This document shows, piece after piece, positions 1 through 64,000 of a DNA stretch of 64,000 bases. Below the pieces are notes generated by a model. The model saw nothing but the letters and a program-made list of their open reading frames with translations, did not search any database and had not been told where the DNA came from. Origin of the DNA: Lama glama (Eukaryota). Positions within the stretch are counted from its first letter, which is position 1, and each line of letters opens with the position of its first letter. The stretch lies in NCBI GenBank assembly GCA_028534125.1, contig CM052816.1, positions 806,001-870,000 of the forward strand. The letters run 5' to 3'. The position numbers and the translations under genes were made by a program.

Positions 1-69
1 GTATTCTGGGGAAGAGAAAGAGTAAGGGGTTTATAAAGGCAGAAGTCTCAAGGCTGTTAGAGGGTCGTC

Positions 70-1890
70 TTGAAATACAGCATCAGCTTTTCTATTTCTG
101 CAAAAAAGACCATTGAAATTTTAATAACAATTGCACTGAATGCATTTATAAATTTATGTATTACTGCCATTCTAACAATAATAACTTCTAATCCATGAAC
201 ATGGGTTGTCTTTCGATTTATTTATGTCTTTTCAAATTTCTTTCAGCAGTGTTTTGTAGACTGCAGCGTACAACGATTTCATTTCTTTGGTGAATCTTAT
301 TTTTAGTTTTTTTTTAATCCACTTAAAATGGAATGGTTTTATTAATTTCCTTTTTGGATTGCTGACTGCTAGTCTACAGGCACGCAACTGATTTCTGTAT
401 GGTAAAAAGAAAGCTGTCTGCAACTTGACTGAATTTCCTCATTAGGTCTAACGGTTGTTGTGGGTTCTTTAGGATTTTCTATGTATAAGATTATGCCAAC
501 TTTGAATTGGGTTAATTTACTTCTTCTTTTCCTTTTGAATGATTGTTATTTCCTTTTCCTGCCTACTTGCTCTGGTTATGGCTTCAGTATATGTCAAACA
601 GAAATGCTGAAAGTGAGCATCCGTATTCTCTTGCTGATCTCAGAGGGAAGATATCAGTTTCCAATATTGAGTAAGATGTTAGCTGCGGGCTTTTTACAAA
701 TGCCCACATCATGTTGGGGAATTTCCTTTCTATTCTTAGTTTAACTTTTTAAATTATGAAAATGTTTTGGATTTTGTAAAATACTTTTACTACATTAATT
801 GAGATAATTATGTGGTTTTTTTCCTTCTTTATTCTGTTAATCTGGTGTATTACATTGATTGATTTTTGTATGTTCATCCAGATTTGAATTCCTGGGATAA
901 GTCCCACTGGTCATGTTTCATACTCTTTTAAAAATGTTGCCAGATTCAGTCTGCTAGTATTTCGTTAAGGCATTTGCATTTATATTTACAAGGGATTTGG
1001 TCTACAGATTTCTTTTCTTTTAATGTCTTTGTCTGGCTTTCATATTAGGCCAGATACTTCTGGCTTCACAGAATGAATTAGGAAGTCTTTTCTCCTCTTC
1101 TATTTTTTGGGAAGAGTTTTAGAAGACTGATGTTAATTTTTCTTTACATGATGGACAGAATTCACCAGTGACACTATCTGGTACTGGGTGTTTCTTTCTT
1201 GGGAGGTTTTGGTAACTGATTCAGTCTCCTAACTTGTTGTAAGTGTATTCAGGTTGCCTATTTCTTCGTGAGACTATTTGGATAATTTGCATCATTCTTG
1301 GGTTTTGTTCATTTCATCTAAGTTATCTAGTCTGTTGTTGTATAATTCATCATTAGTATTCTCTTATCATTATTTTTACTTATTTTAGGTGGATAGTAAT
1401 GTCCCCTCTTAAATTTATGATTTAGTAATTTGAGTCTTCTCTTTTCTTAATCAGTCCAGTTAAAGTTCTGTCCATTTTGTTGACCTTTCAAAGAAACAAC
1501 ACGAGATTCTGTTGATTTTCTCTTTTCAAGATTTCTCTCTGCTCTAATCTGTATTATTCTCCTCCTTCGTCTATCTTTGTGTTTAGTTTGATCTTCTTTT
1601 TCTAGTTCCTTAAAGTGAAATGTTACATTATTGATCTTAGGTCTGTTTTTCTTTCTAATACAGAGTTTTACATTGACAAAATTTTCTCCAAGCACCGCTT
1701 GTGCTGCATTTATAAGTATCGTTCTATTTCATTTTTGTTCCTATGAAATTATTTTCCTGATTTTTCTTGTTCTTCCTTTTTTGACACATGGTTAAGAGCG
1801 TGTTGTTTCATTCCACATATTTGTGCATTTTCTAGTTTTTATATATAAATGATTTTTCATTTTATTTTATTGTGGTGGGACAAGATACTT
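70..1890 (-). mobile_element. Degraded LINE-1 ORF2 fragment
   Basis: T-rich antisense L1 sequence; ORF 1447..1695 contains L1 ORF2-like 'KINNVTFHFKELEKEDQTK...IIQIRAE'. Boundaries approximate. Confidence 0.8.
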
Positions 1891-2904
1891 AAGATAATTG
1901 GCCAGTTTCTAAAGAAAGTACACAGTTTCCCTGGGAGAGTGCCATTCAAACGGAAATCAGCCTATCCAGAGCTCATACCCCCACCTCCTCCTTTTTGGAC
2001 CCTTATGTTCTGAAACATGAATCATCCTAGGGCCAGATACCAGACAAGTAGAATAGCTCCTACATCCCACAACTTGTGAAATTATCCAAGCTTGCCAAAT
2101 CTAAGCTTGCTCATCCTGGTTTATCCTTTTCTTCTCACAATAAACTTCTTGCCTACATTTTCCCCTTGCTCATTGTACCTCCTGACTGACACCAGTGCTT
2201 TCCTGCTTTCCTGAGTGGTCCCCCTGTGACATGGCCTGGCCACTTCTCATGGTATCTATGTGTATGACATACTGTTTTTTCAATGGCAACTGTCTCCTAA
2301 TCTGTTGATCTTCCATAGCTAAATAATAATAATAAAAGCTATACTTTAAAGCACACTTCAGTTTTGACAATTTTAAGTTATTCTGCTCTTTTATAGCTCT
2401 AGTCTTCCCCCTTTATTTGTTGTTTTCACAGATTATATTGTTGTATGCATTTAGGTCTTAAATCTGGTAGGAAAGCATTTCTTGACAAGTGGTTTTTTTG
2501 TTTCTATTAAGGTACCTAATTTGTTGATTTTCTGTGAAGCAAAAGGGAGAGAATCCTGGGTGGCCTATTATTGTTAGGAACATCCTTAAAAGAGGAAAAC
2601 GGCAGCATCAGAGGTCCTTCTGCTAGCCCTCAGACAGCTAGCTACCATGTTATGCAGGAACTAAATGCTAAGGAACCAAGAGCAAATCCTTAGAACTGAG
2701 AGCAAGAAGACAAAATAATGCCTCCAAATACGTCAGGGATCTTGAGTACCTAGCTAGCCAACACCGTGATTTCAGATTCTGTAGGACCCAACTAAAATGT
2801 TCTTGATGTCTGACCACAAACTATGACTTAATCAATTGGAGTAATTTTTAAACTGCTAAGCTCATGCTAATTTGTTACACGGCAATGTAAAAGTAACACA
2901 GCTG

Positions 2905-5110
2905 ACGCTGTTCCCATATCTTGGCCATTGTGAATAATGTTACAATACACATGGAGTGGAGATGTCTCTTCAATAGAACGACTTCATCTTCTTTGGATAT
3001 ATAATCAGAAGTAGGACTGCTGTATCATATGGTAATTCTAATTTTATGCTTTCGGGAGTCACCATACTGTTTTCCATAGTGCTGTACCAGTTTACATTCC
3101 CACCAACAGTCTCCTTTCCTTCACACCCTTGACAGCATTTGTTATCTCTTGTCCTTTTGATAATAGCCATCTTGGCAGGTGTAAGATAAGACCTCATTGT
3201 GGTTTTGATTTGCATTTTCCTGATGATTAGTGATACAGAACACCTTTTTACATGCTTGTGGACAACACGTATGTCTTTTTTGGAAAAACACCAAATCAGT
3301 TCCTCTGCCCCTTTTTTAATCAGACTGTTTGTTTTCTTGCTATTGAGTTGTTTAAGTTCCTTGTACATGAGTAGAGTAATGGTTTTTTTCCATAAAAGTG
3401 AAAATCCTTTTTGTGTTTCTTTCAGTTAGTGAAAACGTGTATTAACATCGGTCTTTTGTACAAGAAACGTGTCATAACACAAACTTTCAGAAAGTGAGGG
3501 CTACTTTTCCCTTTATGCCATTTTGGCTTGCCAATGGTTTCACAGGAATGCTCTATTTTCACATATCAGAGGAAACTTGTATATTTCGGATATTAACCCC
3601 TTTGCAAATCTTTTTCTCCTCATCTGTAGCTTGTCTTTGAATTTTGTTGATTGTTTCTTTTGCTGTGTACAGCTTTTTAAGTTTGATGGAGTCACTTTAA
3701 ATTTTGCTTTTGTTGCTTGTGCTTTTGGTGTCACATCCAAAAATTGTTGCCAAGATTGATGGCAAGTATCAATCCTGTCCATTTTTCTACGCTTTTCTCT
3801 AGGAATTTCAGGGTTTCGGGTTTAACTTTAGGTTTAAGTTCTGAAACCATTTTGAGTTAAGTTTTGTGAGTGTTGTAAAATTGGAATCAGTTCTTTTTTA
3901 GCTCTATTGACATATAATATTATGTAAGTTTAGGTGTACAATGTGTTAATTTAATACAATTATATATTTGTGAAATTATTACCACCATTAGCTAACACTT
4001 CCATAAGTCATATAATTACCTTTACTTTTTTTATGGTGAGAACATTTAAGATCTACTTTTTTTAACAACTTTCAAGTGTATAATACATTATGGTAAACTA
4101 AATAGGGTCTAGTTTTATTTTATTTTTGTATGTAGAGATCTAGTTTTTCCAACATGATTTGTTAAAGATACTATCCTTTCCCCACTGAATATTTCTGGCT
4201 CCTTTGTCAAATGTTAGTTGACAATATATGCATGGATTTATTCTGGGGATCTTGATTCTGTTTCTTTGGTCTATGTGTCTGATTTTATGCCAGACATATG
4301 CCATACTGTTTTGATTACTATAGTATTGTAATATAGTTTGAAACCAGAAAGTACAATGTCTCCATATGTGTTCTCTATCAAGACTTTTTTGGCTACTCGG
4401 GGTCTTTTGAGATTTCCTACAAATTTTAGGATTGTGCTATTGTTTGAATGCCATTAGAATTTTGATAGGGATTTCTTTGAATATATAGATGGCTTGAGTA
4501 GTATGCTATTTTAACAGTATCAACTCAATGTTAAATCTAGGAATAAAGGATGTATTTCCATTTATTTTTGTCCTCTTCAATTTCTTTTGTCAATGTCTTA
4601 CACATTTTAATTATAGAGCTTTCAAATCCTTGGTTAAACTTATTCCTAAGTATCTTATTATTTTTGATGCTATTATGAATGAGAATGTTTCTTTAATTCT
4701 TTTTCAGACAGTTCATTGTTAGTGTATAGAAATGCAAATGAGGTTTGCATGTTGATTTTGTATCCTGACGCTTTACTGAATTTATTTAGTAGTCAAAGGC
4801 TTTTTAATTTGGAGTCTTTAGAATTCTCTTTACACAAGATTATGTCATCATCAAACAGAGACAATGTTTTCCTTTGTGATTTGAATGCCTTTTACTTCTT
4901 TTTCTTGTCTGATTGTCTTGGCTAGGACTTCCAGTATATATTGAATATTTTAATGGTGGAAGTGGGCACCCTTGTCTTGTTGCTGATCCTAGAGGGAAAA
5001 CTTTCACCCTTTACCACTGAGTATGCTATTAGCTGTGGGTTTGTCACATATGGCCTGTATTATGTTGAGTCATGTTTGTTCTATATCCAATTTGCTGAGA
5101 GATTTTATTA
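2905..5110 (-). mobile_element. LINE-1 ORF2 3' region with small nested insertions
   Basis: ORF 2970..3368 'YKELKQLNSKKTNSLIKK..MQIKTTMRSYLTPAKMAIIK' and ORF 3540..3782 'TPKAQATKAK' are L1 ORF2 C-terminal motifs. Confidence 0.85.
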
Positions 5111-7046
5111 TGAAAGCAAAACCCAACGCAATAGAGGAAAACAAATCCTTTAATGGATGTCTAGGGACTCACTTCCTCTGTGGTTTCCTATTTGCCTCAA
5201 GGATTCTCCTGGGGTCACCTGCTGTTGTCATGTGTGCTTTTAATTGTCTGTATGACCTCAAAAATACTGCCTGCAGGTGGAAACCAAAATGCTCACATCT
5301 CCTGACACCAAGCCTTCCTCAAAAAGTAACCAGGAGCACCACTACGTGAGGCAAGCGTGATGTGTTGAAAATCCAGTGTGTGTAGGTACGTGAGCACAGG
5401 TAAAATGAAGAAGAGACTGGCTGGGCTTCCAATAATCATATCTACTGGTTTGCCTTGCTTCAGGATAATATTTCCCCTTAATAGAGTTCTCTGTAGCAAC
5501 CTGAGAAGCCAGGGGTGAATATTTAGTATGGAACCAACATTTAGAATAATGTTACTAAATTAAACCACCTCTTGGATCTGGTTCTTTCTTCAATTTCCGC
5601 CCCCTTGTCCCTAGGAGTTTTCCATAATCTCTACCTGGAAATTTAGTAGCCAGCAGATGGGAAAACGTAAGTATTGGGTCTCAGAGGTAAGTAAACCTAG
5701 TAAACGTCAATGAAGCAGCATTAACAGTAAATCCTCAGTGTTATCTTCATCTTCCGTAGGAATTTACACATCACCACTGGTGCCACCAGGAGGTAACACT
5801 TGGTAAGGAGGAAAAGTGGGAAATCTTAACGGGCTTTTCTTGTTCCAATCAGAGTTTTCCTTTCAAAATTTGACCCTCACCCCATCCCTTAATTGCACTT
5901 TCCTACCCTATAGATTTGCTGTGGATTGATTTTTGCTTTTTGATGCCTAAATACAATCTGAGTAACTACTGATTAGGGTAGAAAATTCTCCTTTCCTGTT
6001 TCCATAAACTTGTACGGAAGAGTATATTCTTCCTCTTGAGTGCAGGCACAGTCTTATTTCTCATTTAGAGCTTCTGGAATCTGATTTGATTATTATTTCT
6101 GTATTTATCCTGATGTGGTTCATATAAGTGTCTATGAATAAATCTAAAAGAAAATGCAATAGTGTATATTGCTTCATTTCTCAGTTGATGTGTACTATTT
6201 TAGAAAATGACCTCCCAGATTCTATTCTAGTAGAAGGACAGATTCATTTCACAGCACTCTATTTTGCACCCATCTATAGTTTCCAGATCCACAGGCAGAG
6301 CACTGCAAAGAAATAAATTTTATGTGTTTACCTGTTGCATGTCTAGGCGTGGATATACGAAATGGCTACATACGACCTCAAGGCATTTGCCATAGTGAAA
6401 ATAGTTTATGATTATAGGAAACCCATGTTTATTTTGGGGGCTTAACAGAAGACTAAGAATTAAATTATGAAATATCTGAAAACCCAGCATCAAGACCATG
6501 AAATTGAGGATGGTGGTGGAAGGAACTCTGGGAAACATAATAGATCATATTAATTGGTTCCGGTTCCTTCTTCATTCATCCTTTCATGGTTCACTGTGAG
6601 CGGAGTTAACTTCTCGGCCACATTGATATTGGACTTCTCAGTGTGACTTGCTCTAGTCAGTGGAATGTGATTGAAAGAAATAGATTCCGTTCTAAGTTTA
6701 GGCCTTAGGGGCGAATCTTGTGATTTTTTTGCTTGCCCATTTTGGCTTCTGCTGTCTTCCTTGAGAAGAGCAAGCCCCAGAACAAGAGACATACATATGG
6801 TGGAGGATATATATATGTACTTTGCTGGCAGCCTCAAGCAAAATGCCCCACCTGCCTCACAGATAGGGGAGCAAGAAAATACATGTTTGTTGTCAAAGGC
6901 CACAGAAATTTGTGGAGTTATTTTTCACCTCACATTACTACAGCAATAACTGACCAGTAAAAATATTTTTAAAGGCTTTAAAGCATTTCATTTGACTTGT
7001 ATTTCGCTTTTCTTCCTCTTTTGGTTCAACCAGATCAGTCATAGCC

Positions 7047-7994
7047 ATGGAGGAAGAAAATGAGACATTGACAACAGATTTTACTCTCTTAGGACTCTTC
7101 CCCAATATGAAGTATGTCAGTATCCTTATCTACATCATCATCTTGATTTACCTTGCCGCAGTAATTGGGAACTTCATCTTGCTTCTTCTGATATGGATGG
7201 ACTTGAGGCTCCACACTCCGATGTACTTTCTGCTCAGCCAGCTTTCTCTCATAGACCTGGCCCTCATCAGCAGCACTGTCCCAAAGATGATGGTAAACTT
7301 TTTCTCTGGAAGGAAAGATATCACACGTGTTGCCTGTGGAACCCAGATATTTTTCTTTTTCACTCTTGGGGGTGCTGAATGTATCCTCTTGACCCTCATG
7401 GCCTATGACCGATATGTAGCTGTCTGTAACCCCTTGAGATATGCAGTCATCATAAACCACGAGGTCTGTCTGCAAATGGTCATAGTGTCTTGGACTGGAG
7501 GCATTTTAGCTTCCACAGCCCACACATTCTATACCATGAATCTGCCTATCTGTGGCTCCAGAGAAATCCACCATTTCTTCTGTGAGATGCCAGCAATCAT
7601 GAAGATCTCATGCAAAGACACTTCCACCTATGAGGTGGTGGTCTTTGTGATGGGCATTGCATTTATCATCATCCCTTTTGGATTCATTATGTCTTCCTAT
7701 ACCTTCATCTTCCTCACTGTCCTTCGTATGAAATCTCCCCAAGGCAGGAACAAAGCCTTGGCCACCTGCTCCTCCCATCTTACAGTGGTAATTTTTTATC
7801 TAGGACCATGCGTTTATATGTACATGACACCTGGTTCCTCCCATTCCCCTGATCAAGAGCAGGCTGTGTCTGTATTTTGCACTGTCCTCACACCCATGCT
7901 CAATCCACTCATCTACAGCCTGAGAAATAAAGATGTGGTTGGGGCTTTTCAGAAAGTCCTGAGGAAACATCCAGTCTCTAAATGGAAAACATAA
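7047..7994 (+). CDS. Olfactory receptor, class II, probably family 2; intact, 315 aa
   Basis: OR motifs LHTPMYFLLSQLS, MAYDRYVAVCNPLRY, HFFCE, KALATCSSHL and PMLNPLIYSLRN; N-terminal NET sequon; gccATGG Kozak; pyrimidine tract plus AG acceptor at 7032-7033 just before the ATG. Confidence 0.96.
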   Translation: MEEENETLTTDFTLLGLFPNMKYVSILIYIIILIYLAAVIGNFILLLLIWMDLRLHTPMYFLLSQLSLIDLALISSTVPKMMVNFFSGRKDITRVACGTQIFFFFTLGGAECILLTLMAYDRYVAVCNPLRYAVIINHEVCLQMVIVSWTGGILASTAHTFYTMNLPICGSREIHHFFCEMPAIMKISCKDTSTYEVVVFVMGIAFIIIPFGFIMSSYTFIFLTVLRMKSPQGRNKALATCSSHLTVVIFYLGPCVYMYMTPGSSHSPDQEQAVSVFCTVLTPMLNPLIYSLRNKDVVGAFQKVLRKHPVSKWKT

Positions 7995-9429
7995 ATGTCA
8001 AGGTGGAGAATAATACCTAGAAGATCAAGAACAAAGATTCCAGGAGCATCCACAGTTGCATTTTCCAGTGTGAGGAACTTTGCTGTAGCTCTGTAGGCAC
8101 CCCATATTGTGGAATTCAACTGACAATATTAATTCGATCATAAATACTTTGTGAGGAGCATTTTTGCAATCAGTTTCTAATCATTTGCTTCCAAAATGGA
8201 TCAATTCAACTGCTGTTCTTGAAACCAGTTCATAAGCATAGAAAAAGTTCCAATCTTCTTTTTATACCTGAAATATTTAGATATCTTTCAGTGTCCTTGA
8301 GGCTCAGCCTTATTTGATATTATCAGTGCTTTAGATCTTGTTAATTCCCGTTGTTAGAAACACCAACATCCTAGGAAAGACACATGTGACTGATATGTGA
8401 AAAAGAATTGGTTTTTATCGGGGGCAATGATAACATCACATTTTTTTTTCCTTTCAAATGCCCTAGAAAACTCAGTATGTTGACACCATTCTCCCTGCTT
8501 GACTTGGGTAGAAGTTTTTTGGCAAAAGTCCTAAGTTCATGGGCAGTGCAGTAAGATTCTCAGTAATAAGGCCTAAGGTTTGATGCAGCGTTTTTTCTTT
8601 CGTTTTCTGTAAATATGTAAATAGTCCTGATATCAGCCCATATGAGTCATAATAAAACTTTATGGGTGAAATATATTGCAAAAGTTGTGCCCCACAGGAA
8701 GAAATTTAAATTATAGTATATGTAGTTTACCACCCCTCAGCTCATCAAAAAGCACTCTAAAATCTATTGGTCGATAAGATGTGTGGAAAATGGCATTTAT
8801 GAGCATTGTTGGTAATAATGTTCCTATTATGGCTTTTTTGGAATCCAATTTATTAAAATTAAATTGTGTTTTACATTCTTTTCAGGAATTCTCCTTCTAG
8901 GAATTTTCCAAAATAAATGAAATAAAAGTATCAATAGTTAACTATGTACTTGCATGTGTGTGTGTGGAATTTTTTTCTCAAAGACTGGCAACAACCAATG
9001 TGACAATGGCTGAATAAACTGTGGTTCATCCATATGACGGAAAGAGCTATTATAAAGCTATTATAAAGAATGAGTTAAAAATACACAATATAATTAGAAA
9101 GATATCCAGAAGGAGTTTTGGGGGCAAGAAGACAAGGTTTGTGGGGGAAACATTATAATGAATGTCTGTATTTTGGTAAAATAAACAATGACCCTAAAGT
9201 TGCTATATATGTGTACATTTGTGTGTCAGTCTATTCAATTATCTTTTTTTCTAGTATTATTGAGATATAATTGACACATAACATTGTGTAAATTTAAGGT
9301 GTACGATGTGATAAATTTGATACACATATATATTGCAAAATGTTTATCATAAGGTAAGTCAACACATTATTCACTTCAAGTAATTACAATTTGTTGTGTT
9401 TTGATGAGAACATTAAACTTCTACTCTTT

Positions 9430-11700
9430 GTGTGTGTGTGTGTGTGCTAGACTTTCTTTTTATTGAAGTATAGTTGATTTACAATATTGTGTCAGTCTCA
9501 GGTGTACAGCCAAGTGATTCAGTTACATATACTACATATACATATAAAATATATATATTTAGATTATTTTCCATTAGAGATTATTACAAGATATTGAATA
9601 TAGATTCCTGTGCTATACAATAAGTTCTTGTTGTTTGTCTGGTTGTGGTTAGTGTATAGAAATACACGCCTGCTTTGTCACCCAAGGACCAGGGTCCAGC
9701 CAGTACCAGGGCAGAGTCCGGCCTGTGTTTGTGGATTCCTTCCTCAGGCTTTGGGATTGTTTGTTTCTTATTTTTGGTATCTGCCCCCTGGTGGATGAGG
9801 CTGGACAAGAGATTTATGCAGGTTTTCTGGCTGAAGGAAAAAATGTCTGCCCACTGCTGGGTGGAGCTTGGTGCTGGTCCTCTGGTGGGAAGGGCCCTGT
9901 CTAGAGGCATCTGTGGCTGAGGAACTTGGCTGATGGGTGAGGCTGTGTTCCCACCCAGTATGCTGTCCGGCCTGAGGCATCCCAGTCTTTAAGCCTACAG
10001 GCTGTTGGGTGGGGCTGGGTCTTGGTACTAATCCAGTCAAGATGTCAGCCTCCAGGAAAGCTCATGTAGATGAACACTCCCAGGTCTGCCACCAGCTTTT
10101 ATGTCCCCAGGGTGAGCCACAGCCACCCCTACCTCCCCAGGAGACCTTCCGAAACCAGCAGGCAGGTCTGGTCCAGGTTCCTATGAAATCACTGCCTCTG
10201 CCCTTGGACCTGGTGCACATGAGATTCTGTGTGTACTTCTCAAGAGAAGAAAGTCTGTTTCCCCCAGTCCCATGGGGCTCCTGGAGTTAAGCCACACTGG
10301 CCTTCAAAACCAGATGTCCTGGGGTCTCCTCCCAAAGCCAGAACCCCAGGCTGGGGAGACTGATGCGGGGCCCAGAACTCTCACTCCTGTGGGAGGGGCT
10401 CTGTGACTTAATTATTCTTCAGCTTGTAGGTTGTCCACCCAAGAGGTACGGGGTCTGATTTTATTGCGAGCACGCCCCTCCTACCGTCCTCCTGTGGTTC
10501 CCTCTTTTTTTTATTAGGGTTGAAGAAAATCTTTTTGCTAGGTTCCAGTCTTTTTATCTTTGATGGTTGTCAACGGTCAGTTGTGGTTTTGTTGTAGTCG
10601 CAAGGAGAGGCGAGCTCGTGGTCCTACTTCTCTGCTATCTTGACCGGAACTCCCTATTATTTGCGAACTTTCTGATGACATCAATTCTGACCAGTGTTAA
10701 GTGATACTTCAGTGTGGTTTTGATTTGCACTTCTCTAATAATTAGTAATGTTGAACATCTTTTCATGTGCCTGTTCAGCATCCGAATGTCTTCACTGGAG
10801 AGATGTCTTTGTGTTTTCTGCCCATATTTTAATTGGGTTGTTTCCTGATATTGACTTTTATGACCTGTTCGTATATTTTGGATATTAACCCCTGGTCAAT
10901 TGCATCATTTACAACTATTTTCTCCCATTTTTTAGGTTGTCCTTTTGTTAATTTGATGGTTTCCCTTGTTGCAAACAAGCTTTTAGGTTTAATTGGATAC
11001 CATTTGTTTACTTTTGCTTTTATTTATTTCACCTTGGGAGGCTTACCTAAGAAAATACTGCTACAATTTTTGTCCAAGAAAGTTTTGCCTATGTTCTCTT
11101 CTAGCATTTTATAGTGTCATGTGTTATATGTAGGTGTCTGCACCATTTTGAGTTTATTTTTGTGTATGGTGTGAGGGAGTGTTCTAACTTCACTGATTTA
11201 CATATGGCTGTCCAACTTTCCCAACACCACTTGTCAAAGAGACTGTCTTAAAAAACAAACAAACAAACAAACAATAAAAAAGAGACTGTCTTTTCTCCAT
11301 TGTATATTCTTGCCTCCTTTGTCAAAGATTAATTGACCAAAAGTTTGTGGGTATATTTCTGGGCTCTCTATTCTGTCCCATTGATCTATTTCTATTTTGT
11401 GCCAATATGATGCTGTTTTGATTCCTGTACTTTTGTAGTATTGTCTGAAGTCTGTGAGGGTTATGCCTTCAGATTCGTTCTTTTTCTTCAGGATTGCTTT
11501 GGCAATTCTGGCTATTTTGTGATTCCATATAAATTTTAGGATCATTTTTTCTAGTTCTGTGAACAATATCATGTATGTTTTGATTGGGATTGCATTAAAT
11601 CTGCAGATTGCTTTGTGTAGTATGGCCATTTTAACAATATCAATTCTTTTAATTCAAGAGTAGGGGATATATTTCCATTTCTTTATATCATGTTCAAATT
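9430..11700 (-). mobile_element. LINE-1 pieces: 3' tail, GC-rich 5'UTR-like block (~9680-10650), ORF2 3' region
   Basis: ORF 11234..11629 '[53 protein letters not shown]' is L1 ORF2; antisense L1 3'-end sequence at 9450-9640. Confidence 0.8.
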
Positions 11701-11709
11701 CCTTCATCA

Positions 11710-13940
11710 CACAAAGTCAGGTAGGAAGGGAAAGATCCACACAAAGTCAGGTAGGAAGCAAAAAGTAATAAATTAGAGACCAGTGCCCCAAGAAGGGGAC
11801 CCAGAAAATGAAGGATATCAATGGCTCAAAGATTCTCCCTGGGGAGTGAGAGGATCAAACCACATATTTGGCACCCCAACCCTGAGGTCTAACACCTGGA
11901 AGATAAATTCCCTTAATTGGTTTGAAAACCAGGGGGACTTTCAGAAGGGCTATAAAAAAAACTAAGCACCACTCATGAGGAATGGACACACACATGCGTG
12001 CATACTCCTAGAAACAAGACTGAGGAAGCAGATTGAAAATACCTGGGGCTTGGCCTGTGTCCCACGACTGCCCCAGCATATGTCCTGGCTTCTGATGAAT
12101 GCCCACTCCGGCCCCTCTAGCTCTGGTGCAGCGCCCACTAGTGTGACGCTGGGATTACCGGGGAGAGTGCACACCAGGGGGAACAGAGCTGGCTCAGACA
12201 TGACTCTGCATCTGAACAAGGGTAGCCATAGCTTTTGCAGGTGGAGGCAGGAAATTGGGAACTATCTGGAGCTCTGACTGGTGTGCCAGGACTATCCCAT
12301 TGTGCACCTCAACCTATACTGGATACCAGCTCTGGGCACTGTTGCTCTAGTGCTGCTCATCTCTGGCAGATGTGCTGTTTCCAGGAGGATGGCATACTTA
12401 GAGGGAGCAGAACCAAATCAGATATAATCCTCAGGGATTCTTCTCCAACACCTTGGCACCTGACCCCACCCCTGATAAGACAGTGACAGCCACTGAGCAG
12501 AGGAGACACTCCTAGTCACACTTGGCCTGGATCTAGCCACTCCTTCTCCAACCCCACCAACCCCAAGGTGACAGCTGCCAGAAAACCCAGGGGGAAGACT
12601 CAACTCATACACAGTTCAGATCCAGCTCTCCCACCACAGTCACTGGACACAAGCACACTGCATAGGAACACTCCCACACAAAGACATTCCTTCAAGACAA
12701 GGATAGGTAGCTGTTTACAAAGAGAGAAAGAAAATTAAACAAAATGAGAAGACAGAGGAAATTGTTTTAAATGAAAGAACAAGAAAAAACCCTGAAAGAA
12801 CAACTAATAAAAGACAGATAATTTACCAGATAGAGTTCAAAGCATTAGTAATAAGAATGTTAGTTGAACTTGGGAAAAGAAAAGAAGAACACAGTAAGAA
12901 TCTTAACCAGGAGCTAAAATATATTTTAAAAGAGCTACTCAGAGCTGATGAATAAAAAACCAGAATGAAAAACACATTAGAAGGAATTAACAACAAACTG
13001 GGCGATATAGAAGAATGCAAAAGTGGTTTGTAAGATTGAGTAATGAAAATCACCCAAACAAAACAGGAAAGAGAAAAATCAATTTTTAATAAATGAGGAC
13101 AACTTAAGGGACCTCTGGCGTAACATCAGGCATACTATCATCTGTATTAAAAGGATCTCAGAAGGAGAAGAGATAAAGCAGTAGAAATTGTATTTGATAA
13201 AATTATGGTTGAGAAATTCCGAAACCTGAAAAAAGAGATATCCAGGTACAGGAATCACAAAAGAGTTCCAAACAAGATGAACTCAAACAGACTCACACCA
13301 AGACATATCATAATTAAAATGGCAAAAGTTAAAGATAGAATTCTAAAGGCAGCAAGAGAAAAACAAAGAGTCACATATTGTACCCCAGTGTTCATAGCAG
13401 CATTATTTTCTATAGCTAAGATATGGAAACAACTTAAGTGTCCATCAACAGATGACTGGATAAAGAAGATGTGATGATAGGTAGATCATATATAGAGAGA
13501 GATATTTATATCTCTATACATTAGAATATCACTTAGCTCATTTTGCCATTTGCAACAACATAAATGAAGCTGAGGGCATTAAACTTAGTGAAATAAGCCA
13601 GAGAAAGACATGGACTGTTTGTTATCACTTATATGTGGAATCTAGAAAATAAAATAAATGAATAAATATAACAAAACAGAAACAGATTCACAGATATGAA
13701 GAACAGACTAGTGGTTACCAGTGGGGAGGGGGAGAAGGGGAGCAAACAGAGGTAGGGAATCAAGTAGTTCAAACTACTATGTATAAAATAAGTAAACTAC
13801 AGGGTATATTTTATAGCATAGGGAGCATGGTTAACAATTTATAATACCTTTAAGTGGAATATTATAAAAATATTGAATCACTATATTATACATCTGACAT
13901 TCACAATATTGTAAATTAACTGTACATCAATTTTAAAAAG
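11710..13940 (+). mobile_element. Internally deleted LINE-1 (5'UTR-like region, ORF1, ORF2 C-terminus, 3'UTR)
   Basis: ORF1 motif 'TPRHIIIKMAKVKDRILKAAREKQRVTY' runs directly into ORF2-terminal 'CTPVFIAALFSIAKIWKQLKCPSTDDWIKKM'; L1 3'UTR follows to ~13935. Confidence 0.8.
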
Positions 13941-13944
13941 ATGA

Positions 13945-14409
13945 GGAAGAGACACCAGAAATAAAGAGAAAAAGCCATCTGCAAGGCAAGCAGAGAGGGG
14001 TCAGAAGAAACCAGATCTTCCAAAACCTTAATCTTAGGCTTCCAGCTTCCAGAAATAAGAGAAAGTTAATTTGTTTTTTTTTTAAGCCTCCCAATATGTG
14101 GTATTTTGTTATGGCAGTCCAATCAAATTAACACGTTTGAGTGCTGTGAAGTGGAGTGTTGCTGTAATGAATACATAAACATGTGGAAGTAGTTTTGGAT
14201 ATAGGCAATGAGCAGAATCTGGAAAAGTTTTGAGATGCATGTTAGAAAAAATCAAGTTTGCCTTGAACAGACTGTGTTCTGGAATTTGGATTTTAAAGGC
14301 AATTCTGGTGAGGCCTTATTGAAATAAGGTACAAGTCACTGGATTAAAGGAAGTCCTTATTATAAAAAGGCAAACAATTTAGCTGAGTTTTGTTTTCGTT
14401 GTTTTGTGG
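13945..14409 (+). mobile_element. MaLR (MLT1-like) LTR 3' part plus internal remnant
   Basis: 'gccatctgcaaggcaag..cttccagaa..gtggtattttgttatggcag' followed by MLT1-int-like 'gtggagtgttgctgtaa..aaacatgtggaagt'. Confidence 0.6.
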
Positions 14410-15450
14410 TGTTAGAAAAGAGACAACGGGACCAAAATGGAGTCACTTGTGCTGAACCCATGGTACCAAACCAAGACTTAATACCTAATCTAACTGCAGA
14501 TTCAATGTCTCCTAGGAATGTAATCTTTAATCAGTCAATCCAGAACTACCTGGTGAGCACCAGTGAGGTAATCCTTGATAGGTAACCAGTGACCTAAACC
14601 TTAAACAATTCTTTTCCCTCCTGCTTCTGCCTATAAATTCTTTACATTTTGTGCAGCTCCTTAGAGCTGTTTTCCACTGGCTATGAGACGTTGCTCCATT
14701 AATGAATTGTTCAATAAAGTCAGTAAGATTTTAAACTTTTACTCAGTTGAATTTTGTTTTCTAACAGATTTGGCAGCAGAATAGAGATCCAAAGTGAACT
14801 TCTGCTGGCTTCAGGGTCAATGAAAAACAGGCACAGAGAAAACTATGAGTTCTCTTTCTCGCTATTTCTGAGGGCCATCAGTAAGTTCCTCTTGGTTCTG
14901 AGCTCTGCTCTCTTTGAGTCAAACTCCTGGCCTAACTGGCCTTCCACAGGTCCCCATCTGACTGCAATTTCTCCCAAAATTCTCTCCCCACTCTCCTCAG
15001 ATCCCACACTGGGAACTGCTGTTGCTTAAGGGCTGGAGTTGGACTGGGTCTAACTTAAAACCAGACTGGGCCCAAAATGGGACTGACTTAAGCTGGACTG
15101 GATGTAGTAACGGCTATTGCTAATTAGAATGTTGGCACATTGTAAGCCAACAGCTGAAAAATTGGCAGGCACACAGATTGAGCATTTAAAAATTGTTAGG
15201 GCACTTGCCACCCAACTCAAAGACTCCCATGTTAGGGTAAGCTGGTCATGGACTGGGTTAGATTGACACTAGGTCACCAACTCCAGGCCCTTCTCTCCTG
15301 TGAGAGAAAAATTATGTAGATTCTAGTCCTGTTCATTGTCTCTGAGGTTTCGTTATACACCTGTAAACTAGACTGGATCCTGAATTCTTCTAGTTTCCGC
15401 AAAAGTATGGCTAACGATCTCCAAAATAACATTTTCAGAAATTTGTGCAA
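14410..15450 (+). mobile_element. ERV LTR (14410-14766) plus adjacent internal sequence
   Basis: Perfect 10-bp inverted termini TGTTAGAAAA..TTTTCTAACA; TATA-like ctataaa at ~14631; AATAAA at ~14713; PBS-like 'tttggcag' directly after the LTR. The 3' limit is approximate. Confidence 0.7.
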
Positions 15451-17283
15451 AACATAAAATAAATTTTCACTGTTAGAATTATTATAAAAAAATCTGCCAA
15501 TTATTATTATATTGGGGATAGATGCTCTAAATGGAGAAAGTTGGGGCTTCTCTTGAGATAATGTTGTTTGCCACAAAATGTCTATGTGAAATATTTTGCT
15601 CATACATACACTGGATATATGTGCTTGTACAAAAAGTACTATATATTCTTTTATATATAAAACCAGTTAGTTTTACTTTTTTTAAATTATAAAAATAAAA
15701 AAGAATGTGAACACATACTAAAGTAGAGAGAATAGAATAAAGAATTCCCATTTACCTGAACCAACTTCAACAATTAGGAACTCATGGCCAACCTGTGGTC
15801 TCTAGACTCCTATCGTTTCCCCACATCCTCTCATCAGTACACAGCTATCAAAGACAAGGGCTCTTGTACAAAATACTAGTCACAATACCTTTATCATGCC
15901 TAAATAGCAATAGTCTTCAATGTCATCAAATCATCAGTACCCTTACATTTATAAGTAACCCCATCACCGCAAGCAACACTCAGGAAGCCACGAACCACAT
16001 GTGGGGGCAGGACATGCTATAAAGCAAGCTGAGTTCTGGAGGCCACTGCCCTGGAATTGCCTGCATGCCAGCCGTGCCCTCTGCAAACAAGAGAAAAATA
16101 CTATATTGTCTAAAAATTCCTCAAGAACTTACAAGTTTTCTTATAATGCCAAATAGAGTTGAAAGGAAGAGTTCTCAGATACGGGTGTAAATCAAGAAAA
16201 TGATCTCAAGGAGTAATCAATATAGGACAAAATACTTCCTTCAGATACTGGCTGACTGCAAGGGCATCAAATGCCTATGGATTGTTCAACTTGCTCCCAG
16301 AGGAATTGTAACAAAGAAAGAAAGAAACAGACTGGAGACACCTCAAATGAGTTATCTTTTCCAAATATGAGAACCAAATTATACATTATGTATTACACAA
16401 GGAAATAAGCTACCAGAATGAAGGGTCAGAAGAAATTAAATATCACATAAACTTCAGGTATTGGCATTATGATTAAAATGATAAAATTGGAATTATGACT
16501 ATAATGATAAAATAAATGGGAAAAATAAGAAATCAAACTATTATGGAAAGAGAAAGACATTATAGTCTCGCCAAGGTGTATCTGGAAGATATACAAATAG
16601 AAAGTAGGCAGTTAAAATATAATAAATTGACTCAACATACCACGTATAGGCTAAATATTAATTAAGGATGAGCTGAAGAAATGATTAGTGAGCTAAAATA
16701 TTTAGCAGAAAGAATACAGGTAAATACAGTAAAAAGGTAAAATGATAGAAAACACTAATATATGTGTATATATTTTAATACTAGGATATAAAGACATTTA
16801 GAACACCTAATGGTTTCACAAGAATATATTAAAAGAATAAAGGAAAATTATCAAAGTAAATGGAGTTTCAATATTTATAGAAAAAACTCAAGACTGGAAT
16901 CCTTGCATTCATAATTGAACTGTGCCAAAAAAGAGACAAAGAAAAACACTAAAAATAAATAATCGTCAAACTACATAATATCAAAAAAAAGGAGAAAACA
17001 TAAAGGCAATGAGAGAGAAGGAGATAACCCACAAAGTTGAGAGAAAAATGCCCACAGCCTATATACAGCCAGATCACAGGGAAAAAGATACTGAGTGCTA
17101 GGATAAATTATTATTTAAGCTAGAAATGAATGCTTAGCTAAAGCACATTTAATAAATAAGAGTAAAATGAAATACTTTCTAAAGTAAAAACAGTGAGATA
17201 TTTATTTACATATAAGGTATTCTTCAGAATTTAATTCAAGAAGGAAGAAAATTTTTCTTTAGTGAAGTTCTGAAAATCAAAAT

Positions 17284-17380
17284 GGGGGGAGGTATAGCTC
17301 AGGGGTAGTGTGTGCCTCGCATGCACAAGGTTCCAGATTCAATCCCCAGTACCCCCGTTTAAAAAAAGAAAAAAAGAAAT
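17284..17380 (+). mobile_element. tRNA-Ala-derived SINE (camelid Vic-1-like)
   Basis: A-box 'tatagctcaggggtag', B-box-like 'gattcaatccc', A-rich tail, flanking direct repeat GAAAATCAAAATG. Confidence 0.85.
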
Positions 17381-17486
17381 GAAAATCAAAATGAAAGGTA
17401 AGTTACTTTATTTGGGAATATCACATAATGGTGAATATTAACCAAAGGAACAAAATAATCTTTGTCAACATTGGTTTCGAAACTAT

Positions 17487-18534
17487 TTAAATATATAAAA
17501 AGCGTAATTCCACACATTTTACATAATTAAATAGCAAATTGTGTGTTGATTTATTTAAACCAGTGGGCAAAACAATTTGTTCTGCAGAAAATTTTTCTAT
17601 AAATTGATGGCACTTCCTTTGCATGTTTAGTAGAATATTGGTTACCCTTTTATCAGAACTGAGTAGCACCAAAGGACTAACCATAGTATAAGCATTGATC
17701 GCAAGTCTCAGGATACCCAGAAATACTGGGTCATATGCCCACAACAGGACTGAGGAGAATGAGGTGATAAAGGTCACACAGTACATGACCACAAAGAAAA
17801 TTACCAGCAGTAGAATGGTCCGGGTGACTTTCTTCCCTGGGGAGGCTCTTGGGGAAAGGTGGGTGCTGTGAAGACGCTGGGATCTCCTGTGATGTCTGAA
17901 CAACAGAATCACCATGTATACACTTGCAAGCAGCATGATTCCTACAAAGGAGGCATCTCTGAATATTGTCAGAATGAAGAACAGTCTCCTGATGATGGAG
18001 TCTTTGGCAGAAAGTGAGCAGTATTTACTGACATTCAGTAGATTGGCCTGGGTCAGATTGTAAGATGCAACAGTGGAGAAGATGAAGTTACTACTGAGAG
18101 AAAAATTGAGGGGCCATAGGAAGAAGAAAATGTGGATGATGCAACTTGTGGATTTCTGTTTAAATCTCACAAAACAGGAAGGGTTGGGGCTGATGGTGAT
18201 GGCCTGGAACACACTCAGGAGGCAGGTGGTACCAATGGAAAGGCCCCTCATAACTCTGTTCACAAAGAAGAATACCTTACATTTCAAGTCATTCTGAAAA
18301 TGCAGTGACTCAAACAGGCATGAAGACAACACAAACAGTACAGTGAGGAGCATCACTATATGGATGAAGGCCAAATGACAGGTGATCAGGTCACAGGGCC
18401 TGGGCCTGCGATCCAGGCTGAGGGTGAAGACGTGGAAGAAAAGGAGAAAAGCATTGGCTGAGACGCCAATGCCAGATTGGAAAAAAAAAGATATTTTTAA
18501 TAATAACGTAAGTGGAAGCTGATGTTAATGACAT
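17487..18534 (-). pseudogene. Vomeronasal type-1 receptor (V1R), near-intact with one lesion at the 5' end
   Basis: V1R motifs FQSGIGVSANAFLL, DLITCHLAFIH, NRVMRGLSIGTTCLLSVFQAITISP, YMVILLFRH, TRTILLLV and SPLVLLSSDKR. The frame is open from ACG at 18509 to the stop at 17487; upstream ATGs (18534, 18585) are one base out of frame across an A9 run at 18481-18489. Confidence 0.85.
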
Positions 18535-21500
18535 GGAGGAAATGTATTTTGTATGCCTGCCAAAAAAAGAAAAGTAGATCTCCATATCATCAATGTTCTT
18601 TCTTCAATTGTCTAGATTACTGCCTCCATTGTATTTTTATTCTTCCTAATCATTCATGGTTAATCCTATCTCATATAATTTTGTAAAAGCCTCAGCCTAA
18701 TTCTTCACAGCAAATCACACACACACACACACACACGTAAAACCCAACTTATCCACAATCATGTCTTTAGAGTGTGTTGTTGGTTATATTCCTATTACAC
18801 CAGAACTTTATTTTTTACAAAACATTTTTTGCCCCACATTTCGTAGTTTAATAATTAACATCCCAAACTATGATGAAATATAAAATTACTCAATTGTTTT
18901 GTAAAGCTAAACTGAGTACAATTTTATAAATATGGGAAGAATTATCAAAACTAAAAATTAGAAAAAATATCCTACCAAGTCTGTCTCATATCATATCACC
19001 TTCCCTGGATGTAATCATTATTATTATTTTTATCAAATTACTTTAATCCAGTAATCAGCTGTATGACACTGACAAAATGGAAAACCACCATATTCACTCA
19101 GTTTCTTTTGATTTGTAATAGTGCTCAGTTATATATTCAAGGTCACATAACTTGGTGACCAATATATACAAATATGTAAGACAATTTGAAAATCTTGACA
19201 GATGGGATTTTTGGCTCATGCCCAAAAATTCATTGCTCTAAAATGACCTAAATGCATAAATTTATAAAGGAAAAATGGTACAGTTGATTATGACTGTTAC
19301 TCTATCTCCAAAAGCTTAATCTAGTAAAGGGACCCCTATATCTTAAACACCAAGACCTGATAATTTCCAACAATATACCTCTGAAAGATCCCTACTATTT
19401 AATTCTGCTCATACACTGGACTCGGGAGAAGCACCAGAGTAATACTGACTTAAAGGCTTAACATTCTTAATACTTTAAGGATCATAGTTCACCAGTAGTA
19501 AGGGAATATTAAGGCATGAAATAAGTACTAATATATACATGATAACTACATATCTGAATAAATTTATTAATATCCAAAATAAACTAAATAGAGAAATAAA
19601 CTAAAAAGCGAAAATAAAAATAATTAGAAAAATAACATACAGAAGAATTTTAGTACTTTCTATTCTTGCCCCATGAGATTTCCAGGTCACCTCCTCTAAC
19701 TGATGTCCCTTACTCAATAAATGACTACCGCATCCTGAAAAGGAGTTGATTTTCGTGATCATCAAATGGTATCCTTCTTCAACGAGGCCCTTGAGGAGAA
19801 AGGTGGTCAGCCTGAACAGAGAAGTGACATGGTTCCCATGGATTTCGGCTGACCACTAAAAACATAATTAATTTTAATTCATATTTTGGAAGTTTATCTC
19901 ACCTGCAAGAACCAAACAACTAATAGCACAAACTTCTGCACCTACAAAATATATATATATTTGATGTTTGTCTGAATTTTAAATTTAATCATGTGTTTTT
20001 GTATATTTATTTGATGAACCTGGAAACCCCAACATGCAAGAATTGGAGAATTTGCAAAAATGTCACTAAATGGACAAGAAAAAAAAGACTGACCATAAAT
20101 TTGGTCTTAGATCAAATGCCTGTATCAAAGAGAAAGAGTATAATGAAAAGAAAAAGACTTTTACAAGAATCCAAATGCTATTTTCCACAAGATGACTATG
20201 TTCTGCTGAAGAAAGTGAAGTTTAATAAAACATTTTCCTTAGCTTAACAAAAACATGGAATTGCCAGAGTGTGTTAGTTAATAACTATTATATAGAGATT
20301 TTTGTACTCAGGCTGGTGTGTATTTATTTAGGTATGTTTTCTAGGTGATAAAATATTGTTTTACTATTGTTTACCATTAATGCAAATGTCATTTTTCTCA
20401 TTAGATTTGCCATATTCTATGAGTATCTTTAGAAGATCTATGATTGGACGTTGACAGCATAAAGTGATTACAAGAACTGCTGGAGACAAGAGGAGAGAGG
20501 TTTTGCTCAGTGGCAATAGTTAGAAACAGGAAAAACAAAGCTGGCAATGTCATTAAAAGAAAATACCTTTCCATTATGATTAGTTTATAAAAAGACCTTG
20601 ATGAAATGCAAAAATGCCAAGTAATAAATAGGATAAACATCAGAAACCACTGAATAAGTAAACTACATCTATTGTTGCATGGCAGTTGAATTTAACGTAT
20701 GGTGTGGCTGGAAGCACAATGCTTGCCAACAAGGATATTTACAACTTCAAGATATTAATTCTCAGCCACTCCCACCAGGGAAAAAAATCATAGGAAGAGA
20801 AGGTGTCGCTGCATAAGAAAAAGACAGAAAAACACTGGCAGGTCTTGATCACAAATCTTGTGCTACAAATTTGATAAACCCTAAAAGTTCTGTCAGACAG
20901 TGTTTTTTCCTCACCACCATGTCTCGTGCTTTATAACATCATAATTCCAAGTAGTCTTCAACATTATAAACATACTAAGATATCTATAAACTTAAAAGGA
21001 AAAAGACATATGATGAAATCATTTTGAATTAGTTCAGATAACTTGTAAAGATAAAACCACCTAAGTACATACAGTAAGTAAAACTGAGAAAAGGAAGAAA
21101 AAAAGTAAGTGCAATTCCAATTCAAACACCTCACAAAGTTCTAAAGATGCTTTCAAAAATCTATAAATGCACGGCCTCATAAGATTCATGAAATTGAGAT
21201 TTTTTTCATTTGGAAATATCTACTGCATTTAGTTCTGATTCACTAACTATTAGACTGAAATTATGAGAGAGAATTCTCCTAACACTTCAATGAGAAGTAT
21301 CTGCCTCATCTCACCAATCACACAGACTCCTGAGCATTCACAGTTTATGAAGCTGAGGAACAGACACTCACCCAGCAGTGTCTTTGGAGTAAGTCCATGT
21401 ATGTGAGTTAAGTGCCTCAACACATGGTTATAAGGCAGGGATGTCATGAGCTCATCTTCCTCCAGGCCCATAATTGTCATGCCACTTGCAGAAGCAGGAC

Positions 21501-24500
21501 AGCCCTGCTCTTGGGACCATTAGACATGGGAGCCTCCAAGGAAAAACTAAACTTCCCTCATTCTTGGAAAACATTCGACCAGGAACAGCTGGGTTCCAAT
21601 CTTCCCCATGTGTGAGCTCATTTTTCTGGATGACCTTGCCCGGGTGGGTTGTATCATCTCAGTTCCTGTCCACAAAAAAAACCCCAATTTGAACAATCAC
21701 CCTAATTTCAAAATGAGCAGAACACCATGACCCTCCCCAAATTATCCCCACTGGTTCGAGGGCTCTGAGTCCTTCATATGCGTTATCCATTGGTTTCTAT
21801 TTTTAAGGCCAAAACTAAACTAGAAGCCCCTCTGCGGGAATTAGAAAAATATACTCTCAGCCTGAAATACATAGGCAAGGAGCTTGTCCTACAGAGACAC
21901 AGCTTTGTGCAAGGGCACCTGGCATGGGGAGCAGGACGCTGGCTGCTTTTTACTCCTCCATCTGATTTTCCAGGTGCATTCATAGAGTGTGGGAAGAACA
22001 CATCCATTCCAAAACGTGCTGAGGTCTGAGATACGAAAGGTCTGTCCTAAATACTTTATCCTGAAATGAAGCGTCAGATTCCTTTGCATTCTCTGTCTCT
22101 CACATCGCCCGACCTCCTCTTTTGCTAATATTCATAGGGTTATTTTATTTCACACACAGTATTAAAGCATTCATTCTTTAACCATTGCAATAATTTTCTG
22201 TGACATCCATAACTGTATCTTTGTTCTAACTACCCTAAACTTAACCCTCACCTTAAGTATGACTGCCACATTTTTTGTCCTCTTTCTTAATAAAATATCA
22301 TTTTATAACAAATTGGTGACTTGTATTCCTCTAGAGTTTTGACTAGTAGCACAGGGCCCAGCCCTTAGCCTGTGTGAATTCACCCTGGTGTACAACTCAC
22401 AAGTTATTTTTGCTTCTCTGACAAATAAGAAATCTGTTTGGCCTTAGTCAGGACCACCCACCACACAGACTTCTAAAGTCTGAAATTAAACCAATCCTGC
22501 CATCACCAACCGAGCCCAGTTTATCATCAGCCACCTTTACTATGACATTGTTGCTTAATCCAGGTGGATTTCTTAGGTCTGGGGTTGTCTGCCATCTTGG
22601 AAGATTTTTAACTCCTTTTAAAATTTTTGTATAGTACTCCAGGAAAAGACTTTTAACCAAGAGTCATGTACTGAGAAATTATCTATGAAAAATAAAGGCA
22701 AAAGGAGGATACTCCAGGTGAACAAAAATTGAGCCAATTTATCGCTAGCCTTCTTATGTACTAAGGAACTTCAGTCTGAGAGTGATCCTAACAGAATGCA
22801 CAAAAAAGACAAAATATTAGTAAAAGTAATCTTGTAATTATAAAAGACGGCATGAAAGACTATTCCTTGTTTATTGATTTAAAAAAGCCATTGCATAAAA
22901 TACGTATATAATTGTACTGTTGGCCATATAAGTATAGAAACGTAATATATTTTTCAATAAATGCACAAAGAGGAAAACGGAAATGAAGCTGTTTGAGGCT
23001 CAGGAAATAGCTCCAGATAATAACTTGAATTCCTAGGATCAAATAAAGAGAACAGGAAATGGTAAAGTTAATATTAAAAATATAAATACATAATTGCTCC
23101 CATTTCTTCTCTCACCTTCTTTAATAGGAATGATATTACATACGGTGATCATTACAACAGTGTAATTTTGATAAACAGATGTAGTAACCATAGCATTACC
23201 ACCACAAAAAGGAGAGAAAAGAAACTAGAGCCATATAAAAGTAATGCTTCTGTATCTCACCAGAGTTTTGTTAGTATAACATGAAGGAGATTCTGATGAA
23301 TTAAAATGTATACAGTAAGCGCTAGAGCAACTAGCAAGGTCATTCTAAAATCAGATAAAATACTTTAAAACAACAACAACAATAGAAAGCCAGTTACTGG
23401 AGAAATAAAAGGGACATCTTATAATAAAAAGGGTCAATTCATCAGGAAGGTATAAAAAAAATTATATGTACCTAACAAAAATCACAAAAATAGAGTAAAT
23501 TTTTTTAAGTAAGGTGAAAAATGTAAAAAACAATATTGGGAGACTTTAATAAATCACTTTCAGTAATAGATAAAACAACAAAAAATCAACAAGTAAATGG
23601 AGTTGAACAACATGAGGAACTAACAAGAATTAACAGACATACAGCGAATACATCACCCAATAACAGTGGAATATATATTCCTCTCAAGTGCTTGGAGAAC
23701 ATTCTCGTGGATAGACCATAAGTAAGGCCATAAAAAAACTCAATAAAATCAAAATGATTGAAATAATGCAAAGTATATTCTCTGACCATTTGGAAGGAAA
23801 TTAGAACCAGTGACCAAATTCAAGAAATTTGATGAAACTTAGAAATAGGTTGAAATTAAACAATATACTCCTAAATGAGAAAGAGATCAAAGAAGAAACC
23901 ATAAAAAAAATGGAAAATGTTTGAGACTGGGAAAAGGATATCAGTTGGGGCAATCAATAAACATGTTTAAAAGCCTTGGTGGAAGGAACAGAGAATGGGA
24001 TGCTTTGGAGATTAGGGCCTTAAAAAATAACCATAAATTCCAGGGATCAAGAATACCATGTGAATGGTTAGAGTGGAACATATCACCAGAAACAGCCTAG
24101 ATGGTCCTAAGCACTCACCTATATTTGAACATCAAACTCTGAGCAAGGATGAAGAAATGGTAAAGGCAAAAAGGCGTATGTGAAACACAAAGCGCTCAGC
24201 TGGAAGATGTGGGATTTATTTTGAGAGGCCTGGCATTAAAGGATATCTGTCAAATCACTTACAGATCACTAAGCTAATGGAACATAAATTTTAAAGACAA
24301 TACATGACAAAGAATGCAGTCTTCACAAAAAAAAATTTTAGAATTCTCCCCTCGCCCCCATACACAGCTAAAATACAGTACAAGCAGCATCAAAATTTCA
24401 GGTAAAGAGAGAGAATCTGATTTCCAGAGTTACCACATTATAATGTTAAAATTATAAGCTATACAAAAAATAAATTATGGCCCGTTCACAATTTGAACAA

Positions 24501-24690
24501 ACTAATGGAAACCGTTCCTGAGAAGGTCCAATATTAAACATACTAGTAAAAGATTTTAAATCAAGTGTCTTAAATATGCTCAGGAACCTAAAGAAAAATT
24601 AAAACAAAGAACTAAAGGAAACCAGGAAAACAATCTCTCATCAAATAAGCAATATCCATAGAGACAGTGTTTATAGACAGAAACCAAAGA

Positions 24691-24840
24691 GGGGAGGGTA
24701 TAACTCGAGTGGTAGAGCACATGCTTAGCATGCACAGCATGCAGAAGGTCCTGGGTTCAACCCCCCAGTCCCTCCTCTAAAAACAAATAGATGAATAAAC
24801 CCAATTACCTCCCACTGCCCCCCCATAAAATAAAATATAA
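24691..24840 (+). mobile_element. tRNA-Ala-derived SINE (Vic-1-like)
   Basis: 'ggggagggtataactcgagtggtagagcacatgcttagcatgcac..gtcctgggttcaa'; flanked by AGAAACCAAA direct repeats. Confidence 0.85.
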
Positions 24841-27319
24841 AGAAACCAAAAATAAATTCTGAAGCCAGAAAAGTACAACCAAAAAAAAAAATTATGAGAG
24901 GGGATCCACAGCAGACTTCAACAGTCATTTAAAAATCAGCAAATTTGAACATACGTCAATTGAAATCTTCCATTCTGAATATCAAAGAGTAAAACAGTGA
25001 CCAAAAATGTACAATAATCTCACTATCATCTTAAGAGAATTCTGTGACACCATCAAGCACATCAGCACATACATTATATAAGTTCCAGGAGGCGAGAAGA
25101 AAAAGAAGGGAAAGAAAGAATACTTGAAGAAAAATGAGGTCAGGAAAAGAAAGTTCATTGAAGGAGTAAGTTTATATATATACACACATACTAATATTAA
25201 ATATATATTATATATTATACAAAACACAAATATTATATATATATATAAAACCTTAAATTAATGACAGCAATGATCCCAGGAGGGATGGGAGAAAGAAAGG
25301 AAGAACTCAGGATTATTTTGTTATTATACAGTATTCACATTATCCACGAAGTGGTATAGTGTTATTTAAAAGTGAACTTGGATTAGTCATAAATATATGT
25401 TGTAAACTATAGAGCAACCACCAAAAAAGTTTTAAAAAGAAGTATAATTGATATTCTAAAAATGGAGATAAAGAGGAATTGTATAAAATGCTGAATTAAA
25501 ACCAAAAAAGTCAGAAAAAGAGTGGAAGACAAAATAGGAAAAAAGAACAAGGGCAACAAAAAGAAAACAGTAACAAATATGGCAGATGTTATATCAATAA
25601 TTTCTTTCCATGTCTGTGGTCTAAATGCACCAATTAAACTGATTGCATCAAAATACGACCCAACACTATACTTATTCGAAATTTGTAGATACTAACAGGT
25701 ATATATAGAATAGATAAACCAGATTATACTGTATAGCATAGGGAAATGTATACAAGATCTTGTGGTAGCTCACGGTGAAAAAGTATGCCACAATGAATAT
25801 ATGTATGTTCGTGTATAACTGAAAAATTGTGCTCTGCACTGGAATCTGACACAACATTGTAAACTGACTACAACTCAATAAAATAAAATTAAAAAAAAAG
25901 AACCCTACTTAAACTATAAAGACACATATGGATTGAAAGTAAAAGGAGAAGGAAAAACACATCATGCTAACACTATTCAAAATAAAGCAAGAATATCTAT
26001 GTTAATGGCAGGCAGAGCAGACTCAAAGTAAGAAAAGTTTTCGGGAAAAAGAAGAGCATTACATAATGATAAAGAGTTAGTTCCCCAAGAGGACATAACA
26101 ATTCTTAATGTGTGTGCGCTTAACAACAGATAATCAAACTAAGCAAGGCAAAAATTGAAGACACCAATAGCCGTCTCTCATAAATGGACAGATTTATCAG
26201 GCAAAAAAATAGGTAAGAATAGTTGAACTCAAGAAGTCCATTAATCAACTGGATATTATTTAAATCTATAGATTACTTTATTTAACATCAGCAGAGTAGC
26301 CATTTTTCTCAAGTTCCTATGAAACATTAGCCAGGATACACCGCACTATAAGCAATGCACATTTTAATATATGTCTTAACAAATTTAGAAGTACAGAAAT
26401 CATATGCTGCCCACAAGCACAACCAAAATTAAACCAGAAATCGCAATAATAGAAAGATAACTGAAAAATACCAAGACATGGAGATTAAACAACACACTTC
26501 TAAATAACTCATGGGTCAAAAAATAAATTTCAAGATAAATTTTTAAAACATATTTTGTTCTCAGTGAAAATAAAACACACCTTATCAAATTGGGGACGAA
26601 TCAGCAAGAGCGGTACTTAGAGGGGATTTTATAGCATTAAAAGCATGTATTAGAAAATGAGATAGATCTAAAGTCTATCCTCTAAGTTTCCACCTTAGGA
26701 CACTAGAAAAAGAAAGGCAAATTGAAATCAATAGGTAAACAACAAGATCCCACTGTATAGCCTAGGGAACTATATTTAATACCTTGTAATGGCCTATAAT
26801 GAAAAAGAATATGAAAAGGAATATATACATCTATGAATGAATCACTATGCTGCACACTATAAATTAACACAACATTGTAAACCAACTATACTTCAATTAA
26901 AAAAGAAAGCAAAATAAGCAAAGTAAAAAATTATAAGAATTTTAACATAAATTAGTGAAATTGAAAACAGATTATTAATACAAAAAAAAAAACACCCAAA
27001 AGCAGTCTTATTGAAAAGATCAATAAAATTGAAGGTATTCTAGCCATATTTACAAAATGTTGGGGGAGAGGATACTAATTACTAGTATCAGAAATGAAAT
27101 AGGGGCCATCACTACAGATTTGACGGAAATTAAGAGGAAAATAATGAAATACTAAGAATATCTCTGTGCTCCCAAATTAATAACCCAGATGAAATGAAGC
27201 AATCCCTTGGAATACACAATCCAATCATTTAATTCATAATTAAAACTCTCAGTAAACTAGGAACAGGGGAGACCTTTCTCAATTTTATAAAGACTATCTA
27301 TAAAAAATCTACAGTTGTG

Positions 27320-27405
27320 GAGTGTGGGGTGTAGCTCAGTGGTAGAGCATGTGATTAGCATGCATGAGGTCCTGGGTTCAATCCTCAGTACCTTCATTAG
27401 AAGAA
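27320..27405 (+). mobile_element. tRNA-Ala-derived SINE (Vic-1-like)
   Basis: 'ggggtgtagctcagtggtagagcatgtgattagcatgcatgaggtcctgggttcaatcctcagtacc'; flanked by TCTACAGTT direct repeats. Confidence 0.85.
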
Positions 27406-28426
27406 AACTCTACAGTTAACATTAGACTTAATGATGAGACACTTAAAACTTTCCACTAAGATCGAGAATAAGGCAAGGAGGTCCCCTCTGAACATTGCTT
27501 TTAAACACTGTGCTGGAAGTCCTTGTTCTTCATTCAGTAAGTCAATAAGAAAAGTTAAAATATTTTTCCTACAGTATTTGTTAATTGTTTATCAAGAGAA
27601 ATTATTCCTTAACCCAGATATTCATAGTTCATAGTTTCATAGTTCAGGAATGCAGATAAGTGATATACTTGAAAGAATCAACAAGAACCAAGAACCCTCT
27701 GAAATAATTTGAGTAAAAACAAGGTTTCAAAATATATGGTTAATACACACACACATACACACACAAAAATTGATTTCAATATTCTAACAAATGAACAAGT
27801 GGAATTTCAAATTAAAAACACAATACCATTTACATTAGCACACCAAAATTAAATACTTTAATATAAATCTAATAAAATATGTATAAGATCTATATGAGAA
27901 AAACTACAAAATCTTAATGAATAAAATCAAAGAACTAAACAAATGGAAAGATGTCTATGATGGGTACAAACTCTTAATATTTTCAGGATATCAGTTTCTC
28001 TCAAATTGATCTATAGATTTAATGCAACCTCAATCGAAATCCCAGCAAATTATTTTACGAACATTGACATAAAGATTCTAAAGTATATAGGGAGCAGGAA
28101 AAGACTTAGTGTAGTCCACACACAGTTGAGACCAGAGCCTTAATTTTTTAAATTGATGGGCAAGAACAATATTGGAAGACTGACGCTACCTCACTTCAAG
28201 ATTTGCTATAAAGCTGCAGTAATCAAGATGGTGTGGTTTTGTCCAAAGAACAAACAGATTAATGAAAACAGAATAGAAAACCCGTAAAGAAACTCACATA
28301 AATATTATTAACTGATCTATAACAAAGGAGCAAAGGTGATACAAGGGAGCAAGGATAGTCTCTTAAATGGTGTTGGAAGAGCTGGACATCCACATGCCCC
28401 CTCCCAAAATGAAACTAGGCACTGAC

Positions 28427-28429
<3 letters not shown>

Positions 28430-28462
<33 letters not shown>
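28430..28462. repeat. (CA)n microsatellite
   Basis: About 16 CA units. Confidence 0.9.
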
Positions 28463-28467
<5 letters not shown>

Positions 28468-29417
28468 AAATGTATCAAAGACCTAAATGTAAAATGCAGA
28501 ACTGTAAAACTCATTGAAGATAACAGGAGAAACCCTAGATTGACCATGGGTATAGTGCTGTTTTATTAAAGTACCAAAAACACAATCCATGAAATAAATA
28601 ATTTATAATATGGACTTCATATCATCAAGGAGACAAGAGATACAAATCTTGCTGAAAGATGTGGAGAATAGAGGATTCTTGTGCACTGTTGTTGGTGGGA
28701 TGGTAAACTAGTTCATCCACTATAGAGAACAGAATGGAAATTCCACAAAAACTAAAAATGATCTTCCAAATAATCCAGCAATCACACTTCTGGGTATATA
28801 TCCAAAGGAAATGAAAACAGGTTATTAAAGAAATATATACACTCCCATGTTTATTGCAGCACTATTTACAATAGCCAAGATATGTAAATAATCAGAGAAT
28901 TTGTCCATTAACAGATGAATGGATAAAGATGTTGCATATACATATAATGGAATATTCCTCAGGTATGAGAAAAAGGGAAATTTGGCCCTTGGCAACAACA
29001 TGGATGAAACCTGAGGATATTATGCTAAGTGAAAAAGGGAAGACAAAGAGAAATAATGTATGGTATCTCATGTATATTAACTCTAAAAACACCAAACTCA
29101 AAAAAAAAAAAAAAACAGAGACTGGAATAGTGGTGACCAGAGGCTGGAGGAAGGGGAGAGAAGTTGTTTAAGGGTACATATTTGCAACTGGTAGATAAAT
29201 AAGTTGGAGGCATAATACACAGTAAAGTTGATTATAGACACAGAGCTGTACTGTAAACATTAAACTCTAAGAGATAGATCTTAACTCTTCTCACCAAAAG
29301 AAGAAATGACAATTATATCAAGTGTGTTAATTAACGTTATAATGTCAATCATATTGTGAAATAAATGTATCAAATCAGTATGTTGTACCCCTAAAAATAT
29401 GAGTAAGAAAGAGTAAA

Positions 29418-30262
29418 TTTTTTTTAATAAACTTGATTCTTAATTTTTTAAATAGTCTTGTTCTGCTGTCCTCTCCAGGGCTCTTTTATAACACAAGTTA
29501 AAAATCAACTCCTAGGTTTGTCCAGGGCCCCCAGCCGCCCTCTCCCAGCTTGCTTTTAACAAGAGAAGGGAACACGGGTTCAAGAGCTGGAGGGAGAGCC
29601 CAGGAAAGCCTGCAGGGGGAAGGAAGGTCTTAGTGGGGGGCTAATGCCTGGGGATGGGGGCAAGGGGGTGGCTGGGCTCCTTGTGGGAAGGGGCTGGGAT
29701 GGCCCCGCTGTGGAGCAGGGAGTGGCTGAGGACATACACGTCTTGCTCCTCAAGTCTCCTGGAAGTCCTGGCTCTTCATAAGCCATGACGGCGGGTGGGC
29801 TGAGGCCCCAGGTAGGAGATAATCGCCTGTTCTTCGGGAGGGGCTGAGGCAGCCCTCAGCACCCAGTTGAGACCAGAGCCTGGCGAGCAGGCTGGGTGGG
29901 CAGGCTGGAGGGGCTGGCTCTCCCATCACCAGCCCACTCCAGAGGAGGAGAGGGCTTCTGCCACAGGATGAGGACTGGCACCTGCAGAACCCCAGGGGGG
30001 TCAGCCACGCCCTCAGCAGCACTGGATACAGATGTGGACAAAGCATGGCTGGTGACAGTGAGGCCCCGTCCTTGGCAAGCAGGCGGATGTGGAGGAACCC
30101 TGGCTTCAGGCTGTTGAGAGGCAGTGTAAACTGGCCCACAAAGCCACTGGGGGAGGTGGACTCATAATCTTCTACCATGAACAGCACCAGTACCAGCACC
30201 AGCTCTGGAGCTGGCAACTGGAAGTGCAGGGTCTGCCCTCAGCGGGGTGAAGCCATTGTTGA
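29418..30262 (-). pseudogene. PLCD3: Processed retrocopy of phospholipase C delta-3 (C2-domain C-terminus plus 3'UTR), running into the N gap
   Basis: Minus-strand 'NNGF..QTLHFQLPAPEL..VEDYESTSPSGFVGQFTLPLNSLKPGFLHIRLLAKDGASLSPA..HICIQCC*' matches the PLCD3 C-terminus; uninterrupted across positions where I recall PLCD introns; frameshifts and a stop; short A-tail remnant near 29420. Confidence 0.8.
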
Positions 30263-30762
30263 NNNNNNNNNNNNNNNNNNNNNNNNNNNNNNNNNNNNNN
30301 NNNNNNNNNNNNNNNNNNNNNNNNNNNNNNNNNNNNNNNNNNNNNNNNNNNNNNNNNNNNNNNNNNNNNNNNNNNNNNNNNNNNNNNNNNNNNNNNNNNN
30401 NNNNNNNNNNNNNNNNNNNNNNNNNNNNNNNNNNNNNNNNNNNNNNNNNNNNNNNNNNNNNNNNNNNNNNNNNNNNNNNNNNNNNNNNNNNNNNNNNNNN
30501 NNNNNNNNNNNNNNNNNNNNNNNNNNNNNNNNNNNNNNNNNNNNNNNNNNNNNNNNNNNNNNNNNNNNNNNNNNNNNNNNNNNNNNNNNNNNNNNNNNNN
30601 NNNNNNNNNNNNNNNNNNNNNNNNNNNNNNNNNNNNNNNNNNNNNNNNNNNNNNNNNNNNNNNNNNNNNNNNNNNNNNNNNNNNNNNNNNNNNNNNNNNN
30701 NNNNNNNNNNNNNNNNNNNNNNNNNNNNNNNNNNNNNNNNNNNNNNNNNNNNNNNNNNNNNN
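30263..30762. other. Assembly gap (500 N)
   Basis: Run of exactly 500 N, typical of a scaffolding placeholder. Confidence 0.99.
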
Positions 30763-32150
30763 AGTTGTTTAAAAAGATCAATAAAATTGATAAACTTCTA
30801 GTCAGACTGACCAAAAACAAATATAAAAGACAAAAATTACCAAAAATGAATGAAACAAGGGCCATCAACACTGATTCTATGGATATTGAAAGGACAATAA
30901 AAGAATACTAAGAACTGTACACTCATGAGTTCAACAGCATAGGTGAAATGGACTTATTCCTTGAAAGACACAAACTACCAAAGCTCACAGGAAAATTAAG
31001 AGTGTGTAAGAATCCTGCGTCTATTAAAAAAAATTAAATTTGCCATTGAAATTCATCAAAAAATAGAAAGAAAACGCCAGGTCCAAATAGTTCCACTGGT
31101 GAATCCTACCAAACTTGTAAGGAAGATATACTTCTAATTCTACAAAGCTCTTCCAGAAGAGGAAGACACACTTTCCAACTCATTTCCTGAGGCCACTACA
31201 CTCTAATACCAAAACCTGACAAAGAAATGAAAATACAATGACAACAACAGAAAACCATAAAGAAGTAGCCCCCATGTACATAAGCATAAAAATACTCAAC
31301 TAAAGGTTACCTATGCAATTACAGCAATATATGAAAAAGATAATACATCATGACCTCGTGAGACTCACTCCACGAAAGCAAAGCCCTTTGAACACTGGAA
31401 AAATCTATCATAATTCACTAGATTAGCAGACTAAATAAGAAAAGCCATATGATCATATTAATAGATGCAGGAAAAAAACTTTCAATGATATTTACCATTC
31501 ATTCACAATACAAACTTACAGCAAACTAAGAAAACAACTTCCTTAGCCTAATAAAAACCAATTTGTATTAAAAAAAAAAACACCCCCCCAGCTAACATCA
31601 TTCTTATCAATGAAAGATTGAATGCTTTCCCATAAGATAAGGGACAAGACAAGGATATTCTCTCTCACCACTCTATATAATACATAGTATTGAAATTCTA
31701 GCTAGTGTAATAAGACAAGAAAAATAAAGATATACTTGTTGGAAAGGGGAAAAAAAAGAAAAGTCTCTGTTCAGAGGACTTAATATCTGCATTAAAAAAT
31801 CTGAACAAATCCACAAAAAGCTCCTAGAACTAATAAGTAAGTGGAAATGTCACGAAATACAAGTCCAGTATACAAAAGTATTCATATAATCCAGCAAAGA
31901 AAAATTGAAATTAAAAAAATTGTTTATAATAGCACTAAGTAAATAACATACTTAGGTATAAACATATAAACAGCAAAATATGAAGCGAGGCTATACACTA
32001 AAAACTACACAGCACTGATAAAAGAAAAAGAAGATTCAAATATAGGTAGAGACATATCATGCTCATGAATTGAAGACCTCAATAAGGTGATGGTATCAAT
32101 TTTCCCCAGTTTGTTCTATAGAGTCAAATCAATCCCAGTCAATCACAGCA
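30763..32150 (+). mobile_element. Degraded LINE-1 ORF2 (RT region)
   Basis: 'KINKIDKLLVRLTK' and RT-region DNA such as 'atatgatcatattaatagatgcaggaaaaa' and 'ggacaagacaaggatattctctctcacca'. Confidence 0.8.
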
Positions 32151-33796
32151 CTCAGAATGCCCTGCAGCCCCTTATGGGCTCAAAAATGGAGGTTAAGAGC
32201 ATGATATCAGGAGCCAGACTGCCTGGGCTCAAGTCCTAGCTCAGCTTCTTAACAGCTGCCTGAATAATCTCAATCTGCCTCACTTTCCCCATCTGTAAAA
32301 TGGCCATAATGATGGTCCTGCTTCAGAGGCGTATTGATTAGATTTACTGGTAGCTGTAAGTAAAGGGTTTAGACCAAGGCCTGCCTGGCCCATCCTCGGT
32401 TATTTAAGTGTTGGTGTTGGCTGTTTACTAGGATAAGTAATGTAACTCTACTTCCTTGCAGACTGTAGGCTTTCTACTAGCAGTGACCCTACCTGGTTTC
32501 TGCCTGTGCCAAGTATCTGATGGGGTGCCTAGGGCAGAGTAGACATCCCCACCCAGTTAAATGGATGGGTGGACCTGACTGCTTACACCTTTCAGTGACC
32601 CTACAGTGCTTTGAGGTTAGTATCCAGATTCCTTAGCTCGACACTCAAGACCCTCTGTGGTTAGGACACAGTAAACTGCCCAGCTACGTGGATTTCCCTT
32701 CCCCCATCAGCTTCCTCTGTTTCCCCACATGCCTCTCTACCTGCCTTAAGGTATACCTGACTTTCCCTGCCCAGAACTGCTTTTCATCCTGTACCTTCAC
32801 CTTTCTTGCCCTCTTTGTCAAGACTCAGGTCAACCTTTGTGAATATAACAATCATATCATAATGCAGACTTTGTAGGGTTTTTTCCCTTTACTTTTTATT
32901 TGACCAGACTTTCTGATGCTTACATCTTCCTCCGTTCTTTCCACCTGATGTGTTCTTTTGACAAAAGTAAAACTCAACAAACGTTGTCTTCTAGACCCAG
33001 ATCATTACAATCGGGCTTCTCCCCTGTGTTGGCCTGGCAGGACACCATGTGCATGGTGGCCAGGAGACAGCGCAGGGCTGCACCTCTGGCCCTCCTGGCC
33101 CCGCCTTCTGATGTGTAAATTGCTCCTCCTACCCACCCCAATCAGGATCACTTCATTATGAATGTTTTTTTCTTTTTTTTTTCTTATGAATTTTTGAATA
33201 TCAGAAAATGCCCAACTGAGAACTGTTATCCTGAACATGGGGGGCCTCAGTCAGAATTCAGAGGTTTGTGAACTTAGGGAAAATAACTTTTATTTTCACT
33301 AACTTCTAGTTGAAATCTAGCCATTCTCCCTGCGATGAAGGGAAGTGGCAAAACTCAGTTAACAGGACCTGTGCCTCGGTCCCCAACGGGAACCACAGGT
33401 GTTTCCGAATCATATGACAGCTGTTGCAGACACAGTAACATTAGCTCCACCTGCTGGTTTCATAAGGTAGTTCTTTATTTTGTAGCGTAAACGGTGTATT
33501 TCACAGTCATCAACATGATTGGCTTTCCCCGCCCCCGACCCCCCCCCCATATTTTTCTTCCGAGGCCCAGCAGAGGGGGCCATTGAGGAGCGGCGTGAGA
33601 GCCCCGGGGGCGCTGCAGAGCCGCGGCCAAAGCCGGGCCAGAGCCTGAACCTCAAGCCAGCGCTGGGTCGCAGCTGCGGCGCCTCTGGGGGCGCTGAGCG
33701 CTCGCTCGCCACGGCCAGGCAAGGGACGCCTCCTGCGGTCGGCCGGCGGTCGGCGTTGGCATCAGGTCACTGGCCCCACAGCTGAAGAAGGACTGC

Positions 33797-33932
33797 ATGG
33801 GGACGGACGCCCCGGGGCAGCGCGAGAGGCTGGGGACCCGGGGCCCGCGGAGCCCTGGGAGCGCATCACCACGGCTGCGGCTGCTGCTGCTGCTGCTGCT
33901 GCTGCTGGGGCTGGTGCCGGAGGGCGCAGCAG
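33797..33932 (+). CDS. MHC-I-like exon 1 (signal peptide)
   Basis: [28 protein letters not shown] then G|GTAACA, a phase-1 donor, inside the CpG island. Confidence 0.8.
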
Positions 33933-36900
33933 GTAACAAGGCGGAGAGGCAGGGCGCCCAAAGTGGGCCCCCAATCGTCCCTCAGTCGTCCCCTAGGCGA
34001 GCCGAGCGCGGGTGGGGATGCGAGGGAGAGATCGGCCAAGAATGCGGAGGCCACTTCCGGATTTGGGGAGAGGATGGTGAATTGGGGGCGCTGGCCCAAG
34101 ATTGAGGGATCGCTGAGCCCCGGTTTGTCCCCTCCCGTTGAACCCCCGTGATCAGAGTGAGCGGCCCTGCGGGTGGGAATCCCCGGGGACTCAAGAAGCT
34201 GTGACCACCCCCCCAACACACACACACACCCTCCTCGCCCGGGCCCCAGCCGACGCCACAGTCCCCTGGGCCCCTCTGGAGGACGCCGCTCGCGCTCGGC
34301 TCCCAGGGCTGGGTGGGGTCCTCCAGGAAGGCCCTGGGGAAGCTCCGTGGGCGCAGGAATCTGCGCGCGGCCTGCACGGCCCCTGCCTGGGCACCTGCGC
34401 ACCGCTACAGGTCTCCCTGGCCCCTTGGCGGGGTTCTCTCGGGTTGTCCGGGGGGTCCCTTGTTGGGGTAGAGGGTGAGGAGGGGCAATGGGGATTTCTT
34501 TGACCTGGCCCGGAATTTCCATTCTTTCTCAGTTTCTGTTCCGTGCACCTGATTTCCGGTCCGCTCCCTCAGGGCACCGCCCATCCTGACCGCAAAGATG
34601 CCTGAATATTTATTAGCACAAGCAGGGAGGTGCCCACCATCATGGCAGTAATAATAGCTGATGTCCTTTATTCCAGGCTCTGTTCTAAGGGCCTCACGTA
34701 CCAGAACCATCTCGGCTCTCAGAACATCCACAATTTACAATTTACAGATTTAAAATAGGGCGCAGAGGGGACGCTAGGTGGCAGCACTGGGACCTAGAGT
34801 CGAAGTTCTTAACCTATTTGGACTTAGCCTTGGACTCGGTCTCAATGTTTTTAATATATAAAATGATATACATAGGTTTCCAAAGGAACCCAATTATGTT
34901 TCTATAAATCTATTAAAAATTTAACTAGAAATATAAATTTGTGATATGTAGTATTGTGCTTCTAAGTTAACACATTAAATAACGCATCAAATAACAATTC
35001 CCAGAATTTGAAAGCAGTAAGGGTAAAGTATATTTCCAGGTGTCTGCAGCAACTGTCGTGTGATTCGAAAACACCTATGGCTTCCAGCAGGGACCAAAAC
35101 ACAGGTTCTGCTAATTCTGCTGAGTTTTGTTGCCTCCATTCATCATGGGAGAATGGCCAAACTTCACCTAGACGTCATTGAAAATAAAAAGGTTATTTTT
35201 TCCCTCCAAGTTGAGGCTCCTGAACTCAACAGGATGCATCTATGGGAGGATTCAGCCCTCAGCTCCCCACGGGAAATACTTGAAGGAGAATCACCCTGGA
35301 TGTCTGGGCAGGAGATTGGGGAGAGAGTGGAAACAGGAATGGGGAAGAGTTTGGCCAACGTCCCTGGAACAGGGACCCCAGGCGAGTGGGCCACTGTGTC
35401 TCTGGGCCAAGACTGTTCCCACAGTCCCTGGGGAGGCTTCTTACAGCTCCTCCCTCAGGTGATACAGGGGCACACAGATCATTCCAGTTCTGCATGGCAG
35501 GTGTGGTCGTGGGTATGTGTGCAAAGCCCCCATCTCCTTATAAGGGGAATGGTCAGGGCTGGCCCAGGGGGACAGGTCCCCAAACCGAGGAGGAGGGAAG
35601 GAGTGGAGAGATGGTCCTGGGTGTGTACCAAACTGGTGACTAGGTTCTTGTCTCGCTGCAGAAAGAATTCAGAGATCAGATAGGGAAGGTCAAGAAAGTA
35701 AAGTGAGGATTTATTAAGGGATGGATAGCACATGCTCAACGGGAGAGTGGGCAGGCTCAGGTGAGTAGCTGCCCTGAGATTTTTTGGCAAGTTGGTTACA
35801 TAGATTGTAAAAATAAGTGGGCAGAATATTCATTGAAGAGGAAAGGGTTTGGAATCATATTCCCTGATTTTCATCCAAACTTCACTTTCCTAGAGGGAGG
35901 AGGGGTTTTTGTCCTTATTTTGTCTGGATTGGAAGTGTCATAGTGTCAGTGCATGGTGGGTTCTTCAAATCTGCAAGGCTAATTTTATTGTGATGAAGAC
36001 ATAATGAGCAAAAGGTTACATTCAGATGCTGGAGATTCCTGCCTTTTCCCACCTTTCTTTGTTGGCCTCCAGCCACTTAGCACCCCAAAATGTGTGACCA
36101 CTTAGCCCAGAGGTTCCTGCTTTTCTTTTTCTGCCCAGGGACCCCTGGTGCTTACATGATGTATGTTTTCCTGCATTTGGTCCGTACCCCTCCTTTCTGC
36201 CCAGTTCCTGCCGTTTGGCCAGTGTCCCCCTTTCTCTGCTCATTTCTAGCTATCTGCCTGCTCTAACAAGAGGAGAAGGCAGAACTAATTAGTGGCCTTT
36301 GGGATCTGTTAGAGACAGAGTAAGTAGAGACAGATGATTACAAAGCCAGTTACTACAGCAAAACTGGAATTAGGGGCTGGGAGGTAGAGAGCGGGGTGAG
36401 GGTTCTGGCCTGGGCACCTGGCTGGATGTACCTCTGGCCCTGAGACAGGAGCTCCATCAAGGGCAGGCTAGGAGAGGGACTGCAGAGGCCAGTCCTATGG
36501 AATATCAAGGGCCGTGACCCCTGAGACTGATTCTGGTCTTCCTCGACCCCTTCCCACCCTCCTTCTCCGGTGACTCTGCAGGAGGTACTTACTCTGCCTC
36601 CCTCTTCCTGCTTTCCAGCACAGGCTCATCTAAGCCATGGATTCAGGGTCTCCTCCTCGCCGTCATAGCCACGACTTTTCTCTGGCCCAGACCTTGCCCC
36701 TGACCTCCAGCCCTTAGGACCTGCCCCAACTTAGCCTCTCCCCACTTTCAGAAGGGGAAACAGAGGCACCGGGAGGCAACCTAGCCCTTTGTTTCCTCCT
36801 CAGACTCATCTCTTATATTTGCAGTTGTCCCTCGACCTTGGTTTGCCTGATCACACCACACTCTTTTTCACTCCAGTCTTGTGTTTTCACTCCATTTGCT

Positions 36901-39900
36901 AGTGTTTTTGCCAAGAGCAATTCTAAAACTTTAAAATCACCTCATCTGTCGATGAACATTTAGGTTGTTTCCATGTCTCAGCTACTGTATATAGTGCTGC
37001 TATGAACATTGAGGTGCATGTATCTTTTCAAATTAGAGTTCCCTCTAGATATATGCCCAGGAGTGGGGTTACTGGATCATAGGGTAAGTCCATTTTTGGT
37101 TTTTTGAGGAATCTCCATACTGTTTGCTATCATGGCTGCACCAAACTACATTCCCACCAACAGTGTAGGAGGGTTCCCTTTTCTCCACAACCTCTCTGGC
37201 ATTTATCGTTCATGGACTTTCGAATGATGGCCATTCTGACTGTTGTGAGGTGATACCTCATTGTAGTTTTGATTTGCACTTCTCTGATAATCAGGGGGAA
37301 AAATTTCTTCTGTATAGCACAGGGAACGATGTTCAATATCATGTAATAACATTTAATGAAAAAGAATAGGAGGGGAGGTTATAGCTCAAGTAGTAGAGCG
37401 CATGCTTAGCATACACAAGGTCATGGGTTCAATCCCCAGTACCTCCCCAAATAAATAAACCTAATTATCTCCCCCCACCCCCGCCAAAAAAAAAACATTT
37501 AAAAGAATATGAAAACGAACGTATGTATATGCGTGGGACATTATGCTGTACACCAGAAATTGACATATTGTGACTGACTGTACTTCAGTAAAAAATAAAT
37601 AAAATTATGTCAGAATCACCCAGAGGGCTTGTTGAACTACAGTAAGCTAGGCCTCACCCCCGAAGCTTCTGATTCTGGAGGTCTGGGCTGGGACTCAAGA
37701 TTTTTATTTCTGACAAGTTCTGTGAAGCTAATGCAGTGAGTCTTGGAACCACACTAGACTCACTAGCCTAGAATGTTCTTCCCTCCTCACCCACCCCACT
37801 CACCCACCCCACTGGTAGCTTACAGCTGGTGAGGTCTCCAGCTTTCAGCAAGATGGCTAACCTCAGCACCCTCCCCTGCTCCAGGGTGCTTCCCGTGCCT
37901 TGTACTTCCTGTACCCCAGCACTTGTCAGCCCCCACTTGCCTTACTGGATCTGCTTGTTTAACTGCTCAGTTGTCTCCTGCCCTGCCCAGGCCTGAGCTC
38001 CCTGGGGACTATGTCTGGTCTGTCTGTCTGTCTGTCTGCCCCTACCCACAGCCCCACCTGGCTCACTTATAGTAGATGCTCAATAGATGTTTGTCAAATG
38101 AGTAATATTGCAAGGGGAGGGGTGAGGGCTGGCACAGCCGAGCAGGTGGGCAGGGCAGGGCTGGGCAGGAGCCAGAAGTGCATGGGCTCTCCTCCTGGCA
38201 GCTCATGAGCATCACATGGGAAGTGGTTTCACTGCCTGCCAGTGTCCAGTCCTCCCTTACCCCCAACTAAATCCATGTCAATGGCAGGATTGTCAAAACT
38301 GCCAGGCGGTGTTGGGGCAGCCCGTGGAGAACGTCTGACAGAGGTGGAGGCGGCCCAGCCCTGGCTTCCCTTCCCTCTGAGTAGGAACAGTCAAGACCTA
38401 CCTCACCTGAAACTGATCTAAAAGAATAAAGTCTATTAAAAAAAAAAAAAAAAGACCTGCCTCACGCAAATGCAGTGAAAACACCATGGATCTGTTCTTG
38501 GAAAGCTCAGAAACCACGCCTGGCTCTGAGGCCCAGAACTCAGCCCTGCTGGCTTTGTGCCTACAGGCTGGAGAAGTTTCCAGTCACCCCTGAGGCAGGC
38601 CTCCACGTCCCTCTTCCCTTCCAACATGCCTCTCGCCATCATTCCATACTGTCTCTCCCAGTAGACACAAGAGTGTGTAAGATGTTTATGCCTTCGGATT
38701 CATACTTCTCTTTCCTATCTCCCCCCTTACAGAGACTCCCTGGGGGCTGCCCTTGGTGGCTGATGGCCCGGCTTCCAGGGCAAAGGTGGTGATGGCAGAG
38801 CTGGCCCACCTGGAGTTGGAAAACAAGCCATGGCCTAAAGGTAAGACTCTGCCTGCCTTGCTGAAGGAAGGGTAGGATGAAGGGGGCCAGGAGCGCCTAG
38901 GCTCAGGAGGCTGCGTCCAGAGTCTGGGAATCTGGTGGACTGTTCTGGGGTAGGGGAACTCTGCCAGGGCGGGGGACACAGAGGCCAGAGCCTCTGGAGG
39001 GTGTCCTGGGGACTGGGACCTGGCCTCCAGAGAGCTGGCCTCTCACTCAGGCATCTTTCCCCACCCCGCCCCTGACTCCAGCTCTCCCCTTCCCATGGCC
39101 ACCCCTCCCTTCAGAATAGGAAAGGACTAAGACTGAAAAGATGACGTCTCCATGCACTTCCTCCTTATGTTCATTATCTCATAAATGCTCCCGCTCCGTG
39201 GAGCATGTCAGTTAATTGCCTCCACTTACAGGTGAGGAAACCAAGGCCTGGAGCTGTGAAATAGCTTCCCGAAGGCCACACAGCTAGGGACTGGCAGTGC
39301 TACATGGATTGTGGGGGAGGTGCGGCAGGTGCAAAAAAAGTCTCTGGGGTAGGGGCGGTGAGGGGTGAGAAAGGGGCTGGCTCCTCCCTCCATGACCACA
39401 GGTCAGAGGAAGAGGGCGGCTGTGCTTACGAGGGGGCAAGACTGCTTCCTTGTTGGGAGCTGGCCACATGCCTAGGAAGTGGTGGGGTTGGGGGGTGTGA
39501 TGACACAGGCTCTGAAGCAGCAATGGGCATGTGACAACTTCCTCAGGCCACGTCATAGCAGGAGCAGATCCCCTGCCACCCACCATGTGGTCCCCGCTTC
39601 CCCCTGCTGTGGTCCAACAGTGCCCGGCACTGACCCCATCCTGGCAGGGATGGCCTCCCTCAGCTTCTTTTGTTAACTCAGGGCTGGAGCCTGAGGCATA
39701 ATTACCCCTCCTGGGTCCAGTGAGCAAGTATAAGTCTAGGCCCAGCTGAGGCCGTCCTCCTGAGGCAGCAGAAGGGCAGGGCAGTGTGTGAGCTGGGTCT
39801 CAGGACCACCTGGTGGGCAGAGCAGAGAGCACTGGGATTTTCAGGGAGGGAGAGACGACAGGCCCCTCACTGCGTACATGGGAGGCAGTGTTGCCAGAGA

Positions 39901-42900
39901 GTAGGTTCTTGTCTCATCCCAGAAAGAATCCACAGATGAGTTATGGAGGTCAAGAAAGCAAAGCCAGGATTTGTTCAGCGATAGTACACTCTCAAGGGGA
40001 GAGCAGGCAGACTCAGGTGAGTAGCTGCCCTGGGTTTCTTTGGCAAGCTGGTTATATGGGGTGTAAAAATGAGTGAGCAGAAAATTCACTGGGTAGGGAG
40101 GGGTTTGGGGTTGTATTTCCTGATTTTGTCCTTATTTATTTTTGACCAGAAGTGTTATGGCATCAGTGCATGATGGGTACTTTTCTTTTTTCTTCTTTCT
40201 TTTCTTTTTCAAAATCATTTTTATTTATTTATGTATGTATTTTATAATATCATATTTTAAAATTGAAGTATAGTTGATATATAATATTATGTTACAGGTA
40301 TACAATATAGTGATTAACAAGTTTTTAAAGGTTATACTCCATTTATAGTTACTATAAAATATTGCCTATATATCCCATGTTGTACAATACAGCCTTGTAG
40401 CTTATTTTATGCCTGATAATTTGTACCTCTTAATCCTCCACCTCCATCCTGCCCCTTCCCCTTCCCTCTCCCCACTGGTAACCACCCATTCCTTCTCCAC
40501 ATCTTCTTTCCTGTTACAGTCACTAGTTTGTTTTAGATTCCGCACGTAAGTTGTATCTTACAGTATTTGTCTTTCTCTGTCTGACTTACCTCACTTAGCA
40601 TAATGCCCTCCCAGTCCATCCATGCTGTATACCAGAAACTAATATAACATTTTAAATCAACTGTACTTCACTTTAAAAGCAAACAACCAACCAACTCATT
40701 TAAAATATGGGCAGAAGAACTGAACAGACATTTTTCCAAAAGAGGAAATGCAGACGGTCCACAGGAGCATGAGAAGTTGCTCCCTCCCGCCATCCTTCTC
40801 TCTCCCTCCTTCTCTCTCTCTCTCTCTCCCCCTGTCTCTGTCTCAGGGCAGCAGCAGCCATGACCTTCAGGGCTCACAGGTTTGAACTGACCACCAAACT
40901 CACCAGACCTAGTGGGCTGTATTTGTTTCCTGTAACTGCTGTAACAGGTGACCACAACTTGGTGGCTTGAAACAGCACGCCTTTATTCTCTCACAGTCCT
41001 GGTGGTCAGAAGTCCAAAATGCGTTCTGTTGGTGGATACGGTGGACTGGTACTAGGGCAGTGAAAGAATTTACCAAATACAAAGGGAAGTTTAAGAACAA
41101 AGGAAAGTTTCAGATATCATGCTACAAACAGCAGCGGGCCACATAGATGAGCAGGGCCTGGGTGAGGTATTAGGAGACTGGCTGAGAGAGGGTGAATGTG
41201 CGGGGTCTTTTATTGGGGGCTGGGGGCTGTGAACCAAGGCATAGGGGCTGTGTGATCAGTTCGCGCACAGGAGCCTGATTGGTTGTTAGTGAGGTAAGCG
41301 TTGTCAGGGGCTCCTCTGAATAATGGGATTTACGACTCCGATAAGGGCAGGATGCCTACGGCATAGTGAGACTAGCTACTTCTTGGGGCAGTTAGGTTTT
41401 TTAGGGTAGACACGCATCAGTGGAAGATGTTTTTTATCTCAAAGAAATGCAGGTATTCGAAGGGTCCTACAGTGAGGAGTGAGGGTTAAGGGTGCCAGTT
41501 CTCCAGGCACATGGAGAGCCCAGAAGTGAGGGTTTTATTTTATCTTATTTTTTAATTTAAGTATAGTCAGTTTACAATGTTGTGTCAATTTCTGTCGTAC
41601 AGCATAATGTTTCAGTCATACATACACGTATTCATTTTCATATTCTTTTTCGTTATAGGTTACTACAAGATATTGAATATAGTTTCCTGTGCTGTACAGT
41701 AGAAACTTGTTTATCAGTTTTGTATGTAGTAGTTAGTATCTGCACATGTTGAACTCCCAGTTTATCCCTTCCCGCCCTCTTCCCCCTCTGGTAATCGTAA
41801 GTTTGTTTTCTATGTCTGTGAGTCTGTTTCTGTTTTGTAAATAACTTCATTGGTCTTTTTTTTAGATTCCACATAAAAGTGATCTCATATGGTATTTTTC
41901 TTCCCTTTCTGGCTTACTTCACTTAGAATGACGATCTCCAGGTCCATCCTTCTATGGATTTCAGAGCGGCTTCCGAGAGCGCCATTCTGAGAGCAACAGC
42001 TGGCTCCACAGGTTTCACTGGGCTGAAACCAAGGTGCCAGCAGGGCTAGCTCCCTAAAGAGGCCCTAAGGGAGAATCTGTTTGCCTGCTTTTTCCAGCTT
42101 CTAGAGCTGCGTTTCTTGGCTGATGCTGCCTTCCTGCATCTTTCTCTGCTCCATCTCCACATCACCTTCTCTGACGGTCATAGACTCGCCCTCTGCCTCC
42201 CTTTTCTAAGGATACATTTAGCACCTGCCTAGACAATCAAGGGTAATCTCACCAGCTCAAGAGCCTTAATTTAATCTGCAAAACCCTTGTGACCATATAA
42301 GGTAACTTTCAGAGGTTCCGGGGTGGGGGGCGGGGGGGCTTTTTATTCAGCCTATCACACTGTGCTTCCTTAGCTGTGGTGAGGGAGACAGGACAGGTAG
42401 CCCAGCTTGCATGCCTTCCCCACCACCCAGGAGGCCCCGCAGCCACCCAAGGACACAGGCTCTCTGCCCTACCTCACATCCAGGGCAGGTGGAGCTGCAG
42501 CAGATCAGAGCCAAGGAGCGGGTGGGTCACCTTGACACAGAAACCAAACCATAACCTCAGTTCCCCCAACACCTGCATGCCCGTTCACAGCTGCCAGCAC
42601 CCCACAATGACCTTGACCTCAATGGTTTGCAAGGAAACAGCACCGCGAGAGAGATCCCAGTCATTTCCTAGGAGACCCACGCCAGCCCTTCACTCTGACC
42701 CCTCTGGCCTCCCATGACGGGTCTCTCCAGCCATCAGAAGAGAGCACCTCTTCCCTCAGCTTAGAAAAAGACAGCAAGCCCTGAGAGAATCTGGGCTGCC
42801 CTCTTTCTAGTGATGCCTTTGAATGCTATACTTGGCCTTGCCTGTTGCGACCCCTCTGAGGGACATCAGGCCAAAGTCAAGAGGGCTTTCTGGAGGAAGG

Positions 42901-45900
42901 GACACATGACTGCAACCCGAGGTATTAGGAGACTGGCTGAGAGAAGACAGGGGAGTGCTTAGGGCAGAAGAAACAGCAGGTGCAGAGGCCTGGGCAGAGT
43001 TTGGTGTGGTCACAAGTAACAAGGAAGCAATAAACAGAGAGCTGTTGAGTGTAGAGATATGTTCGACTCCTTCTTGAACATTTGAATATTCAACCATTGA
43101 GCACCTACTATGTGCCAGAAGCTGTGCTGGGGAAAGAGAACAATCCTATAGGAGTCCCTGCCCTTAGGGAGCTGACCTTGCAGAGGAGAGACAGCCCGTT
43201 AATAAGACAAACAAGCAAAGTGCATACTCTCTAGGAAGTGTAGTCAGTGCCCTTGAGAAAAATAACACAGAGAATGGAGTGCTGGAGGGTAAAAACTTCT
43301 GAGCAAAAACTGTTTTAAAAACTAGATAAGGGAGTAAGCCAGGGATATCACTGAGAAATGTGGGCTGAGCTTTCTAAGATATAGCATTTGTTTTTTGAGT
43401 TTTTTTAGTTTTATGTTTTATTGAAGTGTAGTTGATTTACAATGTTAGTTTCAGGTGTACAGCAAAGTGATTCAGTTATACATATACATATATATATATA
43501 CACACACACATATATTTTCAGATTCTTTTCTATTATAGCTTATTATACGAAATTGAACATAGTTCCCTGTGCTATGCAGTAGGTCCTTGATGTTTATCTG
43601 TTTTATATATAGCAGTGTGTATCTGTTAATCCCAAACTCCTAATTTATCCCTCCCCTCCTTTCTCCTTTGGTAACCACAGTTTGTTTTCTATGTCTGTGA
43701 GTCTGTTTCTGGTTTGTAAATAAAGTCTGTATCTTTTTGACTTCCACATATAAGTGATATCAAATGATATCTGTCTTTTCTCTGTCTGACCTAATATGAT
43801 GATCTCTAGGTCCATCCACATTGCTGCAAATGGCATTATTTCATTCTTTTTTATGGCTTAGTAGTATTCCATTGTGTATCCATTCATTTATTGGTGGACA
43901 TTTAGGTTGTTTCCATGTCTTGGCTATTTTAAATAGCAGCATTTGTTTTAGTAGCTTGAGTCAGGACTGGCTGCTAAATAGGTTCATCTCCAGCACCAAG
44001 TTGAATCGATGAGTTGGCGCTTTTGGAGACATGGTAGAGCGGCAGCATTTGGACTTAAAGAGAAAAGAGATCGACTAGCAATGTCTGCTGTGGGAGCAGG
44101 AGGGAGTAGGGAATGGAGTCAAGATGCCATTAGCTGGCAGCAATGGTTCAAGCTAAGAATGGTGGCCAACCTTTTTCAGGCATCTCTGGGAAATGAATAA
44201 TCCCACATAAATTAAGCCTCCAAACAACGAACTTTTAAAAAATCACATCCTTTTTAATTGTGGAATGGGAAACCAGACAAATCACACTTATTAGAGAGGA
44301 GTATAAAGTGTGGGTAAGTAGGCCCTGAGAGAGGGGCTGAGAAACTTTCTAGGAGTAACGTTCATAAACCTTAGTACCTAAACTTTGGCGTCAATGTGTG
44401 ACTGATTCTGTCTATATTTAAACTCTTCGGATGCACTTATTTTTTTTTAACTGAAATTCCCAGTTCTTGCTCTTGGTGATATTGAGTTCTTTGGATGAGT
44501 TTCCACTGCTGACCCCACCCAGCACGCGGACCGCCCCCAGGGCAGACCCTGGCCGGGCTTGTGAGCCTGAGATCTGTTTGTGTTTCCACAGGGACGCACT
44601 CCCTCATCTACCACTATCTGGCCCTATCAGAGCCAGGCCCCGGCCTCCCGCAGTTTCTGGCTGTAGGCTACGTGGACGACCAGCCCTTCATCCAGTATGA
44701 CAGTCGTGTGGGCCGGGCCGAGCCCCAGGCCCCTTGGGCGGCATCCATGGATGCCCAGTACTGGGAGAGGGAGACCAAGAAGCAGAGGATCTGGGCGGAG
44801 GTGCAGCAGGTGGAGATGTGGACGGTGATGGGCTACCACAATCAGAGCAGCGGTGCGTTGCGCAGGCTCCTTCCTCCTGCCCCCCATTCTTCCTTCACAC
44901 TCTGCACGCTCATCCTCCGGACAGCCGTGCCTGTCTGCTTGGGGACAGAGGCGACTCTGCGGAGCCCTTCAGAGGGTGTGGCACGCTGCGGATACGTGGC
45001 TCTTCTCAGTCTCCTTCCCCTACTACCAGGCGGGGGCCACGGGGCCTTCAGTATCAGCTGTGGCTTTAGCGGCCAGTGCAGCAGGCGTCCACGGGAGCTG
45101 GGGGCCCATGATGCCTCCCGCTCCCCCCATGCTTCCCCGTTGGCTACGCAGAGTTCAGGACCTCAGACTGGGAGGTGCTTTTCCCTACCTCTCCCCCCCC
45201 CCACTCTCCAGTCACACCGGCTTCCACCCCCAGGCCCTCAGATGCCATCTCAGGCTCCCCATTTCAGCAAGAGAGAGCTCACACCCACTGCCAGAGCTAC
45301 TGCTAATTCTAAATGAAATGCTTGTGGAACACAGCACCCTCCCGCTCTGTGCCTGGACACCCAAATGACCAGACTACAAGCCTCAGGTCCCCAGAGGCTT
45401 CAGAAAGAGTAGGTATGGAGGACCAAGACTGGGAAGGGCTGTGCGTCAGCCCAGCGCTCCCAGCATAAGCATCGCATGACTTAGGCTGACCACTGAGGAT
45501 ATTTTACCCCCCTAAGTAGTGTGGCATATAAAATCAGGATGTGTGTAATCATGAACTACAGTGTTCACCTCCCATGAGAGCCCCAGCAGGTGTCTCAACC
45601 CAGGCTGCTTACAAAAATTACCTGAGAGAATTTTTTTAAAATGCTGACACTCTGTTCCCCCCAGTCTTTGGAGGCCCCTGTGGGTGGTGGGCTTATCCCT
45701 GGCTCTCAGGGACTCAGCTCCCCCGGCCCCCCACTCACCTCAGCCTTCTTACCTGTACGCACAGGTATGCACAGCGCTCAGCGCATGTTCGGCTGTGAGA
45801 TCCAGGAAGACGGCCGCTTCAGCAGCTTCTGGCAGTTTGGCTATGATGGGCAGGACCATCTGTCGCTGGACCTGGAATCTCTGAGCTGGGTGTCTGCCGT

Positions 45901-47508
45901 GCCTGTGGCCGTGCGGACCAAGCGCTGGTGGGAGACAGAGCGCTGCTATGCCGAGTATGACAAGGCCTATCTGGAAGGCGTCTGCCTCCCCTACCTGCTC
46001 AGATACCTGGAACTGGGGGGCCAGAGATTCAGCAGGAGAGGTAAGGCCCAGCCTGTGGCCATGCAGGTTGGCCCCATGCTCCCATTCTCGAGAGCCATCC
46101 CATTTGACAGAGAAGCCTTTGGGGAGTGAGGAGGCAGGCTGTGTCCCCCCGGGTTCAGATAAGCCCACTGGGGCCCAGAAAGATGGCCAACTAGCCACGG
46201 CTCCTTCCTACAGAGCAGGAAGAAAACCCAGGCCTCAGGCCCTTACTCCGGGTGAGATGGAGTTGGGGGTTCTGGAGTCTCTCCTTTCCTAGTTTGTGTT
46301 GAGTTAAAAACTGGAAGATGCTGCAGGAGACCAAGACTGAGCATGAAGGATGGGCAGAGAGCAGCCACTGACCAGCCTTCGTCCCTCCCCTTCTTCCTGC
46401 AGAGCCACCGACAGTGCGGGTGACACGGCACTCGGCCCAGGACGGGGGCACCACACTGAGGTGCTGGGCCCTGGGCTTCTATCCACAAGACATCTCGCTG
46501 ACCTGGTGGCTGGATGAGAAGCAGCTCATCTCAAAGACTGAATATGTGGACATACGCCCCAGTGGGGACGGCACCTATCAGACGTGGGTGGCCGTGCAGG
46601 TGCCAGCCAGAGAGGAGAGCCGGTACACCTGCCATGTACAGCATTCCAGCCTGAACCACACACTGACTGGGTCCTGGGGTGAGGAGCTAGGCTTGGCCGG
46701 GAGCGGGTGAGGAGAGGCAAGAGAGGGTCCCAGGGCACCCAGGGGCAGTCCCATGGTCTGAGGGGGTGCCCCCTTTTCTCTGTCTTTCTTAGAACGGCCC
46801 TCCCATCATACGCACTTTGCCATAATCATCTCCCTCATCCTGGTCGTGCTGGTGGCTGGCGTGATCTTGATCAACTGCCTTTACGGTAGGGGGGGAAGAA
46901 AAAAAGGAGTGGGAGGGGCTCTGGCTGGTCCAGCCTTCTAGGGAAGAATGCTGTGCTCCCATCCCTGCTCCTCCTGGGGAGCAGCAACTACTGCTGAGGT
47001 CCTGCCCCCACCTTGGAAAAGCCCGAATATCCCCACCCTACAGCTGCACACCACCCTGAGGACCCTGCCGATGTCACAGTCAGGGGACACCACTGGACCT
47101 GACCTTGGAAAGGGCCCAGAGGTGGAGAGGGAGAGGGAAGGGGGACCCCAGAACCCCACCTCTACCCACCACCCACCTCGTCTCTTGTGTTCTTTTTCTC
47201 CACAGCCAGGAACAGGGAACATTACGAACAAGCCACAGGTGATTGTGGGATGGGCTGGCTGGGGAGAGGGAGCCCCAGGTGTTCCCAAGCATGACTGAGA
47301 TGCCTTAGAATTAAGGATGGCCATGAGGTCGGTGCTCTCCCTGGCCTCGGCTCCCTGCCCCATCCTTCCATCCTGGAGCAAGGCAGATGCTCCAGGTAGG
47401 GAGCATCCTGGGGTGCCACCACCTGGGTTTGGGGGAGGGCAAGGGAGCTGGCTGGGGTCACCTCTCTCCTTTCTCCCTGCAGGTGGAGAGGACCCCCATA
47501 ATTCCTAA
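33797..47508 (+). CDS. Nonclassical MHC class I-like heavy chain gene (candidate MHX lineage). CDS join: 33797-33932, [38733-38840], 44592-44852, 45765-46040, 46403-46678, 46793-46885, 47206-47238, 47483-47508; 402 aa with the bracketed exon, 366 aa without
   Basis: All junctions are GT-AG and phase 1, with no stops or frameshifts. Exon sizes 261/276/276/33 nt match class I architecture, and alpha1, alpha2, alpha3, TM and tail motifs are present. Confidence 0.9.
33881..33907 (+). repeat. (CTG)9 coding repeat, poly-Leu core of the signal peptide
   Basis: Nine consecutive in-frame CTG codons. Confidence 0.95.
35624..36268 (-). mobile_element. Solo ERV LTR, intronic in the MHC-I-like gene
   Basis: TG..CA termini; TTTATT at ~35710 (minus-strand polyA signal); a related partial copy lies at 39889-40182. 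Confidence 0.65.
36945..37605. mobile_element. L1 3' fragments in opposite orientations with a nested Vic-1-like SINE (37371-37495)
   Basis: Minus ORF 37130..37342 '[21 protein letters not shown]'; plus-strand L1 tail from ~37295; SINE flanked by AAAAGAATA. Confidence 0.75.
38733..38840 (+). CDS. Candidate extra exon of the MHC-I-like gene (36-aa segment between leader and alpha1)
   Basis: Acceptor ttctctttcctatctccccccttacAG, donor AAG|GTAAGA, 108 nt. Only the phase-1 frame is open ([36 protein letters not shown]); both other frames hit TGA. Confidence 0.65.
39889..40182 (-). mobile_element. Partial ERV LTR related to the 35624-36268 copy, followed by an antisense L1 tail
   Basis: Shares 'taggttcttgtctc..cagaaagaat..ggtcaagaaag..ctcaggtgagtagctgccctg' with the upstream LTR. 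Confidence 0.65.
40918..42359 (-). mobile_element. MLT1-like MaLR LTR interrupted by a younger LTR (~41027-41998), itself interrupted by an L1 tail (~41533-41950)
   Basis: MLT1-like ends 'tgtatttgtttcctgtaactgctgtaaca..cttggtggcttgaaacag' and '..ttattcagcctatcaca'; inner TGTTG..CAACA element. Confidence 0.65.
44592..44852 (+). CDS. MHC-I-like alpha1 exon
   Basis: ccac[59 protein letters not shown]|GTgcgt; N86-type glycan site. Confidence 0.97.
45765..46040 (+). CDS. MHC-I-like alpha2 exon
   Basis: [40 protein letters not shown]101/C164 pair; 276 nt; GTAAGG donor. Confidence 0.97.
46403..46678 (+). CDS. MHC-I-like alpha3 (C1-set Ig) exon
   Basis: [47 protein letters not shown]; 276 nt; GTGAGG donor. 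Confidence 0.97.
46793..46885 (+). CDS. MHC-I-like transmembrane exon
   Basis: Pyrimidine tract plus [40 protein letters not shown] donor. Confidence 0.88.
47206..47238 (+). CDS. MHC-I-like cytoplasmic exon (33 nt, YxxA motif)
   Basis: tctttttctccac[13 protein letters not shown]|GTgatt; same length and Tyr motif as classical class I exon 6 (YSQA). Confidence 0.8.
47483..47508 (+). CDS. MHC-I-like terminal coding exon
   Basis: ctctctcctttctccctgc[10 protein letters not shown] with TAA at 47506-47508. Confidence 0.72.
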
Positions 47509-49168
47509 AGCCCAGCAAAAGAGGGGCCACTTACCTCATCTGCTGACAGAAGTTCACCGTCAGAGATCAAGGAGACGTTTTGTAGGGTGTTTGGGGGCCT
47601 GAAGGCCCCCTGCACCAGTGATCTGACTGTGAAGGGCCCACCCCGCCCCCAAAACTGAGCCCTCCTCACCCCCATCAGCCCTGTTACAAGCAACCTTTGC
47701 CACAAAGATGGTTTTGCCATCTTCCTGAAGTCCTTTTAAAATTCTAATTATTTCCTGTTGGAGGATGCGGGGAAGAGGGCAGTAATGATTCCTCAGATGG
47801 GTTTACACTTGACAATTTGCAAAATGATTTCTTGTTGCTTGTAAATCCCATTTGAGCCTCTCAGGCACCCTGTGAGTCTGGCAACGTTACCCTCATCCCC
47901 ACTTCCCCAACGTAAAAACCAAGGGTCTGAGCCTTCAGGGAAGAACCACAACAATTGTCAGAGTTACGGGGGCCGGCAGCATCCATCTGCTTGCATCAGG
48001 AAGAACTGGCCAAATGCCCGCCTCTTTTATAAGTGTGTTCTTGTATGTATGTATGTATGTATGTATGTGTGATCCCCTCTTGTAAAGACTATAGAGTGTT
48101 GGGGGTATGGGGGGTGGGTGAGGGTGAGAGTGGGTGGGTATATGTGTATGTGAGGGTGAGCGGGTGTGTTAGGGTGGAGATGTGTGTGTGTGTTTGAGGG
48201 TGAGGGGATATGTTGTGTGTGGGTATCCTTGTGTCTGAGGAGAAGCTCAGAGGGTCAGGTGCCCAGAAGCCAGTTAGTTAGTCCCAGGCAGCTGGAGGAT
48301 GGGAAGCAACACAAGCCTTATTTTCCATTATTTCCTGTCCTTTCGAATGGTCTGAATTTTTACAATAAGTATACATTACGTTTACAGTGAGGGAAAGACC
48401 CATTTTCGCTGTGACCTGGGGGAATGCTTGTGGAGGGTGGGTCTGGAGAAGGCCCTGCCTCCCCTTCACATTTTCAGGGCAGCAGAAAGCTCTTGTCTCT
48501 TCTGTGAACAAGGATCTCCCTGGGACCACACACGTTTGTTGATTCCACCAGCAGTTTGAGTCTCATAGCCACGTGATGTGCTCCGGACTGGGACGCCAGA
48601 GCCCTGGCAGGTAGAGGGAACACTCCACGGTCATAAAGGACCCAAGGCCAGTCCCCTCCCAGGCCACCCTCTGCCTCCTCTTCAGCTGACCCAAAGATGT
48701 GACATGTCGCCTCCTATGGGGACTTTGGAAACCTCCATGTCTGCAGCCCTGGGAGGCCCTGAGCTCGAGGATGTGGACGGCTGTGATACTAGAAAAAGAT
48801 TTAGCCTGTCCTAACAGCCTGCAGGACCTCAGCAGTGAGCTCAGAATTATCCGAGTGTACTGAAGATGTGTCTTAAATGTCTGAATTTCTCAGTGATGTC
48901 AACATGTTCCACATATGCTGTCCTAACCCCTAGCAGGATTCTAAGCACTTTTTTATGTACTAAGCAGTTCAACCCTCACAGTACACCTGTGCGGGGGAAT
49001 GAATAATCCTGTTCTACAGGTGAGGAAACTGAGGCCCAGGGTCCCACAGCTGGTTCACACCGGAGCTGGGGTGTGAGGCCAGGCAGTCTGGCTGCCATCT
49101 GGGCACCTCACCACTGTATCAAAAGCCTCAGTGACAACCATGCTGCTGTGTAAATGGCCAAGTAAGTA

Positions 49169-49733
49169 CAGGTCTGCAATCCCTTATCTGCAATTCTGAA
49201 ATCAAAAAAAAAAAAAAAGCCTCCAAAAGCCAGAAGCTTCTTCCTAACTTTTTTTTTAGCAAAATCTGACCTGGGGGAGGGGACAGAAAAAAAAACCCGA
49301 AGTGAAGTGAGATTATTCATACTCTTTTTTTTAACTTTTTTTTATTGATTTATAATCATTTTACAATGTGTCAAATTCCAGTGTAGAGCACAATTTTTCA
49401 GTTATACATGAACACATATATATTCATTGTCACATGTTTTTCTCTGTGAGCTACCACAAGATCTTGTGTATATTTCCCTGTGCTGTGCAGTATAATCTTG
49501 TTTATCTGTTCTACAATTTTGAAATACCTGTCCATCCCTTCCTCTAGTGTGCCTTTTTACAATTTTCCATAGAAATACTGGTTTGGGGGATTATGGGGTG
49601 CCACCCCAGACCCCTCTGGTAGTGTTATGTAATATTCAGCATCCACACCTTGGTACCTTTCTAAAGTCCAAAGAATTTGAAATTCTGAAATATACCTGTC
49701 CCTAAGGGTTTCGGGTAAGGGACTGTGGACCTG
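49169..49733. mobile_element. Tigger-type MITE (MER46C-like) interrupted by an antisense L1 tail (~49325-49545)
   Basis: Inverted termini CAGGTCTGCAATCCCTTA / TAAGGGACTGTGGACCTG with TA on both sides. Confidence 0.75.
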
Positions 49734-49753
49734 TATTAATAAGGTTTTGGGGT

Positions 49754-49759
49754 AATAAA
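49754..49759 (+). terminator. Candidate polyadenylation signal of the MHC-I-like gene
   Basis: First AATAAA I found after the stop codon, followed by GT/T-rich sequence. Confidence 0.45.
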
Positions 49760-52700
49760 TGTGTTTTGTTTTTACAGTTGTGTGTCTGTATGGTGAGACA
49801 AGTTAGGGCACAGGGTGGGTCTGGCCCCCAGTGTTGGGAGGCGCAGGAGCCCAGGTGGACCCTCAGCCCGGGATGCACTTAGGGCCTCCTGAGCAGAAGT
49901 GAAACGCTCTTCCTGGAAGTGGCAGAGGGGTGGAGGCACAGTGTGTTTGGGGAGAAGCAGATTGGAGGAGGCGCCTGGCCTGCCATCAGTTTGAGTTGGT
50001 ACAGCTGTATCACCTTTCTGTACCCTACACACACCCTCAAGATTTCAGGCTCCTCCACAGGCCCCTCCAGACTCAACCTCCCCCCTCCACCCACCGCCAG
50101 CTTTGGTCCCAACCAGGCAAGTATAGACCTTAGACTGGCAACCTGCATGGCTTCTTTGATGCAGGGGGTGTTGTATGTTCAGGGAGCCTTAGCTAGAGGG
50201 TCTGGCTTCTATAAATGTGAGCCCTGGGCAGAATAGGCTGGAAGTTCCTGTCCAGTTCCATGCTCCTCCCTGTCAGGGACCCTGAATGCCTCTGGGGCTG
50301 TGGGATTGGAGGACCATCTCTCCAGATGAGGAAAAGGGGCAGAGAGGCCAGGGACTGGTATAGTGTGACGGCCCCTACAGGACAGCAGCCAGGCCCCCGC
50401 CACCTGCCACCCAAAGGCTACGGTCATTTCCCTCTTCTGTTTTCCTCATTGGCTACTTGGTTTAGAAACTGCCTGAGGGCAAGAGCCAAGCTGTCTACCC
50501 CTGTCCTGGATATCTGTCAGCAAACCCTTGTTTCTGCAGCACACTGCCTTTTCCTGCTGGCAGTTCTCACCCCCTGTTCACCCAGCCTCCTGCCTTCTTA
50601 CCAGAACATGACATCTGCAGGAAAACCTGGGGCTCTGGGACCAGGAGGCTGGTAGACAGAAGTGACCAAGGAGAGGAGACAGCCGCTACACTGCCTACCC
50701 TGGCCTGGAGGTAGCGGGGGCTTCCTCCTCTTTCCTGAGTCCTACTAACCCCTGCTGGAACAGCCCCCACCCCGGCTTCACACACCAGGCAGAATCTACC
50801 AGCCTTGACACTGCCAACGGCACCACCGTCCTGACCTTCAGGAAGTGTCTGCTCCATAACTGGACTGAGATCCTTGGCAATGGGGCAACTTCAACTTTAT
50901 TTTGTGTTTATCATAGTTCCCTTAGAGGCGAAGTTCAGTGTTTTGCCCATAGAACCATGAAATGCATTTTAGACCAAAAGGGCTCCTCGAGCATCTCTAC
51001 CAGCCCCTGAAAATTTGACCCTCTAACTAACCACCCCCACCCCCATCGTGCTGCTTCCCTCTGCTGAGGTCTTTCGGCCTCTCATGTTACAGTCCTTCCT
51101 GTCCAGACCATGAGCTTTCTCTCTCTTACCTCCCACTCACACCTCAACACATATTGGTCTAAGTCTGGTGCACCTGCAAAAACTGAAGCAAAGAACATGA
51201 TTCAGCTAGCACCCCATAGCCAGGTAGGAGGTGAGCCCAGGGGGAGAGCCTGAGTCTAATTCCACAGACGGGATGAACAGACCCAGAGAGTGTGGCAGGC
51301 CCCCCTCACCCAGGCCTTGCTCCCACTCCTGTGTTTGTTTCCTTGCTTAGCAGCAGCTGGTCAGTAGTCTCAGCCAAAGTCTGGGGCTCTGGGACAGGCA
51401 GGACTAGCCTGGAAGCCTGCCCCTCTCCTGGGTTCCTTCCTCAGCCACGCCTGCCAAAAGAGAAACTTGTGAAGGGACAGAGAGCAATGCAGAGGGAAGT
51501 TTATCTTACCCCTGAGCATTCCCCTTGGCGCCCCCAATGGCAGCCAGAGTCTCAGGAGTGGACAGAGGCAGGAAGGCAAGCAAGAAGGGCTCGGAGTGCC
51601 TTTGGAAGCAGAGAAGGGGCATGCGCATCTGGCAGGGAAAGGACAGCAGCTTCTCTCAAATCACCGACCCGAGGGCACAGCCTTCCTACCCAGCAGGGCT
51701 CTGACTCTGTGTCCTGAGAGCAGTGGCCACAGGCCTCTTCTGGGAACTGCTTCCCTCTGTCAGCCAGACCGGGCTGACTGTGGCTCAGAACTGTGGGATC
51801 TCCACCTGCAGACCCACCCACCTACCCTTCTCTTGCTCTGTGGGTGGAGTGCTAAATCAGACAGATTTCTAGGCCTCAGGTCATCCGGATACCACTCCCA
51901 TCCTCATCTGCACAAATCTCACCTGCTAACCACTCACCTGGGAGTCTTGTCCCAAACCACAACTTTTCTTCAGGCTTGCTTCAGCAGCAGTTATACCAAA
52001 CCACAACTTTTGAGGGAGCTGCCACATTCAAAGCAGAATTCTCTTCTCAGTGTGTCCTGGCTCGAGTTGGACGCTTTGCGATTATGTGTCAAATGAATGA
52101 AAGAATTCATTAATGTATAATAATGAATCGTGGGTATCCAACCAGTAATATTAGAATCCATATTCTCCAAACAGCAAGGCTTTCTTACAAGCCATCTTCA
52201 ACACAGCCTCACTCCCCGAGTCACCCTCACTGTTAACAGCCACACCTGCCCTCCCTGAAGCCTCCTAGAACTCTCTGAGACCTGGACATTCCAGCCCTGG
52301 ATACCATGATGAGGAATGCAGGACATACCTGGAAGCCAGATGGGCACACATTACAAAGGCCAACACGAAGACCTTGTCCTTGGCTGGTCTTTTTTTTTAA
52401 CTTCTAACTTTCTGGAGAAGTTCACAGACCAGGGTGGAAGCAGAATAGCCAAGGGCACAGGCATGTTCTGAAATCAGACTGGTGTCTTTTTAACCTCTCC
52501 TTGCTGCTACATAGCTGAATAGTAAGAGCCAAGATGGAGGGACCACAGAGCCTCACCTCAAGGCAGACAGCCAGGGAAGAGGGAATCAGCCTGCCGGCTG
52601 TCTCTGCCAAAGGTCTGACCCTCAGCCTGGCCCCTCCATGCTGCCAGAGCCACATGCCGAAGCTGAGTCCAAGACAGGGAAGAGACCTGGAAAGCCAGAG

Positions 52701-52891
52701 CCATCTGCGCTGCAGAGGGGGCGGAGGAGAAGCTGGGCCTGACCCACTGGTCACACTCACTCTGTCCAGCCAGAATCTCTGGAATCTGACTGCGGGGGAC
52801 AAGCCTGAGTCTTGTACCCAGAGCGGAGACACAAGTCAGAATTGTAACATCAGAAGACCTTCTGGAGGTCCTCCATTCCAGCCTCCTAGCC

Positions 52892-53083
52892 CAGAAATCG
52901 GTAAACTTTTCCTGTAAAATGTCAGGTAGTAAATATATTTTAGACTTTGCTGGCCACAGTCTCTGTCTGAATATTCACCTTTGTTTTTCTTTTTTTTTTT
53001 TACAACCCTTTTGAAACCTTAAAATTGTTCTTAGTTTTTGGGTCTTACAAAAAGAAATCGAGGGCCAGATTTGCCAACCCCTG
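52892..53083. mobile_element. MER58A-like hAT MITE
   Basis: 'cagaaatcggtaaacttttcctgtaaa..ggtagtaaatatattttagactttgc..gggccagatttgccaacccctg'. Confidence 0.7.
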
Positions 53084-55559
53084 TGGGACCTAGCCCATGC
53101 TAGACTGCTTCTCTGGTACCTCTGATAAGTGGTCCCTCGTGTGACAAATTCTTGCCTCCTCACCATAAACTGGAATTTAATCATCTGCTGTTGAACTCTT
53201 GTAAGGGATTTTCTAGCCTAAAAAGGCTGATATGAGTTTCCATGGATAAATGTTCTGAAATCAGACAGCCCTGAGAAAAATGCACTGCCAACTACCACCA
53301 GTGCCCCTGAGACAGTGGCACCTGAGGCCCTGTGTGTGCCAAATGGCCTTCTCCAATAACCCACAGTTCCCAGCTGAGTTCAGGAGAAGGCTAGCAGTCC
53401 TCCTGGAATAGGAGAGTGTGCCTGGTCCTGGGGCTGTGGCGGCTGCAAGAGGGCTTAAAACCAAGCCTTCCACGTACCCTGGAAAATATCAGCTAAGCTT
53501 CACAACAGTGTGAGGGAATCTTAACAAAGTCCCTCTCCTAGCTGCCACTTGGATTTGAGGAGAGATAATTTAGAAGAAAAGGGAAGATAAAAGAAAATAG
53601 GCATTGAACGTTAGAGGTCTTTATTCACCTAGGTATTCTTGAGGATGGGTGTCCACTCTATGTTCCTTTAAGTCTCACCGGTTCCTTCAGGAGGCTCTCT
53701 CCAGTCTTTTCTCAACATCTTCTTCCACTCACTCTCCCCTTGCTCTTTCTCCAGCTGTCCTTCCCAATTCAGCTCAGCTCCCGGGGGCAAGTAGGAACTT
53801 GCTTTTATAAGCAGCCCCCTCTTCTCTTGGTCTGGTTCCCAGCTTGTATGCCCACCCTCTTCTATGTACAGGGCAGAACCTGCATTCAGAGATGGGGGAG
53901 TATTCCAGTGTTGAAGCTCAGCTCCTGTTCTTGTTGCTCAGATTGACCACTGTGTCTTCTCCAGGTCAGGCATGACCTTCAGGAAGGCTCCCAGATAGTA
54001 TATGGGAGTTTACTGGTTAGTTTTCTAACAAATGAACATCACCAATAGGTGATCCACCTTAGGCAGGTTGCAACTCTCTCCCTCTCCAGACATAAGACTC
54101 TCAGAACCACTAGGGTGACACACGGTGGAATATTTCTCGTCACAGGGTTCCAATCACTTGACCCTCAAAGTGGGAGAGAATAGGAGATGAGGGAGCTTCT
54201 TCTAAGGCTCATCTACTACAGGAGAGGAATATAGTGGCAGAGATTACCCCAGGGGACACTGTTCCAACCACTTTACAGATGTCAATCTGACTTCACAACA
54301 ATCCATGTGTGTGCTACTATCATCTTTATGTCGCCGGTGAGAAAACAGCAGCACAGGGATGGTTAAGAAATTAATCCAAGTTCACACAGAGAGTGAGTGG
54401 CAGAGCTGGGGGCTGAACACAGCCTGGGTGCTATCTTGAGAGTCTCCTTCAGGAGATGGTGCCTGGGCAGAGATCTGAAGGATCATTAGGAATTACATCC
54501 AGGTGAAGCAGTGAGGAGAGAGCCTTCTAGGTGGGAGAACAAAGACAGTGAGGCAACAGCTTGTGTCAGACTTTCATTTCAGGTGGATGGTACTGGTGGC
54601 TGAAAGATGGACTGAAATGAGAGCAAGTGACCCTTCAGGAAACTTTTTGTTCATTTGGAAGGTGACAGGTCAGATAAAGGCTGGCAGGGACAGAGCTAGA
54701 GAAGGAGTAGATTTGAGGAGGTAAAAAAATCAGCAGGACTTGATGGTAGCAATTTGTTGGGTTTCATTTATTTACTCAGTAGATATGTAAGGAGTACTCA
54801 CTGTATGCTCAGCAGTATGATAGAGAAACTGTGTGTACAATGTTGAACAGCATATTTACCATTCTGGCTCTGTGGGACTTACCAGAGGAAGGGCTCCAGG
54901 GTTTGCTGAAGTTTCCATTAGGGGAGGTGGATTTCCTCAAACCAGAGTGACCAATTAGTTGGGGGTGCAACCACTCCAGTGGGGCTTGAACAGCATCTTA
55001 TGGAAGTAAAATAGAATCTATCCGGGTGACTTGAATGGGAAAAGTGTGACTTGAAGGGAAAGAACAATTTTCCCAAGTTTTGTCTCTGTCACATATGCGC
55101 AAGATGTTTTGAATCAATATGTGCAATGTGCTTCTCACTGAGGGTCAAGTATAAAAAGAAAAAAAGAAGAAACCTTGTAAAACTTCGGGTGAAGGATGAC
55201 CACACATCTGTAACTCTGTACTCCTTGAAGGAACTCACCATGCCTTACTTTTTGTTGTTGTTGTTCCTGTAACGTGGATAGATAAAAGTGGATGGATAAA
55301 TGAATGGATGGGTTATGCATGCATATGATAGTTGGACGGATAGGTAGATGGGTGAAAAATGAATAGATATTTGGGTGGGTGGAGGGATGCATGCACGCAT
55401 ACATAAATAGGTGAGTAAATGGAAAGATTATGGATGGAGGCGAAAGGATGTGCAGAAGTCGGTGCAGGTCATGCTGAGTCTGAGGCATCTGGGGCGTCTG
55501 AATGTAGGTAACAGGGAAAAAGAGAATTGGTTTGAAGTGGCAAGCTGGAAGCACCCAAG

Positions 55560-57155
<1,596 letters not shown>

Positions 57156-59899
57156 GTGAGCAGCATGAGGGAATATGGGGATTTGAAGGGAGTGGAGAAG
57201 CAACAAGGGGAGCTGGGAGAGATGGGCACTGGGTACTTGAACCTCTTATTTTTAAGGGATTAGGGGCATGGTGGAGAGAGATGGGCATATATGGACAAAG
57301 GAGACACTGGCTGAGGCAACTGGCTTCCCCAGAGGAAGCTGAGCAAAGATATTAAGACAGCAACCTGGAGCTGCCCACTGTTGTTACTCCCTTTCAGTCT
57401 GCCCAAGTATAAGGGGGTGTAAGTGACAGACCCCCTAGTACTTAAATTTCCTTCTGGTGTGTGTCCTGAATCCATACCTGACGAGGATACTAGGAACTGT
57501 AATACACAGGAATGGAAAACCACAGTACTTGTAGATGATAGACATTTAGGAGTTCAGCACAAGCAATGGCAAAACAGAGAACTAGTATTAGACCAAAATG
57601 CCAGGTGTGAGTCTTGGACTAATAAGAGCAACTGGACACACCTCCCTCCTAAAGTCCGGGGTTGCTTCCTCACTTTCAGTAGGGTCCATTTCCCCTGTAG
57701 AGTAAGGCAGAAGACATAAACATCCTTGATGGATCAGAATAAACCTCCTGTCCTGATCACTTTCCTTTCCTGGTATTTTAACGTAGTGGAAGGAGTAAAG
57801 GATTTAGGATCAGATGACCTGGCTCTGCCATTTACTGTCTAATCCTGGGCAAGTCTTACCCTCTTAGCTCTACTTTTTCCCTAGGCTTGTTAAGACTGAA
57901 AGAGATCATATACATGAAAGTATTTTATAAACCATACGGCACTAAAGAGATGTTTGTTTCTTTGACTTTCTCCTAATTTCCTTTAATTTCTTTGGGTTCT
58001 GATTTGGTTAATGCCTTGCTTTCTAGCCTTGATCTGACTATTAGAGAAATATCTCAATGTGAAAAAGCCTAGGTGGATGTGACTCCTCAGGACCCAAGGA
58101 AGGAGAGGTTGTCTTCAGGCCTGTAAAATTCTTAATTGTATATTTAGTAGCAGCTGCTCATGACTCAGTAGTGCTTTACAGTTTATAAAATGTATTTTCT
58201 CATATTCTCCTACAGCAGTTTTCAAACTGTGGGTTTTGACCAATTAGTTGGCCATAAAATAAATGGGTCATGCCCCCAGCATTGTTTCTAAATGAAACAG
58301 AAAATAGCAGAATGCATGGGATCATAGTAAGGGTAAGTATTGTTTTATGAAACTTTTAAATTATATGTACCCAGGTGTATACTTGGTCTCAAAGTAAAAT
58401 GTACTGCTTACTCTGAGTTGCAGTCAAAACACAAACAGAGCACAGCTCTGCAGGCATTATATATTAGATATGATCATCACCCCCATTTCGCAGTCACTAT
58501 TGGTAAGTGCACAGTTAAGACACATATCTTAACTACAAACCACTGCGAAGTCCATCATATTAATATGACTATAAGGATAAACTTTAGTACCCCAGGGTCA
58601 TAATTAAGTTGGCCTTATGTTAGAAAATATGCCCTATTCTTCTGGGTTTTAGGACTTTGAAGCTGAGGGGAGGAGGTGTCCTTCCATTCCTCTGCTAGAA
58701 TTTTCTAGAAAGGATTTTGAAACCAAGATTTTAATTGAATGTCAATTTAGACAAGAGAAAAGAGGTAGTTTCTTCATGAGGAGAGTCCAGAAACACCCAC
58801 TTGGAACTGGAGATGTTACACATTAGGAAGGTATAAACAGCAAACCAAGTTAAATAGAGGATAATCCTTTCCAAAATACATAATATTTAAAAGAAAATAA
58901 AACTTTTATTTTCAGACATATACCAGAACTTAGGTATATGGTGCTGCCCAATACAGGAATTACACTGAAGATGTAAATATTGTTATTTTGTCAAAGTTAT
59001 CTATAAACCGATAGTAACTGACATCTTCTTTCATTCTTTATACATAGTTCATGGTTTTGTCACTTCCTTTCATTGGTAAACAGACATGCACGTTATAGTA
59101 TCATGATTCAGAATCTTACTAAACAAAACTCTCACCAGAATAGTTAACACTATATGGAACTATTTTTGTATAAAGGTTTATTTAATATGCTATACATTAT
59201 CCACTGCACAGTTCTGGTTACATTAAGTTCTCTCTTGTCAGCTACTAATTCAACAAAATTTTAATCTGCTTTGGAGGTGACCAAGGTTTTTTGGTTTTAG
59301 GGACTATGCTGTTTCAGGGAGTTGTTACTCATGGGCTCAAGGAATAGGTCAGTGATTTTCAGGAACAGGAAAGAACGGCATTCTCGCCCCCCTACACACA
59401 CACACATTATATCAGCATTGCAGGGTATGGGGAGAGTTACAGTTTATAAAATCAGATTTAGTATTATAATATTAAAAAGAAAAAATAGTTAATTTTTCTT
59501 AATATAGAAAATCAATTGGAAAGAATTCCTTGGCTGGTAGGAACACAGAGAAAGTAGAATAAGAAGCATTCAGAGTAAAGCCTATAATCAATGAGGTGTA
59601 TGACAGGTGGGGTACCCAGAGATGGTGGTGGTGGATATGGTGCCATTTATACTGCTATTTCTGTTGCATATCCAGGACAGTTATATTGTTTTGAGGTCAA
59701 TGTTTTTAAAGTTTAGTTTTGTATAAGAAGAGGCTTTTTAGCTCCAAAAACTTTTACTTATTTACATCTTCCATTTTATCCATCCCATGAGTTAGAGTTC
59801 TCCTTGGCTCTTCAAGCTAGAATCAGAGGATTATGAAAGTAAGATCATTTAGACTGAGTGAGGGCACCATTAAATGGTGTCAGGTTTTAGGCGGCAGAC

Positions 59900-61700
59900 G
59901 GGTGTATAAAAAGAAAATGAAAAAACATTTCACTTATTGAGGCTCAGACATAACTGGATGCCTGTATTGCCTGGCCACCCACTGCTGCCACTATAGCGCA
60001 ATAAAATCTTCGTCGCTCTGCAAAAGGGACCAGATGCTTCCAGCATCATTACTCCTTGTTTTTCTCTTTTCTCCTTTGAGGTAGCTAAAGATGGCAGCCA
60101 AAAAAATGTTTGAGGCTTATATTAAGTATATAGTCATGTATGACACAGAAGATAGGGTCAGCTTTTTCACTTATCTGAAAGTGATGGGCAGTGACACATG
60201 CCAAACATTGTTAAATGTGTGCCACTAACAACAGTGGAGTGTTCTGCAAAGCACAATTCTCTGCAGTTTTAAGATTGGACAGTATGGGAGTATTAACAGG
60301 AATCTTCGAAGGCCATGAAAGCTTATTATTAAATAGCCCTTTTAATTGCAAAGGAGAAAAAAATGGAGAAACTTATGAAATCTTGCATTCCGGGTTCTGC
60401 CACAACTTTGAGAGGAAACTGAACTCCAGAATTTCTTCATCTACTTCTGTGTCTGAACTGATTGACTGAGCACATCAAATGTCAGGTTTTAAAAAACATC
60501 AGCTCATCCTTCTTTGCTATTAGTTGAGATGAATCTGCTAATGAAGAAAATTGTGCTTTGCTTATGTTCAGATAAAGGCTTTAAAAACTGTGGATGTGCT
60601 ATTTTCACTGAGCCGAGTACTTGACCACTAAAGAAAGTATTTTTTGAAGTTGTATCAAGTGAACTGAGTTGTAGGAAAAATTATAGGAGTCTATGTTGGT
60701 GGTGCTACAGTAATGGCATGTTTTAGATCTGGGTTTTTGTCAAAAATCGAAGAAAACTGGCATTCAAGATGTGCTGCAGTAGCATGCGTTGGTGGTATAG
60801 TGGTGAGCATAGCTGCCTTCCAAGATGTGCTGCAGCAGTCACCCCCAAGCATTGACTTCCATCAGTCTGCCCGTAATGTACTGGAAATCTTCAGCCTTGC
60901 TGTCAGCATAACTGTTGTGAAAAACAGTACGTTTGATCCCAGTTTGCCTTGGTTTTTGAAGATCTCAATGCTGTTCAGTGTTTTCTGTCACATACTGAAG
61001 TTCCTTGGTTGTCAGCTTAATTCAGCTGAATTTATGGACAGAACAGCTGGTCTTGGAGCACCAATGAAAAAGAATCTCTACTTTAAAACTTCAGAAACTA
61101 AAACTTTCAGTAGAATTTAACACTTTGAAGCTTAAAATACCCTGACCCTGAAATGTCAAGAAGCAAATACCAACATCATTGCTCGTTATGAAATATGCTA
61201 AGCACTTGCCAGAAAGACAGCTACAGATAGCAAACTCATACTAAAAATGTCTTAATATTCCTGGCCGACCTTTCGAGAACCAGATTGATGAATATTATTT
61301 CCAGGAGAAAAAAAAAATCCAAAACTATTTTGGGTGATATGTTCTTGACCTTGTTCTTAAAGCCTACCTTTGGCAGCTTTTGGGAAGAGTGTGTTTCACA
61401 ATGATGTTAAATCCTCACTGGGAGAACTTCACGTGGAGCTGGTGGAATTCAAAGTCTGATTGTTTTGACCAGAGACTTCAAGATAAATATTCTAGAGAAA
61501 TTGGGATGTACAATGTCTATAAACAGATAAGAAGACTTTAATCTATTGCGTTATTCTACTTTCTCCTTACAGCTTAAAGCTTTTCTCTCTCTCTTTTTTG
61601 TTTTTTTGGTATAACTATCTACAGAGAAAAAAACTGCAAGAGGATTGTCAAAGCAGCTTGTATTTTGCTGCATCTTCTGCACCACCCAAGAAAGAAAAGT
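59900..61700 (+). mobile_element. Fossil hAT (Charlie/Buster-type) transposase sequence
   Basis: Degenerate motifs in the expected order: FAI..DES (~60513-60537), GVxxxGAxxM (~60686-60716) and HTEVPWLS (60991-61014, cf. HTEVRWLS); many frameshifts. Boundaries approximate. Confidence 0.65.
60786..60824 (+). pseudogene. 5'-half tRNA-Gly(TCC) tailless retropseudogene
   Basis: GCGTTGGTGGTATAGTGGTGAGCATAGCTGCCTTCCAAG is the 5' half of tRNA-Gly-TCC (anticodon 60819-60821); flanked by CAAGATGTGCTGCAG at 60765-60779 and 60821-60835; no polyA. Confidence 0.9.
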
Positions 61701-62305
61701 TAAGGCTTAACAATGACATGGTTATTACATCATCTGAATAAATTTCTTGCCTTCTAAAACTCCCATTGCTTTGATTAATTTTAGTCATGAAACTTAATTT
61801 TGAAATGTTAAATAACACTGAAGGAGGGAGAATGTGAGATATTAAGGTATATGGAAAGTAAAGGTGTGGGTTACAAAAACATGGAGGAAAACATATATAT
61901 ATATGTATATATCCATATCCACCAGATGCTCATCTGTTTACTGAATGTCTTCCCCACTGGGTTTAGCTGTTGACCACTGTATCCCAAGTCAGATAAACTG
62001 TTTAAACTTGCTCCTCTCCTCTTCTGTGGCTGTACCCTGGACCTCATCTTCACACAGACTTGCTACACATCTGAAATACTCAGCTCCAATTGCACCATAA
62101 CCTTAGCTCTTAGCATTCTAGTGCAGTTAAACACACTCTAGTTATACCTGCCCTTCATCTCCTTATGGAGGCCACTGTTCCACTGACTCCTAGTTTTTTT
62201 CTTTCCCAATTTATCAGACACTTGCTAGCCTTACTTACTACCCTACTGAGCCTGGACCTCATGATTAGTCTTGGCATAAAAACTGATCCATGTTGTGGTC
62301 TAGAC

Positions 62306-62551
62306 CAGGGTTTCTCAACCTCAGTACTATTGACATTTTGAGTGAGGTAATTCTTTGCTTGAGGTGTGTTTTGGGGTGGAGGGGCAGGGGGATGTCCTAC
62401 GCTTTCAGAGATGCTTAGCAGCATCCCTTGACTCTCTTCGCTAGACGTCTGTAGCATTCCTCCACCAGCTGTGACAATCACAAATGTCTCTAGACATTGC
62501 CAGATGTCTTGGGGAGTGGGGTGCAAAAACATCCCTGGTTGAGAACCACTG
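62306..62551 (+). mobile_element. MER20 hAT MITE
   Basis: CAGGGTTTCTCAACC..GGTTGAGAACCACTG termini; 8-bp TSD GTCTAGAC at 62298-62305 and 62552-62559. Confidence 0.9.
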
Positions 62552-64000
62552 GTCTAGACTCAGTGAAAGTGGTCGTATCCAGAGATGTGCCATTACTAGC
62601 TTCACTTGGGCCCTACAGACAGTGCCTGACATGGGTGTACAGTGCCTGACACGGGTGTTTAGAAAAGCTCAGTGGAAGAATAGCTTCACCTAGCTGGAAT
62701 TTTATTGAACGTAGTCTTAGCAGCAGTGAATTAACTGATACGATCCCACTTCTCCCAGCCCTTGGCACACAGATGGCAGGATCAGCAAACCTTACATTGG
62801 AGCTGCTTATATCACTGCCATCAAGGACTATGACAGACAAAGCAGTACATGAAATTAAGACCTAGAAACTGAGTAATAAAAGGCAATCGCTTTAGCTATT
62901 TCTTTCAACAGGGCCATAAGGCAGTTGTTTGTTTCAGTTTTTTAAGTATTATTTGGATCCCTGGAGGTCACACCCCCTTTCTGCCTGCCATTTCCTGGCA
63001 TATAAAATCCCTTCTCTCCCCTATAGCGAAGGATGGAATTTCTCAGCAGGCTCTGGTTATTTAACCCAAGTGTGAACAGTGAGGATTACCTCCTCCTCAG
63101 CCCTGGATATCCTGGAGTGAGCTCGATAGCCTCAAAGTTCCATTTCAACATAATCTCCCAGCCCTGGTTCATATGAAATCCTCTTCCTGGTAAAAAGCTG
63201 AGAACAGGCACCTTGAGTCACCTTTTGTTTCTCCCTACCACCCAATGCTGCTTTACATCCTTCAACAAGAAGCCAGAAGCTTGCCTTCTGCTGGCATTTC
63301 TTAAAGTCCTGCCTGGGGTCCTGCCCAGATCATGCCCACTTCCACAGCCTCCGATTCTGCACATTTGCTAAAGCACCCAGGGTGTGGGGAACCCCACTGT
63401 CTCATCTCCCAGGGAAGACCCAACAGAATGCCTTAGTGGTTTTCTGGAGGACATACCTCAGATTTCTGCTTAAGATAGACAAGGAATCGTTTTCAAGAGA
63501 CATTAAGAAAAATGGCATGTGATTTCTTTGTAAGATCTGATGATTTAATGCCACATCCCCACCTCTCACTAGGAATAGACAGAACCTGTAATTACACTTT
63601 CATGTTTACTTGTCTCCAACCTTTTGAACTTAATTCTTTAGGCCTCGGTCATTAAATAGCTTCTATATACAGGGCCTGATTCCAGACCCTGGAGTGAAGG
63701 AGGCAGGGTAGAGATGTATTGGAAGAGGTGTTCAAGCCCTCACTCCTAAGGCCTTTGTAAGCCAGTCCTCTGTCCCTTCCTTTATAAGACTCCCATGATC
63801 CTCTTACAGACCCTACTGTCCAGCTTCTGACCTAGGCTTTCTTCTAGTCTTACTCCTCCAACCTAGTCTTCACTCTGACAACAAATGCCTTTCAGTAAAA
63901 TCGAGTCTGGGCAACAGAGGGATGAGATCATCCTAAAGAGACCACCCTAGGCTTCAGAACAAAATCCAGATTCCCAACTAGGGCTTCCTGCCCACCCTCT

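Follow-up and report, generated by a model that had tools for sequence, protein, structure and literature searches.

The window analysed here, a 64,000-nucleotide stretch of the Lama glama genome (GCA_028534125.1, contig CM052816.1, positions 806,001 to 870,000 of the forward strand), contains on its plus strand an MHC class I-like gene, with an olfactory receptor, a V1R and a TRIM52-like RING gene identified by Pfam as its neighbours. The gene opens with a signal-peptide exon (exon 1, 33797..33932, 136 nt), which starts with the ATG at 33797, aligns with the protein P0001 at 91% over 47 aa by tblastn, encodes the poly-Leu core of the signal peptide in a CTG repeat and ends in phase 1 at the donor CAG|GTAACA. 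It lies inside a CpG island (GC 0.68, CpG o/e 0.68), and a regular-expression scan of 33100-33800 for ISRE, kappaB and X2 boxes returned only one ATTGG and one CCAAT. Two introns with interspersed repeats, as seen by self-BLAST and exon enumeration (intron 1, 33933..38732, 4,800 nt; intron 2, 38841..44591, 5,751 nt; both on the plus strand), enclose exon 2 (38733..38840), which encodes a 36-residue N-terminal extension and is 100% identical to P0001 residues 48-84 by tblastn. The alpha1 exon (exon 3, 44592..44852, 261 nt) follows an acceptor reading ...tttccacag and is succeeded by alpha2 (exon 4, 45765..46040, 276 nt) and by the alpha3 Ig C1-set domain (exon 5, 46403..46678, 276 nt), all placed by tblastn and alpha3 also by Pfam. 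Transmembrane and cytoplasmic exons, whose boundaries are approximate (46780..47508, plus strand; compare the V. pacos model P0133), run to the stop after ...GGEDPHNS at the end of the tail. By tblastn the window exons are 97-98% identical to P0001 and the gene is intact through alpha3. In P0001, PF00129 (MHC_I) covers residues 84-257 (E 2.1e-51, profile positions 1-177 of 179), so that the profile begins at the alpha1 exon, and PF07654 (C1-set, alpha3) covers residues 276-346 (E 1.3e-13); a long hydrophobic helix is predicted after alpha3 in both of our AlphaFold2 models (H360-392 in the first, H318-350 in the second). An assignment of the downstream RING gene to TRIM41 was weakened by a dromedary fragment named TRIM52, and no obvious SPRY-like ORF was seen when the downstream part of the window's ORF list was read by eye. 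Words sampled from 44500-47600 were found at 0.23-0.32 in 14 RNA or possibly-RNA runs and at 0.84-0.90 in six unlabelled runs, figures that concern the downstream exons only and have no bearing on exon 2.

The leader-to-alpha1 interval (33933-44591) measures 10,659 nt, and within it the original prediction had placed a 108-nt exon with an open phase-1 frame, a pyrimidine tract ending in AG and an AAG|GTAAGA donor, all of which the window sequence bears out. The segment 38733..38840 is exactly 108 nt long; it is preceded by ...ttctctttcctatctccccccttacag, in which 16 of 18 bases are pyrimidines before the CAG, and is followed by AAG|gtaaga, matching the donor consensus AG|GTAAGT at 7 of 8 positions. 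Both splice sites are strong. Only phase 1 is open, with one stop at offset 0 and two at offset 1, and it yields 36 residues. The exon is thus symmetric, phase 1 to phase 1, and its removal by skipping would leave the frame intact, as had been proposed. It had also been said that the ORF track misses the exon, which is understandable in that a list of ATG-started frames with a 60-aa floor would overlook the stop-to-stop ORF of 64 aa (38681-38872) that spans it. We enumerated all acceptor/donor pairs 45-400 nt apart in this intron. Under strict thresholds (pyrimidine fraction of at least 0.75, donor score of at least 7) 38733-38840 was the sole in-frame open candidate among 15 pairs, and under loose thresholds it was one of four open candidates among 100 pairs. 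Because of these three rivals the sequence by itself is suggestive of an exon and not decisive, and the call was decided by cross-species conservation rather than by the window. A self-BLAST of the intron gave no match overlapping 38.4-39.2 kb that would point to a repeat or transposon origin, and no Pfam family was found in the 36-aa segment.

The exon had been described as hidden, which it is not. A 43-aa translation of 38720-38848 matched longer annotated proteins of Camelus dromedarius (100%) and of two whales (81-86%), each carrying the segment between leader and alpha1, and RefSeq models of four camelids (Camelus dromedarius, C. bactrianus, C. ferus and Vicugna pacos) contain the same 36 residues, with models of dozens more mammals also including exon 2. 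Among 84 representatives of orthologue clusters, drawn from all four eutherian superorders, the segment is joined to alpha1 in 66, which establishes the predicted in-frame exon between leader and alpha1 as genuine. A complete segment stands ahead of alpha1 in 47 of the 84 (directly joined in 46, with 7 extra residues in P0027), and the other 19 begin within the segment and then run into alpha1. The named models come from Laurasiatheria, Euarchontoglires (squirrel, tree shrew, rabbit, hare), Afrotheria and Xenarthra. The leader is joined directly to alpha1 in five representatives (Artibeus, Meles, Phyllostomus, Orycteropus and Ailuropoda), so exon 2 skipping may occur, and the remaining 13 have other N-termini, mostly derived from introns. 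Twelve representatives stem from run assemblies only; exon 2 is joined to alpha1 in 10 of these and the leader-to-alpha1 join is found in none. Their contigs are 1.4-2.3 kb long and each holds the whole ORF, as expected of spliced cDNA or, less likely, of retrocopies; the rabbit form was present on 6 and 12 contigs and the pangolin form on 5. Two features of the models are of concern for annotation, namely that the 19 starting inside exon 2 do so at an internal Met, and that several orthologue models either run on into the adjacent RACK1 or TRIM52 gene or bear its name.

Mean pairwise identity in the exon 2 segment is 0.762, compared with 0.775 in alpha1, 0.797 in alpha2, 0.723 in alpha3, 0.489 in the leader and 0.399 in the transmembrane/tail region. 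Judged by these identities, the 36 codons of exon 2 are constrained like the alpha domains. In comparisons of 34-42 sequences nine positions never vary (E48, P50, W51, L53, P54, A64, K65, W81 and P82) and no frame-breaking change was found. Length differs at a single site only, where 2 of 35 sequences carry in-frame insertions of 5 and 10 aa. The segment begins with the motif E-[S/T]-P-W-G-L-P-x-V-A-D, continues through a short insertion-tolerant hinge into A-K-V-V-M-A-E-L-A... and ends with an invariant W-P just before alpha1 residue 1, where the residue immediately preceding alpha1 is G in 25, R in 11, T in 3, A in 2 and K in 1 of 42 sequences. A phmmer search of 1.84 billion representatives found no relatives of the 36-aa segment outside its own family, all 19 matches falling within it.

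Two readings would deny exon 2 a regular place in the protein. According to one, the open frame and its splice-like flanks arose by chance, or homology-based prediction carried an annotation artefact from genome to genome, and both the other open in-frame candidates seen at loose thresholds and the automated origin of many models, which are RefSeq predictions able to spread by homology, lend it something. Intronic sequence, however, is not kept open and 76% identical at the protein level across Eutheria, and the presence of the segment in 66 of 84 representatives from all four superorders, its occurrence in independent transcript-length assemblies, and a mean pairwise identity of 0.76 with its frame unbroken in 34-42 sequences leave this reading effectively refuted. 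According to the other, the main functional mRNA runs from the leader straight into alpha1, and transcripts that include the 108 nt are a minor or regulatory isoform. The symmetry of the exon suits such a cassette, as do the five leader-to-alpha1 representatives and other in-frame skips in the family, such as the exon 2-to-alpha2 models P0090, P0101, P0123 and P0124. An exon conserved to the level of the alpha domains, with nine invariant positions over roughly 100 million years, is nevertheless not expected to be rarely translated, and exon 2 is included in 10 of the 12 assembly-derived representatives with the leader-to-alpha1 join in none; we therefore regard a mainly skipped exon as very improbable.

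Very probably, the window gene represents in camelids a non-classical MHC class I-like gene that is conserved among eutherians and adjoins a TRIM52-like RING gene, and 38733-38840 is its exon 2. This gene is probably the lineage published as MHX, a non-classical MH1Like gene. Boudinot and colleagues reportedly described MHX (PNAS, 2016) as a highly conserved class I-like gene of rabbit and many other mammals that was lost in primates and Muridae. For the MHX lineage, co-occurrence with a conserved TRAV41 gene segment would also be expected. The family found here would fit the description of MHX in its wide eutherian presence, with orthologues in rabbit (Oryctolagus) and 40-odd other named eutherian genera, Lepus among the representatives, and in that no primate or murid orthologue occurs among the 84 representatives, an absence that is weak evidence in a word-seeded search and applies to the matches listed. 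The accessible literature yielded no text that deals with MHX, with a class I-like gene next to TRIM41/RACK1/TRIM52, or with an additional exon of the window gene.

MILL genes are likewise reported to carry an additional exon that separates the leader exon from alpha1, and would in this respect, as in being class I-like, be similar to the window gene. The passages of the MILL2 structure paper that matched our terms mention only five disordered N-terminal MILL-specific residues. MILL proteins are described in PMC6193965 as GPI-anchored and their genes as lying near the leukocyte receptor complex, whereas the window gene has a predicted transmembrane helix with a cytoplasmic tail and lies beside a TRIM52-like gene. 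The extension of the window gene is 36 residues long and highly conserved, and its phmmer relatives are confined to its own family.

The resemblance to classical class I molecules (HLA-A/B/C, H-2, DLA-88) extends to the MHC_I plus C1-set domains and to alpha exons in phase 1. Against the PDB, alpha1-alpha3 aligned end to end (best E 1.2e-87), with 513 distinct sequences at E <= 1e-30. Eight residues, which we take to be those that hold the peptide termini in classical molecules, are Y7, Y59, Y84, T143, K146, W147, Y159 and Y171; in an alignment with HLA-A2 seven of the eight are retained (Y7, Y59, Y84, T143, W147, Y159, Y171) and K146 is replaced by W. Lys146 holds the C-terminal carboxylate of the peptide. 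The N86 glycosylation sequon is retained, and alpha1 comprises 87 codons compared with 90 in classical class I. Classical class I genes are highly polymorphic and located in the MHC proper; the window represents a single haplotype. The departure lies upstream: residues 48-78 have no PDB counterpart, no alignment among the matches listed extending upstream of residue 79. In the canonical layout, as given in PMC4509613, alpha1 is exon 2 and comes straight after the signal-peptide exon, whereas in the window gene a 108-nt exon is inserted between the two. We regard this extra exon as a deviation within the MHC class I-like family and not as grounds for exclusion from it.

On the protein, we propose that signal peptidase may cleave at the exon 1/2 boundary (...A-A|E), a site called from the -3/-1 rule only, with position -3 variable (G, S, L, R...). 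The mature chain with a 36-residue N-terminal extension that had been envisaged would follow from that rule. The mature heavy chain would then start with the invariant E-[S/T]-P-W-G-L-P-x-V-A-D motif, followed by the short insertion-tolerant hinge, a putative helix (A-K-V-V-M-A-E-L-A...) and the invariant W-P before alpha1. We lean, at slightly better than even chances, towards an extension that the mature protein retains as a functional, tethered element, the helical half of which may pack near the alpha1/alpha2 platform, while the free invariant N-terminal motif might either fill or cover the groove of its own chain, as ligand or lid, or be the epitope that a partner recognises. Structure prediction speaks to these parts unevenly. 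In a first AlphaFold2 model the whole extension had a pLDDT of 33-51; in a second, built for a near-mature rabbit-type transcript from an alignment of 77 sequences and averaging pLDDT 80.6, values of 68-73 were reached by the K-P-W-P part and by the helix predicted in the C-terminal half of the extension. The invariant N-terminal motif stayed below 50 in both models and is thus unplaced, so that no docked position is supported. The amphipathic character that had been ascribed to the helix did not hold up, the best 14-residue hydrophobic moment in the extension (0.27) being matched or exceeded by 1826 of 2000 shuffles; the helix itself is still predicted by AlphaFold2. When residues 48-83 were docked against residues 84-354 with ESMFold2, the score was 0.60 (runs 0.59, 0.60 and 0.62) and that of the best control 0.02; the runs share at least 49% of contacts with a partner pLDDT of at least 38, and no interface is given. 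In the calibration, whose set comprised chains other than peptides or disordered ones, 51 of the 78 solved complexes reached the mark, as did 2 of 108 mismatched pairs, and scores of 0.60 or below comprised 5 of the 78 solved complexes and all 4 mismatches that passed (of 180). This weakly suggests that the extension may dock onto its own heavy chain.

Engineered single-chain peptide-MHC molecules (peptide-beta2m-HLA-A2 chimeras, e.g. 6d7g and 7srk), in which an N-terminally tethered peptide pre-loads the groove, are a conceptual analogue only. That these chimeras rank as top PDB matches merely reflects their HLA-A2 content and is no sign of a natural extension in the groove. The natural extension would in principle be long enough for a tethered groove ligand. 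We give an outside chance to the idea that E-[S/T]-P-W-G-L-P-x-V is a genome-encoded self-ligand tethered in its own groove, a natural 'single-chain peptide-MHC' with hinge and helix as the linker. Cleavage of the signal peptide would expose this motif with its amino terminus free. Such a ligand would explain why Lys146 is lost while the N-terminus-binding tyrosines are retained, why alpha1/alpha2 are conserved to the point of looking monomorphic, and why the extension has been constrained for 100 million years. That constraint would fit an intramolecular chaperone equally, and exon 2 could then be real and translated with its 36 residues removed as a propeptide during maturation, leaving a surface molecule that starts at alpha1. 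Both AlphaFold2 models leave the extension poorly ordered, and the invariant W-P right before alpha1 could mark a processing site. A dibasic or furin-type motif is not conserved at the boundary, however, where the residue in front of alpha1 differs among the 42 sequences, and we know of no class I family member that uses a propeptide; we consider removal improbable, and hold with equally little confidence that the segment might, before being removed, aid folding, beta2-microglobulin assembly or ER exit.

Livestock, camelids, carnivores, bats and rabbits all have the gene, and the absence of primate and murid orthologues here may be why, in our impression, it seems little studied. Heavy chains of class I and class I-like molecules ordinarily start with alpha1, and a 36-residue extension that has stayed nearly constant since the eutherian ancestor, and is most invariant at its very N-terminus, is unusual for this fold. 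Its role is directly testable, whether as a ligand or lid on a tether, as an epitope for a receptor, or as a propeptide. If the self-ligand reading were true, an innate-like T-cell or NK receptor could have the complex as its fixed ligand in species without other such systems.

The class I-like gene occupies the forward strand of the window, itself mammalian genomic DNA, and comprises a leader exon at 33797-33932 (ATG at 33797; 136 nt, one base over; donor CAG/GTAACA) and, 10,659 nt further on, phase 1 exons with AG and GT borders for alpha1 (44592-44852, 261 nt), alpha2 (45765-46040, 276 nt) and alpha3 (46403-46678, 276 nt). Between leader and alpha1, the original prediction placed an in-frame exon at 38733-38840 on the forward strand, and its coordinates, splice flanks, reading frame and 36 encoded residues were all reproduced: the segment is exactly 108 nt long, preceded by CAG with a tract of 16 pyrimidines in 18 positions upstream, followed by GTAAGA, and open in phase 1 only, the remaining frames holding one and two stops. 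When we enumerated every intronic acceptor/donor pair spaced 45-400 nt, it was the sole open in-frame candidate among 15 pairs at strict thresholds and one of four among 100 pairs at loose thresholds, so that the sequence by itself makes the segment a good candidate, not proof. Among the repeats seen inside the window, none overlapped it. The introns flanking exon 2 carry diverged direct repeats (35638-35871 versus 39899-40127, 79% identity; 41535-41949 versus 43400-43817, 71% identity), which are probably interspersed elements since several have more copies elsewhere in the window. The leader exon contains a CTG-repeat poly-leucine core (33870-33910) whose length varies between camelid models, and its alignment to the dromedary model shows a 2-residue gap.

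Comparison with other species established that exon 2 is genuine and ancient. The segment had been described as hidden, a term that does not apply, as it is already present in public gene models. A 43-aa in-frame translation across it, searched against longer proteins, retrieved three annotated proteins in which the segment lies exactly between leader and alpha1, from Camelus dromedarius (100% identity), Balaenoptera physalus (81%) and Eubalaena glacialis (86%). RefSeq models for C. bactrianus, C. ferus and Vicugna pacos fall into one 90% cluster with the dromedary protein, and each of them carries the segment; the V. pacos model is closest to the exons in the window, and older camelid models begin at the segment's internal Met. 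Residues 1-180 of the dromedary protein recovered 117 proteins, the top 84 of which (E <= 5e-31) represent a single orthologous gene; the others are class I proteins of turtles, birds, lizards and marsupials at <=52% identity, along with a handful of models of that eutherian gene that are partial or skip exons. Scripted classification of N-termini found the segment, complete or partial, ahead of alpha1 in most of the 84 representatives: 46 carry it complete and joined to alpha1, one further model (P0027) has it complete with 7 extra residues, and 19 begin within it and continue into alpha1, while 5 join the leader straight to alpha1 and 13 have other N-termini, mostly translated intron just upstream of alpha1. 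All four eutherian superorders are represented among the named models with the segment. Twelve representatives are known only from public-run assemblies, and in 10 of these the segment runs directly into alpha1. Their contigs measure just 1.4-2.3 kb yet each hold a whole ORF of 350-460 aa, and therefore derive from spliced transcripts or, with lower probability, from processed copies; 6 and 12 contigs carry the rabbit form and 5 the pangolin form. Separately, four gene models or representatives from other species (P0090, P0101, P0123 and P0124) join exon 2 directly to alpha2, omitting the alpha1 exon (261 nt, frame kept), so that the family shows two kinds of frame-preserving exon skip.

The segment is also under protein-level constraint. 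In an alignment of 42 protein sequences, mean pairwise identity was 0.762 across exon 2 (34 sequences with the segment complete), compared with 0.489 for the leader, 0.775 for alpha1, 0.797 for alpha2, 0.723 for alpha3 and 0.399 for the transmembrane region and tail. Nine columns are invariant (E48, P50, W51, L53, P54, A64, K65, W81 and P82), and M68, A69 and L71 are 98% conserved. Length varies only through two in-frame insertions, one of 5 and one of 10 residues, which share a single position after V-A-D. Conservation and insertions thus divide the segment into three: an N-terminal motif that is invariant, then a hinge, then a conserved predicted-helix stretch, which ends in W-P directly before alpha1. 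The proposed amphipathic character of this helix was not borne out, as its hydrophobic moment was equalled or exceeded in 1826 of 2000 shuffles. Compared by phmmer with 1.84 billion representatives, the 36 residues matched 19 proteins, all from this class I-like family and some of them ORFs running on into intron; a Pfam search of the same residues found no family, the MHC_I profile beginning at the first residue of alpha1. Residues 48-78 had no counterpart among solved chains, no listed PDB alignment extending upstream of query residue 79.

How the extension is processed can be proposed from these features. The hydrophobic leader core stops about 6 residues before ...A-A/E, and the -3/-1 rule would put signal peptidase cleavage at the exon boundary, so that the mature chain would begin E-[S/T]-P-W... 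Removal of the extension as a propeptide, one of the roles originally suggested, appears improbable: no conserved basic processing motif precedes alpha1, where the last residue of the segment is variable, and this favours retention. That exon 2 is mostly skipped, as in the five leader-to-alpha1 representatives, is very improbable; most models and assembled transcripts include it. We lean towards an extension retained as a tethered functional element touching the alpha1/alpha2 body, within which occupation of the groove by the N-terminal motif seems unlikely.

Structure predictions are of limited help for the extension. AlphaFold2 gave a mean pLDDT of 65 for the full dromedary precursor (42 sequences; extension 33-51, helix 60-72) and 80.6 for a near-mature rabbit-type transcript (77 sequences), in which the helix (residues 19-31) and K-P-W-P reached 68-73 and the N-terminal motif stayed <50. 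When residues 48-83 were docked with ESMFold2 onto 84-354 in a controlled run, the score was 0.60 (0.59-0.62; best control 0.02), with at least 49% of contacts in agreement between runs, a partner pLDDT of 38-39 and no interface in the output, a result that the tool rates as weak support. In a calibration set composed without peptides and disordered chains, 51 of 78 solved complexes reached the mark, as did 2 of 108 mismatched pairs, and scores <=0.60 comprised 5 of the 78 solved complexes and all 4 passing mismatches (of 180).

The gene itself matches classical class I structures across alpha1-alpha3 (E 1e-87), and a long predicted hydrophobic helix and short tail follow alpha3. At eight positions compared with HLA-A2, Y7, Y59, Y84, T143, W147, Y159 and Y171 are retained and K146 is replaced by W. 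The dromedary residues 1-180 search, with its word-seeded candidate list, yielded no primate or Muridae orthologue. A conserved class I-like gene, MHX, was reportedly described by Boudinot et al. (2016) as present in the rabbit and lost in primates and Muridae, a distribution that fits the one seen here; we found no text mentioning this class I-like gene in the accessible literature. After the eutherian orthologues, the next-best matches came mostly from class I of turtles, birds and lizards (41-52% identity), alongside a few marsupial and no eutherian classical class I, an ordering that may reflect search bias because the candidate list was word-seeded. These next-best matches also have in common with the alpha1 exon a motif around a 10-residue stretch.

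Upstream lie an olfactory-receptor gene (6996-7991, forward; open 332-aa frame; Pfam 7tm_4, E 1.5e-49), an apparently intact camelid V1R gene (17490-18524, reverse; open 345-aa frame; PF03402, E 6.6e-85, nearly the whole profile) and a 162-aa open frame (29753-30238, reverse) that has no Pfam match, may resemble the C-terminal C2 region of a phospholipase C and may be a pseudogene fragment. The sole long N run (30263-30769; 500 N in total in the window) is a gap in the assembly, some 3 kb ahead of the leader exon, that could hide distal promoter elements. Downstream, a forward-strand RING exon with a long acidic insert (56233-56766, region to 57260) is followed by an ORF within 56233-57260 that looks B-box-like by eye, and no SPRY-like ORF was obvious by eye in the window's ORF list. 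A dromedary fragment of the RING gene is named TRIM52, the C. ferus model P0195 fuses it with the class I-like gene, and orthologues of the latter elsewhere are misnamed RACK1 or TRIM52. Since PMC8813856 assigns TRIM41, TRIM7 and the RACK1 homologue to the chicken MHC and to human chromosome 5, the class I-like gene may reasonably be viewed as left over from an ancestral MHC region. The biological interest lies in a class I-like heavy chain, without a primate or murid orthologue in the word-seeded search, whose 36-residue N-terminal extension is conserved like the ligand-binding domains.
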